This document shows, in pieces, positions 1 through 64,000 of a stretch of 64,000 nucleotides of DNA; the stretch's first letter is position 1, and the number at the start of each line of letters is the position of its first letter. The notes under the pieces are model-generated. The model saw only the letters and a list, made by a program, of their open reading frames with translations. It had not been told where the DNA came from and searched no databases. This stretch comes from Candidatus Omnitrophota bacterium (lineage in GTDB: Bacteria; Omnitrophota; Gorgyraeia; Gygaellales; Profunditerraquicolaceae). The stretch is from contig JAUSED010000005.1 of the NCBI GenBank assembly GCA_030650425.1, positions 78,932 to 142,931 on the forward strand. The letters are read 5' to 3'. The position numbers and the translations under genes were made by a program.

Positions 1-3000
1 AGGTAAAGGATGATGGCAAAGGGATTAACAAGGAGAAGATTATTAAGCGCGCGGAAGAGTTGGGATTCATCAAAAAAGGCCAAAGGCTTAGCGAGCAGCA
101 AATCCTTAACTTAATATTTCTGCCTGAGGTAAGCGAAGCAAAAGACAGCCGGGAAGGAACGGGAATAGGCTTGGCTACTATTAAGAAGAGCATTGAGGCT
201 GTATGCGGCCAGATAAACGTAAAGAGTAAGACAGGGCAAGGAACCCAATTTAGCTTTAGCCTGCCTTGCGGAGTAGAGCCAGATAAGCTGAAGTCCGGCC
301 TGATAAAATCATTAAAACATAAGCCGTTTGTTATCGAGGTAATCGGAGAAAGAGGGTCTTTTTATAAAGAGGCGGCTCTTTTCTTGACGTGCCTTTTGGG
401 AGCGCGGCCTTTTAACACAGGCTGGCATGCGCGCGCGGCAGTATCTTTATTGTTGAAAGCTATTATGGAAGGCGCGAAGGTAGACAAGAATGATACAAAA
501 GCTGTAGCCGAACTTATGGAAAAATTATTAGAATTAATAGACCGCCTCAGGGAGCCGGTAGTAATCGGCGGCATTGTTACAACCGCTAAGAATGGGAATG
601 CGGTATTGGCTTATCGCGATGAAATTAAATTAGTTACTGACGCCTTAGGCCTCCAGCTTCATAGATTGGTTAATAGCCTGGAAGTGAGCGCGGTAATTGA
701 TGAATTCATAAACAGCGTGGTTAATGGTACTATTGTTTCAGGCCGATACTCAGGCATAATTTTATATACCTCAAAACCGTCTAAACGAAAGGACTCGCTA
801 AAACTCGCGCTCTTGGCTCCTGCGGAAATACGCGCGCAGAGGTTGGGCTGTTCTGTAGAAGATATCAACAAGATAGACAAAAATACAGGTATGGGTGAGG
901 ATTTAAATTATTCCGATGGCATCCTATATATATCAACCGATGATCTTAGCCCGCGTCAGGCCTATCGCAAGGCGCTCGCTATTGTAAGAAAAGAGTTAGT
1001 TAAAGAGTCTTCGCCGCAATCTTCCACCAAACCTCTTTCATCCAGCCCTGCCAGTTCCCCGGTAGAATACGAAAGTAAGCCAGTGGTTTCAGGCGATATT
1101 TCCAGATTGCGCGGTTATTGGTTTATGGAAGCGCCGCGGGAGTATCGAAGGAACGCCCTTCTTTTCGCGGAGAATCACGATGAGCGTCCCGCGCTTGATG
1201 CCTTTAAGAGTATGGAAAAGGCAGAGGCCGCCGCTGTTATTATTCTATCAACAGAGGCGCATATGCTTATCCCGCTTGCCCAAATATACGGGATAAAAAT
1301 GCCTGTTGGCGCGCGCACGGAAATGATGAAATCCCCGGACGCGGGCATTTATCGTTTTAACTATCCACAGCGCCAAGAGGCTGACTTAAAAATAATGTCT
1401 TTCTTTGAACAGGTGCTTCCTATTTTTAGCCAGTCGGTTTTTAGTAAGGGCGATTTATACAGCGCTAAATTAGCTTATCCGGAGGTACATTCTTTAAGAG
1501 GGCTATTTCCGGTGGTGCGCCATTTGCAAGGAGCAGGCGACACAATAGCGGTGATTAATTATTCAGATGGCCGAGAGAAAGTCAGGATAGATTTAGCCAA
1601 AATTTTTGGTTATTATCCCAATCAGGGATTGGCAATTTTAACGCGTCAGCCCAAACTGCGCTATACCAAGAATGTCACTCTTGAATTTAAAGAACCGCGG
1701 ATAGAATTCTCTTTCGGCCCTTACGGCTATGCGATTTTAGGGTTTAGCTCCAGCTCGCCGTTGGAAGAGGAATTCGTATCTCCTACTTCTATGGAGCTTA
1801 ATCCTCACAACTCTTTCTACGGGCAAAAAACGATGATTGATGGCGTGCAGATAGATAAAGTTGTAGCAGCGGGCTTGAATAATTATATACAGGAAAAAGC
1901 ATTAAATACCGCTGACAAAGATAGATTGACTTTTTCTATTGATGGTGAGGCCTTGACGTATGAAATGGTTAAGCTCAAAGAGAGGGTTTTAGCCATAGAC
2001 ACAAGATTAAGCAGTTTGAACATAAAAGAAGCCTTAGCTGATTTATTAATCACAGGCTTAGAGGACGTAGCAGACTTTAATATAGAACAGCTGCCTTTTT
2101 GCTTACATTTTACACTACTTGAGAAATCCCGTTATCTTTTTGAATCTTTACCCGCGCATAATTTCGCAGGTATTAATAGGGGGATACTCGCGTTCACTAA
2201 CCCTCACGCCAGAGATGTTCTTTTGAGGCTGGGATTATGGCATATCTTGCATATTAAGGCAACAACCAAAGGCAGATTGCATGACGGCATTATGAGGCTT
2301 AGGGATGTCGGTGTTGCTAAGAGGTTGATCAAGGAAAGCCGGCTGGGAAGTATCAAAAGATTTATGGCCGCGGTTGAACGAGATGGAGTATTATCGGAGA
2401 ATGCGTTCTTGTTGAATATTCTAAAGGCTTTTTCGACGGAAGAGAAGAGCCCGCAGGATAAAGTGGCTGGTATAAGAGAAAGTATGCGTTGTGATCTCTT
2501 AAATGAACGTCTAAACGCGTTACAAGAAGCAGCTGATAATAATTTAGCAGTTTATCTTGTAGATGATTTATTAGTTTTGCTCCGCGAGAAAGAAGAGCCG
2601 GCCAGGTATAATTTACGCACGCAAGAGGGTAAAGATTGGTATCACGTTAAAATGAATGCTATTTGGCTGTTAGGTAAATTAGAAATATTTCAGGTTGGAA
2701 TAGAAAAAGCTAGGGAGGTCTTGGCCCTTATGCTTGCATTTGGCCTAAGGAGCCCCGCGCCCTGCGTTCATGTCTCAGCTATACTTTCTATTGAATCACT
2801 GGAAAAGAAGGCAAAGGCTTGGCTTAAGCAGGAAGAGGAGAAAGATACATTACTTCCGGGGGCATTACCCGAAGGTGGAGCGGTATCGAGCCCTGTTGAG
2901 GAGGAAGAGATTTTCTTAAGGGAAATTCTGGAAGAGTCTTGTCAAATGGGCTATACGCAGCGGGAGCGCGAGATTTTACAGAGCGCGGCAGAATTTATTT

Positions 3001-6000
3001 CTTCAGAATATCAAGGTAAAAGTTTTAAATCTGGGGAGACGTATTTCCATCATGCCTTGGCCGCGGCCAAGACGCTTTTAGGCTGGAGAGCCGATATAAA
3101 AATCGCCGTGGCGGCGTTTCTGCATAAATTAGACCCTGAATCAAGGAAAAGGCAGGAAGGCCGGCTGAAAATTAAGCATTTAGAAAGAGAAGAGGTTGAT
3201 CAAATTATCGGTATGGTTGAGCGTTTAGAAAACATTGAACAGCGCTGGCCGTATTTGGGCGGGACCATCGTTTACTTGAAAGGCAATAGAAGCGTGCGCC
3301 GTTACCAGAATGCCGTTATGCAATTATGCCGGGATTATGAAACGCTTCTTTTGGTTTACGCGGATAAATTACAAAGCCTGCCCAAGGCCGCGACCTTTAA
3401 GGAAAAAGAGTACCGTTTCCAGGAAATAGTGGATATTTATATGATGCTGCCAGCCCGCTATAACGATTATAGCATGTTTGAAAAACTTAGAAACAAGGCC
3501 TTTGCGATATATGTGCCAGAGGCGGTTTTAGCTATTGAAGGGGATGCCCAAAATAAAGGAATACGCCAAAAGACTTGGGGGCTTTCTTTCCAAGAAATGG
3601 AGCAAAAGCTGAGAGAACTTTCCGGAGAGATCGCTATTTTATTAGAGGCAGGCAACATTCAGGCGGAAATTAAATCGCGCGTAAAGAGCGCATACGGCAT
3701 GTTTGAAAAAATATCCAGCGGAAGAAGGGTAGAATATAATAATTTTGAGGCATTAAAAGATATTTTGGGAACACATATTATATCCGCAAGCGTGGATGTT
3801 ATTTATAATCCCATCATGGTTTGGCTGCGCAAGAAAGGATATAGTTTTAGCGTTGATCAAAAATCAAAATTCAAAAAAGGGTACGAAGCCATTCATATTG
3901 ATGTGGAAATAAACGGTATTGAGCAGGCGAAGGCCCCTCTGCCCTATGAAATCGTTATCTTTAGCCCGGATGATTATAAAAAATATATTTCCGGTAATAG
4001 AAAAGAAAAGTATCTGCCTTTAACTATCCCGCATTACGCTTGGAAATTCGCTGGCTTAGGCGAAAGAGGAGACGAGCAAATTATTGACGCGGATCAATTG
4101 GAATTAAATAGCTTGCCCGCTGAGAATTATCAACAATTGCTTCATTCGTTAAAAAAACTCATTTTTGTTAATTATTTAGAAAAAACACAACGCGGGCTTG
4201 AGGCGCGCTTTATAGAGCTTCCTTACCAAGCCTATCCGGCGGATCTGGCGGCGCATGAGGAGGTGAATAGGTTAGATTCTCAATACAATGGCTTTGTAAC
4301 AATCGCGCTTGAGAAGAGAGGAGAAGAAACCGTTAAAGAAATTTCTCGTCCCCAACCTTTGCAAGAAATCGCTCTTTTAGCAACAGGTATGATTGTCATG
4401 TTGAATCCTCCAGGGGAGGGTTTAGGCAAAGACGTGCTTGGGGTTCTTGAGACTAAAGTGAGCCAACCTCGCACAGTAATGCTTCTGAAGAGGTTGAGAA
4501 ATATGAAAAGTGCAGATTATTGGATTAGGGCGGGAAAGGCGTTAGTGAGCCATAATATAAAAGGCAGAGTTGATAAAGCATATTATGAAAACTTACGTCA
4601 GTTCGCGAGGAGCAAAGGATTTCTGGATATTGCTGAGCTTTTTGAGGCCTTTGGCCGCGGGATCGTTGAAGTTCCATTAGGCAAAAAAGGCGGCTCTTCA
4701 AGCCCCCTGGATTCATCCATTGACCTTGAATTCTTTAAGCATAAATTGCTTCATAGCGAAGGAAGCGTTTCCTTTAAGGGCCTAAATATTTACAGCGAAG
4801 AAGAAATCCGTTATTTTTGGAAGAAGCAAAAGAAATATGGCGGAGTTTTCCAGCAGTTGTCTTTCGCCGCCGATCAGCTAAGCAAGAAAGATAAGATTAA
4901 GGTTCTTTGCGCTGAGGGGGTTTCGCATTTTAAAGACGGCCCTAAATTTTTTACAGCCAGCCGCCTGGCTATTCTTCTGCGCGAGAAAGGCGTTCCTGCG
5001 GAGGCTTTTGACATTTATGTTGTGGATACGGATATGAGCGCGTTGGAACAAGCTGCTTACGGATTTTATGATGCCAGATGGTTCATTGCGCCTAAAGGTG
5101 AAGCGCAAGAGCAGGGTATATTTAAAAAATATTTTGTTGAGTCTAAAAAACCACAGGGGTATCAACTTAAAGAATCTCTACGCTCCCGCATTCATCCGGT
5201 ATATACGCCTTCCCTGATTGAGCTTGAGGAAATTAAAGAAATAGGCCAATTTGATTTGATTACATATTTTTTTAAGGAGTATGTTTTGGAAACAAATCCA
5301 AATGCTCACGGCCAGATCGTAACCAATATTGTAGCCGGACATTTGATCGCGTGCTTAAAGGAAGGCGGTTTTCTCTTAACAACAGCGAATAAATGGTTTG
5401 AAGAATCAAACCTGATGAAACGCCTATCCGTGACTGCGGTTTCCCGTATCCATCGTTCTAATGTGGGCACTTTTAGAACTAAGGTTCTCGCCTATAAGAA
5501 ATTATTCGCAAGCTATAATGATGAATTTTCTAATAAAAAACTCATTCAGCAGTCTAACCAGCTTCGCCATTTAGAAAAAGTTATGGGCCAAAATATCAGC
5601 GTTAAAAGATTCAGGGACGCGTATGAGCTTGCGCGTCAAATCCATCGGGGCAAGAAAAGAGATAACGGAGAACCGTATTTAATGCATCCTATAGCCGTCG
5701 TTGATATTTTTATTGATGTTTTAAAAAGATACCCTCAATATTGGAAGCAATTAGGCTTGGATAGGATTTCTCTGGATGATTCTTATGCCGCTTTGATTGA
5801 CCATGATGTGTTTGAGGAGTATGACTATGATCATGGCCCGTTGAAGAGAAAACAATTAGAGAGCCTGATTAAAATCGAATTAGGGGATGCGGCTTTTGAT
5901 TTTATCATCATATTGACAAATGATAAGGCAAGCGAAGAAGAATATCTTTTGCGCATTATTAGTGATACCCGTTTAATCCTTTCTCTTATGAAGATGGCTG

Positions 6001-9000
6001 ATAAACTGCATAGTTTAAAGACTCCCCGTTATTCCCGCGCTGCTGAGAGGCAGAAAGAGAGCCTTTTACAGGCTATTGATTTTATCCAGAAATCTCGGCT
6101 GCCCAAAGAGGTTCCGGGGATTGTCAAATATTTTATTGATGAAATTTGCCGTTTATATTTACCTGAAATTGTAAAAAGCCGCGAAGAGGGGACGCTTAAA
6201 GGAGGCTTGCCGCAACAATCTTCCCAGCTTGATCCGGAAAAATTTTTTAGCTCACCGGTGGGTCCCGAGGCCGACTGGCGGCGGGCCAATTTCTTACCCG
6301 AGACCTCACTGCTCTTTACTATCTTTTCACCTCAGGAGCAAAAGATGGCTCTTAAAAGATACAGAATCTTAACTCGGAATATGGCAGGGATTATCCCGGA
6401 GCATAACACGCCAGAAGCAGAAGAAACCATCAAGGCAATTTATCTCTACGGAGGGTATCTGTACCATGGTATCCCGACAGACATGGATATTGCGTTTATC
6501 AAATCGGCGAAGATTTCGGTTGAGAAGGACGCAGGGATTTCTATGCTTGCCCAGCGCCTCGCTGACACGGTAAGGTTCCGCGGAAAGGGGTCAGGTTCTG
6601 TTGAAGCGGAGAGGCGGTTGGGTATGACAGTGAATACCCGCCTTTATCTAACGGCAGCGGAATTATGGAATAGCGGCTATCAACTCAGGATGCCGTCTGG
6701 TCGGGAAATCTTTAATTTTGTCAGTCAATTGGTCTGGCCGACAGGGGGGAAGGGAAGTTATCTCGCGCAGGCGATCCTGGCTTTGAACCTATTGGATAAT
6801 ACGGTCTTGACCCGGCTAGGGCTGACTATGGCCGATGTCAGGTTAGTTTACTATGCCAGGGCCTTTTATCTTACTCAGAACCCGCCAATCGATATCCAAC
6901 AGGTTATGGATATCAATAAAAATGTTTGGTCACTGGTTAAAAAGATGAAATGCCAGTTTGCCAGTTCAGTCGTAAATAGAGGGGGTAGAAAGGATGCCTA
7001 TGGTTGTTTAATGCGAACTTTAGTTTCTCAACAACATAAACCTGGCTCCAGTTCACCGGTGGAGGTTTCATCTTCAATCGAAAGCTATGCCGTTGTGACG
7101 GATACTGAAAATAATTCTATAGTTTTTCTTCCCATAGTAAACGGCCCATATATTAGAAACTATCTTGGCACAAAAATAATTAGGGGATTGATTAAAAGTT
7201 TAGACCAATGGATAGGTTTTAAGATAGGCGGCAGGGAAGTACCCACTAATGAAGAAGAGGTTCTGCGTTGCCAGAAGATTTTAACACGATTCGTAATGCG
7301 TCGGTCAATGGGGGAAATTCCCATCGTGTCATTGCGAGCGAACGAAGTGAGCGAAGCAATCTCGACGAGATTGCTTCGTCGCTGCGCTCCTCGCAATGAC
7401 AAATTCCCTGGATCGCCCCCGTTCACTGACGCATTACCACGATTCATCTCCGAGGAAGGGGGAGAGGCAGTTGATTTGTCGACTAAGGGATTTGAAGTAC
7501 ATCTAGTCTTATCTTCGCAAGAAACTTCGAAAAAACCTAAACATCTATCCATAGAGGCATTTTTGGCAGTTAACCAGGAAGGCTATGTTGTGCTTGAGAT
7601 AGCCCCTTGGAATAAAGCAGGCCGTTATTTAGGCTTGGCCCATCAATTAAGGGTTTTCTTTTTTCAAAACATTTTATTGTGGAAATATGACCTTGGGCTT
7701 AAGGCTGTTTATAATATGATATTTACTGTGAGTTATAAGACTATTAACGGGTTAAAAAGAAGCGTATTTTTACCAAAAGACCTGCCAGACTTTATAGCTT
7801 ACGATCTTCCTCCTGTAAATATAGCGGTGATAGAGTCCTACCTTCTATCGTATCTTGTCAAGGAAACAGAGAGGGTGGCAGAGTTAGTGGTGAGAGACGA
7901 TTTAACGAAGAATAAAAAACGTTCTGGCTCGCCTATCGCGGCCTCATCGGTTGAGTCATCCGTTAACGGAACAGAGGAAACGGCAAGCGCGGAACTAAGA
8001 TCTATACTTCATAGCCTCAAGAATAAGTTTCTTTCGCTTGTATATTTTTCTGGCCTTTTGTTGCGTAAGGCTGGCCCCTTAAGAATCGAAGAGGATATAC
8101 CATTATTGAGACTGTTGCGAAATGTCATTTTTCGTCATCCTGAGCGAAGCGAAGGATCTCGTTATCGACGAGATTCTTCGGCCTTCGGCCTCAGAATGAC
8201 GCAAAGTCGGGCATTTCGCAACAGTCCCTTATTGCAAGCAAACAGCCCAATTTCATCCCCAATGGAGTTTCATATCGAATGGGCAGGGGCGCTTGACCAG
8301 AATCCGAAAGGGATTATCAGCGCGGCGGGCGAAAGATTTAAAATCTATTTTAATCTCGTATTTAGCGAATATTTCACCGCAGAAGAAGTACTGGCATTTT
8401 TTCCCGACCGGCTCAAAATAGAGATGAAGCCAAATTTTTACTACAAAGGAATAATCCTAGTGGATAAAATTCAGGTAGTAAATATTTATTCACCTGCCGG
8501 GGAATGGGCAAGGACTAACGACAGAGAGCAGCCAATCTATCCGGAGACCAAAAGCAAGGCCTTTAGGTTAGAGGTGCCATTTTATACCCATGATTCTTTA
8601 ATATTTGATAACGATATACACTGGGAAAAAAGGGAACTTTTGCTTTTTTCTCTGCTGATTAAATTTAAGCATCAGGGAGAAGAGAAGGTTATTGAACTTG
8701 AAGGGTATGGAAAAAGCGGGGCCGGCATAGTTGGCCTCCATTTACCTGCTGTAGGTTATTTTAGCGAAAGACTTAAGCAAAGGCTAGAGAATCTATACAG
8801 CGATTATTTAGGAGGCATTGAAAAAGATAACGCGATAACTCTCTTAGTGTATTATACGGAGGTATTAAAGATAGAATATGCTAAAGAATTACTGCTAAGG
8901 ATTGCCAAGGATAGCAACCATTTAATCAGAAAGGATTTGGCTGTAAGCTTAAGGCAGCTGTTAGCGCATGATATTCACGCAGAGATTTTAAATGAATTAA

Positions 9001-12000
9001 TCAATGACGCCGACAGAGAAGTCAGGGAAGAGGCGCTAGTTACCTATTGTGTATATGCTTTGCGCGGTAAATTTTCTAGTGATTTACAAGATCTAAATAA
9101 CTTACCAATGCGTATCTTTTTTTATGCGAAGAGCCTTTTTGTAAAAGAGGGAGAGAGAAAAGAATTAGTAACGATATTAAAACAACCAACAGATACCGTA
9201 AGCTTTCTTGCTGGTTTTTCCGGAGAAGACTTGCGCGGAGGAATTTACAGTAAGGAGCAAGCAGAAGGCTATATTCGTTTATTTAGAGAAGCGGTTGTTT
9301 CTGAAGTAAAGGGATTTTTAAGCACAATAGAAGCAAGAGTAAGAAGGGTAAGCCTTGATGGAAGCAAGGTTGAAGAGGATAAGAAAACAATTATCAGCCT
9401 GATATCGGAAATGAGACGGGAATTAGAAAGGCGGCAGGCTGGCAGCCCGATTTTCGTAGTTCGAGGCCTATCTTTGCGGCAGTATAACCCCGGTTTCAGA
9501 TTGCTGTATTTATCTGGGCATATTTCCAGTTCGCCGATAACCTCCAGAAGCAACAACATAGCAGGAGCGCCTTTTTCTAAGTCATTTTTACAATGGCTAA
9601 GTGACTCAGGTATAGGATTAAGGAGTCCTCCGTCCAAGCTGCTTGCGGCTTTTGTCTTCCTTGCATATCTAGCCGCATCTATTTTCTCGCCAATAGTAAG
9701 CAGAGCAGATTCAGTTCAAACGCCCTCAGGTGGAAAGGCGCCTCAGGAAATTCCGCAGGAAAAACCAAAGCAAGAAGGACAGGCGTCCTTGAAAGCTCCG
9801 GCAAAGGCCGCTAATGATTTAGCGCAAGTAAAATTAAGCGAGGCAATAACTGCTCTCAAGAATAAAAAGAGGCCAGAGGCCGAAGGATTCCTTAATTCTG
9901 CGAAAGAATATTTGTTCGAGGTTAAAGCCGGTAAAATTGTGGCTAAAATTGAAGATCATAAAACTTTGGTAGAATTTGCGGAGCTCTCAGAGCGCCTTCG
10001 CAGGTTCGATGATGCTATTTTGGCTTATAACGCGGCCGCGGGAGTTGTTGAAAAAAAGGATCCGGATTTAGCAGAATATTACAGGTCAATAGCTTCGTCT
10101 CTCGAACCGTTTAAAAAAGGAGAAACGTCCCGTCAGCCGCCTGCGCCTCTATCTCCTGAAGCTTCTAAGAAAGCGGTAACGTTAAGCCCGGAGGAGCAGG
10201 AAAAGCTAAAAAAGACCACCAGGGCCGCATTAGATAAAATCGAAAGATCTTTAGGGACACCTAAAGGTATCCCGATAACGGATGAGCAAAGAAAGGCGGC
10301 GAAGAAGAGTCTTGATGAGGCAAAGGAAAAGTTAGATAAATCACGGATAACTGACTTTGATCTTTATGCTGAAATCGGCAGAATATATAATTTATTAGAC
10401 TTCTATAAAGAGGCAGGAGAAGCAAACGCGAAAGCGCGGGAATCCGTCGCATCAGACGCAGAGAAAGGATTTATTAAAGACCAGATTCAGAAGAACGAGA
10501 TGGACGAGATGAACGCGCCAATAAAGCGCCCCGGCAGCTCGCCGTTAGGCAGTTCCAGCTCAAAAACCTCAAGCCCTATGGAAGATTATGGAAGATTTTT
10601 GGCTTTGGCGGAAGAAATTAGCAAAGTGATTAAAGCTGCACAGGCCGCCATCTTTGATAAGAATAGAGAACAAGGAGTTTTTGAGCTTTATGCGCAAATA
10701 GAGCACGCCGCGAACTTATTTGAAAGTTTTAAACGAATCTTTCATTCTTTTAGAATCACACCTGAGCTTAAAGAGCATTATACGGAGATAATAGTTGCTT
10801 TAGCAATGAATTTCCCGTCGCGAATTGAGCCAGAGTCAAATCTTATCCGAGGAATGGATACAGGCCTTACCGCAGCTGCCGAAAAAGAATTGAGGGCTAT
10901 TTTATCATATAAAGAGGCTAAGCAGGTACTATGGCAAAAACTGCAGCCGTATATTATAGGTTTAGATGAAATTCCTGAGCCTAAACTCAGCTTAGGCCTG
11001 CCCATGGTGATTAAATCGTTTCATAACCTTGATGAAATAAGATATCTCCAGGAAATGGCTGGTAATTTCGAGCTTCAATTCTGTGTGGTTTCGCCTAAAA
11101 GGACGCCTTATCCTTTACTTATTTTTTCAAAAGAGCTTGGGGGTTGGGCTGAAATAAGGTTTGTGCCTTTTGCCTCTGCGGTGGCCCATACCCAAGCTTA
11201 CTTGATTCCTTTGGAAGCAAGTCAAGAAGACGAAAGAAAGGCAGGATTAGTCAACAGAGTTTATCGAATTCCTTTCCTTGTTTTAGGTTTTGGTTCCGGA
11301 AAAGATACTCATTTGGAAATCTCCTGGTTTACAAAAAATGCGCCTTGGTTTCATTACGAGCGGGAAAATCAGGAAGAAATAGTCCGGTTTTTACGCAAGG
11401 TTAATTTCCTGGAGACATCTTCTCCCCTTATTGATAATACCGGTGAGGAATGGACAGATAGAGAACTGGAAATCTGGCGATTGTGGGCAAAAGGCGTAGA
11501 TCGGGAAGCTATAGGCAAGGCATTAAATGAAGGTGAACGTTTTATAAAAAGGGTCATTTCAAAGATTATAACAAAATTTAATATTTCAAAAAGAGGTCAA
11601 ATAGCGCACTTTATCTCTATTAAGGAGGCAAAAAAGTACGGCATAGATTTAGGTATTAGCTTAAAGGAGGCCTTAGATCAGGATTATCTTGCGGCAATTA
11701 AGCTTTATCTGAAAAATGAGCCTCCAATGGATATTGACAAAAAATTCAACAAAAAAGATTCGTGGTTTTTAAAGGCGGTCTTTCCTGTTATGCTTATTTT
11801 AACCAATATGGATATGGAACCTTTAGATGATAAATTCTCTGATAGTTTCCGCCAACGGATTACGGATGTTTTAATTGAGCAAGGAATTTTGGAAAAAGGA
11901 TTTACGATTAAGCCTAAGGAAGTTTTGAGTGAACGGGAGAAAAAGATTTTGTGGTTGTTTATAGCCGGTTACAATCCAAAAGCCATTGCTTTGACGCTTT

Positions 12001-15000
12001 CTCTACCCGAAGGCATCCTTCTTTCAGACATCCTCTTTGCTATGAAGCAAAAACTAAGGGTGCCTATAGATCAGCCTTATTATGCTTTGCCTAATCCCGG
12101 AGTTTTAGCCTTAGTTAAGAAAGCCATAGAGTTGAATGAATTACCGCAGTATATAAATTTAGATGATTTAACTTCCAGAGTTAAGCGAAATTCCTTGGCT
12201 CCAAGTGAGTTAAAATTGCTGCAGAAAATTTTGGAAGGTAAAAAAATGAAACAAATACCGCCAAGCGAGTTAGGTTTAAATTCTAGAAATGGAACAGAAG
12301 AAGCCCGCTACTATTTAAAGAATAAAATGGGGCTAAAAGGCTTAAGGCTCAGTAGTTTGGAGATGCGCTGGGAAGCTATGCGTCAGGGGTATTTCTTGAG
12401 GACAGAGTGGTTGGTTTTAACCAAAGAAGGCAGGATCCTTCATCAACCTTGGCCATTAGAGGACACCTTAGTCCTGGTTGTAAAAGCGAGAACCAGATCC
12501 GGGAAACCCGCAGGTTTTTATGTTTTTTATCCAGATGCCTCTCTAAGTCAAAGAAAAAATTTATTCATTAATATCAAACCCTATTCTCGCCAATTTTCCG
12601 AAGAATTTAAAGAGTCTCTTAAGGGAGCCGCGCAATATGTTAAGTCTCAAAGGGGTTCCCTGAAGAAAAGCAAGAATATGAAAACCAAGGCCTATAATCA
12701 GTCTCATGTCTACTTAGCCGGCTATTTTTATCCCAAATACCTGAAAGAAGGGTTTTTTGCTATAGAAGCCTTTAGCCTGACGTTTAAAGAAATTAATTAT
12801 TTTGGCCCGGTAAAAGCCTCTTACCTGAGATTTATTTTAGAGAATTTAGGCTATGACTGTGCCTTCTTAAATGTTATTTTTGAAACCAAAGAATATTATC
12901 AAAAGATAAATTTGGATATTCCGGAATTTTTTAGAGATGGCGAAGCAGCGGGTTTTAAAGGGCTAAAGGCTTTCGAATATTGTTTAGAAGCGATAAAGGA
13001 ACGCGATCGGAAAAGAGAGGTTAACCCGTATATAATTGAAGGGCTTCTTTCACACAGCGGTTTTCGAGTTGGGTATTACGGGACATTATTTACAATTTAT
13101 AAATTTTGGAATAAGCACGGAGTAGATGTTATTGAAGAGTATCAATATGATGCTTATGATCCTTCTGAATTCAAACGCCTCCTTCGCCTCCTGCCGTTTG
13201 AGCTCCCTTCATTAAAACAGCGACAGGATAGAGCTTATTATCTTGAACGTATATTGAAAGAGGCTGGCAGCATTGAGGATGTCATCTATTTGCGGGTTGC
13301 CAATGGAGTAAACGGCGATGAAGAATTTGGAGTTATAGATATACCTCATGAAGCCTCTCAGGAAAAAGCAGTATTTTTAAACGAGATAGCTGAAAAATTA
13401 GGCTCTAAAGCTCACATATTATTGCAAGCAAGGGATTTATTTGGTAGCGAAGAACTTTCTCCCGAAGAAGAAAGAGAGCGTGATTCCTTGATTGAACAGA
13501 TTCAACAATTAGCGGGTATTGATAAGAAAGAGACGAGTGAAAATGATACAAATGGCGCAATTACAAGAAAGACAGATGAGCAAATTGGGATGAAAACATC
13601 AGTATGGACTGAAATTTCCAGCTCGCCGGTGGAAGAGGAAGATGCAAGGCAGCGCGCGGTTCAAGTTACAAAGAGCCTTATTAATGACTTAAACAAAGAT
13701 ATCCTAGAAAAAAATAAAGTCACGAGAGAATCTGTTAGAGTGCAATTTGCCGATAAAACAAAAGACGAGAAAATCGAGCTCAATTTCGGTACAAAATTGT
13801 TAAATTTTGTTTCATTAATGGAGATAGTGAATATTTCCCCAGCTATCAAGGCAAAGGCTTTGATCAATATAGCTAGTAAAGACAGGAAATTCATGTTGAT
13901 TTTTTATGCTCATCTGAGGGTTTATTTCTATGATAGTTATGAAGAGAAATGGTCTTCGGTTGAATTAAACGCGAACAGGCAAAAATTTGGCCCCGAAGCG
14001 CTGTTGAAGGATGAGGCGGTAAAAAGTTTTATAAATAATGTCCTTAGAGAGCGTTTTGCTCAATTAAAGAACTTCAGAAAAATTATTAAAACATATCCTC
14101 TTCAGGATTATAGCTTAAACGGAGGCATAAAGATCAGCCTTGATAATACGATCTTTGACCTTCCCAATAGCAAAGAGACAGGGCTTGGCAGAATTGTGAG
14201 AGAGAAAATAGGGATAGTCAGGGATAAAGGGGCGCGGGGGACGATATTTACCGCCTTGGTTGAAAAGGATTCGTTTGAAAAATCCGTTCCGCGCTATCTT
14301 TTATTTTTGTCCCTTGTCGACACAGTTGAGCTTTATAACCAAGGCGGGCTTATTACTGTATACCCCAAAGACGGAAAGTATTACGGCTATAGCGATGACA
14401 TCTACATCAATACCTTTCTTTTTTATATTGTTTCTAAACAAGAGCCGGCATGGAAGCGTGTAGTTCTGAAAAGAGGGTCGAACAAAATAGTTATCGGAAG
14501 CGATGCTGATGGCGGTTTCATAACACCGCCTAATTCCAATATGCGCTTAGATTCATTGGAATTCCATAAATACGGCCCAACGTATGTGGATGTTAAGAAG
14601 CTGATGGATAGTAAAGGCAATTTTATCGCAGGATTTGCCGGCGTCGGTAAAGGCCAATATTTGGTTAACGGCATAGGATGGCCTTTGAAAGATAAGAAAT
14701 CTCCTGTAATTATTTTTGAGGGCAAATTTTACCTTACTACTGTGGTTAGATGGTTATTGCAAAAGTATGGAGAAATTCCGGTTGCAGAGCCCTTGGAAAA
14801 AGCCATTAAAGCGATACCGTTAAGGATGCTCCAGACTAAAAATACCTTCTATAGATTAGAAAAGACGGCAGCTAAACGTACGGTTTATGATATGGAAACA
14901 GATCGATGGTTGAAGAAAGATGTCTGGAAGGTTTTTCCATATGATCAAGAAGACGAAGGCTTGGGGACATATACACTTAATGAAATTGTTAGTATTCTCG

Positions 15001-18000
15001 TAGAGAATATAAGCAAGTCTAATCCCAAGCATAATCATCTCTTAGATTTACGTCCAGCTATTCTAAGATACCTTCCTTGTGTCAAGGATCAAAAACGGCT
15101 CGAAGCAATCAAAGCTAATCTTAAGTTAGGCATTGGTGAAGTAAAGCAAGAATTAACTGAAGATGAGCTCATGCGAAAATGGATAGGAACCGCTATCCGT
15201 CGTTTAACCGAAGAAAGAGAAATAACCCCGGTTTCTTCTTTTAAATTACATGCCTTATTGGGGATTGAATATCGAGTGGCTACAAAAGCTGCCCGGCGTG
15301 AAATAGAATACTTAGAAGAGATCGGTTATCTCATTAGAAAGAAGGAAGGGAGCAATGAGTATGAGCTAAATAACACCCATTTAATTTTAATTGTAAAATC
15401 GTCGGTCAATTCATCGCCGTTAGCCGAAGGAGTGTCCCTTTGGGGAGCGTCCCCAATTAGAGTGATGGCCGCGGGCATTGCCCTTATCACCTATCTCCAC
15501 CTTGTATTATTTACTCCTGTTTTTGCCGCGGAGCAAGCTTTAAAAGCTCAGCCTCTAACGATTGCTAACCCGGTAGTCTCGCTCCAAAAAGCTATAACGG
15601 AGAAAACAATACAGCAAACAGGACTCGATCAATTAAAAGTAAAGAAGGCCGCTGATGAGATAAATAAGTATATTGAGGAGCATATTAGGAAGCATAAAAA
15701 AATAGATGAGAAAGAAATTAGCTGGATATTAGGAAAGATGGGAGTTAGTTTCGCGATTATTGATAAGATTATTGCTAATAAGGAGATAAAAGAGATTAAA
15801 ATTCTTCCCAAGTCTCCGGGGGAAGAGATAATAACCATAAAAGTGCCCCCTGTTTTGCTTCCCCAACAAACGTATATCGAGCCTGCCAAGCAAACGCCTC
15901 GTGAAGCAAAGGTAAAAAAACCAACGCCGAAACCAGCAGTTTCTATTAAGGGGGAAGCCGCCATAGCTACCATTCCGCCCGGCACAAAACTTTCGTTGGA
16001 TGACAAGAAAATCACGATTAACCACCTCGTAACTTTGACCAGAGGGCCCGCCGGTATAATAATTACCATAGAAATTCCTCAGTGGGATAAAAATAAGCCT
16101 AGCCGCAGTAAGCTACTGAGTACTTTCAGCGGCGCGATGTTTACCTTATTGCCATTTTTAGGTATCGAGACGAGCCAGACGAATATCGATACTTTTGTGA
16201 AGGTGGTAGCAAGCTGGAACGGAAAAGATAATCCTAATAAACTAAGCCCAAGAGAAAAAATTTCCTATCCTATCGGAGAAGAAAGGGCGGCTGATTTACT
16301 TAAGGCCTTAAAGCCTGCCGCGCAAAGAGAAAAAATAATTGAACCTCCGGTTAAACAGGAAGAACCTAAAGAACCTTCGCAGGAGCAGCCTGCGTTAGAA
16401 AAAGAAGAGCAGATACTGCCGGCTGATGAGGTTAAGCAGCTTTTGGATGGGTTGACAAACGACAAGAACAGGGAAAACAAAGAGAAGATTAAAGAGCTGG
16501 TTACAAAAGTGGAGCGGCTTAGCAAAGAAAGCAGGTTTGCGGATGTTCCCCCCGAACTCGTGCAGAACCTTTGGATTGTGGTTGGTAATTATTATCAAAA
16601 CATAGGAGACGCAGAGAACGCTATTCGTGCTTATAAGGAAGCTGTTGAAGTTGGTAAGAAATTAGCCAAGCCATCTACCGGTCCCTATTCTCTTTTGGCA
16701 CAGCTCTATAAATCCCAAGGCCAGAGCTACCTTAAAGAGGAGCTGGAAGCCCTAATTTCATATATTGAACTGGCGAAGAGGCAAGGCATAGCAACGCCTA
16801 CCGAGGAAAAAAGGCGTAAGGAAATAGAAGATCTGCTGCACGGACAAAAAGTTCAGGCTGACGCAGAGCAAATTATGCAATTGCTGACAGGGGCTTCTCA
16901 GGATGTTGAAAGAAGAGATAAGCCGGCTGCTTTGGATAAAGTTAATCAGGCCATAGGAATTATAAAAACAAACAATATGGTTTTCCCCGGCGCATGGCAG
17001 CTTGCCGGGGAGATTTATTATAAGTTAGGCGATCTTAATCAAGCCCGGGATGCTTTCGCAATCTCCGGAGAAACGCCCGAGGCAAAATATGGTTTGTTTT
17101 TGATCGGGTTCAAGCAAGGCAAATTAGACGAGGCCCTGCCTACTTTGGGAGCCGCGATTGAAATGGCTTCAGGAGATAATAAAGACGCCTATCAAAAAGC
17201 ATTGTATGCTGCCGCGGAAGAATTAGAGAAAAGCGGTAAGCCTGAGGCGAAAAAATATTTCGAACAGATTATTACTTTGGATTCCGGAAGAGCGGGAGAT
17301 GCGCAGGTTAGATTAGGGGATATTTATTATCAACAAGGAGATTTTAAGCAGGCCGCTAAGTTTTATGCGGATGCCTTAAAGAGCGATTCTAGCGATGCCC
17401 GAAACACAGCCAAGAGCCAGCTTGCGCGGATTAGCTATAGGAATTTTATGAGGAGTACTCTTCCTATGCTTTTTGTTGGTTTGGTTTTATTCATTATCGC
17501 AGGAATCTCTGCGGGTAGAAAATTCAAAAATAAATTCAAACAAACATTAGAAAAAAGAGGGATACCTGTTAGCCAAGAGGACTTGGAAGATGAAAAATTC
17601 CAGTTAGAGCAAATAATAGCCAAGCCTGAAGCCCAATGGGTCCGTAAAGCCCTGTTTCCTTGGGGAATGATCACCAGCATAAAAAATTCTTTGAGGAGAG
17701 AGAGGATTAGGGAATTAAATAAATATAGATTTGCGCGTGACGCCGGTTGCGGGGAAGAGGAGGTAAAGAGATTCGAGAGATTGATGGTTGTTTACCGGGT
17801 TACAGGAGAAAAAGGATGGGCAAAGATAATCCCCTATCGCGTTATAGGCTTTATAGGAGGCCTGTCTTATGCCGGAAAAGTGATCTTGCCTCCCGGAAAT
17901 CAGCCAGCCGCGAAAATAGTTCAACTTTATCTTGAGATTGAAGGAGTAGGGATAATATGCAGGCCCGCGACCGACTTTTATGTCGATGAGGCTAAGGCAA

Positions 18001-21000
18001 TTGAAGAACTTAAAAGAAGGCAAAACGCATCCGCGATTAAGCCTAGTTTCAGCTCGCCGGTGATACCGCCAGATCGAGGGACACAATGCTTAATTCCGGA
18101 GGAATCCTCTTCTCCAGCTATATTGCCGCCTCTAGCTCCGCAAGAGCCTCTTGTTTATAGCTTTCAAGGCAGAATAGCGTCAAAGACAGAAGCAAATAGG
18201 GCTACGATAATTCGTGATATGACGATCAATGGTGTTTTCGGATTTAAGCTGATTATAGAGGAATATCAACGCGCCAAAAAATATGATCTGCATATCAATG
18301 ATTCCGACAGTTACCCTATTGGCTGGGTAGAATGGGAGTTTAGAGATGAAGTGCCTTATATTATTTTCATCAAGAGAAGGTTTAGCTATAAAGGTAAAGG
18401 ATTATCAGAATTGTTGATGAGGATAACGTTAAAACATATAGAAAAAATTTATGGCCAAAGAGTAGAAGATACAATAGTTGATTCATTTGTTATTTTTTCT
18501 GAATCTAGCATTGCGCGTATAACCGGATTATTACAGCGCCTATGGTTTAGGGCAGCCAAGGAAGATAAAGAAGCGATAAAGTTCCTGAAGTATCTAAAAG
18601 GCCTCCCAGACCCTTTCAGAGTATCTTCAAGTTCTCCTCTGCCCGGAATTCCCGTAACTTCTTCTCCCACAATTTATTCCGAAGATAATCTAAATAATCT
18701 AAGGACACAATCCTTAATTTCAAGTTTTGGAATTAAGTATTGTGTCCCTGGAATTCCTGGAATTCGGGACAATTTAGAAGACAGAATAATCATATATGAT
18801 GTTAACGGAAGAACAAAGATTATGAAAAAAGATATTAGGGCTAGCATAGTTGACATAGATCAGTTGCACCTTACTTCGTCTCAGAATAGATTGAGCGGAG
18901 GCAGATTTGTTGGTTGCACAGCTTGCCTTTTCTGGGATAACAATGCAGGTATCCATGGGTTTCTACATTTATTTCCTGTTCTTACGGCTGCCGAAGATTC
19001 GATCAAAGGCATTATTCCCGCAATAATCAATAATTTTAAGTTTTGGGGAGGGGAAATAAATGATATTGGTTCAGCGCTTATTCTCGCGCAATGTTCACAA
19101 AAAAATATTGCCCAAGTTTTGTTAGAGCAATTAGGAAGAAATACGAAAGTGGTTTTCGAAAATTTAACTGCCGATCCATTCGCAATAAGAAAACAGGAAT
19201 ATATTAATCGTATTAGCATCGAAAGAAATTTATTCTCTATAGACTTGCCTAAAATTCCTAAGCCTTTAATCTTTTCTATGGTTGACAATAAAAATCAATT
19301 CGTTAGTTCGCCTGTTGCTTATATGCCCATATCATCCCGAGGCGCGAGAAGGCACGCGAGATTTTGGCTGTTAATTAGTGTCGCGGAAATGGCGGGATTG
19401 ATGGTTGTGGGTATTTTAAGCCTGAGGGCCATCGGCACAATCGCCTTAATTACTTTGAGCGTATCAGCTATGCTCTATCTTCAGGCAGGTATTTTAAAGA
19501 AATGGGAAGAAATCATTCTGTCTAATCCTATAAGGGCCGGGCCCTTGAAAAAAGTTGCTTATTTCTACCGCTGGTTAGATCGCGTTGAAATTAATCCTGT
19601 CATTCTTGACCAGCAAAAAGGGCTGAAGTTATACTTTTTGTTCCTTCCTCATGAAGTATTCCATAAACTGAATTTAAAGGTCATTAAAACCTTCCGATCA
19701 ATCTTTCCGAGTTACGGGAAGAAGCTATCCGACTCTAAAACTATAGACGCCTTAGATGAATTTGGCGCTTATTTATTAGGCGCCTTTATTCCCGTGATGA
19801 TTTTAACCTTGCCGTTTACCACCTGTATTATCCATGAATCGTATATAAGAAGGGCAGCGCGCACAAATCGTATGCTTGAGGCGCTAAGGGCATTTGACAG
19901 AAAATACGAACAATTGGGCATAGAAGAACTTAATGAGGAAGAGTTTGGAGAATTAGAGCGGGGTATCATTGAAGAGGTTTTAGATGCAAATGTTGATATG
20001 TATTTATGGAATGAGAATGAACCGGTAAATAGCCAGAAAGGCATTGATCTAGACGAAGAGGCGTGGCTGCGCGGTAGTATAGAGCAATATTTTAGCGTCA
20101 ATGATCCTGCCGCAAGGCAGACGATCTTAAATCTTCTTTTAGCAGAAGAGTCAGAATATGAAAGGAAAGGCGGGTTAGGCTGGCGTTGGTTATTTAAATA
20201 TGATTCTTTAGGGAAGCCGGTAGGATTGCTGGGCCTGCATATATTCGATAGAAATAAGCTTCCTCAAGGGGTTATTGCCGGCAGCCTGATTCAGGAAGAG
20301 TCACTATATGGAAAGGGTTATGTAAACGAGATATTGTTCTGGATAACGGATAAGGGAGACAACGGCTTAAGTATATTTAAGATTACAAATTGGCTTAAAA
20401 ATAAGGAAAAGAGGCATCCCAACTACATTATGGATGGGGATACTAATTATTTACTCTTCGCGTTGTCTGAAATTATGCACCGCATAGATGACAAACGGCG
20501 TATTCTTAGGGAGAAGAGCGAATTAAGAGAAGCGGGGATAAAAGATTTGTTAACCGGCGCTTATAACAGAAGGTATTTAGATGAAAGTTTACCCAAGTGG
20601 ATAAGCGAAGCAGAAAAATTTAAGTATTTTTTCAGCCTGTTAATGCTGGACATAGATTTTTTTAAGGGCGTTAATGATACCTACGGCCATCCCGCGGGGG
20701 ATGCCATCTTAAAAGGCATAAGCGAGGAAATTCAACGCACTATGCGAACGGATATATTCAGGCCTTCTGATGTTTCGTTCCGTTACGGAGGGGAGGAGTT
20801 TTGTGTTATTGCAACATCTAATCTTGAAGGGGCAAAGAAGCTGGCTGAAAATATAAGAAAAAATGTAGAAGGGCTTTCTTTTGTGCTGCCGGGAGTTAAA
20901 AAGCCTGTCAAAGTTACGGTAAGCATTGGGGTAACTGAATATAGGCCGGGTGATGATACCCTGGGCGCTTTGATAAAAAGGGCAGACCAGGCCCTATATA

Positions 21001-24000
21001 AAGCAAAAGAAAATGGCAGAAACAGGGTAGAGGCCTTCGCGGCCTCTTTAGTTAGTTCGCCTATTGAAGGCTCGCGCGCGGATTTTTATCGCCCTAAGGC
21101 GGACAATCATTTGCCTTCTATCCCCAAGGAGAGGGAAGAGGCAATTAGGGGAGAGTTAAAGGGAAATCAGCCGATAACTAATATTCAAAGGCAATTTGTT
21201 ATTGATGTATTGAATGAGGCTCAAGGTTTAGCGAGAGAAGACGTAGAAATTGTACGTTCATTGCGGGGAATAGCTTCTATAGAAATACGCGCAGGGCCTA
21301 TGCCTAACCTTTACGGAGCTATTTATGATAATATCTTATATTTAGACACACTATTTTTCCAATCCCGCCAACGAATAGATTTTCTTCTTACCTTAATTTA
21401 TCTAGCCGGAGCCAGGCTTGGCAGAAAACGCAGGCATAATGAAGCATTTGCCAAGAAATACGCGGCAAATATTCCCAATAATAACCAAACTATAGTTAGC
21501 AGGCCGGAGTTATTCTTAAAACCCGAAGAAGTAATCGTATATTTTAAGCGCGAAGGAGAGAACATTGATAAAATCCAAAAGAACTCTATCTGGCTGCAGT
21601 TACCGGATGAATTTAAGGATTTTACAGTATTGACCCCGGCTCAAGCCCTAACTGAAGGGCTTATTATATTAACGAATAATCCGCACCTAAAGGAGCGCCT
21701 GCAAAATAATATAATATCGCAGCCAGAACGCTATAGAGTGTCAATAGAAGGAAAAGTCAGCGAGGAGGATTTACGTTCTATGTTATCAGGCCGGTATGTA
21801 AAAGCGGCAAGAGGAGAGAATAGCGGAGCTAATAATACTGTGCATATGTGGAAGGTAAAGCCGGATAGCCTAGAGGTAAAAGAACGAAATAAGGATAACA
21901 CAATTTTGGAGATTTATTTTTCCAGAAGAGGGGAACGGGAGATTTTGGTATTATTCAAGAATTTCGGTTATTCAGTGAAAAACATAACCCGGACACAAAT
22001 AGGCCTAATTAGCCCGCAGGATTTGAAACCCGGCAGTTATCGCAGGCTAAAATGGAATGAAATACCGGCCATAGCCGGGCTTTATTTCAAAGATACTTTG
22101 TATGAGCGAAACTTAGCGGTAAAAGAGCAAAAATATGCCCTTGAAGAAACGCAGGATTATGAGGTTATCGACTTCTTATTGAATGATAAAAATGTGATAA
22201 GTGATGTTTTCCAGAATATTTTTATGAGGTTTGATTTGGCCGCCGATAACGGAGAGAGAGAAGATCTTTATTACATCAGGGAGGGGGGGTTTAAAAGAGT
22301 TTACAAAATAGTCTTAAGGTCGAAAAATAACATAGAAAGATTCGCGTTTTTCGTTAAGGTTGTTAAGGCTGATGTTGAAATGACCGATTCTGGTTATCGT
22401 TATGACGCGGAGTATGCTAAAAGGCTTGTTGAGACCGCGCGCTTAGCGCGGCCATTAGCGCGGCAGAAGGAGCTTGATTCCTATCCTCCCGTAGGCGGTT
22501 ATTATTGCGTAAAGGGTAAAAACGGAGAAACAAGGATTATTTTTACAGAGGGCATTATCCCCGCGGCAAACGCGCATTTAACCCCGGATAAGAGAAACCA
22601 GATACTGATCAGGACGTATCTTTTATACTATTATATTTTTGGGAAACAAATATTTTTTGCGGATTCTAAACCGGAGAATGTTATTATCCATCATAAATCC
22701 CAGATAGGATATAGAGGCACGCTTATCGATATGGATAATATTATCTTTAGCGAAATATCCCCAGCCCATCTTGTCCATAACCTGCTTTTATACGGTTTCA
22801 AAGCAAGCGACATTATAGAAGCCTTGATTAAATTCTTGGGCAATCAAGAAGCCCACGATTTCTTAAGGTCAATTATGTTTTTAGCCGCGCAGCCGCACAG
22901 CCAGATTATGATTCCTATAGTAGAAGCGTTTAAAGGTTATAGAGATAGAGGGATATTCCAAAAGGAGGTCAGCGGAAGTTTTAAGATTAAGCAGCCTATA
23001 AAAATAGCTATCAATGATAAAGAAGTGTTAGTACCGGAACGGACAACCCTTCTTGAGATTTTAAATGATTGCTACGTGGATATTAATACGATGGATGTTG
23101 AATTAAATGGAAATCTGCTATCGCTGGGCCCCGGGGCCTTATTGACAAGCGAAAAAAGGTCAAAATATAAAAATACTATTCTAATGAGTAACGACAAAAT
23201 AAAATTCTACAGGGAATCAAGAGTTCACAAGGCTATGCCTAATGAGGTTCCTAAATTTTACACCCCTGCTTTAAAAATAAAATTAAAGCTGCTTAAGGAA
23301 ATGGGGTTTGATGGGCAATTAAAGGCCATGTCAAAAGAATTAATTAAGTTTAATTCCGCGGTTATAGATAAGGCCGTTGTAACGCCGGAGGTTAAGTCTT
23401 TTAGGCTCGTCAGCGGTTCATTATTAAATAACTTTATGAGGTATCTCAAAAAACACAGAAACCATCCTTTTGAAGGCTTTAAGCCGGATATAATGCTGAA
23501 GAGGTTTGACGATATAGATTTTGAAAGGCCGCAAGAAAGAGACAAAATGAGGCCGGTGCTTCAAAAATTACTGGCAGGCTTAAAGGATTCAAATAATACA
23601 TTTGATAGGATTTTTAAAATGTCAGCCGAGGAAGCGCGCGGCAGCAGCCCGGCCATCCAGGGCTCAAAACAACAGGTTAAGATTAAGAAGACAAAAGAAT
23701 TTGAGGAAATTTTGAAAGGAATTGTTTCAAGCCCGATTGCTAAAGAAGAGTATTTAGCTGTAGTGGTTGAGAGGGGATTTTTTGTGCCGGAAGGAATAGA
23801 AATGATAGAAAAAAGCCTTGATAAAGGCATATTGCACCCCGGAACGAAGGTGAGTCCGCAAGATTTCGCTGAATTTATGGAAAATTTTCATCTTAATTCA
23901 GGATTAACCGCGGGCTTGAATAAAATCTCTCGGCTAGCCTATTGGCCAATAAGCGAGAGTAAAAAGATATTTTATTTACCCAAAGAGTTATGGATGCGGA

Positions 24001-27000
24001 TTGATGGGGAAGGCCTGAAGAAGGACTTTAATCTTATAGACGACAGCTCGGCTTTAGATTTTGTAGCAAAGGCAATGGAGCTTAGCCGCCTAGCCCCGCG
24101 GATAAAAAATGAAAGCTATAAATTCATTTATGAAGAAGGCGATAGAGATAAGGCGCTTATCTTTGCAGCTAACAATGATAAGGTTATGTCAATAGAATTA
24201 TGGGATAGAAAAGAGGCCGCCATATATGAGCTGGCTATAATTTTTGGTTTAGGCCTTCAAGAAACAAAAGAACATCTGGAAGAGCGGTTTACTCTTGCAA
24301 AGGCTAAAGGTATTAAGCTTGGGGACCTGCCTTTATATGTCCGGCCGGGAAATACTGAATTATTTAAGATTGATAGTAAAAAAGAGGTGGAGGCATTAAG
24401 AGAATTTTATCCGTTGATAGAAATCAGCCCGTTTATCAAGAGAGTGGAGAAATTGTTGGAAGAAAATAAACCTGATCCCCTTATCCGCGGCTCTTCTCCG
24501 GTAAATGAAGGTTTTGGCGCGGTAGTGGCAGGGTTAAGCCGGAATTATTTATTTCCCTTCAACTCGCCTTTGGAGTTTTCCGGCCGCGCCCCTTATTTTA
24601 TTTTGCCGATTACGAAAGCGCTTTCTGTCGCCTCGCCGGTTAAGGGGCATAAGAGTAATTTTGATTTTTATGTAGCGCAGATAGAAAAAATATTGGGGGT
24701 GTCCTTAGATAGATTAACGCAAAAGCAGATAGGCGCAGGCCAGTTAGCCGAATCCTTAAGAAAAAAGTATCGGGCAGTTAACGAAATAAACGAAATAGCT
24801 AATCTTTTGAACGATTTTGGCGCAATTTGTTTAGATCAGGGAAGATATTCTCTTGCCAGAATTCTGTTTGAAGTAGGATTATTTTTAGAAAAGAGGCCGA
24901 AAGAGAGGATGGAATTGTTAGGGATGTTGGCTGCTGTAGATACCGACCAATCTCAAAAGGAAGCCGATGCTCAAAAAAAAGCAGTTTATTTACAAAGAGC
25001 AAAGCAGCGGTTGGAAGAAATATGCGAAACTCTTAATCCTCATCATCCGGAGATACATTTCCAATTAGGATATGTTTCCTATTTACTTGGTGAGTTTAAT
25101 TTAGCGTTCGCTTATTTTCAAACAGCCAAACGCCTTGGCCACCCGCTAGCCGGGTTTAATTTAGTCTCGATCTGCAAAGAACTTGGTGATTTTGACAACG
25201 CCCTTAAGGAGTTTCAAGAAATGATGCAAGCGGGCCTGGTTGATGGGGTTGTTTGTTCTGCTATGCTTGAAGACATAAAGGAACCCGGCGAGTTTAATAG
25301 ATTGCTCAAGGCAGTCTTAAGACAGAATAGCCAAACTGTGCTGTTTGATTTTACCATTGAATTTATCAAAATGGATTTTGATAGGGATAAGGCAAGGGCT
25401 ATCGCCAAGGAGTTTAGCTTAGAGAATGGTATTCAGAGCGCGGCGATCAAATTCCTTATTTTGGAAAGAATACTTGCTTTAAAGGATGTGGAGCTAAAAG
25501 GAAAAATGCTGGAGCAGTGGGAAACGGCGCAGATCCCGGAACGTAAGCCATTCATTGAGGCTTTAAAGGCCTCCTGCAGTGAAGAAAAAATAAATGCTAT
25601 TGCCAAAGCCTCAAGGAAGAAAAAAGATAAGGTTAGCATAAGAGCATTAAAAGAGCCCTGTTTTGCCCTGCTTGCGCTTGTCGCGGTAGGCGTTACGGAT
25701 GAGAAGATAAAGGAATTTGCCGGCTTTTTACTGAAATTCCTCAATGATCCGGTTGTTTCGTCAAACGCGCGCCTGGCGCTTATGCCTTTTACGCAAGCTA
25801 TCTTTGAAGAGGCCGCAGTGATTCTAGAAGAGCATAAAATGCAGGAGCAGGAAGAATCTGAGAAGCGTGACGCAAGAGAAAAGATAAAAGCTTTGTTGGA
25901 TCGGCATATGGCTCTGTATGATATTGTTTACGCGCCTAAGCGCGCGGGTAAAATTGATATAGAACAAGCGGACGAATTAATCTCTCTTACTGAAGAGATT
26001 CTCGCGCTTAATATTCGAGCAGAGTACCTTGATAATGGCGAAAAAGACGCGTTAAATGAGCAGGTGAGCGATATTCTAGAGGCCAAAAAGGCATTGGCAG
26101 AAACAGCGAGCCTTCAAAAAAATAAGGCGTTGGATTACGCCAGGCGTAATAGCCAAGCTTATGAAAAAGCTTATCAGGCCTTTATTGATGCCGGGATCAA
26201 GCCTGATGGTTGGTTTAAGCTAGTTTTGGTTGTGGAAAGGGAAGGTTTTGTTTTTACCTATTATTCCCTTAAGAGCGGAAAGTCTGTAAGAGTGGAGAAT
26301 GTTATAGTCATTTTCGAGGGGCGCGGTAAAGATGAATGCCGGGAGAGTCAAGAGCCTTTTGGCCGTAAGAATATTTACGATATTATTATCTTACAGGAAG
26401 ATAACGGAAAAAGCATATTTGGAGCAGAGATTAAAGAAGGTAAAATCAGTAATGAATTAGTTGGGGGAAATAATATCTATAGAACTTTAACCGAAGGCGC
26501 TGTTTATGCCGATCCCTCAGGAGTCAGGCACCTTATCTATATAGAGGAAGAGTCATCCAAAGCTTACATTTTAGTTGTTGGAAAATTTTCCGATCTCTTA
26601 AGGGTTTATGAAACAGAGAGCGAATATATACCCGCTTACCTTTTGCTACACGAAAGGGGGTTAAATAGAAAAGGCTGGGCGATGAATTTAATGAAAAAAC
26701 TCGTTGATATATTTCAGGGAGAAGGAAGCCTTAAAGTTAACCCGGGATGGCAGCGCGCAAAGCAGGCGCAGGGGATCGTTAAGGGTATGGTAGGTTCAAG
26801 ACAAATAGAAAGAAGGCTTTATTTTGAAGATAACGGCAAAGGAGCGATGTTCCATCTCCTTGATGTAAAAGGCGGGGATGTGGTAGGGATAAATAAATTT
26901 GGATATTTGATTAGTTTTAAGCCAGTGCGGTACTTGGAAAACGCGGAAGATGTTAGCGAATATGAATTATTAGAAAAAAAAGAGATAACCAATGAATGGC

Positions 27001-30000
27001 TTAAGGATAAAATTGAGGAGATTAAAGGAGGCGATTCCTTTAATGGCCGAAGCGCCTCGCCGGTTAACCGAACTAAAATCGAGGCCAAGATTCTAGAATG
27101 GTTTGATGGATTGATCAAGGGATTAAAAAGCCGCGGAGATATTCTGCCAGAAGAAAACTTAATTTTCCCCCAAGGTCATTTAGGTCGATGGGTTAAATTA
27201 TTAGAGTTTGGTTTCTTTGATAATCTTAATACGCTAACAAGAGAAAACATAGCCGGTATTGAGCACAGAATAATAAGAGAACGCGAATTGTATCAGAAAG
27301 TCATAGCGTTGACAGATATACAAAAATACTGTCTTAATCAAGCACAGGATAAGTTTACTTTATTCTTAAAACTGTATAAGAATTTAGTCCCATTTTCGCA
27401 TTGGCCAAAAACGGTGTTTGAGCTAGTAGATAAATATCCAACGATAGGTTTTTTTTATCTTTTATGTTCGGTTAGGGATATAAAAAATGATGTCGATATT
27501 GAAAATGTGGTAAGAATAATAATACATGAGTACGTACATTACTATTCGTTTTATTCGCCAATCATGCAATCTGAGTCATTTGCTGAGGTGTTCGCTGAAA
27601 CGATAGTCGAGATGATTTATCCGGATGCACCCACTCCGAACTATTATGAGGAGGCTAGACCATTGGGGAAGATGTTGTTTGAGATTGTAGGAAAAGAGGC
27701 TTTTCTTGAGGCTAATTTTAGAACCGGCTTATCGGGGCTTATACCTTATTTGGGGCCCAAGGTGGTTAGGATATATGAATTTCTGGAATTGGCCTTAGTT
27801 TGGTCTGGGCTAAACCCTGAGCTTGATTCTGAATTTGTGAGCTTTGTTGATTTCTCAAACTTGCTTAAGCACAGAAATAATGAACAGTTGTTAGACAAGA
27901 TTTGGACGATTTTGATGAGTAAAATGGAGCATATTAATAAATCTCTTCCGATAGGGCGTTTAGAGCGTTTTGATATTATACGAAGATTATTCGAAGTTAT
28001 GCGTTGGGAGTTGGCGGTGTTCAAACCTTCGGGCTCACCGTTAGCGCAGGCTAATCATGATATTCTGACTCTGGTTGTTGGTATCGGCACTGTCAACAAT
28101 ACAAGAGCCGGTTCGGGATTCCTTCCGGTTAATCCCAGCCCTGTATTGAAAAAAATAGAAACGGCCACTCATTCTTCCAGCCCGTTAGATAAAAAGAAAA
28201 AGGAGAGTTTGGATAAGCCGATACGGATAAGGGCATGGAATCCTGATATGGAAAATGTTTTGATAGATTGGATTAAGCGTAATCTGGCGATAGATTCCGC
28301 TCCTTCTGAAGAGGATGTAGGGGTGTTAGCTGCCAAGCTTAATTATAAAAAAAGCGCAGCGGAGCTCAAGGAAAGGCTGGATAAACTGGCTTTTATAAGG
28401 GACAGATATTTAGATTTTACCAATGAAAAATTAAGCGAAAAATTAGGCTGGAATCTAACCGCGGTTAAGAGGCGTTTGCGATGGTTTAAGTATGAGAGAT
28501 GGGCTCCGGAAAAGGAAAGAGAATTATGGGATTTGTTCAAGAGGGGTATAAACGACGCAGGCATTGCCGGCTTAGTAGTTTCTTTCGCCAAACCAAAGGA
28601 AAGATTATTAGAAATGCTAACCCTCTTTAGGGCAATTGACGCAATATATTTTTATCTGGGGCTGAATGCTTTATTGTCTTATCTAAAGATTACCCAATCC
28701 AGCCAGCGCAGGGCTATCCGCAGGTTAATCTCTGAATTAAAATTACACCAATGGACTTTAGAAGAGGAGGCAGAGCTTTTTAGAAGAAACAATGAAGACT
28801 TGTTAGCCTTAGCGGTTGATTTAGGCAAATCCCCATCCTCAATATCAGAGAAACTAAAGGAGCTTAATTTTATTAAGAAATACTACAAGGTATTATTATT
28901 TAAGGATTTAGGCATATTTTTGTGTTATCAGATAGGCGATTCATTAAAAGAGCGGGCTATCGCATGGAAGACGAGTTTTCTGGGTTTAACCGGAGGTGGT
29001 TACAAGTTAAAAAATGACCCCTTAAGAGAGAATGCAAGACGCATTGTGTCTTTATATAAAACCGGAATGCGCCATTTAGTAAAAGGTGAATTCCAGGAAG
29101 CAATAGATAAATGGAGCGAGGCGCTTAGTATCGATGAAGGCATTCCCTATTTGCATAAAAAAATAGACGCAGCCAAGCGCGCGCGCGATGACAGCCTTTA
29201 CCGGGACTTGCTTTTAGGCGAATGTATTAAGAGGGGATACGGAGAATCTATAGAGGCGATTATAAGGTTTAATATGGGGTTGATTAAAAAAATAATAGCG
29301 AGTTACAAAGTTACTAATGCCGCAAGAAAAAATTTGGAAGACGCCGCTATATTTGGCGCCAAGATAGCCGCTTTGAAATACCATCCAGAGCGAGGGGTAA
29401 AGTTTATGACCTTTGCCTGGAATGTGATTAAACATGAAATTAATAAAATATTGATGGAGGATTTCAAGGAAGGAGGAAGAATCGCAATTGAGAAAAAAGA
29501 TTATAAAAAATTATCAGAACTAAAGAAATGGATTAACGGGATAGGCAGATATCCTTCGCTGGAAGAAATAGTTAAGAAACTGAGCGTTTCCAAGGCAACC
29601 GCGGAATTATTTATTTCACTGCTGCGACATAATAACAATCATGTAATGTTAGACGAGAATATTGATGACAGCGATACCAGTTTCCATAATTTTATACCAA
29701 CCAAAGGTACAAACGGCCATGAAATAGGCCCTGAAGAAAAAACAGTTAATTCCGCATCCTTTGCTAAAGTATTAAATGCTCTGGATAACTTAGAGGGGGT
29801 TAACAGCAAGTATAAGGATTTATTTAGGGAGGTTGTTTGCCTTGAGTCGAAGGATACCGCGGATCAGTTCGGTTTTTCAATTGTCGCAAAACAGCGTGGG
29901 ATAAAAAGGCAGACTGTTACTAAGGCGTATTATTTAGTATTGGCAACACTACGTATTAAATTTAATACAGCGACGCATAAGCTTTATTATAGGACAATAG

Positions 30001-33000
30001 AGCAAGTCGCGCGAAAAATTCCGCAGAACGCGGTTTATGACGATTTTATTAAAGGGATTGCAGCAGAATTAGGCATTGAAACCCCGCTTGTCAGGCAGGA
30101 GATTGAATTGTTAAGGATAAAATCCGTGGTGCTTAGTTTTTGCGCGCAATCTTCATCCGCCTCGCCAATAAACGCGGATCTCTATGTTAAGGCAAGGCAG
30201 CGCGTTGAAGACACAAGAAACAGAGGCGGCGGTATAAAAGTAGTGTTTCTATGCAACGGAAACAGATGGCGCAGCGCGGCGATGTACCTTTGGACGGCGC
30301 ATTTAGCGGTAGAAAAATGGATTGCTGATTCTGCCGGGATTTATGCCTGGAGCGCAAAAAAGAACATTGCTTTGTTAGAAAAGGGATTAAGAGATCGATT
30401 TAGAGGCTTAGATGGGCGGCAAGTGAAGTTAATAAGGGCAATAGCCGCAAATGATGAGAGTTGGCTCACGAAAAAAGGATGGTTTAAGAGGGGGTTAAAA
30501 AGAAAAGAAATATATAAATTTTATCACCAGTCTGATTTAGAAGCTTGGAAAGAAAAAATTAACCAGAGCTGTCTGATTGATAAGCAAGAGTATCAAGAAG
30601 CTCTCCAAAAACTAAAGATTATACTCAAGGTTCTTGATGAATACCTGACATACGAGATTCAAGTAGAAGAAAACAGCGAGCTTAAAACTATCGCGCGGAA
30701 ATCCGAAATAAGAGCGGGTATTGTTAATGGATTTTCGTCAAAGGTGGGTACAGCAAGCTTAGTTTATGAAGCTACCCTTGTTGTTGTCTCCGACCGCAAG
30801 GTCAGGGATTTTATCCTAAAGTTTTTCCTCCAAGCCAAGGATAGGGTATTTTTATTTAGCGATTTAGTTCCTAAGAAGCATAAAGATTATGCCTCTAAGC
30901 TTTTTTCTGCTGACGGCGCGGATGTTTTAGACCCGGATAAGAAAGAGATTACAGGGGAATTGATGTTTCAATTGATAGGGGATTGTGTTGAAAAGAGTAT
31001 TATGCCTTTAATTACTCCTTCCGCCTCCAGCCCGATTTTTGATGAGCGCGGCTTCGAAGAGTTTTTGGGCCAGTTGAGAGAGCTCGTTAGTTTAGCTGAG
31101 CAAATCCTTCGGCTGCCATACCGGGACCAGGCAGAAGAGCTTCTTTACGCGCGAAGGGATGAAACATTTAAGCTTTTCGACCCTTCAAAAATTATACAGA
31201 TTCCGGATATTTTGCGTAAAACCAACCTTAACTTAAAAGAAGATTATTTGGATTCGCTGATTAAAATTATTATGGCCTTTCCATCGAACATTGATCCTTT
31301 TTGGAGGGATCAGGCCGCGGAAATCCAGAGGAAGTTAGTTGCCTCAAAACAACAAGACTCCGCATTGAGATTAAAAATAGAGGTTATCAATAACCTATTG
31401 AATGATTACGAGAAAGGCCTGGTTTTTGTAGCTGAGAAGGAGTTTTACAGAATGCTTTTAGGGCAAGGCAGGTTGTATCTTTGGAACAAACTGCTCTCTT
31501 ATGCGGCGCCATTAGGCCAATTGTCAAAAAGAAAATTGGAATTGGGATTATTAATGGCGACTAAACCATTTTTAAATCTTAGAGAAGTCCGAAATATACA
31601 GGAATTGGCAGGAGATTTTGAACTGCAATTCACAGTAATTTTTCCCAAAGGCGCGCGCCATCCTCTTGTCGTCTTCTCCAGAGAATTAATGGAGAGGGCC
31701 GAACAAAGGTTCGTTCCTTTCGCGTTTTCCGTAGGCCATACTCACGGATTAGCGGCGAGCCTTGAAGTAGGCCAAATAGACAAAGAGGCAGCTAGGATTA
31801 TTCAATCCTACGGGGTTTCTTATTTCATTTTAGCTTTTGGGCTCAGGCATATTGAGCTCGCGTGGTTTGAACCGAAGACTATGCAATTCGCCTATGAGCG
31901 TGAGGAGCAAAATAAGATTAGCCGCATCCTTGGCGTATATGGTTTATTAGCCAAGATTAGGCGTACTTCCTCACCCATACACACTCAACCGGCCCTCCTG
32001 AAGCAAACCAGGAGAGCGATGGATTTAACTCAAGAAGAATTAGCCGAAAGACTGGAGAGCTATTCGGAATACGATATTTTCAATTTTGAGCGGGGCGCTG
32101 ACTCAATCCCCATAGGTTTATTTACTAATATTAAAGAAGCAATGGGTTTATTATTGCAAGAACTTAGAGAATCCCTAGGCTATACACCCGCAAAGCTGGC
32201 TAAGGTTATAGGCTATACAGAGGTAGATATTCTGCATTGGGAGAATGCTGAGGCGTGGATCCCTAGCGGCGTATTGAGGGATATCAGAAAACGCGTAATG
32301 CCGGAGCGCCTGAGGCAAATAAGGGAAAAAATGGGGTTGTCGCAAAAAGAATTAGTTAACAGATTAGGATTTTTAAATCTGAGCGCTATTACTTTCTACG
32401 AGATCGGCACGGTAAAAATGCCCTTAGATTTCTTGAATAGGATTAATCAAGAAATGGTTATTTTCTTAAGTGATCTGCAAGAGCTAAGGAAAGATTTAGA
32501 TTATACCAAGGAATCATTAGGCCGAAAAGTTGGTTATAGCCGAACTTCTGTCGCGAAATGGGAAAAAGGCCTGCAAAATGTGCCCAGGGGTTTATTCGCG
32601 AATCTACAAAAAGAGGCCGCCCTATTATTGAAAGCGCTCAGAGAATTTTTGGGGTATAGGGCTGAAAAATTAGCTCGAGAATTAGGAAAGGGTTATACCG
32701 AAGAAGGTATTTTACGTTGGGAGGAAGGTAAGGAGTGGATACCCCGCGGCGTGTTAAAAGAAATTAGGGAGCGATTAATACCTTTACGCTTGAGGCAAAT
32801 AAGGAAAGAGGTGATGAATTTGTTGCAAAAAGAATTTGGGGAGAAAGTGGGGTATTCACAAAATATTAGTATCTACCTTCGAGAGAAAGGCAAAAAAAAG
32901 ATATCCCTACACTTATTAAATAAAACCACGGCATTATTTCCTAACCGTTTGGCCGAATTGCTTAAAGCCATCAACGAGGAGTTAGGATTAAATATTACAG

Positions 33001-36000
33001 ACTTGATTAGTTTGCTTCGATTGGAGTTTTCAGAGAATGATTTTAAAGAAATGCTTGTTGGCCTAAGGCAGGTACCCGAGTGGTTAATGGTTTCATTGAA
33101 TGACAAAAAAAATATCCGTCAACTTAAAAAATGGCGAACCTATCAAGAACAAGGTATCCCATTGGCGGCAAGGCCTGAAAGAATTGTGATCATCCCGGGG
33201 AAAAGCAAACATTCCAGCTTGGAGTGGCCGATCAAGGATAATTATGTTGAACTACCCGAAGAAATCTTAATAAATTATTCAGAAGATAGACTATCAGATC
33301 AGGATGTGTTTCCAGCAGAGGAAGAGCAATTTAGAAATTACCTGAAAGATATAGAAAATGAGATGACAAGAAAGGTCCTGTATTTGGCTTTAAATCACGA
33401 AGATATGGACAATATTATTAGATTAACGGGTTTGACGCAAGAAGAAATTGATAGGCACCTAATAGAAGGTGGAGAAAAGATCCAAAAGATAAGCGGTTTA
33501 AAGAGTTATATGGGCTATTTACAAGGAAAGAAGGCCGCGAGGGTTTCATCGCCGGTGACTTGCAGCTCTAGTTTAAACGAGGATCAGGCTAAAGAAAAAA
33601 TAACTTGGCAAGTCAGCCCTCTGCCGGCTTCGCAGTGGCCCTTAGAGCTGTTTTTGTCGCAATTAAAGACGGCCAGTAAAATATTAGGGACAAACTCGAG
33701 CACGGCATTTTTGCGGAAATATCGCAAAATACGCAGGGCCTTCCTGTTTCTCAGAGAAAAAGGGTTTCTCTCTGATTGGAATAGCGCTGTAAAGGCTACG
33801 GGAGGCCAACCAGCTTTTAGATGGACGAAAGAAATTTTTCTTAAACAACTAAAGAACGCCATAAAAGAGTCAGGCACGAGCGCAAGCTGGGTAATCAAAG
33901 ATAAATATCGTAAAATTTACAGGGCGTATTTACTCTACGGAATAGAATGGGGATTTCTAAATTGGGCTTCCGCGGTGAAGGCTTGTGGCGCAAAGCCACA
34001 TTTAAGAATAATTAAGACAAGGAAGATTTTTCTTTATAGGTTAAGACAGGTATTCGCGGATTTGGGCACAACTTCTAGTAGAGAGATTAAAAAAAGATAT
34101 CCTCAGCTTTTTATATCTTTTATCTTCTGTCAGGAAGAATGGGGCTATCTAGATTGGTCGAGCGCCGTGCGAAAAACTGGAAACCAGCCTATCTCCGGAG
34201 ATGAAATCAGATTGAACGTACATCTTCAGTTTTTAAAATCTAAATACCGAATTTATACGCTCCTTAAAGAAAATAAGAAAACCGATGCTAAAGAATTACT
34301 CAAAGGCCTGCTTGAAAATGGCGAAAGGGGCGTTATCACCCTGCATAAACTTATCCGGCCTCAATTTAAAGGCGGTTTGCCGCATATCTACCCGGAAATC
34401 AGAAAATATATTTGGAATTTGATCTTGGATTATTCCTTTACTCAAAAAGGGCGGATAAAGCTTGTCAGAAGGGATAAGCTGCCCGCTAGAGTCAGACACA
34501 GTTTTATTCAAGGTTTAGGGCATTGTTTGATTCAAGGGCGCCTGCCTTCCGGGGGTGAATTAATTCTGGGAGGGCGTTGGGGGGTTTTTGGAGAATATGG
34601 AGATTCTGAATATCTAGTAGAGATGAATAACGGTATACCGGTAAGGGTATTCTTCCTTAAAGACTACTCGGCATTTGAATTTTTTCCATATATTGACAAT
34701 ATAACGGGAGAGGTTATAGGTGTCCATTGGGGGGTTACAGAAAGGCAGAAACTCTCCGGCCTTAAAGACGTAACCACCTATGGTTATTTAGGCTCAAATG
34801 GTAATCTCTCTATCGGAGGAACGCGGCCGGGAGTTGATGGCCTTCTTCCTTCTGGAAAATATAAAGGCCTGCCTTGGGCGAGGTCATCCAATCATCCTGA
34901 TGAAAAGGTTAAGATTGTGATTAAAGACGGCCTTGTCCGCGAGTACTCCTCTTTGGAGTCTGAGCTTAAGGTGAGGCTTTCGCGTATTTATCATAAGCCA
35001 AGCGCAAAATACACTACGTCTTTCCAAAGAACCCTGAGTAAAGAAGAAACTAAGTTATTGGATGAGAGTTACGAAGTTTGCGATTATCGCTTGAATAAGA
35101 ATAGCGTGCTTAGCTTTTTAAGTTGTAAAATTAGTTTTAGCCTGCTTAAAGAGGCCAAGAACGCCTTGGTAAAATTAGAAGTAAGAAATGGCGGAATAGC
35201 GTTTGTAACATTTGTGGCGGATGAAAAGGGGAAGCCAATCTTAGATATCCACGACCAGGCCTTAAAAATAGACGTAAGAGAGAATATCGTCTATCAACTG
35301 CTTAAAAACTCAAAATCTCTCCGCCAAGAGAGATTAAAGAAAACACAAGGCCTTTTCGCGCAAGCAGAGCAATTATTGAATGATGGCCAATACGCAGAGG
35401 CAATAAAACTATTTAAGCAAGTCGTAAACATTGCTTCCAAAAGAAAGTTTAAGATTCAGGAAGAAAAAGATCTGGCGCGAAGGGCTTCTGAATATGCCGC
35501 GCTAGGCAAGCAGTATAGAACGGCCCTGGATGTATCTGGTTTGGCAGGGTTAGAATCCTTAGAGCCGCTTTGCCAGCGCGCTGTGGATTTATTTGAGCAA
35601 AGAAATTATGGCAAGGCTAAAGGCGTATGGAAAAAGGTGCTTAGTAGATTACGGGGCGCGCCTATCTTAGCTGACCAGAAAGATGCTTTAAGGGCGGCAG
35701 AAATCGCGATCCGCGGTTGTTTAGAAACTATAAATATTAAAATTGCCAAAGCATATTTTATTTCGGGTAAAGAGCATTATCTACGAGGGAATTACAGGAG
35801 GGCCATAAACTACTTTAGGAAGGTTTTGGATGTTCCTGTAGTCTTTAAGCATACGGCTGTGAAAGCCCAAGATTATATCAACCGTTGTAAGGATGCCGCG
35901 CTGGCAAGAAAATCCGAACTTTCTTCCCTTAATCTCTCTGGCCATTTCGATGAAAGTTCCCGCTTAGGTTCGCAGATTTTAAATAGCCTTTTTGAAAAAA

Positions 36001-39000
36001 TTCGGGCAGGTAAAGATGCTTACGATATAAAAACAATCAAGGAGGCGCGCAGAGCGGAGAAAGAAATCGTGGATACTCATCTCTGGCTGGTTAAGTTAGC
36101 GGCTATCCGGTATTTAAGAAATATTCAAGGGGTTAAAGAACCGGAGGTTAATCCGTATCTGGGCGATCTTATGCCTAAAGGGGTTTCAAAATTGCTCGAT
36201 ATTATCAGGATCTATGCTTATAAAGACAGGCAGTTTTCTGAAGATGAAATAATAGATGAGCTTGTGGCATTTTTCACGAAAGCGCTTTATGAAGACTCTA
36301 CGGTTTATAGAAAAATCACTTATGTGGAAGCCGCGCGCGATGATTCGGATGAGGCCGGCGATCTATCAGAAATAACAAGAAGTATGGCCGCGGTTGATCA
36401 TAATGCCCCTGATAAGATACTTGAAGACTTGGAAGCGCTGCCGTTAGACGAGGAGGACGCTTTGATCCAGCATAACCTATTGAGCCCTTACATAGATGCC
36501 ATAAAAGATTCTGCAGTAAGGCAGGTTGTCACTTTGGCTTTTCAGGGTTTAAGTATGGAATTTATTACGCGGCGAACCGAACTGAACGAGAAAGAGATCA
36601 ATCAGTATTTAAAACAAGGCGGCCAAGAGATCCAGAGCTTAGCCGGTTTAAAAGATTACGCGGCAGCGGCGAAGCGCAGTGCCTCGCCGGTTTCGGCGAA
36701 TAGGTCCATAGCCTCAAGCCCGGCTAATTCTCCTTCGACAATAGAAAAGATAACTAAAGAGATTGCCAACGCGCTTCAGCTAAGCGGTATTAAATCTCAA
36801 CTAGTTACTCTAGAAGGGCTATTTAATTATTTTAAAGAAGATTATCCCCAATTATTAGAGCCCGGCCGATCAAAAGAAGAGAAGTTCTGGTTATTGTGTT
36901 TGGGTTTTTTTAAGCTTGAAAATATCTTTATGCTGGAATGCGATTTAGGAGGGAAAATTCTTGAACTAAAAAATGAAATCCTGCTTAAGATGAAGAGCCT
37001 GGAAGAATCATTGCTCTCTAGCTATAGGGCCTTTGAGGTGGTTGAGTATTTTAAGCTGGGCTATGAAAATTATCCTTTTGATCTTAAGCGGTTAGAACAC
37101 GAGTCAGGAAAAGAATTCTTTGAGCTTCCTCAGAAACCAGAGAAAAGGGTTTTTGCGGGCGGGTGGGAAAGGCGGTATGCGCAGAAACTTTCTTGTATTT
37201 TCGCCAAGGAGCTACAAAGGGAATGGGAAAGGTTATCGCTTAAGAGAGATTACACCTTAGCGCCTCTTTATACACTCAGCGTAAATGAATTTATAGGAGA
37301 TACTAGGCAGTTTATACATCCTGCGAATTTTATTTACTACGATATGTCATTGTTAGATCCAAATAAAGGGATTACTGAAGCAAGGATTAAACAGGATATG
37401 ATCCTTAGTATTGCCTCTATGGATATTTATTTAGAATGGATAAGCCGGCATTGGGATTCCGACTTAATTAAACAAAAAGGATATACTTGGGAGAAAAATA
37501 GGATAAGCCTGAAATTCATAGAAAAAAACCAATCGCCTAACCTTTCTTTGTTTGGTAGAGCCCTTCCCCCTGTTAAGCTGAGGCCGTCTTACCGTATATT
37601 AAAAAATTTGACTGATGCAGAAGCGCTGGAGATTATATGTGGTACTCGGAGCGATGTTGGTTCTCCTCTAATTAGCCGGGAGCCAATGCGTACAGTTATT
37701 CCTGAAATACAATCTGTCGCTTCGCCGGTTTCAACGCTGGCCAAGGCTATTGGCAGTATTATATTTAATCTTTATTTAATATTTACTGCGCCTATTTATT
37801 CCACTCATCAATTAGTTTATGCGCGGATGCCTTCACAAGGTATTTTAAATATAGTTACAAGGCCAGTGGTTAGACGGTTTGAAGTTTTAAAACATCCGGA
37901 ATATAATGATTCCTTTTTGAATGCCGAAGACTGGCTTAAAGAAGGCAATAAGGATTTTGCGGTGCGGTTTTATTTACTCGGATTCCTTCAAAAGGCGGAA
38001 GTTATGGATTTACCTAATTTCTTAGAAGGCGCAGTAACCCTGGCTCAAGTTGAGGAGTTTATGGCTGGATACTTAGAATCCGTGTTGGAAGGCCTTGAGA
38101 ACTGCGTCGATCCGGTTAACATAGCCCCAATACAGGACTGGATCATTGAGCTTAAGATAGAGGCTTTGAATACTTCCAAGCGGCTATTGTCAAAAGAAGA
38201 TAAAACAAGGATTAGGATAGAATTCATTAAAAGATTGCATCAGCTTGAAGAAGGGCTAAACATAAAATCTCGTCCGCCACCGAAGGATAGAGACACTAAC
38301 CGCGCCCCCGGCATCTTCCCAAATATTGACTGTAGTTCATCCAGCCCTACTTCTTTCTTGCATCAGAATGATGCTAAGGATATCTATTTTAAAATTTGTA
38401 CCAATAATGATGTATTAGCTTATCGGGAACAGATTATCAGCCTTGCAAAGCCGGAGTTCAGTTCTACATATTGGGCTGAATTTATCGAAGACAGCTTTGA
38501 AAGCAAATCAGCGTTGTTTATCCTTATGTTTTCTAAAGAAGAGCTGATAGGTTTGGTTTTAACGCGTGACGGGCAAGATAGCGAGGAGGCATTCATTACG
38601 GCGTTTGTATTAGGCAGCCTCATCAGGCACAATGGTTATGGAATAAAAATATTCAGGACAGCCATCAAAGCGCTTAAAGACAGGAAATATACCTCTCTTT
38701 TTTTGATAACTGAGGAAGAGGAATGTATGAGAGGCCTGCTTGAAAGATTAAGGGCGTCGGCTGATATTATTAATTTAGAAGGCGGCAGGCCGGTTAGCGA
38801 TTACCAGTCATTCGCCAAGTGGTTTAGAGCCTATTTTCCTGGCAGCCCATTACCTAATGGCCCCGCCGCCTCGCCGGTTTTGGGAAAAATAGAGCCGTCC
38901 CCTATTTCGTCTTTGGCGATAGGGATCCTTAAAGAAGCCAAGGAACGGCTTAAGGAGTTTTTGGTGTTAAAAGTAGTTGTGGTTGGCATAATAGCAGCTG

Positions 39001-42000
39001 GAGTTATATTGGTAGCTATAGCTTATCTTTTTTCATTTATATATCGATTTTTCTATTTCTTTCTCAGAGATGCTCCAAGGCCGAATCTTGTTGAGCAGGC
39101 TAAGTCAAGAAGAAACAGCAAGAGACAAGATAAAGGAAAATTTTCAAGCTCTCTGGGAGCCATCGGAGCCTTTAGGGAACTTTTTAGCATAGATAATGAA
39201 GAGGTGCCTCTTGAGAAGATCCCAAGATTGATGAATAAGAAATGGGTAGATGAGATTGAAAAAGGCAACAGAATTATTGATGTGAAGACGAGGACTCTTG
39301 TTGTCCTAACAGTGCCATTTAATGAAATAGCCGACTTAAATATAGAGTTGAGTACTTTAGAGGTTGAAAGCTGCACAATGATTAGTTTCAGGGGTAGAGA
39401 TAGAGAAGGGAATATGGTTTTGGGGTTAGGCCATATTTTTGAGCCTGCGCGTAAACTGCAAGATTTTTCAGTTTTTGTTGTCCGGGCCCTATTGTCTATT
39501 CTCAAGGCTAGAGGCGTACATGAATTAGGCATGCTTATCCGTTATGACCCAATTTTCACCCAGCTCCCTAAAGAAATCATCAAAGGATGCAAGCATTTAT
39601 TCAAGAGGCCGGCTATAATTTTATCGAGAGAGAACAACTTAGTGGAAGATGTTATCGTTACTCCAAGAGGGGTAACGCGGGCCTTATACCAATATATAGT
39701 ATATGAAAGTGCCGGCCGTGGTTTTATTAGTCGAGAAAAAGTTGTAACTTTGTTTTACAATTGGGGTACCTTTAACACTGCCGCTTCGCCTATGCATACC
39801 CCGGATGAGGATAATAAACGAATATTTATTGAAGTAAATAACTTATTTAAGCAGGGCCGATTTAGAGAGGCCGTGGGCAAGTTGAGAGAGTTATTAAGTT
39901 ATCCTCTCGTTAATTTGGACAGGGCAAAGGCTTTGCATATGCTGGGAAGTGCCTTTATAGGATTGAAAAAGCCTTACACTGAAACAATGTTCTGTTTGGA
40001 TTCAGCCTTGCGCTTACTTAAAATTGATAACGTCCAGACACAAGAGTATTTGGATTTAGAGCTAGACATTAGTTTGGGGTTGGGACTTACGTATAATAAA
40101 TTAGGGCTTCCGGATAAAGCGCTTGGATGTTTCGAGAAGATAATAGAAGGATGTAACGACAAAGACATGCTTGATGCCGCGCGTCAAAGTATGCTGGAAG
40201 CTTATTTGATTAAGAAAGATTTTCCTGTTTTCTTTGATAAATTAGGCGATTATTTAAGCAGTAATTCAAATATAGATATAAGAGATATGACCTCCGTCTA
40301 TATCCTTGTGAATAGCTACCACCGTTATTTGGATGAGCATATCGATGAGGCAGGGATCCGGGGGGTTATTTTACTGGCAGAATTTTATTTCAGGCGCGCG
40401 GAAGAGTTATTAACCAAAGAAAAGATAAAGAACCATTCAGAATTTGACCTTTATCAGGCAGGAAGGGTTACCGCTGGTTTTGCTTTTATTTTCCTGCATC
40501 TTTACGCAAACAGCGATGTTCTGCGGGATAGGCACATCGCGTATTATTATAGCGGCAGATGCCTGCTGCATATAGCATGGTTTAAGGAATATTATTTAGC
40601 CAATGTGAATATAATTTTTTCCGCAGAAGGCCTAGAGTTAAATTTGGAGAATATGAAAGAAGTTTTGTCATTGGCAAGCGATTATCTGCTGGATGCCATA
40701 TTGATTGCGGAAAACGATGCTAAAGGCTCCGACGTAAGCTTTGTGAAAAAGGTAAAGGCTACCTTTTACGCGATATCTAATAAATTGAACTCTTTCGGGA
40801 TTTCATCTAGCCCCTTAGATGACGATAATCATAAATTTGAAATATTGCCTATGTTTTTATTAGTATCGCAAGGCGGTTCCGCCGCCTCGCTGGTTTCGGA
40901 AGAAGGGGGAGTATTTATTTCTTATCCTTCATCGGTTGAAGAGAAAAATCAATCCGTTAGTTCATCCATCACTGCGGCAGAGATAGCTGGCATATTCCTT
41001 GAAAGAAGCTGGCTTTCTATTTTTCCAGCAGCTCTTTTCTGGGCAGGTTATTATTTGTTTAAACTTCGCAAGAACATTGAATCTCAAAAAACAAGTTTTA
41101 ATTATTTATCCGTAAATAGCCAAAAGCTCTTCGATTTCAGGAGATTAATCCCTCAAGATAAAAAGGAGGTAATTATCTTGGCATCAATAGCCCTGATAGG
41201 GCTTACCACTATTGTTTTTCCAAGCCTATGCAGGGAGATTATACAGCTTGGCCAAGTAGTTAATCATCATCATATCTGGAAACTTCTTAATTATATTGTT
41301 GGAACGACAGCTGTAATGCGGGCTATTATGGTAGGAAGCAGAACGTTTTTATTTTCCGGAATATATTTCTTTTCAATGATAATATTTTCAGCTTTATGCT
41401 CGGTCTTTATCTTAAATAATATAACCTTATACGCTTATGAGTGCATTTTTGGCAACTTTAAGGCCTTTTTAGTCTTTATGGGAGCATTTTTCATAAGCGA
41501 TATTGTTGCTATGTTCAATAGGTTGATTTATAAAAAGGAGACAATAGGAAAGAAGAATGGTAAGCATTCATTAGGCGATAAAATTAACAGTAACGAAGCA
41601 AGTCCTACTAAGGAAATAAATTCCGGGACCGGCGCAGCTCATAATGTTAAGATAGCTCCGTCTTCTACCCGAACCAAGGCCAGCCAAGAGTTCCTATTGA
41701 GATATCTCCAAGAAACGAAAGAAAAGATAAACCGAAAGGGCCAAGATTCTAGTTCGCCTTTAGAAAATAAAGTTAATTCAGTAAATAAAATGGATGGCTC
41801 TATTTTGCCAAAAGACAACCCCGCCGCCTCGCCGCTGGCGGAAGAAATTGCGGATTGTAAAGTTACGATGGCCGGCTCATCCAGCCCTATTGACAATCCT
41901 GAAGCCTGTAACATTAATGCCGCTGAGATTATGCATAGCTCTATCCTTATGTTTTTAATTGAAAACCCTTATAAAGAGGTTAATCGGGTAAAGTTAAGCA

Positions 42001-45000
42001 GAAAATTTAAGAAAGAACTGAATTGTTCATTCAATGGGGTAATTGAGGCTTTGGAAAGAGAGAGCCTGATAACTGTAAATGGATTTAAGATTAGCATGGA
42101 TTTAGAAAATATAAGGCAGTTTATTCTTTATATCCTCTCCTACTACCAACAGCCTCAAAGTAAGGTTCAGTTGATGGAATTAAGCAGGATAGGTGAGAAA
42201 GAACTGGATAGATGTTTAAAGGAATTGCGAAGCGAAGAAGAAATCTTCTATCATCACCCAGAAGGCTATATTCCGGCAAAGATTGACAGGCTTTTGGCTA
42301 TGTATATAAGCGATAAAGATATGATTGGCGCGTTGGAAAGGAAAATAGTATTTTTGAAGAATAATGGTTATAAACTCAATGTTTTTGCGCACGCGGCTCT
42401 TTACCTTTATTATTTAGAAACCGGAAGATATTCTAAAGCAAATATACAAGCTAAGATAGTTGGCAATCCAAAAATCATTTCTGCGCTGTTTGTTGATATG
42501 GCAGACATTTTTTATCACGCGAAGAAATACCGGCAACAAAAGGAATGCCTGGAAGAGGCATTTAGATTGTGGCTTTTAGAGAAAAGGTTAATAGAAGAAC
42601 AAGATTATTCTTCGGTTGGTTTGCGCATGATAAAAGCAGAGCGGCTTTCCATGGAGCATAAAAAGCGTATATTATTTTTCTTGGAGGAATTAGCAGTTGT
42701 AAGCGGGCAATTGTTAAATGATAAAACAGCCTATGATTTATACTCTCCTTTAATCAGGCATTTTGAGTCCAGCAGTCCGTTGGGAGAAAATGACGAAAAA
42801 AAGTCCGGCAATAATTTAGCCAAAAACGGTCTCTCCGCCTCGCCACTGGCGCCACAGGAGCGCCTTGCCATCCTTTTCAATGCTAATACAGGGCTTAAAA
42901 ATATTCTGGAGATTTATTTCCGCCTTACAATTAATATCGATTTAGAGGCAATGGGAAAGATGATATATAACTTTATAGTTATTGACTATGAGCCTAAAAA
43001 TGAAGAGTTCGATAAGATTGATGCTTTAAGCGATGAAGAGAAGATAGAGTTGCTTAAGGAAAGACTAGTAGATAAAAATACTATGCGGGGGATAATCTAC
43101 GAAAATGAATCCATTCCAATCTTAGAGCAAATGCTATTTATTGATGAGCCTAGTAATGTAGCATTCCGCGCAACGCGGCATATATGCGATAAATTTATTG
43201 CAGAATTTATAGAATACCAAGAATTTGAAGATTTCGCTAAAGAGGTTTTAGATAAAATGCCAGATTTTCGCAAGGAGAGAGTCTTTGAATGGGGAGTTGT
43301 TTATCTATTGCTTTGGGCTGCGAAAATAATATATGAAAGACAGCATCTTCCGCAAAAAAACTCCTCTTCCGCTCAAGGCGCCGCTTCGCCGGTGGAAAGC
43401 ATAGCTACGTTAGAGAGGATTCTTAACGAAGGGTTTAAGGGCCCGGCAGCTCAGTTAGAGGCCTTTGGCCCGCAAAGCGATGATTTTGGATTTTTCCACG
43501 AACAAGGCAGGGCCGCGATATTATTAAGCTTGCTTAAAGCTGCCTTTCCCCGGATGAAACAAGATTTAAATTATATCATTACAAGCAAATGCAATTTGCA
43601 GTGCGCTCCTTGCATCGCGCAGTTGATTATGCAGAAAAACTCCAATGAGGATTTTTCTGAAGAGGTATTTAAAAAGAATATCTTAGAATTAAAAGGTTTT
43701 GAGAATATTTGGTTTGTAGGAGGGGAGCCATCTTTGTATGGCAAAAAGCCAGATGAAAAGGTTAGCGAACGCTTTATCAGGCTGGTAAATTTTGCCGCGA
43801 GCTTAGTCAAGAATGTTTTTATTGATACCAATGGCACTTTTATTATTGGGCTTAGCGATGAAGAATTAGAAGTATTATTTTTACGCTTTAGGAGAAATGT
43901 AACCTTTGTGCTGTCTGTGGATGAGTTTCATGAAGAGCAAATAAGGAGAAGATATGGGGTAGAGTTGAAGGAGATGATTGATAGGTTTAAGTCGTTTAAA
44001 GACAAAGGAATCATTAGCCTAGAATATAATATCAGGCTTGCCGGGAAAGAATTTAGGCATATAGAACAAGGGAAAATTTTGAGGCATTTTGGATTAGAAG
44101 AAGAATACAGGAATTCGAGAGAAGGCCTTTTTATTAACCAGCTGCAGGCGCAGGGAGGCGCTTTCACAACGTCTGATGTAAAAGCTATCCCAATTAAACT
44201 TGCTAATTTCATAAGGCACCAAGAAGAGCCAGAAGCCTTATTTTTGTTTATAGCTCTTGACGGCAGGTTAGTTGTCAGCGACCACGCAACATTTATCCCG
44301 TTCGATATAGAAGAGTCAGCTTTAGGCAATGTCTTTGAAAAAGAGCTTTCAGCTGTACTGTTTGAATACATTCGGCAATTATTGCGTTATAGGCCTAAAG
44401 AATATGAGCAAGGCCTGAAGTTGCTTAAGGCAATATGGGAATACCCTGAAGGAGAAAAAGAAATTAAGCAGTTTCGCCGGAAATTCTATGAACTTTCGCG
44501 GATTATTGTAGGATCCGTTTATGAAAAAATAAACGCAAGGCCTAAAAAAAGCTTGGCAGAAAAAATGATTGAGGTAGTAAAAAAATCCCGCGGGACAACG
44601 ATATGGTCTGTTAATGAGAAGGAGCAGATAAAGGAATTTATTGAAAAATATGATGAATCTCTTATTTTGGAGTCTATTCCTTCTTTGGCAAGGGAATTCC
44701 TGGATTTTATGCTTACTTATCAAAAAATTCCAGTATCCCAACCTTTACTGCTGATTAAGGCTAACGGATTATTGGGCTTTGGTTATGGGGTTTCGCGTGT
44801 CAATGATGTTAAGTATTTATTATTTGAGCGTTTAGACCGAGTGATTAAGACTTCGTTAAACTGGCTTCACGATACATTCCCCTATAAAAGATGGGATGAC
44901 CTAATCTGGTTATTTTATTATTATGCGTATTCATATCTTAAGAATACTGATTCTAACGAGGCATGGATTAAGTACTTGCGTCTCTGTTTGGGGGAAGAAT

Positions 45001-48000
45001 TAAAGGAGTTGCAAGATAAATGCTACAAGGGCGATACTGATTTTGATGTATTGGTAAGGCAGATTTTGTCCCCTGACAGCGTTATTAAATGTATCCACAG
45101 GCTGGATTTAAGAGATACAAATAATCCCCGCGGGGTTCTTATAGAAGAGTTTAAGGGAAAATATAAAGATGCGGGGATCGAAAAGTTACTGGGCATTTGT
45201 ATACAAATTATTCGCGGAGATCCTAATTGGAATCAGGTAGGTTATGCCGCAGAGAATGTTATCCTTTTACTTGAAAGCCCGTATGTTTTAGGACGTTTGT
45301 TTAAGGAGGCAGACTACTCTTCTTTAAGGGATGTTTTGTTTAAAATGAATATCCGTAAAGTAGCAGACAGGGCATTTGAGATATTAAGAGAATATAGAGA
45401 GCCTCCTGATTATCGTGATAATATAGCATTTATAATCCAACAAATTGGCGGCAAAAGAGCCGCGCGCAAATTAGCGAATATTTTTAATGAACGGGATATG
45501 TCTTGGCAGGTGAAAATATTGGATATGGTAGGGACAATGGTAAATATTTCAGAAGCAAAAGACAAGAGAGATGAAAGCAAAATAGCTTTGCAATTATTCA
45601 AAAAGGCCGTAAGAAATTTTAACCCCGAAATAGTAAATGAGGCGGTTTGCGGTTTAAGGAATTTAGTCAGCGAACGTCCTCTTCCTGCTAAAGATGTAAG
45701 AGACGCGGTTAAACTGCTTACAAATCTTAGAGAAGATATATTTAAGTTTTGGGATAAGGATACGCTAAAAAATGAACCTGTTAGTCTTGCCTTGCTGTTT
45801 ATTGAGAAGATGGTTGCCCTTGTTAAAGATATAGGGAGAGAGGCAACGATCAAGCGGTTAGAAGAATTAGAATTCAACAGGTTTGTTTTAGAGGATATCC
45901 AGAAACTTTTAGAAACCCACAAGGATGAAGATATTGTAGTTTATCTGCCTGATGGGCGCGATTTTATCTGGGAAAGGGAAACATTAGTTACAAAGGATGG
46001 AGAATTATTGCAGTCCTTTCGCGCCTCCTCGCCGCTGAGCAATGTTAATCAACCCGCAAATGGCGTGAATAATACCGAGGAGTTTTTGGCAAAATATAAA
46101 TATGCGGACGTTTTTGAAGGCCGGCGTATTCGGTTTAGGGCTAAATTTCTGCAGAGGCATGTAGTGCCGGACAGTATTTCGCTTCACATTGGTAATGTAA
46201 CAGTCGCCTCGCCGATTTCGGGAGAAATAGAAAGATTTAAAGAAATCCCTTTATCCAGGCTCTCTGATAAATCAGAGATTAGGGTATTAGTTATCCCGGA
46301 TATACATTGTCAATATGCTAAATTTGAGGACTTGCTCGAAGAGGCAGGTTTTATTGATCCGGATAAGAATTGGATCGCGGGTAATAGGCAATTAATTCAG
46401 ATTGGCGATGTGATCAGCCGCGGCCCGGAAGAAGGGGCCAGAAAATCTTGGGAGCTGTTGGATAAATTACAAGAAGAGGCGCCCCAACGCAGCGGAAGGG
46501 TTACAAGATTATTGGGCAGCCATGAATTATTGCATCTTCTTAGGGTAGGAATCGTTATAAGGAAAGACCCTGTGTGGATAAAAAAGATTAAAGGCGGTAT
46601 CGAGGAGAACAAAATTTGCGCTGCCTGCCGGGTTAACGGAAAGATAGTTGTTCATGCCGGAGTTGTTCCCGAATTATCATTGGGTAAGAAGGTTAATGAA
46701 TTAGAGGAGGAATTTAATAGTTTGTTATTGGAAGCGCTCAAACGCGATTCGTTTAAACATCCTATTTTCGGAATGGGAGAATATTCTTTTGGTTTTCAGC
46801 CGTATCCGGGTATATTTCAGGCGGATTTTGATTTAACGCTAAAATTCCATGCCGATAAAGTTATTCCGCAAATAGTGGGGCATAGCCCGGATTTAAAGAA
46901 TAAATCTATTCGAAGGGAAGGCGACATAATCAATATAGATGTCGCAATGTATAGAGGCGGAAAAGACGCGTTGGCTATTTTGTCTCTCGATTCGTCTTAT
47001 ATATCCTCTTCCGCGGTAACATTTATGCCTTATCCTATACCGTCTAATACCTCTATAGGCAGGCTGGAATTATTTGAGGATTGCCTTATTAAAGGTTGCC
47101 TTTCAGGTAAATCCTCCGAAATAATGAAGTTTATTGACTTGGGGATAGGAATGATGATCAATAAAGAAGGTATCCCTTCGCCAGCTACGACTTTAGAGTT
47201 AGCCGAGAGAATGCCTGAAGCTAAGGTCTATGGCATAGATAAAATAATACCAAAGATAGCCATTAAAACGGATAACTATTGGGCAATCTTCGATCAAAAA
47301 GGAAGGCTAAGGGTGATGGAGAAAGATGAAGAAGAATATAGCGGGGGTTATAACTTAATAGATATATCAAACCCGGATGAAGAGGTTATAAGCGAAATTC
47401 AAGGAATATACAATAAAGCAAGGCGGATAAATCCAAGTAATACGCCTAAACGCCTTAAGATATCCTTTAACGAGGTTATATACCGTCCGTTTGAACTCTT
47501 AGATAAAAACTCAAAGATTATATTCAAAGAGGCAGAATTTAACGAGCTTGAAAACATTTTTGCGGGAGTTAAATTTGATACTGGCAGGATATTTAATGTA
47601 AATCCGCATTATCCAGCGGATGAAGCTATGGAAAACCTGTTAAACATAACTAAGATTTTGAGAGAAAACAGTTGGCTTGTTGAGGGAAGTGTTTTTAGCG
47701 GCGCTTTCCTGAATTTTGCCGTTTATGATCTTAAAAAAGGTTATTTGGGCTTAAAGAGTATGTGCATATCTGAAAAATATCTTAATTTATCCAAAGAGCC
47801 ATCTTTTAATTCTACCCTGCCATCAGCCTTAAAGTTAGAACAGGCGCGGCCATTCCTTAATAACCTTACAGAAATTTACCAACAGGCTCCCCGTCGGCAA
47901 TTGATAATAGAGGAATTTAAAAGAAGGGGTTATTCGATGGTCAGGCCCTGCGGGCTTAGGGAAAATATTATTAAGTTTGATTTTGACCACGAATTTAAAA

Positions 48001-51000
48001 TAGGCGCCGCCTCGCCCATAACTGCCGCAGGGATAATTAACCTATTCCTTTCCTCATCTCCGGTTTCTGAATTGAGGCAGTATCTTGAAAATAATAAGAA
48101 TCCAATGGTAGGGAAATTTTTGAGTTGGATAGATAATCGGGGAGAATCACAAATTAATACAATATGGGAGAGCCAGCGCCGATTAGCTGAAGAAATAGGG
48201 ATATCAGAAATGACTATTTCTAATTACCTGCGCAGGATTCAGGCATTATTGCAGTTAGAAAAAAAGCCGCTCATTAAGATAGAACTAAAAATAAAGAGAA
48301 GGACAATAGCGGATCAGATAGAGGAATGGGCTTTAAATAGGGAGCCCAGCCAAAAACTCAAAGAATGGGGAATAAAAGAATTAGCTGCCTTGTTTGGAAA
48401 AACTCCCCACAGCATAAGGCAGGCGCTTCCCGCGATTAATAAAAGATTAACTGAACGAAACGAAGAGGAAGTAAGAGCAAATAAAAAAGAAGAGTCAGCT
48501 GAAGGCTATAAAAAAATAGCCCCAGCAGATGGCTTAGAGTTGTTTATACGAGAGGTTTTTAGGAAGATGGGTAAAGATGAGCAGCGGGTCTTTAATTACG
48601 ACTTTGAGGGTGGTAATGATATATTTAAGGGAACAGGATTAACCCTGAAGCGAGTTGAGTCATTAATAAGAAGCAGTGTTGTCAAGATTTGTAATGCGTT
48701 TGGAACGCAAGACGAAAAGGCAGCTTATGAAAGATATCTGGATTTCAAGAAGCAATTGAATGCAAGCCACAATAAAGAAAGCTTAATAGAAGAATTTAGG
48801 GTTGGTGAGAGCGTTGAGAAAGAGGCAGAGGAAAGAGATGTAGATGATTCTGAAGCATATTCTCAGGTTCAAGATAATTCCATTGATGTAGAGAACCAAG
48901 AGGCCGCCAAGCATATAAAACGCCCATCCTCCTCGCCGATTCATAACAGTGAGCAAAACCCAGAGGAAGGCTTAAGGCGGATCTCTGGAAAGGCAGAGTT
49001 TACAGAAAAGATAAAACCATATCTTGAGGTGGGGGCAATGTATATTTTGTTTATAGCGGCTTGGATAGTTTTTGGCATTATAGGAAAAGTGCTGGATATT
49101 ATTAAGCCGTTTCTATCTAAGTTAATAGGATTCTTACAGCAAAAAACTTCAAGCAGAAGGAAAGATTCTAAGATACATAAACATATGGGAAAAGGGGATA
49201 TTTCTAAGTTAGGGAAAGAAAATGGTGCCGCTTCGCCGCTGACGCGAAATATAGAAAGAGCCAACGCAATATTTAACAGAGTTCTTGAGGCAGCCAGTAG
49301 GAATTCAAAAAGAAAGTATGCTATTAAGCTCTTCATTAAAGAAATAGACGCATACGGTAGGGCTTCTTTAAGCGGCAATTATATTACAATAAATCCAAAC
49401 CAGTTAGGTAATCCAGATTTTGAATTAGCTAAATTAATGGGCCATGAGATTACCCATATAACCTTGGGGCATATTTGGATTGTACGCATTGGATTCAGGG
49501 TCACAACCGCATTATTTTCAATCCTGTTTGCCGCAATGATAAGCGGGATTATTACTGAATTTGACGCGCTTCTTATTGCCGTGGTATTTTTAGGTACGGT
49601 GTTGATGTGTTACTTGGTTACTCAAAGCGAAGCCGATAAGAAAGGTAAGCAATATGCGATATTAGCCGGATTTGGAAATGATACAAAACCTTCGGCTTCT
49701 AAAAAAGCCAGTCATTCCGGCTCGCCGGTAGAAATCATTAGATATGATGAAGTCGATAAGAATGGGGTATTATTTAACCGTTTTCGGTTAATCTATGGAA
49801 CTAATAACCAGCCGCAAAAGCGAATTGTAGAGGTAAGGCAAAAAGGTTTTGAGCCGGTATCTATGTTGAATTATACCTCGCGTAAGATTCACGATACATT
49901 CCCATATGCAGCTGAAGGGCTCTCTCAAGAATTTAGCTGGCATGGCGAAAAAATGCTGGGTGATATGCCGCATACTACCACTCAAAGCGCGCTGTTAGCT
50001 TTAGAGAGGATTAATATTACAGGGAAAACCGTGATTGACGCTGGAACCGGTGATGGAGTATTAGCTATTATGATGGCAAAGCAAAAAAGTGAAGTTAAAG
50101 CTGCGGATTTTCCTTGGATGTTAGAGTTAGCCAAGGAGAACGCAAGATTAAATGGCGTCTATGATTCTATAGAATTTATCGCAGCTACTTTTCAAGATTT
50201 TGGACGAAATTACACAGGGCCGGTAGATATTTTGGTAACTAACATTGGGCGCATGGGAAGTTATCAGAGATACGAGTCTCTATCTAATTTATTCAAGCGA
50301 GCGCAAATTATTATTTTGGCCGGCAGTGAAATGAGGCCTTATGCTCCGTATGCGGATGTTAATCATCCATTTCATCCCTACGACGGGTATCCCTTCTTTA
50401 AAGGAGATAAGTTTATTCCTCTACTCAAAGTAATAGTCAGAACAAAATATTCAAGCGCTGAATGGGCGGCATTGGTTCTTGCCGCCGCCTCGCCGGTCAG
50501 TCAGTTAAATCAGAAAGGCTTAAATTGGAAAGAATTTTTAGGCAGGGTAAAAGAAGCGCGGGTGATTTTGGTAAAAAATGATCTTCATTCTCCCTCAGGC
50601 GAAGCTCCTTGGATATTATCACCAACTGAGCAAGATAAAAAGGTATTCGCAGGAAATTACAACAAAGTTACAGAATTATTAAGGAACCTTCGTATCCTCG
50701 AAGCCCTTGAATTAGATACACCGGATCCGCACAACGATGTATTAGATGATGAAGGGTTTTTAAAGCTGATTGGGGCATTTATGGCTGGCGCCTCTAGCCC
50801 ATTGCGAAACAAACCCGCCGCCTCGGCCGCAGGTATTCCTAATAAAATAATAACCAGAAAGAGATTCGAAGATTGCCTAAGAATAAAGAATTGGGTTAAT
50901 CTTAAAGGCGGGTATAAGAAAGTTTGGTATCCGGGTTCCGGTTCTGATGTGGCGTTGGCCCTGTATGCTACTAATGGAGATGAATTTACCCTTACAAATT

Positions 51001-54000
51001 ATACACTCTTTGGAGAAGCGGATGATTTTAGCAACTTTGAGGGTTGGGAGAGGGAATATCATTATCATTTAAGATGCACCCACAGTTGGCTTAGCGTTAA
51101 TTACTATAGATGGAATAGTATAAGCGCGCAGATTTTCTCTGAATTAGAAGCGATAGGGGTAAATTTTGATGATGTATTAAAGACAAGGATTAATCCTGCG
51201 AGATTTAGACTGGAATTTGATTGGCAGCATCCTTCTGAGAAGATAGCCAAAACAAGGATTATTGACTATATAACTCCGGGCTGCGACTTTTATACTCCGG
51301 AAAACAAGGCAGATATCATAATTATCAAGGCGTTAGATCAATTTCACATTAACCCGCAGGACATGCTTTCTTTCTTAAATCAAAATGGATTTATAGTTAG
51401 CGATATTTATCTGGAGATCCTAGGAATCAGGCCCGTTGCCTTGAAGCTCAGCCATAAATTTGGATACGCCCATAACTTGCCATTCGGAGAATTAGTTGGA
51501 TTAACTACGGGTACGGATGTATTTTTATACAGGAAAATTTCCGCAGCCACTATTTTTAATGGCCCCTCGCGGATAAGTTCACCTATTAATCGCCAAGGGC
51601 AGGCCCCTCAAGATGAAGGCCTTAATAAACAGATTGAGGCGTTAATCAAGATAGTAGGGACAGGGGACGTCAGGGCATCTATTAAGTTATTCGAGATAGC
51701 AGAAGCAGGAAATTTAGGCCGTGGCTTTGTTACTGAGATTTTTGCCCTTCTGAAAGACGAACGTAGGTCTGCGCGAACCGATGCCGCGGTAGTGCTGCAG
51801 GTTGCAGCCTGCAAAGACATTGAAACAATGCTTGAACTTATTGAGCGGACAATAAATGACGAATCGTTAGCGGATGAACGCTACGATACGCATGGCCGTA
51901 TGACTTGGCCTCAGCGCCTTACCGTAAACATCATTAATGAAAGAAAAGGCCAATACATTTTGGAATCTTTAGAATCATTAAGAGGTAATTCTTTACAAAA
52001 GGATATGGTTATAGATTTTATCTTGGATTATGGCAAGTATATAAACGGCTTCTTTAACTTTGCGATCTTGCTCCTCGATAATAAATTATTAAATGATAAA
52101 CAAATCAACAAGATTATCTATGATGTATTTGGCGCGCCTGTTTCACTAAGTAGAATTCGTAAGGCAGCCATTTTTAGTCAACCTCAAGAAATTCTTCCGA
52201 AAGAATTAGGCCTAAAGATACAGACAGATTCTAAAGTAATTATCCTGTCCGGATGCAATTATCCGTTACTAAGGACAGAGGCTCTGATAGAGGATTTAAG
52301 ACACACATACCACTTCGACAGCCGGGTTTCATTTACGGAATGGCCCGTAGAGGAAACGCCCTTTGGCTACGCATTGGATGCCTATAACTTTTTGAAAGAG
52401 CGCTCTCAAGAAATACCTTCGCTTGGAAAGATGCTGAGAGCGATGGAAAGTCGCTCAGGAGAGATTATCGAGGCTTATAAAGAGGAGCTTTATAAGCCAT
52501 ATCCGAATTGGTATTATCTATTAAAAGAGCTCAATGAGATTATGCATCAGGTCCCTTATGACGCAAAATTACTTTTAGGCATCCTTGATTCTTATGCGAG
52601 AGAGATTTTCCATGAAGCTAATTGGATTAAAACATCGCAAGAGAGCATTCCCGGCACCTATATTATATCTTTATATGGAGGGTTATCTGCGCATGACACA
52701 CCTTGGATTTGCGCGGGAGAGGATTTATCAAGCCTTTTAGGCCGGATATTAAAGGAAAATCAGATTGATTGGCGCGCGGAAGAAGACAAGAGCTTAGCAG
52801 GCCTTAGAAACTATGCATACATTGTATTGCCGCTTTCATTAGTAGGCAGCGGTAACGAGGATTTACTGAAGGCCATAATCGGCATATACTTTTTACCAGA
52901 GATCGGTTCTCTTCGCAAGCCAATGCATTCGCTAAACTTAGAGTATGTGATTTCCCACACTGATTCCTCCAGAAGATTTAGCATCGATTTAAAGAAAATC
53001 ATAGATTCTTTACTAAGTACCTTTCCCAAGAACCTTTCTTCGCCGATTACTCTTGCCTGCGGTAAACCGTTGCAGCTAAATCCCGCCGCCTCGCCGCTGG
53101 CTGATAAAAAAAATCAAGATGAATTCAGGATGTTTGAATTTATGGATTTGTTAAGCCAGGATTTAAATCAACATTCCGCTGAGTTAGAGAAAAATAGCCC
53201 TAAGGTTGCGGTGTTTTGTTCTGCCAGGATTAATTCCGGAAAATATTGGGAACTGGCAAAGGCCTTAGGGGCTTCGCTAGAATCTTCCGGTTATACTATA
53301 ATTACCGGAGCTGGCCCGGGTTTGATGGAGGCGGTTGGCGAGGGCGCAGGCCAAACTATTGGGCTGAATATTAATATGCCGAATAAACAAATTCCTAATT
53401 TTTACGTAAAGGAGTGTTTAGAATTTCACAATTTCTCAATAAGAAAGGCTATATTTATCAAATACGCTGATGCCTTTGTAATCATTCCCGGAGGATTAGG
53501 AACTTTAGATGAGCTTCTTGAGGCCTTAACCTTAAAAGACAGGGGATATATCGATGCCCCAATCATTTTATTAGATAAAGGATTTTATTCAGGTTTATTT
53601 GAATTTCTAGAGGGAGTCGAACAGGCTGGTTTTTTGAGAAAGCCCCTTAAAGAATTATGCGTCCTTGTTGATTCTGTAGATGAAGTTTTGCGATATCTTA
53701 AACTAAATAAGGCGCCTCTCAAGCAGGGGAAAAATAATATAGATATTAAACAGGTTTTGGATAATCTCAAGGAGTCATTGGCCGAACTGCAAGGCATAGA
53801 ATCAGCGGTTGGTATTCTGGGCTCGCATTCGTTTGGGAAAGACTCTTCCTCTTATAGGCAGGCATATAATTTAGCCAGGGGTTTTTCCAGAGGTGGCAGA
53901 AAAATACTTTATAGGGGCTGTCAGGGGATTACCGAAGCAGTTGACAAGGCCATTGAAGCAGAAAAAGGCGTGGGTATATCTTTTTGGGTCCCGGATTATG

Positions 54001-57000
54001 AAAAAATTCAGCCGGTTATAGGTAAACGATTGGTTTCTCTGCACAGGTTCGCGCAGAAGATTCTTTTGATAACGCATAGCAGGCTTGGGCTTATTTTCTT
54101 TGCCGGAGGAATTGGCACGCTCGATATATTATCCGATGCTTTATGTTTGATTCAAAATAAAAAGATACAGGCAATGCCTATTGTATTAGTGAATAGAGAG
54201 TTTTGGCAGCCTTTGGTTAGCTGGCTGGAAACTATTTTGAAATCAGGGGCAATATCCAAGGAGGATATTGAATTAGTTAATCTTGTTAGTACAAATGAAG
54301 AGATAATGAAGATTATCGCCGCATCTTCGGTTTTAGGCGAGCAAGCGCGGGATTCGAGCGAATATCGTTTAAGTTCGCCTGTGAACGAATCCTGCGTAGG
54401 CCAACCCTTAGACAGACCCTCTCAAATTAGTAATGTAGACACTTTACACAACTCATCGCCTGTCAAGCAATTAGGAAAGAAAATGCTTCTGCGGTTAGAT
54501 ACCGATAAAAAGTATTCGAGCTCTCCGGCAATAATAGAAGAGATAGCCGCGGCAATTACAGATTCGCTCAAGCTGACTGATTACTCTGGTTCGCCGTTGT
54601 TCTCCTATACTTTCTGTTTCCCTGCCACAATACGTGGCGGAAGCTCGTCTATGTCCGTTTCACCTGTAACTTATGTAGCCTTGGTGGTTTTATATTCATC
54701 TACCTCGTTTTTGATAACAGAAGGAGCAGGATTATTAGTAAACCAGCTTTTTCTAATTCCGCAAATTATTTGCGCTCCGCCAATAGTAAAATATGCAACT
54801 AAGCCCGTTTCCTCGCCGGTAGGGGCTGTTGGCTTCAGCTCGCCGGTGGAAAAAACAGTTGGAGCGACGGTGGTGACGCGAGGCGCCGCCTCGCCGCTTG
54901 GTGAATGGTCAAGTGATAATCTTAGGCAGCAACTTAAGCAGATTGAAGGGAATGTTTTGAATTTGCTGAAGAAATATTCTTTGCCAGAGTTTACGGATAT
55001 TGTTTTACATCCTGTCGCGTATCGTTCTTTAATCACGTGGTTAAACGCAGTCATCAAAAGCCGTGAAGATATACAAGATTTCAAAAAAATGCTGCAGAGA
55101 ATGGAAAAAGACTTTCTGGGGAGTATTTCCGGATTTGTTGCTATAATTTCTCCTGAAGAAAGAAAATCTTTAGTAGAATCTTTAGAATCCTTTAAGCGGA
55201 AGGCAAACGATAAGTTAAATGGTTTTATTACTGAAGCAAGAGAGCTGTATGGAAGGTTTTTGAAGTTGACGCAGCGGGATTTAGAAAATCGTTTTCCGGG
55301 AGAAACTACTCTTATTCTCTTACGGATAATGAGGACAGAGCCTATTAACCGTGAGTGGAATAGGGTTAGGGAAAATGAACATTTCACTTTAGATCCGTAT
55401 CATGGCTATACAAAATTAGACTGGAGAGTGATTATTGTTGCGCAAGTGCCTTTCGGGAGAATCAAAACAACCCCATGGGTATTGGAATCAAGTAAGACTG
55501 AAGAAGAATTTATTGTTTCCGGAGGCCTTCTAAACGTTGTCCAAACCTTTGATAAAAAAGATAAATGGATTAAGTGGAGAGAAGCAAACAAGGATTATTT
55601 TTATGCCAAGCTAAACTCGGCTTCTTCGCCAATCCTAGAAAATAATCAAAGTCTTCTCGTAGCTGGACGAAGTCCTATCAAATTTATTGGCTTAAGCTTG
55701 CCTGTGGAGGGAAAGCTTAAAGAGGTTTTCCTCTATGATAAGCTAGAAGAGAAACTGGTGCCGGTAGAGGCCAAAATCCTTGATACTCAGGACCCTGAAT
55801 TCAACGGTTTTCAGGATGCTGTAAGGGAGTGGTTAGCCTATTCTAGGGATGGTTATGCTATTGATAAAGCTAAAGACCCTCTAACCGGAGAAATTATTAC
55901 TATTCCTCATATCCGTCCTCTTGCCAGCCAAATTATCCAGAATGGAATCACTACTAAAGAGCACTTTATCGTTTTTAAGACAGCCGAGCAGGGAATTATT
56001 GCCTTTGTTCGCCTAAAGTTAAGGCCGCGCAGTATCCTTGGTGCCGGGTTTATTGTTTCTCCGGTTATCCGGCAAGTTAAACGTTACGATACGGAAACTC
56101 TCTTAATGGCCGTGATTCAGTCAATCATCGAATTTAGCCTTCAACAATTGGGCAGGGTAAGGGTGTGGGCGGATCCAGCTAACCGAAAGATGCTGGATTA
56201 TATTTTGCTATTTGGGCCGATAAGAAGACAAGGAAAATTCCTGGTAACGGACGAGGCCGCGCGAAGAATTCTGTGGTACATCCGTAAAAAGATGGCAGAT
56301 TATACCGCAACTTTAGCTGAGCCGGAAGAGAAAAAGTTGGATGGTTCTATTTCCGGCGCCTCCTCGCCGCTGGATTTAACGGTTGGCTTAAGTATTATCA
56401 TCTCCTATGCCTTATTAGTTCCGGTATTTGATTTATACCTGCGTAGGACTATTCAGCGTAAGACCATAGAAGAATTTAAGAAATTCCCATATCCTGTTTG
56501 GATTATGACATTCGCTTTTCTATTATTAGCATGGAAATTCCCGCCGTTGCACAATATTATTTTTTACCTCACCGCATTTTGTCCCGGCATTTTCCTTTCT
56601 TTGATAACGACACTTTCTTTGGCGACTATTTTTAGCCACCGAAAGACCAAGAAAATCATTATACCTTATTATTTATTGCGGGAAGAAGTGAATTATATGT
56701 GGAGACTATATGTCGTTAATATGAAGATTATTGAAGCCGTTGATATCTTTTTCTCAGCTGTGGCAGTCGCCTTCTTTAGTTATTATACCCATGCAACAGC
56801 TTATTTCATACTAGTAATGCTTCTAAAAAGAGCCGGAGTTCTATATCTAGCCCGAGGGCTCACTAAGGAATTTTCTTTAGAGCTTGAAGAGAGATACGAT
56901 GGGGGCAGGGACTTTATAAAAAAGTTTATCACAACAGAGCAGTTATTAGGAACAGATATTGCGCTTAGAGCAAAGGGGGAGCATAAGATAAGCTATAATT

Positions 57001-60000
57001 GCCCGCGGCCAATAGCTTTTGCGTTTAGTTATAAAGGATTAGTTCTGTATTTAGAGGAACCGTATCTTGCTTATTATTTATACCCTTGGTTTATGCCTGT
57101 AGTCAGAGTGATTCAAGAGATCTCCGGCTGGAGAAAGGCAAGAGACCGCGCGAAAGATTCTCTTCCGCAAAGCGAAGCAGCTTGCGGCGGATTAATTCCG
57201 CAGCGTATTGAGTATAGAGATGGGGCCGCCTTGCCGCCGGGATCGCATATCGTCGTCTACGAGGAGAATGGGAATGTAGACGTTGTATATAGCCCATTGT
57301 TTAACAAAGGGTTACAAAACAAATCTTTAGGATATCAAGATGGCCCCGCCGCCGGCACTGAGCCTAATCGAAGCGCCTCGCCGGTTTCAGGAGAGACAGA
57401 ATTATCTTCGGCTTCCGCATGCCTTAGCCCCGCTAAATCCCGCGATAGCCCTAAGGGGAATAAATTCTTAACCTTAACTTCTGCTTTTCTTATTTTTCTT
57501 ACCTCCTTCCATCTTTACCTTAGTCCTTTGCGGGCCTATGCTAACCTTAAGGTTAATCTAAGCGTAATCACGCCCCAAGCGTCACAAGAGCGCCAAGAAA
57601 CCGAAGAGCTTTATAATCAGGCAAGCAGGCATCTAAAGAATCAAAAATACCAAGAAGCGCTGGATCTGTATATAAAGTTAATTAAGCTAGCGCCCAATTA
57701 TATAGATGCCTACATTGACAGGGCCTATCTTTATATCCACCTTGCTCAAGAAGCAAAACAAACAGGTAAAGATACAAAAGGCCTTAGGAAGAACAGAGAC
57801 AATGCAATGTTGGATTTAAAGAAGGCTGAGGCGCTTACTTTAAAGGCCATAAAAGAGAAATACTTTACTAAAGAAGAAGGCAATTTGGTATTTGCCTCAA
57901 TCTATAATCACTACGGATTATTTTATTATCACCTTGAAGGTGATTACAAGAAAGCAGTTAGTTATTTTGAGCAGGCCATAGGCTTAGAGCCGGATAACCC
58001 GATAAATCATAATGATTTAGGGGGAGCCTATTTTAAGTTAGGTAAATACGGCCTTGCCGAAGAGGCATATACTAAGGCAATTGATAAAGCAAAAGCCGCC
58101 AAAGACAATTACGCGGGTTCCCGCATTTACGCAAACCGCGCATTCTTAAGGTTTAAACTCGATAGATATAAGGCGGCAAAGCAAGACATACAGGAAGCCA
58201 CTAGTTTAAATCCCAATTTAAAGAATGATAATAATATCCAAAATTTATTAAAGGAGATTGAATTGAAACTTCAAGAGCGAGAAGGGGTTATTGATTTGTC
58301 TTATCTAAAACTCAATAACTCCAATATCCTTCAGCAGGCTTCCTCGCCGGTTTCGGAGAATAGAAGGGGACAGTTCTATCGTAACTGTTCATCGGCTATG
58401 GAGATAGACAGAGACGGTCTGGAGGATTCTAAGGAAGCGCTTATCGCGCCTTTGCAACATCCCTTAGGCAGGCATTTATATATAGGTACTGATGAGGAGC
58501 GAGACTTATCTAAATGCAGGCAATTGTTATTTGCAGCTTGTCTTGAACTTAGGATATGGAAGAAGCGATATTATTTTGAGCAAGTTGAAAACAGGATATG
58601 CAAGGATCCTTCGTTTCGGACAAAAATAGGCCTTATTGTCTTATTGCGCGATATCCTGCTTAATTATGACGCTTCTAACGTAACGGTTGCTTTTGTAGAC
58701 AGGCTTGAGGGTATTCCGGAAGAACTGATATCGTTCCTTTTAGATGACGAGATCTTATCAGCTTATTTGAATTATCAAGATGAACTTCGAAAATATAAAT
58801 ACATGGATGATAGGGCTATCGAAACTGGCTTTTTCCCATTTTATTATCTATGGTCAGCGTATAAACGCGGGGAAATGCGTGATGCCAAAGAACTCAAAGA
58901 GAGAGTTGTTAGCATCCTTAAGGGTTTTGGCTATGATAAAGCATTCTTCAAGCTCCTAAATGACTTAGCGCATAAGAAAAAGGCGGATTTTAGCCTTGAT
59001 AGCGGCGCAGACGAATTGCGGGTTTTCTTTAGGGCCTTATCCCGTAAAGATATCGTTGAGATTTTTAGACAGACCTTATCAACTCAGATTCTGCCTTCTG
59101 TTAAAAGGCATAGAGCTTCATCTGTAATACAAGGTACCGCCTCGCCGCTGAAGGAAATTGGATCAGAAACCCAAAGAGAAGCAGCCAGGGGAATGATGGT
59201 CATTGAATTGCCCGTGGATGCCGACTTGGGCGAGATCATAAATCACAAAATTGTATATGTTAAGAATGACGGGAATATTAGCACGATTAATGAAGGAAAT
59301 ACAATTAAACTACTACATCCTGATGGGCTAGAATGGAATCTTAGCTGCAAGGTAAGGGATTATCTAAGAGCTACATTTAGCTTAGATTACTCTCTCCTAG
59401 GATTAAAACCTCATCCCTCAACACTTGGAGCGATATGGGCAATGGAAAGGTATCCTACCAATAATCAGCAAGTCCTTGACGCGGGTTGCGGTGAAGGGGT
59501 TTTCACGATTTTGGCGGCTAATTTAGGAGCGAGTAAGGTTATAGGCGTTGATTTAAAAGATTTCATTATTGGACTCGCAAGAAGAAATGCTGAATTAAAT
59601 CGCTTAACTCATATTATTGAATATCACAAACAGGATTTCACAAAACCGTTACAACTATCTGTAAATAACATCAAGTTTGACAAGATCATAACTAATATAC
59701 CCTGTGGTTATACTTATATGGTTCCATCTTTATTGAGGCTTTATCCGGAAGTCAAAACCTTTATTTGGGCAGGTGATTACGTTCATCAAGAAGGCCGCGA
59801 GTATATCGTGGAGGGATCAGAAGAATATATTAGGGAGATTCAGGCATTAGGATTTCGATTCGTAGAAAAATTGATTATTCCTCAAAGAGGTTTGTTTTAT
59901 CCAGAAATTATTATTTGGAAGTGGGTGACATATATCTTAAAGCGGGAAATTAACGAAGCAGGCGCCGCCTCGCCGCTGGGGAAAAATGATCAAAATATCC

Positions 60001-63000
60001 TTATCCCTGAAATTATTTCTGAAGCTATTGCAGAAGAAGTTCAAAGAATGCCGGCTTGGGAACTTTTATCTGTTTTAGATCTCAAAAAGGCCAAGCTACT
60101 TTTTACTAAAAGCGGTCCTAGAGAGCTTACTGTCCACAAGATTAAAGTGCCAAAGCTTGTAAATAAGTATAAAGCGCCAGAGGGTTTAAGTATTCTGCCG
60201 TATGAACTTTTTGATACGACAGAATTTGAACTTTTATACAATAAAAAAGGATACCTTATCGCGATTTATCCGGTTCTCCCAAACGGATTCCTGATTAAAT
60301 CTGGCGAACGACTCCCTCACTATTTTGATTTTAGTGAATATTATTTTAAAATTCCGGAATTCGGTGATCCGAAAATGATTGAAAAATGGGATGCCTTCGT
60401 AAAGGATGTCGGCAGAGATCGGGAAGCAATACAGGCTTATGAGGATTTAATCGGGATAAAGGGTAAGCTTGAAAGGCGCCCGCGTTGGGTACCTTACATC
60501 TACGCAAATCTTGATTATCGGGATAATTTTCCATTTGCTCGGGCTTTTTACATTGAGATGTTTAGCCGTTTGATTAAAAAAGATGAAATCTCGAATAAAA
60601 TCTCTAGAGACATAATCCGGTCTATTCTTCCTGTTTTTCCGACTGTTTACCATCCGGGATCCCATTTATTGGATGATTGGAAATACATTTTAGCTGTTAC
60701 CAGGCGTCTTGATATCCAAAAAGACCATGATATTTTGGTTGTTGGCCCGGGGAATGGCCTTGACACTTGGTTTGTTTCTCGGCAAACAAGGCGGAAAATT
60801 TATGTTGCGGGAATTAATCCTTTGGAAGTTGCCAATACCAGGGCTGTCGCAAAAATTGCCGGGTTTAAGATAGAAGCCAGGATTTACGACAACATTATTT
60901 CTAAAGACGGCGTGACTGTCTTTAATAAGAGATTTGATCGGATTATCTGGAATATGCCCACATATTATCCGGTTGCCCCTAGAATCCGGGAAAGCCTTGA
61001 AGAATGGGAAGATAATGATTACGACGGTATGATCTTAAGGCGTTTTGCCGGAGGCCTTCCATTACTTCTTAAACCAAATGGAATTGCTTTGGTTTGGAAT
61101 TCCGCTGCCGGAAAACTTTTAGATGAGGTTGAAGAAATCTTAAAAGCAAGAGGAGCGCTAGATGTGGCAGTCGAAAAATACCCGGGTATGACGTATTTAG
61201 CCAATATCGAAATGGGCACGGAAACCATTCCTACCGCGCTTTACTTTATCCGCAAGGGAAAAAATCCGGATGCAGCAAGCGCCTATTGTGTCAGTTCGCC
61301 GCTGAAAGAAATAGTTGGAGCGACGGTGGTGACGCGAGGCGCCGCCTCGCCGGTTTCGGGGGGAATATTCCTAACTATATTATGGCCTAAAGACGGTAAT
61401 ATCTTTAATGCGCTCAAAATCTCTGTCATTAGTAGCGATATTCCTAATCTTGCGGATTCTCATAAGAGCAAGATTGAGGGCATCGTTTGTCAACAAGCCG
61501 GATTGCTTAATGATCAATTGGGCAGTATCAAAGACACTTTCATTCAGCGGCCATATCTTGATGTTCAGTTTAGGGATACTATTTATGGCTATATGACACT
61601 TACTGAGTTCTTTGGTTATTTGCGGATGGGATTTAAGGTAGGAGACAGCTTTATGGGAGGATATATTGTAGATTTCTATGGTTTCGGCAATCATAAGACG
61701 ATGCAGAAGCTCAGCGACTACAATAACAGAAGTATAAGCAATTATTTCTTTTTGCTCGCAGCGCTGAAGAAAATTGGTGGCGTTATCATTGATGCCCAGA
61801 AAGTGGTATATAAATATATTGGAGTCAACGAAGATTTTTTTACCGGATTTGACTTTGGCGAGCATCTAATTATTCAAAGGGCTAAAGTTAGGGGATTCAG
61901 CAAGTATCTTAGCAATGCCGCGTTTAATATGTATGATAGCGCGAGTAACTTCAGTGGTGGTTTTAGGCAACTCAAACCTTATTTCTATCCTCTGATGTTC
62001 GGCAAGGGGAACCTTGGAGAGCGGGCGAATGACCCCTCGTTCATAAATTCCCAGTATAGTCTTAGTCATATTTTTTCTCCTTCTAAAAAAGTATACCACG
62101 CTCTTAACGGGGTTGTCAAGAATATTAGTCTTGCCGCCTCGCCGATAAGGATCTCTCCATTTCTCAGTGACATATTTAGAATGTTTCATATGTTTGAGGT
62201 AAATGAATCTATTTTAAGCGAAGACGGGAAAGAGGCGCAGCAGTGGGTTAAGAAAATCATTGGCACAATGCAGAGGCCCCCTGTCGGCCTTATTACAAAT
62301 AATAATGCAGAAAAGCTCATAGCGCTTATGCCTAATCCACGGAAAATATCTCTCGGTGGTTGGTTTGATCTTAGCAGCCTCAATTTTGGAAGCGATGATG
62401 AATTTGGCTTTGGTTGTTTAAGGCCTTGCCCGCATTGTTCAGAAGGGAATACAAGAGCGCGGGTAACAAATCGCACGCTGCCGCCTGCAATAAAGCTTAT
62501 TGAAGAGATGCGCAAGGAAGGCCAGCAAGATACGTTAAGAGGCCTGAAAACTTATCCCGGAAGGTTTCTGATCCAAGGGTGGAATAACACCGACCTTTTC
62601 TATTGGTGTGATCCTTTCTTTAGAGTCTATTTAGACGGCCTTATTGAATTTATCGCGCGTCATTACAAAGATAGAAAATTCCGCCTGCGGATAGCCACAA
62701 TCGGCCCAAACATAGATGACTGGCGCGCATTTATCGTAGCAAAGAGTATTGACAATCTGGTGCTTCAATATCCTGAGTTAAGAAATAATATATTTAGTCT
62801 ATCCTTGCATTTGGCCTTATTTAGCACCAGAGGGTTTGATTATAATACTATCTCTGCTTTGTATGAGCGCAAGATAAATCCACAGCGGCTGGCTAAGGTT
62901 ATAGATAACTATGTGGCCCGCTACGCAGCTATTATTGGCGTTCTCAAGAATACGCTAAGAACGGTCAAAGTATTTCTGTCAAATGAAAGCAGTGAATTTG

Positions 63001-64000
63001 ACTCTCTTACGCTTACTGTATTAGATAGGGTCTTAGAGAGGGTCAATATCAGTGGTGGCTTAAAACAGAAGATTATTGATGGAGTAGCTGCAAGAGAACT
63101 AAACAGTGATGTAATGACCCCGTACGGCTTTACTGTAAAAAGCGCTAACATTACGCCATCCGGCCACCGGGGGTTTGATTTTGTAATTGGGTTATTCAAG
63201 CTTGCAGGCAGATGGAAAGAAGCTGAACGTTACAAGAGGGCTCAAGCAGTAATGAACTTCGCTCCATACCGCAGTAATTATGTCCCAGAAGATGGGTACC
63301 CTCAAACCATAATTTTACCGGGAGAAAGAATTATTGTTCAAAACGAGAAAAGAGAAATGTTTAAATTACCTCTGCAACAACTCGATCCTGATGCTGAATT
63401 TCTTGCCCGCTACGGACTACCTGACAAAAAATCTATAACTAAATATTTATCTTCAAGCCCATTGGCCGAAGTCGCCGCCTCGCCGGTGATAAACAGGCAA
63501 TCCATAACTTATGAAGAATTTGCCGATGATAAACTAGTCAGATTATTACAAAGCGCATCAGAAGAAGAAGTATGGGAGGGCATAATTCAATCCTTAGAAA
63601 AGCCAAGTCTCACTAAGAAAGAGGTGTCGGTAATTTTTGAGAATATTGTAAAGATATGTTATATGGAATATGGATATTACAGGTTCTCCGGTTTTTACTC
63701 TAAGGAGAAATTCCGCGAATTTTTTAAGAGGCTATTAGCATTTAAAGAGGAAATAACCGAAAGGATATTTGTAAATGAAGAAATTAAAATTCTATTCAGG
63801 AAAAGAATTGAAATTCTGAACAAAGTTTTAGATCTATCTGCGGCCGTTCCTTATGAGGTAATTCACTACCAAAGAGAGGATAGGATCATTCCTAAAGACA
63901 CCGATGGTTATTCTTTACCTTTAGCATTTTTAAGAATAATAGCTTTGACTATTTACGATACGTTGAAGGTTAATTTGACAAATAAGGTGGTTGCTATGCA
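1..64000 (+). CDS. Internal fragment of one giant stop-free ORF (21,332 codons in the window, truncated at both edges), encoding a mosaic multi-module protein
   Basis: In the phase with codons at 3,6,9..., my by-eye translation pass from 3 to 63998 met no stop (selected stretches were checked codon by codon). The ORF track lists only three short plus-strand ORFs, all in other phases, as expected if this frame never closes in the window. Recognisable protein domains occur in this phase along the whole length. Confidence 0.9.
3..269 (+). other. C-terminal part of a CheA-type histidine-kinase ATPase (HATPase_c) domain
   Basis: The translation VKDDGKGINKEKIIKRAEELGFI..QQILNLIFLPEVSEAKDSREGTGIGLATIKKSIEAVCGQINVKSKTGQGTQFSFSLPC matches the DDGxGI, ILNLIF-PGFS, GxGxG and G-GT-F blocks of CheA-like kinases. 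Confidence 0.75.
1095..1745 (+). other. Alpha-amylase-family (GH13-like) C-terminal fragment, region IV onward only
   Basis: LLFAENHDERPALDAF resembles GH13 conserved region IV (FxxNHDxxR). It is followed by AAVIILSTEAHMLIPLAQIYG and a beta-sandwich-like tail (GDTIAVINYSDGREKVRIDL). The N-terminal catalytic regions are absent, and the module starts directly after the junction at about 1056. Confidence 0.35.
2990..3990 (+). other. RelA/SpoT homologue module (HD hydrolase-like plus (p)ppGpp synthetase-like domains)
   Basis: The HD part reads GKSFKSGETYFHHALAAAKTLL..AAFLHKL. The synthetase part reads AEIKSRVKSAYGMFEKISSGRR..ALKDILGTHII..KGYEAIHIDVEI, which matches the RelA_SpoT pattern (RxKS.S...K, D..G.RI, GY.S.H). 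I checked the translation codon by codon at 3660-3790. Confidence 0.75.
4890..5300 (+). other. CheR-like SAM-dependent methyltransferase domain
   Basis: IKVLCAEGVSHFKDGPKFFTASRLAILLRE..FDIYVVDTDMSALEQAAYGFYD..FDLITYFFKEYVL parallels the CheR pattern (RIWSAGCSTGEEPYS..ATDID..AL..A..G.Y..FDLIFCRNVLIYF). Confidence 0.55.
5610..6030 (+). other. Second HD (SpoT-type metal-dependent phosphohydrolase) domain
   Basis: AYELARQIHRGKKRDNGEPYLMHPIAVVDIF..ALIDHDVFEE matches the SpoT/HD signature (H.GQ.R..GEPY..HP..VA ... HD..ED). Confidence 0.6.
7293..7437. mobile_element. MITE-like 145-bp palindromic element inserted in-frame, flanked by an 8-bp direct repeat CACGATTC
   Basis: The terminal inverted repeats are GTAATGCGTCGGTCAATGGGGG (7293-) and CCCCCGTTCACTGACGCATTAC (-7437). 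The inner hairpin is GTCATTGCGAGCGAACGAAGTGAGCGAAGCAATCTC / GAGATTGCTTCGTCGCTGCGCTCCTCGCAATGAC. An identical CACGATTC occurs at 7285-7292 and at 7438-7445. Confidence 0.8.
8109..8228. mobile_element. Second MITE-like palindromic element (~120 bp) inserted in-frame, flanked by the direct repeat TTATTG
   Basis: ACTGTTGCGAAATG (8111-8124) is the perfect reverse complement of CATTTCGCAACAGT (8212-8225). The inner hairpin is CGTCATCCTGAGCGAAGCGAAGGATCTCG / CGAGATTCTTCGGCCTTCGGCCTCAGAATGACG. TTATTG occurs at 8103-8108 and at 8229-8234. Confidence 0.75.
8880..9060 (+). other. HEAT/PBS-lyase-like repeats
   Basis: LLLRIAKDSNHLIRKDLAVSLRQLLAHDIHAEILNELINDADREVREEALV fits the HEAT_2 pattern (d.d..vR..a..aL). 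Confidence 0.4.
9636..9708 (+). other. Internal signal-peptide / TM-like hydrophobic segment
   Basis: KLLAAFVFLAYLAASIFSPIVSRA|DSVQ lies about 35 codons downstream of the junction ISSSPI (about 9531). Confidence 0.5.
10760..11440 (+). other. Paralogous module copy A (unknown function; H-x-H motif), followed by a junction and a GerE HTH array
   Basis: LKEHYTEIIVALAMNFPSRIEP...IRYLQEMAGNFELQFCVVSPK..PLLIFSKEL...RFVPFASAVAHTQAYL...LEISWF aligns by eye with copy B at 31235-31985. Confidence 0.6.
11446..12345 (+). other. Three GerE/LuxR-type HTH units
   Basis: The three units read WTDRELEIWRLWAKGVDREAIGKALNEGERFIKRVISKIITKFNI, LSEREKKILWLFIAGYNPKAIALTLSLPEGILLSDILFAMKQKLRV, and LAPSELKLLQKILEGKKMKQI.... 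Each follows the LTxRExxVL..a.G...keIA pattern. Confidence 0.55.
15451..15537 (+). other. Internal signal-peptide-like segment with an AxA-type site
   Basis: GASPIRVMAAGIALITYLHLVLFTPVFA|AEQALKA lies directly after the junction NSSPLAEG (about 15414). Confidence 0.55.
16555..17420 (+). other. TPR repeat block
   Basis: Repeated W/Y..G..Y...G....A...Y..A motifs, for example LWIVVGNYYQNIGDAENAIRAYKEAVEV, WQLAGEIYYKLGDLNQARDAFAIS, and VRLGDIYYQQGDFKQAAKFYADALKSD. Confidence 0.7.
20540..21035 (+). other. GGDEF diguanylate-cyclase domain (GGEEF active site intact)
   Basis: [78 protein letters not shown]. I verified this codon by codon over 20520-20820. Confidence 0.9.
21525..22070 (+). other. RsuA/RluB-family pseudouridine-synthase-like domain, catalytic Asp motif lost
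   Basis: TEGLIILTNNPHLKERLQNNIISQPERYRVSIEGKVSEEDL...ILEIYFSRRGEREILVLFKNFGYSVKNITRTQIGLISPQDLKPGSYRRLKWNEI parallels T.GLLLLTNDG.L...L.HP.....K.Y.V.V.G......L ... L.EGRNRQVRRMF...G..V..L.R..IG...L.DL.PG..R.L. The position of GRLD reads TPAQA. Confidence 0.6.
22262..22900 (+). other. Protein-kinase-like fold module
   Basis: EGGFKRVYKIVLRS..FFVKVVKA (Gly-loop/Lys-like) and FADSKPENVIIHHKSQIGYRGTLIDMDNI (catalytic-loop D.KPEN and DFG-like DMD). Confidence 0.45.
22990..23200 (+). other. ThiS/MoaD-like beta-grasp module (tentative)
   Basis: IKIAINDKEVLVPERTTLLEILNDCYVDINTMDVELNGNLL resembles ThiS (I.vNG......g.Tl..LL........vAVe.NG.iv). There is no C-terminal GG. Confidence 0.3.
24790..25235 (+). 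other. TPR repeat block
   Basis: ANLLNDFGAICLDQGRYSLARILFEVGL.., HFQLGYVSYLLGEFNLAFAYFQTAKRLG, and GFNLVSICKELGDFDNALKEFQEMMQ. Confidence 0.6.
27500..27620 (+). other. HExxH zinc-metallopeptidase-like motif region
   Basis: VRIIIHEYVHYYSFYSPIMQSESFAEVFAE contains HEYVH with a downstream Glu. The assignment rests on the motif only. Confidence 0.3.
29190..29960 (+). other. Sigma-70-family-like module (region 2 and region 4 HTH)
   Basis: Region 2-like: IIRFNMGLIKKIIASYKV...LEDAAIFGAKIAALKYHPERGVKFMTFAWNVIKHEINKIL, compared with nlrLV..iA.ky...DL.QEG..GL..A...fd...g.kFsTYA.wwIr. Region 4-like: KDLFREVVCLE..DTADQFGFSIVAKQRGIKRQTVTKAYYLVLATLR. I verified this codon by codon at 29220-29460. Confidence 0.55.
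30232..31005 (+). other. Low-molecular-weight phosphotyrosine phosphatase / ArsC-like module
   Basis: IKVVFLCNGNRWRSAAMYLW carries the CX5R(S/T) P-loop (C-NGNRW-R-S). A DP-containing loop (ADVLDPDKKEI) lies downstream. Confidence 0.55.
31235..31985 (+). other. Paralogous module copy B, followed by a junction and an XRE HTH array
   Basis: LKEDYLDSLIKIIMAFPSNIDP...VRNIQELAGDFELQFTVIFPK..PLVVFSREL...RFVPFAFSVGHTHGLA...IELAWF aligns with copy A at 10760-11440. Confidence 0.6.
31990..33080 (+). other. Array of about seven tandem XRE/Cro-C1-type HTH units
   Basis: LKQTRRAMDLTQEELAERL.., LRESLGYTPAKLAKVIGYTEVDILHWENAEAWIP, LRQIREKMGLSQKELVNRLG.., LRKDLDYTKESLGRKVGYSRTSVAKWEKGLQNVP, LREFLGYRAEKLARELG..ILRWEEGKEWIP, LRQIRKEVMNLLQKEFGEKVGYSQNISIYLREKG, and INEELGLNITDLISLL... 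Confidence 0.7.
33630..34200 (+). repeat. Three tandem ~64-aa (~190 bp) repeats of unknown function
   Basis: Each unit contains (K/R)KY(R)KI(Y)RA..L...(E)WGFL(N/D)W.SAVKA.G..P. Examples are LRKYRKIRRAFLFLREKGFLSDWNSAVKATGGQP, IKDKYRKIYRAYLLYGIEWGFLNWASAVKACGAKP, and IKKRYPQLFISFIFCQEEWGYLDWSSAVRKTGNQP. Confidence 0.7.
35340..35900 (+). other. TPR-like repeat block
   Basis: AEQLLNDGQYAEAIKLFKQVV, AVDLFEQRNYGKAKGVWKKVL, and AKAYFISGKEHYLRGNYRRAINYFRKVLDV. Confidence 0.55.
36050..36660 (+). other. Second sigma-70-like module (weak region 2; region 4-like HTH)
   Basis: EIVDTHLWLVKLAAIRYLRN.. and AVRQVVTLAFQGLSMEFITRRTELNEKEINQYLKQGGQEIQSLAGL. The C-terminus is paralogous to 33370-33500 (RKVLYLALNHEDMDNIIRLTGLTQEEIDRHLIEGGEKIQKISGL). 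Confidence 0.4.
38400..38760 (+). other. GNAT acetyltransferase-like module
   Basis: AFITAFVLGSLIRHNGYGIKIFRTAIKALKDRKYTSLFLIT resembles GNAT motif A (V.p..rg.GiG..L.......a...g...i.L). Confidence 0.45.
38865..38876 (+). repeat. Junction 12-mer GCCGCCTCGCCG (Ala-Ala-Ser-Pro), perfect copy
   Basis: Exact match, codon-aligned (start divisible by 3). Context: GPAASPVLGK. Confidence 0.95.
38945..39065 (+). other. Transmembrane segment
   Basis: FLVLKVVVVGIIAAGVILVAIAYLFSFIYRFFYFFL. Confidence 0.6.
39822..40165 (+). other. TPR repeat block
   Basis: EVNNLFKQGRFREAVGKLRELLS, ALHMLGSAFIGLKKPYTETMFCLDSALRL, and LGLGLTYNKLGLPDKALGCFEKIIEG. Confidence 0.55.
40975..41530 (+). other. Polytopic membrane module (about 5 hydrophobic helices)
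   Basis: WLSIFPAALFWAGYYLF, VIILASIALIGLTTIVFPSL, FLFSGIYFFSMIIFSALCSVFIL, and FKAFLVFMGAFFISDIVAMF. Confidence 0.6.
41823..41834 (+). repeat. Junction 12-mer, perfect copy
   Basis: Exact match, codon-aligned. Context: NPAASPLAEE. Confidence 0.95.
43555..44340 (+). other. Radical SAM domain
   Basis: ITSKCNLQCAPCIAQ has the CX3CX2C motif at 43590-43613. It is followed by WFVGGEPSLYG (the GGEP motif) and IDTNGTF. Confidence 0.7.
45420..45900 (+). other. HEAT-like repeats
   Basis: IIQQIGGKRAARKLANIFNERDMSWQVKILDMVGTM, AVRNFNPEIVNEAVCGLRNLV, and DAVKLLTNL... Confidence 0.35.
46280..46990 (+). other. Calcineurin-like / PPP-family metallophosphoesterase domain
   Basis: VLVIPDIHCQ (DxH), IQIGDVISRGPE (GDxxDRG-like), LLGSHELL (GNHE-like), VVHAGV, and VGHSP. 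The motifs occur in the canonical order. Confidence 0.7.
49250..49660 (+). other. M48 (HtpX/Ste24-like) zinc peptidase module with following TM helices
   Basis: DAYGRASLSGNYITINPNQLGNPDFELAKLMGHEITHITLGH resembles NAfa.G...I.i..gL...l...El.aVlaHE.gHi...H. It is followed by IGFRVTTALFSILFAAMISGII and LLIAVVFLGTVLMCYLV. Confidence 0.65.
49950..50330 (+). other. PrmA-like class I SAM methyltransferase domain
   Basis: HTTTQSALLALERINITGKTVIDAGTGDGVLAIMMAK..AADF..LELAKENARLNGV..VDILVTNI. Confidence 0.6.
50484..50495 (+). repeat. Junction 12-mer, perfect copy
   Basis: Exact match, codon-aligned. Context: LAAASPVSQL. Confidence 0.95.
53085..53096 (+). repeat. Junction 12-mer, perfect copy
   Basis: Exact match, codon-aligned. 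Context: NPAASPLADK. Confidence 0.95.
53202..53700 (+). other. LOG / TIGR00730-family (Rossmann, PGGxGTxxE) domain, copy 1
   Basis: KVAVFCSAR..GYTIITGAGPGLMEAVGEGA..FVIIPGGLGTLDELLEALTL. The PGGLGTLDE motif was verified codon by codon at 53487-53513. Confidence 0.8.
53800..54300 (+). other. LOG-family-like domain, copy 2 (more divergent)
   Basis: AVGILGSHSF..ILYRGCQGITEAVDKAIE..LIFFAGGIGTLDILSDALCLIQ. Confidence 0.55.
54835..54896 (+). repeat. 62-bp double-junction repeat, copy A (SSPVEKTVGATVVTRGAASP)
   Basis: The 40-bp core AGTTGGAGCGACGGTGGTGACGCGAGGCGCCGCCTCGCCG (54857-54896) is identical to 61313-61352. The 22 bp upstream are similar, with several mismatches. Confidence 0.9.
54885..54896 (+). 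repeat. Junction 12-mer, perfect copy
   Basis: Exact match, codon-aligned. Context: RGAASPLGEW. Confidence 0.95.
55980..56230 (+). other. GNAT-like module
   Basis: GIIAFVRLKLRP..GAGFIVSPVIRQVKRYDTETLLMAVIQSIIEFSLQQLGRVRVWADPANRKMLDYILLFG. Confidence 0.35.
56380..56870 (+). other. Polytopic membrane module (about 4 helices)
   Basis: TVGLSIIISYALLVPVFDLYL, VWIMTFAFLLLAWKF, IIFYLTAFCPGIFLSLITTLSLATIF, and IFFSAVAVAFFSYYTHATAYFILVMLL. The module starts right after the junction GASSPL (about 56364). Confidence 0.6.
57456..58220 (+). other. Signal-peptide-like segment followed by a TPR block (resembles a stand-alone secreted TPR protein)
   Basis: KGNKFLTLTSAFLIFLTSFHLYLSPLRAYA|NLK is followed by YNQASRHLKNQKYQEALDLYIKLIKLAPNYIDAYIDRAYLY, YNHYGLFYYHLEGDYKKAVSYFEQAIGLEPDN, and NDLGGAYFKLGKYGLAEEAYTKAI. 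Confidence 0.6.
59400..59900 (+). other. PrmA-like class I SAM methyltransferase domain
   Basis: HPSTLGAIWAMERY..QQVLDAGCGEGVFTILAANLGASKVIGVDL..ARRNAELNRL..FDKIITNIP. Confidence 0.65.
59964..59975 (+). repeat. Junction 12-mer, perfect copy
   Basis: Exact match, codon-aligned. Context: AGAASPLGKN. Confidence 0.95.
60690..61230 (+). other. Class I SAM methyltransferase-like domain
   Basis: HDILVVGPGNGLDTWFVS..KIYVAGINPLEVANTRAVAKIAG..FDRIIWNMPTYY (an NPPY-like motif) ..LKPNGIALVW. Confidence 0.5.
61291..61352 (+). repeat. 62-bp double-junction repeat, copy B (SSPLKEIVGATVVTRGAASP)
   Basis: The 40-bp core at 61313-61352 is identical to 54857-54896. It lies immediately upstream of the antisense TA cassette. 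Confidence 0.9.
61341..61352 (+). repeat. Junction 12-mer, perfect copy (left border of the TA cassette)
   Basis: Exact match, codon-aligned. Context: RGAASPVSGG. Confidence 0.95.
61380..61865 (-). CDS. vapC: PIN-domain ribonuclease toxin (VapC-like), antisense to and nested in the giant ORF
   Basis: This is the 161-aa ORF in the track. The four PIN acidic positions occur in canonical context: IFVDSNIFIY, VVAELLHRL, LLTNDALNLALM, and ATNDRDFERI. Its ATG (61863-61865) abuts the TAG stop of the upstream small gene (61866-61868), a typical TA operon layout. Confidence 0.85.
   Translation of the reverse strand: MLAKVKSGKKIFVDSNIFIYHFLGINDNATNFLQRCEQKEIIAYTSVIVVAELLHRLMIAETIEIYNISSHKAVSYLKSHPQITKELSKCHIAINSIPKLNIKIWPLNESVFDTAQLIIKQSGLLTNDALNLALMRIRKIRNIATNDRDFERIKDITVFRP
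61866..62069 (-). CDS. Small antitoxin (AF2212/DUF104-like), 67 aa from the internal ATG
   Basis: MTKTILGIYERGVIRPLSKVPLAEHQRIEIRFELP matches the ..aiYenGvlkPlepl.LpEg.rv.i pattern of PIN-associated antitoxins. An AGGAG SD lies 7 nt upstream of the ATG at 62067-62069. The track ORF (107 aa) over-extends 5' across the promoter. Confidence 0.7.
   Translation of the reverse strand: MTKTILGIYERGVIRPLSKVPLAEHQRIEIRFELPKTTTEVTRAIIHIKRGIAKILAESPNFSPLNN
62077..62119 (-). promoter_or_regulatory. Sigma-70-type promoter plus Shine-Dalgarno for the antisense TA operon
   Basis: The minus strand reads TTGACA (62119-62114), an 18-nt spacer ending in TGG (extended -10 TGn), TATACT (62095-62090), TTTTTAGA, AGGAG (62081-62077), AAAAAAT, then ATG. 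Confidence 0.65.
62133..62144 (+). repeat. Junction 12-mer, perfect copy (right border of the TA cassette)
   Basis: Exact match, codon-aligned. Context: SLAASPIRIS. Confidence 0.95.
62400..63200 (+). other. Possible second radical-SAM-like module
   Basis: FGFGCLRPCPHCSEGN carries CX3CX2C at 62415-62438. No other motif is confidently recognised. Confidence 0.3.
63474..63485 (+). repeat. Junction 12-mer, perfect copy
   Basis: Exact match, codon-aligned. Context: EVAASPVINR. Confidence 0.95.

Follow-up and report, generated by a model that had tools for sequence, protein, structure and literature searches.

Giant genes of the Omnitrophota (the 'Archaeovorin' or multi-enzyme class) have been described in two preprints (West-Roberts et al. 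2023, bioRxiv 10.1101/2023.11.21.568195; Nielsen & Lui 2026, bioRxiv 10.64898/2026.06.07.730766), and according to the former (10.1101/2023.11.21.568195) the points at which their products are cleaved are unknown. Genes of this kind are single ORFs of more than 10,000-30,000 codons that encode numerous transmembrane helices, and in which many distinct enzyme and regulatory Pfam domains tile the polypeptide with none dominating. The gene in the DNA analysed here (64 kb, hereafter the window) is of this type: only frame 3 is open (nt 3-63998), its Pfam content comprises HATPase_c, HD_4, GerE, TPR, GGDEF, HTH_3, GNAT, Radical_SAM and Metallophos, as well as PrmA (twice), M48 and LOG (twice), and a crude hydropathy count gives at least 16 strongly hydrophobic segments (Kyte-Doolittle mean of at least 1.8 over 19 residues). 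As far as the text of the two preprints goes, the window gene has in common with their giant genes an ORF that is tens of thousands of codons long, many transmembrane segments, and the domains HATPase_c, Radical_SAM, TPR, Lysine_decarbox, GGDEF, methyltransferases, GNAT and HD. It differs from both accounts in having [AS]SP[VLI] junctions, double-junction spacers and an antisense toxin-antitoxin (TA) cassette, since in term searches of the two texts neither junctions nor linkers nor antisense genes turned up, and cleavage was mentioned only as speculation. Both for the LOG module and for the embedded PIN gene, the closest relatives come from Omnitrophica/Omnitrophota assemblies, and two come from MAGs labelled Planctomycetales. 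No C39 or S8 peptidase or SecA-DEAD-like domain was found in the 21,332 residues scanned, the N-terminus lying outside the window.

Better-known systems resemble parts of this architecture. In polymorphic toxin genes, a boundary motif (VENN in CdiA, PxxxxDPxGL in Rhs) occurs once per gene, between a constant body and a variable toxin tip, and the Rhs motif is also a cleavage site. The window gene is similar in that a short conserved peptide with conserved DNA marks exchangeable parts and gives homology for cassette swaps, but it has dozens of boundaries between unrelated enzyme-sized modules, its motif is unrelated, and cleavage is putative. In chromosomal integron arrays, a TA cassette with its own promoter (sometimes reversed) is thought to guard the array from deletion between repeats. 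A long row of unrelated gene-sized units with a repeated separator and a TA cassette is found here as well, although the units are fused in one frame, the repeats are coding linkers of 12-60 nt instead of structured attC sites, and the TA cassette must stay stop-free on the complementary strand. Integron attC sites themselves were rejected as an identity for the junctions, as the junction regions fold no better than shuffles (z -1.0 to 0.6) and no inverted-repeat family occurs there; no integrase (IntI) domain was found in the window, the gene ends and flanks lying outside it. Modular PKS and NRPS genes, finally, consist of paralogous modules working as an assembly line, and share with the window gene, where it is putative, the in-frame gain and loss of modules via recombination of repeated boundary sequences in very long genes, whereas the window modules are unrelated whole proteins. 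The features of the locus are collected in Table 1.

Table 1. Features of the giant frame around the repeat pair (positions in the window)
Feature	Position	Strand	Remarks
Giant ORF (part)	3..63998	+	21,332 codons, stop-free, runs off both window ends; about 50 protein-sized modules
Double LOG (Lysine_decarbox) module	53097..54374	+	Upstream of copy A; Pfam E 2e-51
Junction-rich linker region	54372..54896	+	S-P motifs start at 54375, 54456, 54522, 54591, 54813, 54840, 54891
Copy A	54835..54896	+	S-type junction AGC TCG CCG 54837-54845; spacer VEKT-VGATVVTRGA; A-type GCC TCG CCG 54888-54896
Block module 1	54897..56369	+	491 aa, without family; internal SSPI at 55623; no Pfam match at E<5
Block module 2, polytopic membrane	56370..57383	+	Hydrophobic segments at 56370, 56556, 56721
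Block module 3, TPR	57384..58349	+	TPR_2 E 1.5e-18 and 13 other TPR-type families; signal-anchor-like segment precedes repeats
Block module 4	58350..59147	+	266 aa, type unassigned; homologs P0202 and P0230 match residues 25-254
Block module 5, PrmA-like SAM methyltransferase	59148..59975	+	PrmA E 1.2e-17
Block module 6, conserved 443-aa family	59976..61304	+	No Pfam match; SAM-methyltransferase-like motifs by eye only
Copy B	61291..61352	+	S-type junction AGT TCG CCG 61293-61301; spacer LKEI-VGATVVTRGA; A-type 61344-61352
vapC-type PIN toxin gene	61380..61865	-	161 aa + stop, codon-aligned antisense in giant frame; PIN PF01850 E 3e-15
AF2212-like antitoxin gene	61866..62069	-	67 aa; ATG at 62069, GGAG ahead; E 4e-8
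Promoter-like site	62090..62119	-	TTGACA, 18 nt, TG-n-TATACT; 11/12 positions, extended -10; best in 10 kb scanned
A-type junction	62133..62144	+	GCC GCC TCG CCG; closes 264-codon slot with antisense TA cassette

The motif [AS]SP[VLI] occurs at 62 sites in the giant frame, where about 2 are expected from residue frequencies, at spacings of 230-1045 aa and always in one and the same codon phase. It is enriched in related giant proteins and loci as well (P0165 with 11 against 0.5 expected, P0166 with 5, P0205 with 9, P0221 with 14, L001 with 17 and L008 with 18). At 33 of the 62 sites in the window the S-P pair is coded TCG-CCG (1.6 expected), as it is at 11 of 11 junctions in L007 and 6 of 17 in L001, and this excess suggests that the junction DNA undergoes concerted evolution. 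Where a linker with two or three motifs contains an S/A pair, the S-type precedes the A-type in 11 of 12 cases, which supports the double junction (S-type, spacer, A-type) as a general unit of the giant gene, its two motifs probably being processing or flexible-linker sites. The recurrent motif lies at boundaries of modules that match free-standing proteins, as in a polyprotein; for LOG and for the 443-aa family, module and free-standing protein are co-extensive (the LOG module equals proteins of about 450 aa, its free-standing homologs measuring 427-469 aa and its best match being an Omnitrophica fragment likewise bounded by SSSPI). The motifs, often doubled around a conserved spacer, form a concrete and testable boundary code, by which the product of 21,000 residues is divided into about 50 units, each the size of a protein. 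The sole protease-type match in the window is to M48, and it is weak.

The repeat consists of two linkers of this kind. A repeat search of the 64-kb window returned a direct pair at 54835-54899 and 61291-61355 (65 nt, 91% identical, spacing 6456), containing an exact 40-nt core, AGTTGGAGCGACGGTGGTGACGCGAGGCGCCGCCTCGCCG, at 54857-54896 in copy A and 61313-61352 in copy B; the 22 nt ahead of the core contain five differences between the copies. The core is the longest exact direct repeat of the window, the runner-up being 20 nt (likewise a junction pair), and the longest exact repeats in 20 order-1 Markov simulations measured 15-18 nt. A 27-nt piece of it, allowing up to three mismatches, gave exactly two matches, compared to none in 100 shuffles, and the core was not found in two large sequence collections. 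Both copies lie in the open frame 3, at an offset of 3 x 2152 codons, and both translate to SSP-x4-VGATVVTRGA-ASP. The first-pass annotation, which had reported two copies with an identical 40-bp core, an in-frame offset of 6,456 bp, two junction motifs around the same peptide in each copy, and the longest exact repeat of the window, was thus accurate on all of these points. That the pair stems from the assembly, through a chimeric join or a local duplication at a shared k-mer, is very improbable: the repeat is shorter than a read, the flanks of each copy are unique, neither the copies nor anything between them interrupts the 64-kb open frame, and linker elements of the same type occur in independent assemblies. 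In fact, both copies would have to be present in the genome even for a mis-join at a 40-nt repeat to arise.

All 40 nucleotides of the core match between the copies, including 13 of 13 four-fold-degenerate third positions, while paralogous modules in the window are only 32-36% identical, and the repeat can therefore be read as the footprint of a recent recombination or gene conversion. Spacers of the VGATVVTRG type recur in the linkers of two related genomes (P0165/L007 and L008). In P0165/L007 they read SVGALMRTHG..SSSPV and VIGANVATRG and are coded with synonymous differences, whereas in L008 the element VGAVVGTR, its Arg being AGG and not CGA, directly adjoins the PIN stop, and the linkers hold further LGAxVxTVL copies. 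From these sequences, the spacer consensus of the linker family can be written as [VIL]GAxVxT[RV][GL], flanked by SSP[VL] and AASP[VL]. Since the element differs between genomes at synonymous sites and in Arg codon family, the peptide is kept and the DNA is not, and part of the similarity between copies A and B is then due to functional constraint instead of recency.

It might be argued that constraint explains the whole core, which would be kept unchanged because it serves a selected nucleic-acid or peptide function (protease docking, a translation pause, or the 3' end of the TA operon). In line with this, the spacer peptide family is found in three genomes, in the window as in L008 one spacer copy adjoins the PIN stop, the TCG-CCG junction codons are fixed far beyond codon usage, and the core contains a 7-bp GC hairpin (GCGAGGC-GCC-GCCTCGC). 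Nevertheless this is unlikely, as selection on the peptide cannot account for the identity at every four-fold site, and a selected nucleic acid would be at odds with the DNA not being kept between genomes, with folding energies equal to those of shuffled sequence (z -0.8 to 0.6), and with the lack of any Rfam match. Moreover, copy A has no minus-strand gene to serve.

Such a gene does lie next to copy B, which ends 27 nt from the PIN stop codon and so indeed abuts a TA cassette, as had been annotated; the cassette is on the opposite strand and codon-aligned. The PIN match spans the whole PF01850 profile, full-length homologs reach 75% identity, and the acidic residues D14, E52, D128 and D149 are invariant in 12 homologs. 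The antitoxin stop abuts the PIN ATG, and homologous cassettes have the same layout (a 63-67-aa antitoxin directly abutting the toxin), also in free-standing homologs; the L002 cassette, too, has a comparable TTGACA...TGGTATAGT upstream of it. The cassette is thus predicted to be an intact type II VapBC toxin-antitoxin, in which the antitoxin gene directly precedes that of the PIN toxin within one operon. It is purged of stop-complement codons (the PIN gene has zero TTA, CTA or TCA codons), and the same embedding is seen in five other giant ORFs, giving six in total in the data set. To our knowledge, no other complete operon of comparable conservation lies antisense inside a coding frame.

Between the copies lie six modules, one more than had been annotated. 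Of the earlier list, Pfam recovers the TPR module as well as a single PrmA-like methyltransferase, and hydropathy supports the membrane module, but the 'GNAT-like' module and the second methyltransferase lack any Pfam match even at E<5, and the module at 58350-59147 was missing. The membrane module is 25% identical to one of P0165, while the PrmA-like module has a paralog at 49239-50495 (33% identical). Module 6 belongs to the conserved 443-aa family (1414 matches; 77%, 69% and 63% identity to P0165, P0166 and P0168). Its members are either built into other giant proteins or stand alone with a length of 420-540 aa, and at least 25 of the free-standing ones are co-extensive with the module.

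A discrete block flanked by direct repeats, whose modules have other neighbours in relatives, would also be expected if the 6.4-kb block were an integrated site-specific mobile element, with the repeats as its attachment sites or a long target-site duplication. TA cassettes lie between direct repeats elsewhere too: in L010 an in-frame repeat of 117 nt (91% identity, spacing 903) brackets the antisense cassette, and in L011 a 42-nt perfect patch within a diverged duplication of ~ 240-290 nt (spacing 1365) does so, likewise in-frame. Even so, a mobile origin seems quite improbable, given that neither the block nor the 64-kb window contains an integrase, transposase or relaxase domain, that terminal inverted repeats were not found, that block and flanks are alike in composition, and that in-frame linkers of this ordinary type recur at further junctions and in further genomes. 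A transposon or IS with an exact target-site duplication of 2-15 bp was rejected, the repeat being 62-65 nt and imperfect, with no transposase in 54897-61290.

The junctions coincide with breakpoints. In the alignment of the 443-aa module with P0165 and P0166 (69-77%), identity is confined to the stretch between two successive SSP motifs, with unrelated sequence on either side; homology in relatives thus starts and stops exactly at junction motifs, which makes the junctions mosaic breakpoints. The orthologs of this module end in a single SSP, without a spacer, and an odd, hydrophobic Cys/Pro-rich stretch (54597-54812) precedes copy A, similar to the one that precedes the VGA-TRG elements in P0165, so that the setting of copy A looks ancestral.

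On balance, it seems that the repeat is a pair from the linker family, the core of which originated in a recent recombination or gene conversion, most likely when the six-module block joined in. Each linker marks the boundary between modules that equal whole ordinary proteins, and non-allelic homologous recombination or short-patch gene conversion between two linkers would have produced the (young) 40-nt identity. The comparable patchy repeats, in-frame as well, around the antisense TA cassettes of the giant genes L010 and L011 speak for this reading. The block at 54897-61290 was most likely joined in by a crossover inside the spacer, so that a second copy would have come to separate the 443-aa module from the slot with the antisense vapBC cassette. 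Against recombination it can be said that 40 identical nucleotides are near the lower limit for RecA-dependent exchange, and that the composition of the block matches that of its flanks. As all junctions are in the same codon phase and have the GC-rich core TCG CCG, the 21,000-codon frame would stay open after an exchange between them, and recombination of the present pair could remove or add 2152 codons (i.e. six modules) in-frame. Recombination between the copies had already been suggested in the first-pass annotation; that junctions are sites of in-frame module exchange agrees with it, but no deleted or duplicated variant was found. As the collections searched contained neither a close relative of this locus nor a variant or relative with or without the block, the event is reconstructed and not observed.

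A wider reading, which we regard as doubtful, is that the linkers are the 'intergenic space' of a genome stretch fused stop-free. The [AS]SP[VLI] motifs would then be polyprotein cut sites and, at the same time, by virtue of fixed GC-rich codons, in-phase homology for the gain, loss and exchange of modules between giant genes, and the VGATVVTRG double junction would be the scar of a recent crossover. The vapBC cassette, perhaps captured once from methanogen-like archaea and then recoded stop-free on the complement, would act as an addiction module shielding the repeat-laden gene from deletion.

How giant Omnitrophota genes are built up, maintained and converted into working proteins is a question on which the boundary code bears. 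The breakpoints at which modules are exchanged among relatives lie at this code. The repeat most likely marks recent in-frame reshuffling of modules beside an opposite-strand toxin-antitoxin operon; it is the clearest recent footprint of module exchange in the window, and predicts a specific in-frame deletion or duplication of 2152 codons. The antisense operon, in turn, hints at how repeat-rich giant genes might be stabilised.

With its two copies, the repeat belongs to a conserved family of linker-spacers in a giant modular gene; it is most likely the footprint of a recent recombination. Its copies (A and B), which bracket a block of six modules, lie where the first-pass annotation had placed them, and an exhaustive exact-repeat search delimited a 40-nt core, which is indeed the longest exact repeat of the window; the next one measures 20 nt, and none of 20 simulated windows (first-order Markov) had a repeat above 18 nt. 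A 27-nt piece of this core gave exactly two matches in the window with up to three mismatches allowed, and only one trivial array was found among tandem repeats. The offset equals 3 × 2152 nt and both copies share one frame, as had been claimed. That the repeat was created during assembly is unlikely, because it is shorter than a read, its flanks are unique and the 64-kb frame is unbroken. RNA or DNA structure was rejected as an explanation, since the folding energies of junctions and core, on either strand, were those of shuffled sequence; Rfam, run at gathering score on the window and at E<1 on 54500-62600, returned nothing. A mobile element is unlikely too: no transposase or integrase domain was found in the window, and no terminal inverted repeats.

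Frame 3 of the plus strand is free of stops from nt 3 to 63998 (21,332 codons, 41% G+C) and open at both ends. Along it, Pfam recognises a series of mutually unrelated domains, i.e. HATPase_c, HD_4, GerE, TPR, GGDEF, several HTH_3, GNAT, Radical_SAM, Metallophos, two PrmA-like methyltransferases, M48 and a double LOG, and 16 or more segments are strongly hydrophobic. The same domain mix is found in the 'Archaeovorin' or 'multi-enzyme' giant proteins of Omnitrophota (West-Roberts et al. 2023, bioRxiv 10.1101/2023.11.21.568195; Nielsen & Lui 2026, bioRxiv 10.64898/2026.06.07.730766), and for the LOG module the best relative comes, as a fragment, from an Omnitrophica genome. Two whole modules are paralogs of each other (36% identity across 290 aa, with junction motifs at both bounds of each) and represent an old intragenic module duplication. 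Inside the giant frame, small DNA-binding domains are also arrayed in tandem: HTH_3/HTH_31 domains form a run that has an Aca2/YdiL-like match and contains a direct repeat of its own. A 447-aa module without a Pfam match contains CLRPCPHC, which has the CxxxCxxC arrangement that typifies radical SAM enzymes; a similar Cys-rich stretch lies in the homologous protein P0168, downstream of its copy of the 443-aa module (the last of the block).

The junction motif [AS]SP[VLI] occurs at 62 sites in the giant frame, compared with about two predicted from residue frequencies, and most neighbouring sites are separated by 230-1045 residues, i.e. the size of an ordinary protein. Co-extension with free-standing homologs was checked for two modules: the LOG module is co-extensive with proteins of ~450 aa, and the 443-aa module with at least 25 Met-initiated proteins of 420-540 aa. 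Linkers often carry two motifs, 8-60 residues apart, and in 11 of 12 the S-type (SSP) precedes the A-type (ASP); the 'double junction' first described for the repeat is thus real and recurs as a general unit. The motif is also enriched in a subset of other long proteins (P0165, P0166, P0196, P0205, P0221 and P0259) and DNA loci (L001, L002 and L008), and absent from others; the sequences suggest that boundary motifs may differ by lineage. In P0212, P0263, P0187 and P0286 (long multi-module proteins without [AS]SP[VLI]), other short peptides are strongly over-represented, i.e. RSELR (14 times in P0212), ARSE, AGFGA and GARLA, and a D.AM[LM]T pattern was seen by eye in P0170. The long coding region of L001, a contig of Omnitrophica RBG_13_44_8b, is spread over four overlapping frames and probably represents one giant ORF that was frameshifted in assembly.

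At the DNA level, the S-P of the junction is encoded by TCG-CCG at 33 of the 62 sites in the window (1.6 expected), and elsewhere at 11 of 11 in L007 (the locus of P0165), 6 of 17 in L001 and only 4 of 18 in L008. TCG-CCG is far commoner here than codon usage would give, and junction DNA in general behaves in a concerted fashion. A-type junctions are almost always GCC TCG CCG, and S-type junctions vary freely between AGC and TCN codons; TCGCCG was also considered as a Chi-like signal or one for rare-codon pausing. Apart from a possible one at 15447 (GCG TCC CCA), the first A-type (ASP) junctions appear at ~nt 24,600, upstream of which nearly all junctions are single S-type (SSP) with varied codons, and 1-24000 may differ in history from the remainder of the window (24000-64000).

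The spacer between the two motifs of the repeat, VGATVVTRG, is no random filler. P0165 contains two tandem relatives of it, SVGALMRTHGETISSSPV and VIGANVATRGRVS, which differ synonymously in their coding and are preceded by a hydrophobic Cys/Pro-rich stretch resembling one upstream of copy A, while in L008 (from an Omnitrophica genome) VGAVVGTR adjoins the stop of an embedded PIN gene, with AGG for Arg versus CGA in the window. It follows from these synonymous and Arg-codon differences that the peptide is kept across genomes while its DNA drifts. The L008 linkers hold additional copies of LGAxVxTVL, and several more families of repeats are dispersed through them; those in 1-15918 measure 72 nt (three copies), 125 nt (two, 94% identity), 61 nt (three) and 32 nt (five), and encode recurring spacers such as ERLLRRRVANRGLLAMTDN and VANWLTVHSSRFTE. 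The idea that L008 linker repeats (ERLLRRRVANRGLLAMT) are REP-like palindromes was dropped for lack of folding support, and the dispersed families do not form convincing palindromes either.

When the window, P0165 and P0166 are aligned, identity runs from one SSP motif to the next, with unrelated flanks on both sides, and such bounded identity argues that modules are exchanged as units at SSP motifs. A word-indexed search with 1001 aa gave no match, but an exhaustive protein search later did find relatives, the 443-aa module lying inside other long proteins at 77%, 69% and 63% identity. The core, searched as 39 nt, was found in neither metagenome_contigs nor genome_contigs.

Within the core, 13 of 13 codons are identical and every third position is four-fold degenerate; the preceding 22 nt contain five differences, four of them non-synonymous. 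We think that the 40-nt identity is recent. The block as a recent duplicate of another part of the gene is ruled out, because the only paralogous modules (three old pairs in a self-BLAST of the window modules) are 32-36% identical. Orthologs of the 443-aa module have a terminal single SSP without the spacer, and by this comparison copy B would be the derived one, with copy A seemingly still in its original setting. The simplest reading would be a crossover or conversion tract within the spacer, an exchange that would have imported the six-module block or, alternatively, made two older linkers alike. If the block was inserted, a sister genome with '...SSPVEKTVGATVVTRGAASP' joined straight to the slot of the toxin-antitoxin cassette would fit. 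The proposal of the first-pass annotation, that the repeat could mediate in-frame deletion or duplication of the block, is largely sound, with the actual rearrangement as its unproven key step: since no variant of the locus was observed, the recombination is an event that we infer.

The 264-codon slot that follows copy B is the antisense of an intact minus-strand operon of the vapBC type, the toxin of which has full-length homologs (up to 75% identity) with four invariant acidic residues. The toxin gene is in codon register with the giant frame, and none of its 23 Leu and 16 Ser codons is TTA, CTA or TCA, i.e. a codon with a stop as complement, which has a probability of ~3e-7 given the codon usage of the giant ORF itself. 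Free-standing homologs have 8-17 such codons and 1-15 antisense stops. The closest homologs with DNA (L002, L008, L009, L010 and L011; 53-66% identity) all lack these codons, and their complementary frame is open over the entire locus (1.1 to 20.5 kb); they come from two Omnitrophota assemblies, two MAGs labelled Planctomycetales and, for L002, an unclassified read-archive (Logan) contig. The cassette is embedded likewise (antisense and codon-aligned) in five other giant ORFs, among which homology is confined to the toxin-antitoxin segment. In L010 and L011, repeats that bracket the cassette consist of local giant-gene sequence, each element occurring just twice in ~6800 residues. No existing record of the PIN protein was found, and the relatives that the PIN alignment recovered from metagenomes did not exceed 46% identity. 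Outside the embedded clade, the nearest PIN homologs (L012-L023, 43-51% identity) belong to Methanothrix, Methanotrichaceae, Methanoperedens and other methanogen-related archaea, which hints that the cassette may have been captured from archaea; one cultured member of the Omnitrophota preys on this archaeal group. Other minus-strand ORFs in the window resemble antisense noise, and the one tested had no Pfam match.

Coordinates of the features (in the window, unless a locus is named)
Feature	Position	Strand	Remark
Linker repeat (family D9, repeat finder)	54835-54899; 61291-61355		65 nt, 91% identity, 6456 nt apart
Exact core	54857-54896; 61313-61352		40 nt
443-aa module	59976-61304
Whole-module paralogs	10545-11426; 31035-31976
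Direct repeat in HTH_3/HTH_31 run	32211-32327; 32691-32807		117 nt, 71% identity, 480 nt apart
447-aa module	62145-63485
Antisense slot	61353-62144
Promoter-like site TTGACA-18-TGnTATACT	62119-62090	minus	best match in 10 kb scanned
GGAG then ATG	ATG at 62069	minus	start of antitoxin
AF2212-like antitoxin		minus	67 aa
PIN toxin	operon spans 61380-62119	minus	161 aa; start abuts antitoxin stop
L010 bracketing repeats	9611-9727; 10514-10630		in-frame direct repeats, 117 nt, 91%, spacing 903
L011 bracketing repeats	9404-9640; 10718-11005		42-nt perfect patch in diverged duplication, spacing 1365
L001 frames (1-11802)	1-3651; 3540-8330; 8204-10387; 10213-11802		junction motifs in all four

By itself, the repeat would merit moderate interest. 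It exposes two features that seem to be undescribed so far and that are directly testable, namely a code for the boundaries in giant proteins and, within such proteins, an antisense toxin-antitoxin operon that is conserved.

Follow-up and report, generated by a model that had tools for sequence, protein, structure and literature searches.

Stacked Ser-Pro border motifs form a putative compound junction between modules of a giant Omnitrophota multi-enzyme gene

Giant multi-enzyme proteins are already known from Omnitrophota (West-Roberts et al. 2023, bioRxiv 10.1101/2023.11.21.568195; Nielsen and Lui 2026, bioRxiv 10.64898/2026.06.07.730766). West-Roberts et al. (2023) state that the points of cleavage are unknown and that this blocked structure prediction for individual units. 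A text term search found a conserved border motif or junction clusters mentioned in neither West-Roberts et al. 2023 nor Nielsen and Lui 2026.

The DNA analyzed here (the window) is a stretch of 64,000 nt from a Candidatus Omnitrophota bacterium. It is occupied by a fragment of a giant multi-enzyme gene: one uninterrupted plus-strand frame of 21,332 codons (positions 3-63998), open at both ends of the window and free of stops, compared to 802-2021 stops in the other five frames of the 64 kb. This frame is tiled by enzyme and signalling families, more than 15 of them and unrelated to one another. Pfam matches comprise HATPase_c, HD_4/RelA_SpoT, GerE, GGDEF, TPR, HTH, GNAT, radical SAM and Metallophos, together with M48, two LOG and two PrmA-like domains; no family dominates by copy number, the highest values being two (LOG, PrmA-like) plus runs of TPR. 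A Kyte-Doolittle scan places some 17 distinct hydrophobic segments along the protein, and the units – median size 315 residues – are on the scale of whole proteins. With an ORF of at least 10,000 codons, varied Pfam tiling and scattered TM helices, the window resembles class 1 as defined by Nielsen and Lui (2026). As in the described class 1 giants, many cytoplasmic enzyme and signalling domains, none dominant, lie in one frame (here of more than 21,000 codons), the families include methyltransferases, HATPase_c, GNAT, HD, radical SAM and GGDEF, TM segments are scattered, and homologs come from Omnitrophota. The named multi-module relatives of the window protein, which are also its closest, are exclusively large fragments from Candidatus Omnitrophota MAGs, among which module order varies. 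The window itself contains no marker gene.

Short motifs of the form [SGAV]SP[VLAIM] occur 80 times in the window, where 4.7 would be expected and where 300 shuffles of the residues gave 4.6 on average and never more than 11; about five of the 80 are therefore probably chance matches. SSP[VLI] occurs 40 times (0.92 expected), and [SGAV]PS[VLAIM], a control for residue order, just once. The fuller signature in the window gene is [R/G/P]-[S/A]-[S/A/G]-S-P-[V/L/I], mostly single or paired around a spacer of 4-60 residues, and its flanks are rich in S, P, A, N, T and G. The motif recurs in three related Omnitrophota giant-gene fragments (P0003, 41 versus 1.0 expected; P0005, 8 versus 0.54; P0008, 10 versus 1.0), and four copies are found at the C-terminus of a 47,181-aa gene (0.33 expected). 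It is specific to giant genes: the genes neighboring those of the relatives contain none in 10,907 residues. Nevertheless, the border signal is not universal, since it is absent from P0004, a related giant fragment of the same type (6,608 aa) that has modules in common with the window.

If these motifs mark module borders, as was originally supposed, then they should coincide with the ends of protein-sized units. Several do. The unit upstream of the stretch considered below (53091-54371, plus strand) is a tandem LOG/SLOG module (two Pfam Lysine_decarbox matches, E 1e-51). Its limits are the motifs at aa 17696 and 18124, and this segment aligns from end to end with residues 17-449 of P0001, a stand-alone tandem-LOG protein of 450 aa. 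Downstream, module X (54900-55625, plus strand) runs from just after a motif to the next one (SSPI, 55623) and is homologous to residues 283-572 of the 572-aa stand-alone protein P0006, that is, to its C-terminal half through the last residue. The following module, A1 (55626-56363, plus strand), is common to P0003 and P0005 (36% and 45% identity); its N-terminal edge bears the motif in all three genomes, with the motif proline invariant. A Rel-like unit, likewise, begins at its motif. The coincidence of the LOG/P0001 ends, the module X/P0006 end, the Rel N-terminus and the A1 edge with motifs supports the view that the motifs mark the borders of protein-sized units. A profile search with A1 recovered only the already-known contig and nothing among viral contigs. 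The context of stand-alone P0006 (L034) was considered as an "unfused" giant gene and rejected, its neighbors matching TPR segments only.

The densest local expression of the signature in the window lies between the tandem-LOG module and module X (54372-54899, plus strand, 176 codons, in the frame from nt 3). Here the pattern [S/G/A/V]-S-P-[V/L/A] occurs eight times: SSPV at 54372, SSPV at 54453, SSPA at 54519, GSPL at 54588, VSPV (the least canonical) at 54657, SSPV at 54810, SSPV at 54837 and ASPL at 54888, separated by 27, 22, 23, 23, 51, 9 and 17 codons. Eight junction motifs in about 530 bp had been noticed in the letters alone, and all are present in the plus frame, with positions 1-6 nt from those first assigned. 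Smaller clusters proposed at 41757-41883, 18054-18114, 36683-36717 and 10539-10572 also stand; in the one at 18632-18665 the second motif, SSPT, falls outside the pattern. Only the 54372-54899 cluster contains more than three motifs in the window. The probability of a maximum of at least eight in 177 residues is 3e-4 if motifs are placed uniformly and 0.013 if the gaps between motifs that the window actually has are put in random order; P0003 has clusters of seven and eight.

The expectation of almost no domain content in this stretch was borne out: there is no Pfam match at E ≤10 and no NCBIfam match, and in Rfam nothing reaches gathering thresholds, with only weak chance matches at E ≤1. Searches for relatives gave the same picture. 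Neither a word-indexed search of 5.8 billion proteins nor a search of GTDB genome contigs and JGI metagenome contigs (query aa 18000-19000) recovered an ortholog, and a full phmmer search against 1.84 billion representatives returned five matches, none extending over the whole stretch. A degenerate third LOG domain, hinted at by BLAST extension, was rejected (no Pfam match at E ≤10; best BLAST 15 bits compared to a shuffle mean of 18 bits), and eight weak matches of an adhesin (P0007) to aa 18262-18332 were judged a low-complexity artefact. The stretch had been described as having a GC-rich antisense that yields a long open frame. The frame is real (54671-55387, minus strand, 238 codons), but its GC content (0.41) is the same as the average for the window, and the one part to reach 0.65 is 54800-54900. 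With about 0.09 open runs of such length expected in that antisense frame, and no Pfam or NCBIfam match, it is consistent with chance and is not treated as a gene.

The first five motifs (SSPV, SSPV, SSPA, GSPL, VSPV; 54372-54668, plus strand) are spaced 27, 22, 23 and 23 codons apart and use non-canonical motif codons, whereas the last three carry the canonical GC-rich codons. Among the first five units no mutual similarity is detectable. The spacer of one of them, GSPL FSYTFCFPATIRGGSSSMSV SPV (54588-54668, plus strand), is of a 23-residue AT[VI]..RG[GA] type and resembles residues 831-858 of P0005 (SSSPLDVFRSSATVRGGSDTLCVGSSPV): the two are 50% identical with equal 23-residue spacing, although the pairwise E value is marginal (0.05-0.4). 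There follows, between two motifs, a 47-residue hydrophobic segment (54669-54809, plus strand), which may form a membrane-embedded hairpin. Its hydrophobic stretch, TYVALVVLYSSTSFLITEGAGLLVNQLFLIPQIICAPPIV, lies within the 51-codon interval (Kyte-Doolittle 19-residue maximum 1.76) and confirms that one inter-motif segment is hydrophobic, as had been noted. The last element is a GC-rich double border unit, SSPV EKTVGATVVTRGA ASPL (54835-54899, plus strand), which contains a second AT[VI]..RG[GA] copy. This type of spacer occurs only four times in about 47,000 residues scanned and every time between two motifs: twice in the stretch and twice between real modules (61296-61355 in the window, and aa 831-858 of P0005). 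Motif-hydrophobic-motif units likewise occur elsewhere (at about 48009-48065 and 57426-57530). The two AT[VI]..RG[GA] copies in the stretch show the stack to be composed of ordinary border units.

Taken together, these features suggest a compound junction between modules of a giant Omnitrophota-type multi-enzyme frame. Seven or eight border units follow directly on one another from the tandem-LOG module to the module after it, and all that separates them is short spacers and a single hydrophobic mini-unit. On balance, and with odds only a little better than even, we favor the view that this junction grew mainly by the copying of border units and that its motif is a boundary signal at the level of the peptide.

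The origin of the stack can be addressed from its repeats. The last unit (54835-54899) is 91% identical over 65 nt (80% as protein) to a paralogous double border unit that stands between two ordinary modules at 61291-61355 on the plus strand (family D10), and the seven- and eight-motif clusters of P0003 consist largely of units of 176-200 nt that are mutually 93-95% identical. Copying thus has direct evidence. Within the stretch itself it is demonstrated for the last unit only; we infer it for one more. DNA-level copying of border units, rather than the loss of modules, is accordingly only the probable main route by which the stack grew.

An empty-border stack left after module loss had been one of the original suggestions, and the stack of borders is upheld. 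Serial loss is a different matter. It would require in-frame recombination between the N- and C-terminal motifs that each module would have to carry, deleting its body and leaving a motif plus former spacers, and some six adjacent modules would have to have been lost to give the present arrangement. Several observations are compatible with such a history: all copies of the 9-mer GCCTCGCCG described below share the same frame and strand, making recombination between any pair in-frame; the mini-segments (9-51 residues) are like the 4-60-residue spacers of ordinary double borders, two of them being spacer types found between real modules; and differing module order among relatives implies that modules move or are lost. 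In addition, module X corresponds to the C-terminal half of P0006 only: the N-terminal ~280 residues of that protein have no counterpart, and the junction-dense stretch occupies exactly their place. However, the similarity to the N-terminal half of P0006 is restricted to a 14-residue hydrophobic match (E 0.5), and there is no similarity to LOG or to any other module terminus. Whether the mini-segments are remnants of such termini had been raised as a question; a short-query BLAST against the rest of the protein matches nothing but the 20-residue border unit at aa 20431-20450. Comparison with relatives, proposed as a means of detecting gain or loss, turned up none that keeps modules at this position and no ortholog in the protein, GTDB or JGI data. 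Moreover, the sole dated event in the stretch is a duplication, and the analogous clusters of P0003 are demonstrably amplified in large part. Scars of module loss have no direct support, and we regard this history as unlikely.

A further question concerns the level at which the motif is conserved. The identical S-S-P is encoded in two ways, by TCG-CCG and by AGC-CCN. The motif serine is TCG in 46 of 80 cases (58%) compared to a background of 12% (p 3e-22), and the 9-mer GCCTCGCCG occurs 15 times in the window compared to 0.12 expected, always in frame and always on the plus strand; it often forms the core of a longer GC-rich sequence, GCCGCCTCGCCGSTG. In P0003's gene it is present in 19 copies, with none in the 10 kb outside that gene. 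Such conservation of the core at the nucleotide level means that peptide selection alone is an insufficient explanation. It also invites the reading that the signal is primarily nucleic acid. On this view the GCCTCGCCG/GCCGCCTCGCCGSTG core would belong to giant genes as an element of the DNA or mRNA that is fixed in strand and frame: either a joint at which modules recombine or are captured in frame, or a group of rare G/C-ending codons that pause ribosomes at borders. The peptide motif would then be what the element encodes, and the stretch would hold an array of them. The 65-nt duplicate fits this reading, as do the 8-nt tandem arrays of P0003, (GTTCGCCA)n, which translate to GSPVRQFAS and are thus border motifs born of a DNA repeat, and the 176-nt repeat unit of P0003, which folds better than shuffles (z -3.5).

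Against a nucleic-acid signal, one quarter of the motifs use AGC-CCN, which is unrelated at the DNA level, and the first five motifs of the stretch lack the canonical nucleotides. Among single-nucleotide variants of GCCTCGCCG, 13 are synonymous, nine alter only the tolerant first residue and six break S or P: synonymous variants outnumber those that break S or P, where 1:2 is the neutral expectation. Both the two codon sets and this excess argue that the border motif is under peptide-level selection. Nor do the junctions behave as structured nucleic acid, whether of an attC-like, terminator-like or Rfam type: junction windows show no excess RNA structure (mean z -0.13 compared to -0.22 in controls, p 0.79), the GC-rich part of the stretch (54835-54899) gives z -0.29, and no Rfam covariance model matches. 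We consider a primarily nucleic-acid signal decidedly unlikely, and think it very improbable that giant reading frames are built by a mechanism acting on DNA, in which whole genes are captured, duplicated and shuffled in frame with the frame-locked GCCTCGCCG(STG) as the joint. Were the latter true, it would be the bacterial counterpart of exon shuffling between phase-compatible borders, and the machinery would have left junction-dense stretches behind as arrays of cassettes that are empty or minimal. Three other candidates were rejected. A DNA word skewed across the genome (Chi, uptake sequence, REP) does not fit the absence of the 9-mer from the 10 kb outside the giant gene (L002). Internal initiation of translation behind the motif is unlikely, since 34 of the 80 fourth codons are not start-capable. 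The DNA motif GCCGCCTCGCCGCTGGCG gave 27 matches in viral contigs, all of them single chance occurrences in GC-rich contigs.

The regularity of the first motifs raises the possibility that the stretch is a functional unit of its own. It would be a membrane hairpin with amphipathic helices, or an unrecognised fold of short repeats of ~23 residues, in which the SP motifs are helix caps only. The 22-23-residue spacing holds over four successive motifs and appears again at 24426-24633; the 47-residue hydrophobic segment would supply the hairpin. Glutamate is enriched 2-2.6-fold at the two positions following the motif, and Ser-Pro-hydrophobic followed by Glu resembles the capping box of a helix N-terminus. 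A structure prediction made without an alignment (aa 18080-18359) places helices in two of the spacers, but with a pLDDT of 33 throughout, the known LOG part included, the model is uninformative. Set against this, neither family nor structure-based comparisons lend support: the units are dissimilar to one another, the array shares nothing with that at 24426-24633 beyond the motif, and no protein search found a homolog of the whole stretch. A tandem repeat is absent at the DNA level both from 54200-55100 (TRF, score 30) and from the 24426-24633 array, and among the seven spacers a short element is common to no more than two, with no Pfam or NCBIfam repeat family among the matches. A self-contained unit of this kind seems highly unlikely.

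A flexible, modification-rich linker, the other suggestion made at the outset, describes only part of the stretch. TOP-IDP values are high at both ends (0.13-0.24), including the disorder-prone N-terminal part of 54372-54668, and these outer parts are polar; across aa 18190-18259, however, the values are at or below the protein mean of 0.07, falling to -0.06, with the lowest values in the hydrophobic middle (54669-54809). Disorder-promoting composition is hence a property of the ends, not of the whole.

What the motif does can be approached from its position. The Ser-Pro-hydrophobic core is probably kept at the peptide level, where it would serve as a boundary signal. A short conserved signature stands at the borders of protein-sized units, as in a polyprotein, and our preferred but tentative reading, somewhat short of even odds, is that the motif is a candidate recognition or cleavage site for the processing of a polyprotein-like chain. 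Cleavage would turn the stretch into a break zone that falls apart into short spacer peptides. The distance from a motif to hydrophobic segments downstream is shorter than random (median 84.5 compared to 191.5 residues), which would fit units that each retain an N-terminal anchor. Most proteases disfavor a proline next to the scissile bond, which counts against cleavage. With a likelihood of about one in three, in our judgment, the chain would instead stay uncut at the motif, which would act as a hinge or helix-start signal, in which case the stretch would be a long, partly membrane-associated tether. An M48 metalloprotease module is embedded in the window (aa 16421-16551). P0008 has faint M48 (a precomputed match) and Rce1-like matches, and P0003 has a candidate in the form of a HEIGH motif followed by a hydrophobic stretch, seen in its sequence.

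Whichever reading holds, the border signature offers an objective in silico segmentation of giant proteins and points to the exact peptide bonds to seek in proteomic data. Conservation at the nucleotide level, together with duplicated units, hints at how giant genes grow; the stretch suggests that border units need no modules in between in order to exist or to multiply.

Three known systems invite comparison. Rickettsia palindromic elements are repetitive insertions carried in frame within coding sequence. There, as here, short GC-rich in-frame DNA repeats add peptide where one functional part meets the next. The window has two copies of the 65-nt unit, and the 176-200-nt units of P0003 fold better than random. 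The border units differ in being confined to giant genes (among the genes examined) and, in the window, in being far shorter and showing no palindromic structure signal. The Pro/Thr/Ser-rich linkers of cellulosomal scaffoldins and the inter-module linkers of PKS/NRPS have a biased composition and no fixed motif. Small and polar residues around borders, with motifs between folded units, recall such linkers, whereas the strict S-P-[VLI] core, which several genomes share and which is in part conserved down to the nucleotides, and the hydrophobic portion of the stretch do not. Viral polyproteins such as retroviral Gag, with short conserved cleavage junctions, spacer peptides and X-Pro type-1 sites, are also alike: whole proteins are concatenated, the border signature has Pro followed by a hydrophobic residue, sites are paired around short spacer peptides, and a protease module (M48 in the window) lies in the chain. 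In the window, however, the residue before Pro is Ser and not aromatic, and the gene comprises more than 60 units and resides on a bacterial chromosome.

All eight border motifs that the original prediction placed in the stretch at 54372–54899 were found, 1–6 nt from the predicted positions, at spacings of 27, 22, 23, 23, 51, 9 and 17 codons. Across the window [SGAV]SP[VLAIM] occurs 80 times (4.7 expected) and SSP[VLI] 40 times (0.92 expected), compared to 1–15 occurrences of scrambled-order control patterns; the single exception, S[SGAV]P[VLAIM] (47), overlaps the motif's own SSP form. The consensus is [R/G/P]-[S/A]-[S/A/G]-S-P-[V/L/I], with an excess of Glu at the two positions that follow and of S, P, A, N, T and G in the flanks. 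Distances between motifs are bimodal (27 of 60 residues or fewer, 47 of more than 150), and the 53 clusters comprise 33 singles, 18 doubles, one triple and the one of eight, separated by segments with a median of 315 residues. Eight motifs within 177 residues are expected with P ~3e-4 under uniform placement and 0.013 under shuffling of the window's own gaps. The cluster is thus genuine, and is the extreme case of a general habit of pairing borders. A second run (24426–24644) holds four SP[FVL] motifs at exact 23-codon spacing (23, 23, 23), but resembles the 22–23-codon run of the stretch in nothing beyond the motif (RGSSPVNE vs RLSSPVNE); a further junction-rich segment lies at aa 19057–19173.

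That junctions mark module borders, as originally supposed, is borne out by end matches with stand-alone proteins and by the edge of module A1 (aa 18567–18766): the units they enclose are the size of whole proteins. A unit delimited by motifs at aa 17696 and 18124 matches residues 17–449 of P0001, a 450-aa stand-alone tandem-LOG protein. Module X, which starts at aa 18299 directly after the eighth motif, is homologous to residues 283–572 of the 572-aa stand-alone protein P0006, and the last residue of P0006 falls exactly at the next motif. In the Rel-like unit, the position 22 residues past the motif corresponds to residue 23 of solved Rel structures. Module A1 is common to two related giant-gene fragments, P0003 (36% identity) and P0005 (45%); in all three genomes it is preceded by the motif, the Pro of which is an invariant alignment column, and in each its neighboring modules differ. 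Hydrophobic segments lie nearer downstream of motifs than of random positions (median 84.5 vs 191.5 residues, P ~0.001), a pattern to be expected of units that retain N-terminal anchors of their own; several larger modules open with a hydrophobic segment 3–45 residues past the motif.

The stretch itself, read on the + strand, has three parts. The five motifs of the first (54372–54668) use non-canonical codons, and the spacers between them are in turn polar and disorder-prone, basic, acidic and amphipathic, and finally FSYTFCFPATIRGGSSSMSV. The second (54669–54809) is a 47-residue hydrophobic segment with a motif on either side; the arrangement recurs at ~48009–48065 and 57426–57530, where single transmembrane-like segments are bracketed by motifs, which gives membrane anchors the look of separate mini-modules. 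The third (54810–54899) holds three motifs with canonical GC-rich codons, including SSPV-EKTVGATVVTRGA-ASPL, and the GC content of 54800–54900 is 0.65. Over 65 nt this final unit shares 91% identity with 61291–61355, a copy that sits between two ordinary modules. In ~47,000 residues of these proteins the pattern AT[VI]x0-2RG[GA] has only four occurrences, all of them between two motifs: two in the stretch, one at aa 20439 and one in P0005. The P0005 copy, SSSPLDVFRSSATVRGGSDTLCVGSSPV, is 50% identical to the GSPL...VSPV unit of the window with an equal motif spacing of 23 residues, at a marginal pairwise E of 0.05–0.4. Of the seven spacers, two or more thus belong to a type that is conserved and found at ordinary borders. 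The stretch is a stack of borders, as had been suspected, and not a decayed domain. Searches of the stretch gave no Pfam match (E≤10), no NCBIfam match and no tandem DNA repeat, nor is the stretch similar to the adjacent LOG domains. The antisense ORF at 54671–55387 is not GC-rich, as had been claimed, but average (0.41); it has no family match in Pfam or NCBIfam, ~0.09 open runs of its length are expected in that frame, and its 238 codons are consistent with chance.

At the nucleotide level, TCG encodes 46 of the 80 motif Ser residues (12% overall, P = 3e-22) and CCG 50 of the 80 Pro residues (31% overall). The GC-rich core 9-mer GCCTCGCCG is present in 15 copies (for example at 41826, 53088, 54888, 59967 and 61344) against 0.12 expected, all in frame on the coding strand and none on the other. 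The gene of P0003 (L002 25–15372) has 19 copies, likewise all in frame on the coding strand, and the flanking genes in the 10 kb downstream have none. Peptide selection alone is no full explanation for this core. RNA structure does not explain it either: when scored against shuffles, 60-nt junction-centered windows do not exceed control windows in stability, and Rfam gives no family match. The peptide, too, is under selection: AGC-CCN, unrelated to TCG-CCG at the DNA level, encodes one quarter of motifs, and synonymous variety is greater in relatives with fewer motifs. Among in-frame single-nucleotide variants of GCCTCGCCG, 13 are synonymous, 9 affect no residue but the tolerant first one and 6 destroy Ser or Pro; under neutrality, Ser/Pro-breaking changes should be twice as many as synonymous ones. 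We take this as purifying selection at the peptide level, superimposed on continuing duplication, at the DNA level, of a GC-rich border unit. Decayed copies, in which the surrounding DNA repeat is kept and Ser or Pro lost, occur at 40885–40896 and 57222–57240 (GCCTCGCTG = A-S-L; GCCTTGCCG = A-L-P), and similarly broken copies are present in P0003.

Three things directly support copying as the origin of the stack: the duplicated 65 nt, a gradient of codons from old to young along the stretch and the repeats of P0003. Serial loss, in line with the original suggestion of module loss, is mechanistically possible, since all GCCTCGCCG 9-mers share one frame, and would explain why module X is without the N-terminal ~280 residues of P0006; however, nothing observed requires loss, and no relative found retains modules at this position. 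We weight copying roughly three times as heavily. P0003 carries a similar pile-up that is visibly the product of amplification: clusters of 7 and 8 motifs within 127–133 residues, composed largely of GC-rich, in-frame 176–200-nt units (L002 7885–8060, 9499–9674, 11893–12092 and 12772–12971), 93–95% identical to one another and bracketed by GCCTCGCCGCTG. These resemble in-frame repetitive insertion elements, and for the one copy folded the predicted structure is more stable than those of shuffles (z −3.5). The units hold (GTTCGCCA)n 8-nt tandem arrays whose translation yields GSPVRQFAS. Arrays of this period lie at 357–391, 7910–7938, 11918–11970 and 12797–12849 of L002 (GTTCGCCA, 3.6–4.4 copies; related GCCAATTA-type, up to 5.5 copies) and nowhere in the window; they are possible slippage switches, because adding or losing one unit would put the giant protein out of frame and cut it short.

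The multi-module relatives found are all large fragments cut off by contig ends: P0003 and P0005 carry the name Candidatus Omnitrophota, and P0004 and P0008 are from JGI metagenomes. Motifs exceed expectation in P0003 (41 vs 1.0), P0005 (8 vs 0.54), P0008 (10 vs 1.0) and the C-terminal 3,314 residues of the 47,181-aa gene that lies upstream of P0008 (4 vs 0.33). P0004, a giant fragment with SecA-like domains, has none (0.83 expected) despite two modules in common with the window, and 10,907 residues of ordinary neighboring genes contain none. The motif, conserved across genomes, is a specific feature of giant genes of this kind. Modules are shared by giant genes with and without the motif, since a 272-residue module (34323–35138; no Pfam match at E≤0.01 in a scan of 5,000-aa chunks) recurs in P0004 (aa 6213–6482, 41% identical). 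The loci of P0003 (L002) and P0008 (L033) are orthologous, both giant genes being followed by the same gene set (L002 15598–24841, L033 30129–38839): PilZ, a sugar-binding protein, two ABC permeases and a GH2/GH72-like glycoside hydrolase. In L033 the locus is divided between two genes, of 47,181 and 6,713 aa, with 56 nt between them. One junction spacer is kept between genomes (window 57285–57330, VVYSPLFNKGLQNKS; L002 ~9394–9438, VLSSPLSNKHLQNKS; 33 of 45 nt identical).

Strict core, cross-genome conservation, restriction to giant genes, frequent pairing around short spacers and embedded metalloproteases are more readily reconciled with a recognition site than with a passive linker. It is quite possible, if short of probable, that the motif is a processing or cleavage site; an uncut hinge or helix-start signal is a somewhat doubtful but serious alternative. 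West-Roberts et al. 2023 (bioRxiv 10.1101/2023.11.21.568195) give the cleavage points of giant proteins as unknown, and a term search of that paper and of Nielsen and Lui 2026 (bioRxiv 10.64898/2026.06.07.730766) returns no mention of any border motif. A Peptidase_M48 membrane metalloprotease module lies inside the giant frame (48933–49721), P0008 (L033 10001–30142) has faint M48 and Rce1-like (CPBP) matches, and in P0003 an HEIGH motif seen in the sequence precedes a hydrophobic stretch; these modules are candidate self-processing enzymes.

The window is one reading frame rather than a set of genes: positions 3–63998 form a single + frame of 21,332 codons without a stop (802–2021 stops in the other five), start and end lie beyond the window, and no gene boundary, promoter or intergenic DNA occurs within its 64 kb. 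Because this frame is stop-free throughout, an ORF lister gives only the 238-codon antisense frame. Internal paralogous modules of 30–40% identity (10542–11500 vs 31005–32100; 31941–32850; 33273–33615 vs 36402–36765; 49953–50250 vs 59394–59670) include a run of HTH repeats. Within-gene module duplication is old at the sequence level. Along the frame, Pfam detects heterogeneous cytoplasmic enzyme and signaling domains: HATPase_c, HD_4 with RelA_SpoT, CheR-like, GerE, TPR, GGDEF, HTH_3, GNAT, radical SAM, Metallophos, Peptidase_M48, LOG (Lysine_decarbox, two) and PrmA-like methyltransferase (two), with ~17 hydrophobic segments dispersed among them. The giant proteins of Omnitrophota include a 'multi-enzyme' class (West-Roberts et al. 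2023; Nielsen and Lui 2026), which the frame matches in its diverse domains and dispersed hydrophobic segments.

Follow-up and report, generated by a model that had tools for sequence, protein, structure and literature searches.

The window analysed here, a stretch of 64,000 nucleotides, is spanned by a single giant open reading frame (ORF) on the plus strand (Table 1). Read from base 3, this frame contains no stop codon, and the other two plus-strand frames contain 1702 and 2021. Pfam domains recognised in its sense frame include HATPase_c, HD_4, GerE, HTH_3/31, TPR and GNAT, together with Radical_SAM, Peptidase_M48, LOG/Lysine_decarbox and a PrmA-type methyltransferase. A toxin-antitoxin (TA) gene pair lies within the ORF on the opposite strand, between two perfect copies of a 12-nt sequence. 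The bacterium that hosts this cassette most likely belongs to the Omnitrophota. A search with 731 aa of flanking giant-protein sequence returned no matches, and no Rfam families were detected within the interval from 59 to 64 kb. The window holds three other long antisense ORFs, at 39053–39532, 45410–45922 and 54671–55387, for which there was no credible Pfam match. A codon log-likelihood scan for antisense-coded segments, which has weak discriminating power, gave the cassette the lowest score in the window (z –3.6) and revealed no prominent second candidate.

Table 1. Features of the giant ORF and of the cassette nested within it, in window coordinates.
Feature	Position	Strand	Details
Giant ORF (host, or outer, gene)	3..64000	+	>21,332 codons; overruns both window edges
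65-nt repeat copy	61291..61355	+	91% identical to 54835-54899; recombination breakpoint marker
Left junction 12-mer GCCGCCTCGCCG	61341..61352	+	AASP in giant frame; one arm of direct repeat
Spacer, left junction to vapC stop	61353..61379	.	27 nt; open in giant frame
vapC-like PIN-domain toxin gene	61380..61865	-	161 aa + TAA; PF01850
vapB-like AF2212-like (DUF104) antitoxin gene	61866..62069	-	67 aa + TAG; PF01954
Shine-Dalgarno AGGAG	62077..62081	-	7 nt upstream of vapB ATG
Sigma-70-type promoter of cassette	62090..62119	-	TTGACA, 18-nt spacer, TG-n-TATACT
Right junction 12-mer GCCGCCTCGCCG	62133..62144	+	AASP; second arm of direct repeat

The antitoxin gene precedes the toxin gene and the two abut, the TAG of vapB being followed at once by the ATG of vapC. 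The original prediction of a DUF104-type antitoxin and a PIN toxin was correct in coordinates and abutment, and both proteins match the corresponding Pfam profiles: the antitoxin matches AF2212-like with an E-value of 1.3e-8 (35.6 bits against a cut-off of 21.6), and the toxin matches PIN with an E-value of 3.2e-15 (57.2 bits against a cut-off of 23.6). We found 44 full-length VapC homologues at 29–75% identity. The four acidic positions expected of a PIN domain were likewise borne out, since 42 homologues show no variation at D14 and D128 and at least 90% conservation at E52 and D147, and six embedded copies share all four without exception. An AlphaFold2 model of VapC (pLDDT 95.9, pTM 0.89) has as its best Foldseek matches in the PDB the VapC toxins of the VapBC complexes 3zvk, 5ecw and 5wzf (probability 1.00, TM ~0.6–0.7). 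The NCBIfam VapC equivalog models were both missed (NF047959, 20.4 bits against a cut-off of 80; TIGR00305, 16.6 against 29.15); the toxin therefore belongs to a distant PIN subfamily, and the pair is better called VapBC-like than canonical VapBC. Pairs of AF2212-like/DUF104 and PIN proteins are common in archaea. The AF2212-like and PIN pair is also present in L001, L003, L005, L134 and L135 (L numbers denote the other loci compared), it stands free in TA islands in the genomes of methanogens and other organisms, and free-standing homologues of both proteins number in the dozens across archaea and bacteria. With Pfam matches, 44 full-length homologues and a model that resembles VapC structures, the TA pair is real.

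The pair also has expression signals of its own. The predicted promoter matches the consensus at 11 of 12 positions and carries an extended –10 element in a promoter scan that scored the window copy only; judged by eye, the pattern TTGACx-N16-18-TAtAcT is found upstream of vapB in other embedded loci. In the giant frame, the DNA of the Shine-Dalgarno site encodes part of '...FSPS...'. Among ten loci inspected for a GGAG-type motif upstream of vapB, seven have a clear AGGAG, GGAGG or GGAGA, while L006 and L008 have AGAGG only and none is evident in L039. At the other end of the operon, a terminator scan found no intrinsic terminator after vapC, and the predicted fold of a 3′ hairpin at the vapC end was no better than shuffles (z –1.2).

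The minus-strand codons of the TA genes coincide with the codons of the giant frame, as had been claimed, because 61380 is divisible by 3. In this antisense register only the codons TTA, CTA and TCA place a stop in the host frame, and all three have synonyms, so an open host frame need not come at any expense to the TA protein sequences. The TA genes also keep their own stop codons, which the host frame translates as Leu or Ser; here the vapB TAG becomes Leu (CTA) and the vapC TAA becomes Leu (TTA). Nor do the canonical –35, –10, Shine-Dalgarno and ATG signals introduce antisense stops. Across the insert, at 61353–62132, the three plus-strand frames contain 0, 9 and 33 stops, so that the giant frame does stay open through the cassette.

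This openness is reflected in the codons chosen by the TA genes. A recount returned the Leu and Ser figures of the original prediction: the 16 Leu codons of vapC are TTG (3), CTT (6), CTC (3) and CTG (4), its 11 Ser codons are TCC (7), AGT (3) and TCT (1), and vapB, with six Leu and three Ser, also has no TTA, CTA or TCA. None of the 36 TA Leu and Ser codons is thus one of these three. In the giant ORF, TTA and CTA together make up 42% of Leu codons, close to the 40% or so that had been assumed, and TCA makes up 14.6% of Ser codons. Under this host usage the analytic chance of an open antisense frame is 6.7e-7. Synonymous reshuffling, the check that had been proposed, gave an open frame at a frequency of 0.025 for vapB and 7.5e-5 for vapC over 200,000 resamplings, with a product of ~2e-6.

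The same cassette lies antisense in open frames in at least 11 other assemblies, giving 12 loci with the window, when relatives are compared. In each of the 11 the open frame spans the whole fetched sequence: the antisense frame is open over 13.6–20.5 kb in L006, L007, L008, L009, L038 and L039, and across entire contigs of ~1 kb in L001, L126, L134, L135 and L136. Those with an organism label are assigned to Omnitrophota or to 'Planctomycetales/Planctomycetia'. Among 37 free-standing vapC homologues of similar GC content, the antisense register contains a median of six stops (range 0–12, with a single zero), whereas all nine full-length embedded copies contain none (Fisher p = 9e-9). As had been claimed for the window, the giant frame is held open by selection, both on the chance of ~2e-6 and on this difference between embedded and free-standing copies.

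The embedded copies form one clade in a neighbour-joining tree built without bootstrap, and a long open antisense frame surrounds every copy of the clade that has readable context and intact flanks. L002, of the same clade, has no antisense stops in its TA genes but does have them outside the cassette, where it adjoins a PCMT fragment, on a contig of 1.3x coverage; because of it, the exclusivity of context is not absolute. In blastp comparisons of the giant frames between loci, the match is confined to the cassette region. An orthologous position in all species was rejected, as the flanks are non-homologous. The stop-free spelling was thus probably inherited by the whole cassette clade, whose members occupy non-homologous sites in different giant genes. 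The 64-kb window has one copy of the cassette, as does each of the other loci, and no relatives were found in viral contigs. A second TA pair, DUF433/DUF5615, is embedded likewise in L006 and L007 with the host frame open, and when the antisense ORFs of seven loci were screened down to a length of 80 aa, all families recognised among the 110 were TA families. The toxin of L038 and L039 is truncated while their giant frame remains open, from which it follows that the giant gene can do without an intact toxin.

The two readings of the cassette DNA evolve very differently. In the TA frame, pS is 0.71–0.87 and pN 0.20–0.33, with dN/dS of 0.11–0.15 where computable, and synonymous sites are saturated across six lineages; by this measure the TA proteins are under purifying selection. 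In the giant frame over the same DNA, pS and pN are about equal and dN/dS is 0.7–1.3, a pattern that indicates a peptide evolving neutrally apart from its absence of stops. The proposal that the plus-frame peptide is a read-through spacer rather than a domain agrees with these rates. The giant-frame peptides over the cassette are 26–39% identical between loci. For the spacer peptide, Pfam gave no match, a word-indexed set of 5.8 billion gave no useful match, and 1.84 billion representatives gave four short fragments and no giant proteins; since only short fragments matched, giant proteins seem to be absent from the searched libraries.

The 12-mers that bracket the cassette were confirmed as perfect copies in the positions first proposed, 792 nt (264 codons) apart. 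The window contains 10 perfect copies of GCCGCCTCGCCG and nine with one mismatch, where shuffles give an expectation of 0.17. Every copy is on the plus strand and in the giant frame, read as AASP. The broader peptide motif [AS]SP[VLI], which includes the AASP junction, is enriched 30-fold, and seven of seven Pfam domain blocks lie inside single inter-junction intervals. In a repeat search, the 65-nt repeat loses its similarity immediately beyond the 3′-end of the left 12-mer. The closest relative, L001, likewise has direct repeats of the junction motif on either side of its cassette, within an unrelated sequence context. Flanking direct repeats measure 12 bp in the window, 16 bp in L001, 15 bp in L006, 37 and 33 bp in L008, and 42 bp in L009, and the distance between repeats is in every case divisible by 3. 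Bracketing by the junction 12-mer itself is confined to the window and L001; L006–L009 have other repeats or none. Besides the window and L001, only L039 carries the 12-mer, which was therefore rejected as a universal insertion site. Neither the cassette nor its immediate surroundings contain a recombinase or another gene for mobility. Twelve base pairs is short for RecA-dependent recombination, and the flanking repeats may stem in part from the general repeat richness of giant genes. Sequence comparison supports the TA pair as a cassette inserted at a junction site. Of the original proposal, capture at a junction is upheld by the end of the 65-nt repeat and by the junction repeats of L001, while the idea that the stop-free spelling was acquired in this gene is not, that spelling being a clade-wide property.

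We consider it likely that the locus represents a TA cassette lineage adapted to life inside giant ORFs, in which a complete type II operon is nested antisense and in register. Such a lineage would be pre-adapted to the antisense niche and could relocate in frame by recombination at short repeats. In the window, the relocation repeat would be the AASP junction 12-mer, which would also separate gene-sized modules of the giant protein, and the protein itself would carry a junk spacer of ~260 aa between two modules. The TA pair could then be regarded as a selfish addiction module 'entangled' with its host gene. The giant ORF would be broken by a frameshift or by many nonsense changes within the cassette, as by its imprecise loss, and deletions that took out the cassette would release the toxin. 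It is plausible, by analogy with integron TA cassettes, that the cassette guards the giant gene against deletion. That cassette and giant gene stabilise each other is the least supported step, and we would put its likelihood somewhat below even. Similarly tentative is the wider suggestion that giant Omnitrophota genes grow partly by in-frame accretion and shuffling of cassettes at junctions, and that the stop-free TA lineage colonises such genes, moves between them and locks them.

A regulatory role is improbable. In it, a strong, autoregulated cassette promoter would fire head-on into the giant gene, and once stress had led to breakdown of the antitoxin, derepressed antisense transcription together with the RNase activity of VapC would throttle a very costly gene, the TA pair being kept for this control. 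The near-consensus promoter of the window with its extended –10 does point against the giant gene, similar promoter-like motifs are legible in other loci, and the cassettes are kept under purifying selection in several lineages. However, unrelated positions in different giant genes would be less expected of a tuned regulator than of a selfish element, and in L038 and L039 the toxin was lost without loss of the giant frame.

The truncated toxins of these two loci also demonstrate that decay occurs, as would be expected if the cassette were a neutral passenger, inserted by accident, non-functional and tolerated because the copy happened to have no antisense stops. This is very unlikely given a TA-frame dN/dS of ~0.1–0.15 over six lineages with saturated synonymous sites, catalytic residues that are invariant or nearly so, and promoter-like and Shine-Dalgarno motifs kept in embedded loci. 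With synonymous sites saturated, the lack of antisense stops in any lineage requires continuing selection. Slightly less probable still is true dual coding, in which the spacer peptide would be a functional domain of the giant protein and both strands would be under selection. The open frame and the resemblance of giant-frame peptides between loci are in its favour, but that resemblance is what antisense translation of a conserved gene would produce, and dual coding sits poorly with the near-neutral dN/dS of the giant frame, the missing Pfam match, the lack of giant-protein homologues among the 1.84 billion representatives and a sense-versus-antisense codon score that is the lowest of the window. 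Long antisense ORFs in register with real genes are common, but an artefact, whether shadow ORFs or a frame open by chance or through assembly chimerism, is effectively refuted by the free-standing homologues of both proteins in archaea and bacteria, the high confidence of the modelled VapC fold, the chance of ~1e-6 in the window and the repetition of the arrangement in 11 independently fetched loci.

The cassette arrangement is apparently an undescribed and selected way for two genes to share DNA. Annotation pipelines usually set aside extensive antisense overlaps between bacterial genes, and to our knowledge the accepted cases are few, short and concern overprinted genes. A gene caller that accepts the giant ORF will leave out the TA genes, and the reverse, so such cassettes are systematically missed. 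The present loci offer a clean natural example of DNA shared by two genes through insertion rather than overprinting, with repeated evidence of selection on the synonymous codons of inner genes purely to keep an outer frame open. They suggest that giant ORFs tolerate and read through junk spacers of ~260 residues, which bears on the origin and the functional fraction of proteins larger than 20,000 aa. They also point to a TA lineage whose specialised genomic niche had gone unrecognised, and whose possible tie to the stability of very large, costly genes can be tested. In addition, they are a natural precedent for the synthetic gene entanglement employed in biocontainment. If the reading of a stop-free antisense lineage is true, it would supply a natural counterpart of synthetic entanglement as well as a new niche for selfish elements.

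The cassette resembles VapBC type II TA systems in its antitoxin-toxin order, abutting genes, PIN acidic residues, VapC-like predicted fold and promoter of its own. The VapBC modules known to us lie between genes or on mobile elements, whereas the lineage of the window resides inside a protein-coding gene, on its opposite strand, and wholly avoids TTA, CTA and TCA. TA cassettes in chromosomal (super)integrons, such as the superintegrons of Vibrio, reportedly stabilise the integron cassette array. The locus is similar in having a small, possibly deletion-protective TA unit among gene-sized units parted by a recurring short sequence. It differs in that its array forms a single uninterrupted ORF, that an in-frame 12-mer encoding AASP serves as the recurring site, and that the cassette has its own predicted promoter, unlike promoterless integron cassettes. 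A repeat search reported no attC-type inverted repeats at the cassette ends, the boundaries being 12-bp direct repeats, and there was no integrase domain in the scanned parts of the 64-kb window. An integron model was rejected since attC-like structure is absent.

Rickettsia palindromic elements are said to insert in ORFs, keep the frame and be translated as an extra peptide; they are palindromic, gene-less and ~100–150 bp long. The insertion in the window likewise preserves the host frame, and is flanked by 12-bp direct repeats. It differs in its ~780-bp insert, in a functional-looking operon on the other strand and in a single copy per locus. Genes of the laoB type in E. coli are fully contained in a second gene on the other strand, and such antisense embedded genes are thought to be overprinted, short and young (PMC5810103; 10.1101/2020.11.18.388249). 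Unlike laoB, the inner genes of the window are old, have free-standing homologues and arose by insertion, and the outer frame is locally unconstrained. De novo origin of the inner genes by overprinting was rejected because of their dozens of free-standing homologues. A further parallel is with synthetic entanglement, which places an inner toxin gene in an alternate frame of a tolerant outer region, recodes the outer frame so that it stays open and links the fates of the two genes. Those designs are engineered; the case of the window is natural, and it comprises a complete two-gene antisense operon with a promoter, conserved in many environmental lineages.

The plus frame from base 3, whose host ORF runs off both ends of the window, contains no stop codon in 64,000 nt at a GC content of 41%, compared with 1702 and 2021 in the other two plus frames. 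It stays open through the 780-nt insert between the junction 12-mers, as the original prediction had claimed, while the other plus frames carry 9 and 33 stops there. The minus-strand genes of the toxin-antitoxin (TA) cassette share their codon boundaries with this giant frame, which any TTA, CTA or TCA codon in them (an antisense-register stop) closes. Neither gene has one: TTA and CTA are missing from all 22 leucine codons of the two genes together and TCA from all 14 serine codons, exactly as had been counted. In the host ORF, TTA and CTA make up 42% of leucine codons and TCA 14.6% of serine codons. Under this usage, the analytic probability of an open antisense frame is 6.7e-7, and 200,000 synonymous resamplings gave ~2e-6 (0.025 for vapB times 7.5e-5 for vapC), in line with the original guess that chance avoidance was very unlikely.

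Pfam searches identified both minus-strand proteins as proposed, and perfect copies of the junction 12-mer do bracket the pair (table). The two genes abut (TAG-ATG). The PIN protein aligns over its full length with 44 homologues (29–75% identity). Across 42 homologues, D14 and D128 do not vary and E52 and D147 hardly do, which bears out the acidic PIN positions originally assigned. Its AlphaFold2 model, built from the homologue alignment, has a pLDDT of 95.9 and in the PDB most closely matches VapC toxins from the VapBC complexes of Rickettsia, Shigella, and Mycobacterium. The protein scores far under the NCBIfam VapC equivalog cut-offs and thus belongs to a distant PIN subfamily. The predicted promoter lies between vapB and the right junction, and an AGGAG Shine-Dalgarno motif stands 7 nt ahead of the vapB ATG; at the other embedded loci, inspection rather than tool scoring found comparable promoter-like and Shine-Dalgarno motifs ahead of vapB. 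Elsewhere, in the TA islands of methanogens, Methanoperedens, Desulfobacterales, and others, the same AF2212-like and PIN pair forms a normal free-standing operon. Homology and the modelled fold together show the cassette to be a bona fide VapBC-like operon nested antisense in the giant ORF.

Features of the window and of loci carrying cassette homologues
Locus	Feature	Position	Strand	Remarks
Window	vapB-like antitoxin, 67 aa	62069–61866	minus	Pfam AF2212-like, E 1.3e-8
Window	vapC-like PIN toxin, 161 aa	61865–61380	minus	Pfam PIN, E 3.2e-15
Window	Predicted promoter	62119–62090	minus	TTGACA, 18-nt spacer, TG-n-TATACT; 11/12 consensus positions matched
Window	Perfect junction 12-mers, GCCGCCTCGCCG	61341–61352; 62133–62144	plus	12-bp direct repeat flanking the cassette; 792 nt apart
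Window	65-nt direct repeat	54835–54899; 61291–61355		91% identical; encodes ...SSP(V/L)..VGATVVTRGAASP
Window	[AS]SP[VLI] motifs (examples)	38865, 41823, 50484, 53085, 54885, 59964, 61341, 62133, 63474	plus	Giant frame
Window	XRE-type HTH and Aca2/YdiL cluster	~32.1–32.9 kb		
L001	Flanking direct repeats			16 bp
L006	Embedded cassette			Omnitrophica GWA2_41_15; 15-bp flanking repeats
L006	DUF433 (antitoxin-like) + DUF5615/PIN_10 pair	4257–4848	antisense	Beside vapBC
L006	REP-like sequence	~5925–6030		Downstream of vapC
L007	Embedded cassette			Labelled Planctomycetales or Planctomycetia
L007	DUF433 + DUF5615/PIN_10 pair	11426–12017	antisense	Beside vapBC
L008	Embedded cassette			Omnitrophota SAG AM-311-K22; 37+33-bp flanking repeats
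L008	~100-nt direct repeat	9611–9720; 10514–10630		Either side of cassette
L009	Embedded cassette			Labelled Planctomycetales or Planctomycetia; 42-bp flanking repeats
L038	Embedded cassette with truncated vapC	9998–10420		Omnitrophota MAG; vapC truncated after ~62 codons
L039	Embedded cassette with truncated vapC	9498–9638		Labelled Planctomycetales or Planctomycetia; vapC truncated after ~45 codons
L003	Free-standing DUF433-DUF5615 and AF2212-PIN pairs	2572–4145		Archaeal
L005	Free-standing DUF433-DUF5615 and AF2212-PIN pairs	297–2652		Archaeal

Antisense nesting recurs in many lineages. Searching one genome per species turned up six embedded loci, in all of which the cassette is antisense and in register, the frame is open over the entire fetched 13.6–20.5 kb, and the matched gene has no TTA, CTA or TCA codon. 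Five short metagenomic contigs (L001, L126, L134, L135, and L136) have the same open antisense frame over their full length; several embedded examples are contigs of only ~1 kb. Antisense-register stops are zero in 9/9 full-length embedded copies as against one of 37 free-standing vapC homologues (Fisher p = 9e-9), which have a median of 6 (range 0–12) and in many cases a similar GC content (36–54%). Both TA genes are intact in L006–L009, at 53–59% identity to the window. In L038 and L039 only vapC is truncated, and neither vapB nor the giant frame is disrupted. TA modules usually lose the toxin first, and here they do so through changes that leave the host frame open. Another member of the embedded clade, on a 957-nt contig of 1.3x coverage (L002; ENA ERZ5996431), has no antisense stops within its TA genes, adjoins a PCMT gene fragment, and has three antisense stops ~180 nt past vapC. 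Possible explanations are an escaped copy, the beginning of an ORF, or a low-coverage mis-assembly.

In a vapBC codon alignment of six embedded copies, synonymous sites of the TA frame are saturated (pS 0.71–0.87) and pN is low (0.20–0.33; dN/dS 0.11–0.15 where computable), and the TA proteins are therefore conserved. Read in the giant frame, the same alignment gives pS ~ pN and dN/dS of 0.7–1.3, so that the peptide is a passenger on which no constraint is seen but the lack of stops; the spacer is neutral, and the earlier view of it as a read-through spacer rather than a domain is upheld. Since synonymous sites have fully turned over and an antisense stop has arisen in no lineage, avoidance is kept by continuing selection. 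Both the sequence of the TA proteins and the absence of antisense stops are thus under selection.

Antisense ORFs of 80 aa or more numbered 110 across the window and the six loci, and Pfam matched only TA families among them: PIN, AF2212-like, DUF433, and DUF5615/PIN_10. The giant frame is open through the DUF433 and DUF5615 pairs of L006 and L007 even though DUF5615 lies in a different register (+1), and the TA frame of this pair is under purifying selection (pS 0.82–0.86, pN 0.22). This pair and the AF2212-PIN pair are neighbours in L003 and L005, in the order seen in the L006 double cassette, which hints that the two-pair block was captured as a unit. L006 also contains a sequence ('...cattgcgaggaa...') that by eye resembles a REP-like repeat often met in metagenomes from groundwater. 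It is likewise read through by the giant frame and may be another non-protein element tolerated there.

In a neighbour-joining tree without bootstrap, the embedded copies and several short-contig sequences form a single clade that excludes the free-standing genes of archaea and bacteria. Matches between giant-frame translations of different loci are confined to the cassette and the flanks are unrelated, so the cassette has come to sit at different positions or in different genes. In these non-homologous contexts, short direct repeats flank the cassette in the window, L001, L006, L008, and L009, always spaced by a multiple of three. The L001 repeat is a variant of the window junction motif; the ~100-nt repeat of L008 encodes, in the giant frame, a segment that is hydrophobic and transmembrane-like (ILP.GLLA..GW.LALMIAVLIG.MIIKKILRQEGA). 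Members of the 12-mer family are confined to the window, L001 (both cassette flanks), and L039. Its 19 window copies (at most one mismatch; 0.17 expected from shuffles) without exception lie on the plus strand and read AASP in the giant frame. The 65-nt repeat stops where the left 12-mer does, at its 3′-end, and the complete divergence directly after marks a recombination breakpoint there.

As a mosaic, the giant ORF strings together domains usually seen in stand-alone proteins of the cytoplasm: histidine-kinase ATPase (HATPase_c), HD_4, LuxR (GerE) and several XRE HTH, Aca2/YdiL, TPR, GNAT, radical SAM, M48 peptidase, LOG, and PrmA-type methyltransferase. Such a chain of ordinary proteins suggests growth by whole-gene fusion. 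Genuine domains on the sense strand also occur in the L008 and L009 giant frames (ELFV dehydrogenase, methyltransferase, and M50 peptidase). The window giant protein contains 62 [AS]SP[VLI] motifs (1.9 expected), and TCGCCG spells 36 of its 133 Ser-Pro dipeptides, TCG and CCG being minority codons. The motif is also enriched in L006 (18 vs. 0.6 expected) and L039 (13 vs. 0.8), and is absent from the giant frames of L007–L009 and L038. A role at module boundaries or in processing, with conservation at the nucleotide level, is possible. All seven Pfam domain blocks each lie within a single inter-junction interval, and the TA cassette occupies one such interval.

The geometry can be argued from the genetic code and inference. 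Antisense TA genes retain their own stops, which in the host frame become the Leu or Ser codons TTA, CTA or TCA. In register 0, only inner TTA, CTA or TCA codons stop the host frame and, because all three have synonyms, the frame can stay open with the TA proteins unchanged. Canonical −35, −10, Shine-Dalgarno, and ATG sequences have stop-free reverse complements. In the sense orientation, the TA stops would cut the host ORF short, which explains why every embedded copy is antisense. The giant protein would be translated through a ~260-aa junk spacer, and the TA pair and the giant gene would stabilise each other. The cassette may, as first suggested, protect the giant gene from deletion; a live alternative is that it throttles giant-gene expression via head-on transcription. 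Alongside mutual stabilisation, we infer a cassette lineage adapted to the giant-ORF niche and relocating in frame via short-repeat recombination. Among the accessible accounts of Omnitrophota giant genes, none speaks of antisense genes, PIN domains, or embedded TA modules; text searches of the wider literature returned no natural precedent, and the counterparts they did return were synthetic overlapping-gene designs.

Follow-up and report, generated by a model that had tools for sequence, protein, structure and literature searches.

A run of minus-strand bases at 62,070-62,132 reads as a bacterial promoter followed by a ribosome-binding site, and the same bases are sense codons of a giant open reading frame on the plus strand. 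The locus raises the question of whether these motifs express genes of their own and which of the two strands is under selection. We consider it likely that a toxin-antitoxin (TA) operon, nested antisense in a giant ORF of more than 64 kb, has its native promoter (σ70-type), a short leader and its ribosome-binding site at 62,070-62,132, a reading for which there are no transcript or protein data.

A giant open frame with a segment lacking known families

The window, i.e. the whole stretch of 64,000 nt that was analysed, is open in one plus-strand frame from position 3 to 64000. This giant ORF continues past both window ends and comprises more than 21,332 codons; its frame carries no stop over all 64,000 nt, while the other five frames carry 802-2,021 stops each. 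Pfam searches identified Radical_SAM, GNAT, Lysine_decarbox/LOG, PrmA-like methyltransferase, M48 and TPR modules; the ORF is a patchwork of enzymatic and TPR modules, and the [SAVG][AS]SP linkers between them occupy 58 sites in the window.

The promoter and the TA genes (hereafter the cassette) lie opposite a read-through or "shadow" segment of the giant frame (61353..62132, plus strand, 260 codons) that is stop-free and bounded by two AASP linkers. No Pfam family matched the shadow peptide, and a word-indexed database search, run to tally how many giant proteins carry the cassette, gave no match; an exhaustive HMMER search returned four short fragments as its only database relatives. The host-codon score of the segment is among the lowest 5% of sense windows.

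The minus strand encodes an AF2212-like antitoxin and a PIN-domain toxin

Antitoxin and toxin genes follow each other in this order and in the same orientation on the minus strand. The antitoxin gene (62069-61866, 67 aa) is AF2212-like (PF01954, E=1.3e-8, 35.6 bits against a cut-off of 21.6); its closest solved structure is 2NWT (AF_2212; E=6.6e-5), and its homologs are 66-67 aa long with an equivalent Met start. The toxin gene (61865-61380, 161 aa) encodes a VapC-like PIN domain (PF01850, E=3.2e-15, 57.2 bits against a cut-off of 23.6), the match spanning model positions 1-118 of 120. Residues D14, E52, D128 and D149, the conserved acidic active site of PIN nucleases, do not vary among 23 homologs and are kept in the window copy, and the family profile of the toxin matches the distant VapC structures 9z7o and 7by2. 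The antitoxin TAG directly abuts the toxin ATG, which suggests translational coupling, although this is inferred. Given that the toxin stays below the NCBIfam cut-offs for VapC equivalogs (NF047959, 20.4 bits vs 80; TIGR00305, 16.6 vs 29.15), we filed it as "PIN-domain, VapC-like" and not as a curated VapC equivalog. It matched none of the PADLOC defence models, and exact database look-ups of the window PIN, as of P0001, returned no record. No conserved intrinsic terminator was found 3' of the toxin gene; the 7-bp GC stem that follows it in the window is a linker element without a U-tract. Gene order, families and active-site residues indicate a type II TA operon of the VapBC-like kind, whose toxicity, neutralisation and expression are all inferred.

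A probable consensus promoter and a Shine-Dalgarno sequence precede the antitoxin

The preliminary description had read, on the minus strand, TTGACA, an 18-nt spacer ending in TGG, TATACT, AGGAG, 7 nt and an ATG, and every one of these motifs held as stated. The −35 hexamer TTGACA (62119-62114), which belongs to the best promoter match in a scan of 55-64 kb, is followed by the 18-nt spacer (62113-62096), whose last three bases form an extended −10 element (TGn, here TGG, 62098-62096), and by the −10 hexamer TATACT (62095-62090), found by direct reading as well as by the promoter scan. The Shine-Dalgarno sequence AAGGAG (62082-62077, with AGGAG at 62081-62077) is separated by 7 nt from the antitoxin ATG (62069-62067). 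Transcription is predicted to start on the minus strand at 62082..62084, 6-8 nt past the −10 hexamer, a position that rests on the usual spacing of σ70 promoters and has no transcript data behind it; the leader from this inferred start to the antitoxin ATG would be about 13-15 nt long. The claim that the same bases form sense codons on the plus strand also held, and the giant frame reads them as SPSKKVYHALNGVVKNISLAASP.

The promoter, TTGACA-18-TATACT, matches the consensus at 11 of 12 positions, has TG ahead of the −10 and meets the σ70-type criterion for hexamers and spacer. Taken alone, the hexamer pair is statistically unremarkable in this window: pairs matching at 11/12 positions were observed three times on both strands against an expectation of 1.6 ± 1.3, and promoter-like matches of 9/12 are many in this AT-rich sequence. 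The TA promoter is the sole 11/12 match on the minus strand of the window, it lies exactly ahead of a Pfam-confirmed two-gene operon, and the combination of an 11/12 promoter with a Shine-Dalgarno sequence and a start codon in the next 60 nt is expected only 0.07 times per window. No further ORF with both a promoter and a Shine-Dalgarno sequence was found, leaving one such cassette in 64 kb. The scan used an E. coli-type consensus, and promoter usage in Omnitrophota is uncharacterised here. The case for a promoter rests on its position and conservation and not on the rarity of its hexamers, and activity is inferred from these two alone.

A search for palindromic operator sites over the −35/−10 region, as the preliminary description had proposed, found nothing conserved across the cassette loci. 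The window promoter has only an inverted repeat with 5-bp arms, equalled by 44% of shuffles, and the single locus with a palindrome of note, L008, has one of 14 nt (p ~0.04, uncorrected for eight tests). Since no conserved operator palindrome was found, the sequence gives no support to autoregulation, which type II TA systems typically show. We also considered the leader as a structured RNA or riboswitch. The only match was to Rfam freshwater-2, which at 23.6 bits stays below the gathering score (49.9). A U-run, AAGGAG and AUG account for this match, the middle helix of the model is missing, and none of the six homologous loci scanned has it; this candidate was rejected.

Embedded cassettes form one clade and share the promoter layout

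Embedded PINs form a single clade (99/100 bootstraps) that reaches down to ~52% PIN identity with the window copy. The embedded set with an intact PIN gene and available DNA comprises ten loci: the window, L001-L003, L005-L008, L165 and L166. Embedded cassettes were found in Omnitrophota-type genomes, and the nearest cassette-bearing loci are from Omnitrophota, while free-standing homologs of the PIN and AF2212-like genes occur in archaea and many bacterial phyla. The codon-aligned antisense frame across the cassette is free of stops in 10/10 embedded loci and is open over the entire locus sequence in nine of them, up to 20,483 nt; in L002 it is open for 845 of 957 nt, with three stops near one contig end. 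In comparison, about 147 more distant PIN homologs carry a mean of 5.2 stop-generating codons per gene. Because their contigs are ~1 kb, five of the ten loci show an open antisense frame and not a giant gene; likewise, no giant ORF is callable around the clade members on record, whose recorded contigs are only ~1 kb or less.

Host ORFs of L005-L008 are unrelated to that of the window outside the cassette, yet contain real sense-strand domains. The giant ORF of L005 carries, nested antisense, a second and unrelated TA pair (DUF433 + DUF5615) with its own promoter (TTGACA-17-TATGTT) and Shine-Dalgarno sequence; the strand opposite the DUF5615 gene is stop-free too, though in a different phase. 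L001 contains the beginning of another cassette of the same kind. The closest relative with DNA, L168 (PIN 75% identical), is a truncated copy on a contig of 1.9× coverage; it has no start codon, antitoxin or promoter, and on either side of it the host frame is interrupted. In the window, three other antisense ORFs reach 150 aa or more (39053-39532, 45410-45922 and 54671-55387), none with a significant Pfam match.

The layout of promoter and Shine-Dalgarno sequence is common to all eight clade loci that have upstream DNA, with a 9-11/12 match and a spacer of 16–18 nt. The −35 is TTGAC[A/T/G] in seven loci and TGGACA in the eighth, and the −10 follows TAnnnT, the relatives having TATAGT, TATACT, TACACT, TAGGAT, TATACT, TAAATT and TATTCT. 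The −10 lies 20 nt from the ATG in the window and 22-41 nt from it in the relatives, and AGGAG, GAGGT or GGAGG stands at the equivalent position in 8/8 loci. The joint probability of this arrangement by chance is at most 5e-11, calculated as the product of per-locus background fractions for six loci only. The extended −10 TGn is present in five of the eight promoters (P ~1e-5 to 5e-5), including the three with the weakest hexamers. Depending on the locus, the −35 falls in phase 2 or phase 0 of the host codon grid; amino-acid constraint in the host therefore cannot explain its conservation. Between loci, neither the spacers nor the leaders are related in sequence. Position and consensus of the promoter are thus conserved in front of orthologous genes despite diverged surroundings. 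The layout in 8/8 loci, the two phases of the −35 and the TGn in 5/8 support the claim of the preliminary description that the TA operon has its own promoter and ribosome-binding site inside sense codons of the giant gene.

Selection acts on the TA proteins, and the opposite frame is kept free of stops

Differences per site in the cassette alignment were 0.34, 0.23 and 0.58 at TA codon positions 1, 2 and 3, respectively. Among 5,333 differing codon pairs, 2,241 were synonymous in the TA frame vs 477 in the giant frame, and the cassettes share 57% of their amino acids when read in the TA frame, compared with 33% when read in the giant frame. The codon usage of the TA frame, scored by that of the host, lies above every antisense window of the host. 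Substitutions follow the TA codon grid, and from sequence alone we infer that the TA proteins are under purifying selection. Together with the intact catalytic residues, these substitutions support, by the same kind of inference, the earlier claim that the TA module is functional and not a fossil.

The codons TTA, CTA and TCA are stops when read on the other strand. None of the 225 Leu and Ser codons in nine embedded PIN genes is one of these three, compared with 18.8% in free homologs; by simple arithmetic, the chance of 0/225 is ~0.81^225, roughly 1e-20. Across the cassette the giant frame is held open only by avoidance of TTA, CTA and TCA, without amino-acid constraint. There is no reason to expect such avoidance unless stops in the giant frame do harm, from which we infer that ribosomes pass through.

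In-frame linkers border the cassette

The 12-mer GCCGCCTCGCCG encodes AASP and flanks the cassette on both sides. The left copy (61341..61352, plus strand) forms the end of a host linker unit of ~62 nt, which is ~90% identical (by eye, from an alignment) to a copy at ~54835-54896; the right copy (62133..62144, plus strand) lies 792 nt (264 codons) from the left one. The preliminary description had taken this 12-mer as specific to the junction, and this claim failed: GCCGCCTCGCCG has 9 exact copies in the window and 30 plus-strand copies at no more than two mismatches, and the plus-strand copies that were checked are in frame as Ala-Ala-Ser-Pro. A unique target-site duplication or insertion scar is ruled out; the element is a recurrent in-frame AASP linker of the giant protein.

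Direct repeats also flank the cassettes of L001 (12 nt), L007 (113 nt) and L008 (42 nt), those of L007 and L008 being exclusive to the flanks; the flank repeats of L005 recur elsewhere in the locus, and L006 has none. The cassette flanks are in-frame direct repeats of a coding linker, and no palindromic site was seen, without use of a dedicated attC model. We found no orthologous giant gene lacking the cassette, which would have defined the insert. A recent horizontal arrival is unsupported: the GC content of the cassette (0.37-0.39) equals that of the host, and each homolog follows the GC of its own host.

Discussion

In the reading we favor, RNA polymerase would start on the minus strand at ~62,083, and antitoxin and toxin would be transcribed from the TA promoter head-on to transcription of the giant gene. 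Translation of the giant mRNA would continue through the cassette, which would appear in the giant protein as ~260 unconstrained residues spacing two AASP linkers. The cassette would most likely serve as a self-expressed addiction or defence module, and a deletion that removed it along with a stretch of the giant gene would set the toxin free. Its origin would lie in insertion and read-through and not in overprinting, the mechanism of insertion being unresolved. Convergent transcription, which the preliminary description had deduced, follows from the geometry as an inference; collision with, or antisense regulation of, the giant gene had been raised there only as a possibility and remains one, without test data. 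If such regulation by collision or antisense RNA occurs, we regard it as a side effect.

One could argue instead that the main role of the promoter concerns the giant gene, whose mRNA would be throttled or segmented by head-on firing or antisense RNA, with the TA genes as a passenger or a timing device. An active promoter would by geometry guarantee convergent transcription; with no terminator after the toxin gene, transcripts could run antisense into the preceding host module, and the nested state has been kept over long divergence in non-orthologous host genes. We nevertheless hold this explanation unlikely. Selection is visible on the TA amino acids and catalytic residues, beyond the promoter, and an antisense regulator would have no need for intact PIN and antitoxin proteins. 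Moreover, one cassette in 64 kb is little for a general control device, and no structured RNA was detected in the leader.

Two further explanations appear to us very unlikely. The motifs could be a chance match or the silent relic of a once-mobile cassette, the TA genes being fossils or untranscribed from here. Such matches do arise by chance, as the three 11/12 sites against 1.6 expected and the many 9/12 matches in AT-rich sequence show, and L168 demonstrates that cassettes of this clade can decay. Against this, the layout is kept in 8/8 loci though third codon positions differ at 58% of sites, TGn is enriched (P ~1e-5), and the PIN active site and the TA-frame substitutions point to ongoing purifying selection; in the decayed L168, promoter, antitoxin and toxin start were lost together. 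Alternatively, the giant frame might be untranslated across the cassette, the 64-kb "gene" being functionally split there and the open frame incidental. The shadow peptide, with no family, almost no database relatives, no amino-acid constraint and a codon score in the lowest 5%, is in keeping with this idea. The 0/225 count of TTA, CTA and TCA, compared with 18.8% in free homologs, argues against an incidental open frame, as does the DUF5615 gene of L005, which is stop-free on its opposite strand in a different phase.

Our preferred reading, a nested and self-expressed TA operon, can be extended to a bolder one, in which giant genes of Omnitrophota are long-term hosts of one or more specialised lineages of self-promoted TA operons, with true two-strand coding and built-in addiction modules that punish deletions or gate expression head-on. 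We put this forward tentatively, as an idea that is more likely wrong than right. If true, no ancient antiparallel overlap of prokaryotic genes would be better supported, and standard gene callers would be hiding a class of genes. Giant ORFs can conceal complete, independently transcribed operons that annotation pipelines drop, and the cassette offers a concrete handle on the upkeep and expression of genes of more than 60 kb, through the effect of a head-on promoter and through protection against deletion by an addiction module.

Giant genes of tens of thousands of codons have been described in Omnitrophota (West-Roberts et al. 2023, bioRxiv 10.1101/2023.11.21.568195; 2026 preprint 10.64898/2026.06.07.730766), and the methyltransferase, GNAT, radical-SAM and TPR modules reported there are also those of the window ORF. 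Neither paper, in a search by terms, uses "antisense", "nested" or "opposite strand" or places PIN or TA genes inside giant ORFs. The promoter itself is ordinary; the conserved nested two-strand arrangement is apparently undescribed.

The cassette resembles type II VapBC-like operons in its antitoxin-toxin order, abutting codons, PIN acidic residues, AF2212-like antitoxin and adjacent σ70-type promoter and Shine-Dalgarno sequence. It differs from them in that the cassette, including its promoter, lies inside and antisense to an ORF that is open throughout, in the lack of an operator palindrome and in a toxin below the NCBIfam VapC cut-offs. A second likeness is to sedentary chromosomal integrons, where small self-promoted TA modules sit in a very long modular array, as they do here between repeated AASP linkers. 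In the Vibrio cholerae superintegron, self-promoted TA cassettes in either orientation were shown to penalise cassette loss (Richard et al. 2024, PMC13108822). However, the integron array is a string of promoterless genes, whereas the array described here is a single translated ORF whose boundaries are in-frame coding linkers and not attC hairpins. No integrase is in evidence (there is no sequence outside the giant ORF), and a stabilising role of our cassette is inference only.

Few long antiparallel overlaps between prokaryotic genes are known, and they are disputed. The closest parallel is given by olg1 and olg2 of Pseudomonas aeruginosa, which are long antisense overlapping genes (Kreitmeier et al. 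2022, PMC8850804); there too, hundreds of nt are coded on both strands, and the evidence consists of stop depletion and codon-position constraint. Judged by the same test, the cassette qualifies as an embedded antisense ORF with stop depletion and codon-position constraint. A young, de novo origin does not apply, because free homologs of the PIN and AF2212-like genes are widespread and the host sequences are unrelated between loci. The olg genes are young, taxonomically restricted and overprinted on a host gene that is itself constrained, whereas in the cassette the constrained partner belongs to ancient, widespread families and the host is merely open. The evolutionary evidence is clear for both strands, with selection at the protein level on one and strict avoidance of stops on the other throughout the clade, and the nested pair belongs to known families and has a conserved promoter. 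We therefore conclude, by inference from sequence alone, that this locus is a rare and well-supported case of coding on both DNA strands.

The antisense toxin–antitoxin operon carries a conserved promoter

From the promoter of the antisense toxin–antitoxin (TA) operon, hereafter the cassette, to its start codon, the minus strand of the window reads cTTGACAaccccgttaagagcgtggTATACTtttttagAAGGAGaaaaaatATG. By direct reading, the −35 element lies at 62119-62114 and the −10 element at 62095-62090, separated by an 18-nt spacer with TGG at its end, and AGGAG at 62081-62077 is followed by the antitoxin ATG at 62069. The plus strand translates the promoter and leader bases as ...SPSKKVYHALNGVVKNISLAASP... 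in the giant frame, i.e. the plus-strand frame that remains open throughout the window. The preliminary description had listed these motifs and this translation, and all of them held. The hexamer pair alone is not exceptional in the window, in which 11/12 matches on the two strands numbered 3 vs 1.6 ± 1.3 in simulated sequence of matched composition. No other such match lies on the minus strand, the cassette promoter also ranks first in a scan of 55-64 kb, and the combination of an 11/12 promoter with an SD and a start codon in the next 60 nt has an expectation of only 0.07 per window. Two σ70-like 11/12 matches lie on the plus strand within the giant ORF (TTGACA-18-TATAAA at 23142-23171 and TTGACA-16-TATAAG at 42283-42310); these may be chance matches or internal sense promoters. 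On direct inspection, none of the consensus elements (−35, −10, SD and ATG), when reverse-complemented, contains a stop in any phase, so a canonical promoter is costless to an open host frame. No structured RNA was found in the leader: the single Rfam match was sub-threshold, depended on the U-run, SD and AUG, and was missing from the homologous loci scanned.

One promoter/SD layout is common to all eight embedded loci having upstream DNA, embedded denoting a PIN gene antisense to a stop-free frame. Their promoters are TTGACA-18-TATACT in the window and, in fetched loci bearing relatives of its PIN, TTGACA-16-TATAGT (L001), TGGACA-17-TATACT (L005), TTGACA-17-TACACT (L006), TTGACT-17-TAGGAT (L007), TTGACT-17-TATACT (L008), TTGACG-17-TAAATT (L165) and TTGACG-17-TATTCT (L166). 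The end of the −10 lies 20-41 nt from the ATG in all eight, and AGGAG, GAGGT or GGAGG precedes each start. As background, 22 of 1,231 110-nt windows of pooled host sequence reached 10/12, five true sites included; per-locus background fractions multiplied over six of the eight promoter-bearing loci give ≤5e-11. Spacers and leaders show no sequence relation between loci, and the −35-to-ATG distance modulo 3 is 0 in some loci and 2 in others, a difference of phase indicating that the hexamers are conserved as DNA and not as host codons. Five of the eight promoters have an extended −10 (TGn; P about 1e-5 to 5e-5), and these include all three whose hexamers are weakest. Together, the conserved layout and TGn are what a working σ70-type promoter should show, an inference from sequence alone; that promoter and SD are real in the sequence and conserved in position is shown in silico. 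A search for a palindromic operator over the −35/−10 region, suggested in the preliminary description, was run and revealed no palindrome conserved across loci. In L008 the promoter spacer is taken up by a 14-nt perfect palindrome, CTTCTTCGAAGAAG (9753-9766; 3.6% of shuffles equal it); it is a possible operator, though without conservation in the other loci. No conserved terminator was found 3' of the toxin gene.

The nested genes are selected as proteins and the host frame is kept open

The antitoxin is an AF2212-like protein of 67 aa (62069-61866, minus; PF01954, E=1.3e-8), whose nearest solved structure is 2NWT (E=6.6e-5), and the toxin is a PIN-domain protein of 161 aa (61865-61380, minus; PF01850, E=3.2e-15). 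Both matches exceed Pfam thresholds, and the antitoxin TAG directly abuts the toxin ATG. The PIN keeps all invariant family residues, including the acidic set D14, E52, D128 and D149. Given that the toxin did not reach the NCBIfam VapC equivalog cut-offs, matched no PADLOC model and resembles solved VapC proteins only distantly, we name it VapC-like rather than a curated VapC.

Per-site differences among the ten embedded PIN genes are 0.34/0.23/0.58 at TA codon positions 1/2/3, a signature of purifying selection in the TA frame, and 0.58/0.23/0.34 when read in the giant frame. Of the 5,333 codon pairs that differ, the TA frame makes 2,241 synonymous and the giant frame 477, and mean amino-acid identity is 57% in the former vs 33% in the latter. 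The codons TTA, CTA and TCA become stops when the other strand is read; embedded PINs use them in 0/225 Leu+Ser codons vs 18.8% in free homologs. The host-codon score of the cassette in the TA frame (0.050) is above that of every other antisense window in the 64 kb (mean −0.333, maximum −0.076), and that of the giant frame over the cassette (0.112) falls within the lowest 5% of sense windows. The giant-frame peptide over the cassette matched no Pfam family and has almost no database relatives. Thus the TA genes are conserved at the protein level, and of the giant frame over them only its openness is conserved. The implication is that a stop in that frame does harm and that ribosomes read through it. 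In silico, the data show that the TA genes are intact and under selection and that the host frame is actively kept open. The earlier claim that the TA module is functional held in its in silico part, the genes being intact and selected and the promoter conserved.

The nested genes (61380-62069) are invisible to standard annotation, gene callers suppressing them. The window's PIN was not on record among 153 billion gene positions, and those clade members whose contigs are recorded all lie on contigs no longer than about 1 kb, on which they face no competing giant ORF.

The cassette is placed like a module of the giant ORF

The plus-strand frame from base 3 has zero stops in 64,000 nt, whereas the other five frames have 802-2,021 each. 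Its product is a mosaic of Radical_SAM, GNAT, LOG/lysine-decarboxylase-like, PrmA-like methyltransferase, M48 peptidase and TPR modules connected by 58 [SAVG][AS]SP linkers, an architecture matching that published for Omnitrophota giant proteins. The 'junction 12-mer' of the preliminary description, GCCGCCTCGCCG, is present but is a recurring linker encoding AASP, with 9 exact copies in the window and 30 on the plus strand at ≤2 mismatches (range 24085-63485; for example at 38865, 41823, 50484, 53085, 54885, 59964, 61341, 62133 and 63474). The spacing of the two copies flanking the cassette is 792 nt (264 codons). The left junction is where a ~62-nt linker unit, also present at about 54,835-54,896, ends; the right junction shares only the last 12 nt of this unit. 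Lying between two linkers, the cassette is therefore placed like any other module, with its orientation reversed. The AASP linker is conserved in nucleotides (9 exact copies in a gene of 41% GC vs 384 possible Ala-Ala-Ser-Pro encodings), while SSSP linkers vary in codons; the ~62-nt unit (SSP..VGATVVTRGAASP) has copies at about 54835-54896 and 61291-61352. This conservation could reflect recent duplication, gene conversion or a role of the linker at the DNA or RNA level. No nested gene besides the cassette was found in the window: three other minus-strand ORFs of ≥150 aa (39053-39532, 45410-45922 and 54671-55387) have neither a significant Pfam match nor a promoter + SD combination, and are for this reason probably chance open frames.

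The nested state arose once

DNA was compared for close homologs, from 44 database homologs of the window's PIN, and for 160 further loci from genomes and metagenomes. The codon-aligned antisense frame had zero stops in ten loci whose PIN gene is intact and shares at least ~52% identity with the window's (the window, L001, L002, L003/L004 counted as one, L005-L008, L165 and L166), and was open over the entire fetched locus in 9/10, up to 20,483 nt (L007, L008), the exception being L002 (845/957 nt). Those of the ten that come from named genomes belong to Omnitrophota or to MAGs labelled Planctomycetales. In about 147 homologs at greater distance (archaea, Nitrospirota, Chloroflexota and others), TTA/CTA/TCA codons average 5.2 per gene; the eight without these codons are all GC-rich (≥54% GC). 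L167, whose similarity is like that of L165/L166, is nonetheless free-standing, with 24 antisense stops. By neighbour-joining, the embedded PINs group in one clade that leaves every free homolog outside (99/100 bootstraps). Beyond the cassette, the host ORFs of L005-L008 showed no similarity to the window's giant protein; they carry sense-strand ELFV dehydrogenase, σ70 region 2, UDPGP and DUF218 domains. A single embedded clade in unrelated hosts indicates that nesting had one origin, after which the nested state was either retained in giant ORFs unrelated to one another or moved between them. Both the single origin of the arrangement and its old age are shown in silico. In L007 (minus strand) the σ70 region-2 domain (PF04542, E=5e-16; about residues 2585-2625 of the 2-9793 translation) is in the host sense frame and the ELFV dehydrogenase domain on the opposite side of the cassette, housekeeping-type domains being fused into this giant ORF.

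The L005 giant ORF harbors a second, unrelated antisense TA pair ~1 kb from the AF2212/PIN pair, DUF433 (E=3e-18) and DUF5615/PIN-like (E=2e-17), with a TTGACA-17-TATGTT promoter and SD of its own. Between the pairs lies an antisense ORF of 111 aa without family assignment (4890-5225), so that five consecutive antisense genes (4190-5924) lie within 15.9 kb of uninterrupted host frame. Although the DUF5615 gene has a different antisense phase, the host frame is still free of stops. In L001 (1000-1107), another antisense cassette (TTGACC-17-TATTTT, AGGAG, ATG) begins past the next ASSP linker and is truncated by the contig end; its product, MHQRITINPL..., resembles a DUF433 N-terminus by eye.

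Cassettes can also decay. L168, the nearest PIN having DNA (75% identical to the window's), is truncated: promoter, antitoxin and toxin start codon were lost together, with breaks in the host frame on either side (contig of 1499 nt, low coverage of 1.9×). An 84-aa ORF at L168 409-663 (minus) looks DUF4258-type toxin-like by eye. Direct repeats of host sequence flank the cassette in several loci, not in all, and are not always exclusive to the flanks; they do not settle how cassettes entered the giant gene, and no orthologous giant gene without the cassette was found. The L007 cassette is bracketed by repeats at 9611-9727 and 10514-10630 (113 nt, 91% identity, spacing 903 nt) encoding a duplicated TM-helix module, and that of L008 by repeats at 9599-9640 and 10964-11005 (42 nt, 100% identity, spacing 1365 nt) containing a GC hairpin; neither repeat occurs elsewhere in its 20-kb locus, and both spacings are in frame.

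Interpretation and comparison with known systems

Transcription of the cassette is predicted to start at about 62,083 on the minus strand and would run head-on against the giant gene. The preliminary description proposed such convergent transcription and raised collision or antisense regulation of the giant gene as a possibility; the former remains an inference, and no data here support control by collision or antisense RNA. By inference, the cassette most likely acts in addiction or defence.

There is nothing unusual in the promoter itself. What appears to be new is a conserved, self-promoted TA operon nested antisense in a giant ORF, the kinds of component being known; a term search of two giant-gene papers returned nothing on antisense or nested genes, nor on PIN or TA inside giant ORFs. 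In the antisense overlapping genes established for bacteria, a young ORF is overprinted on an older gene (PMC8850804), the opposite of how host and embedded gene are related here. The closest analogue of the nested cassette is found in chromosomal integrons, whose self-promoted TA cassettes penalise the loss of cassettes (PMC13108822).
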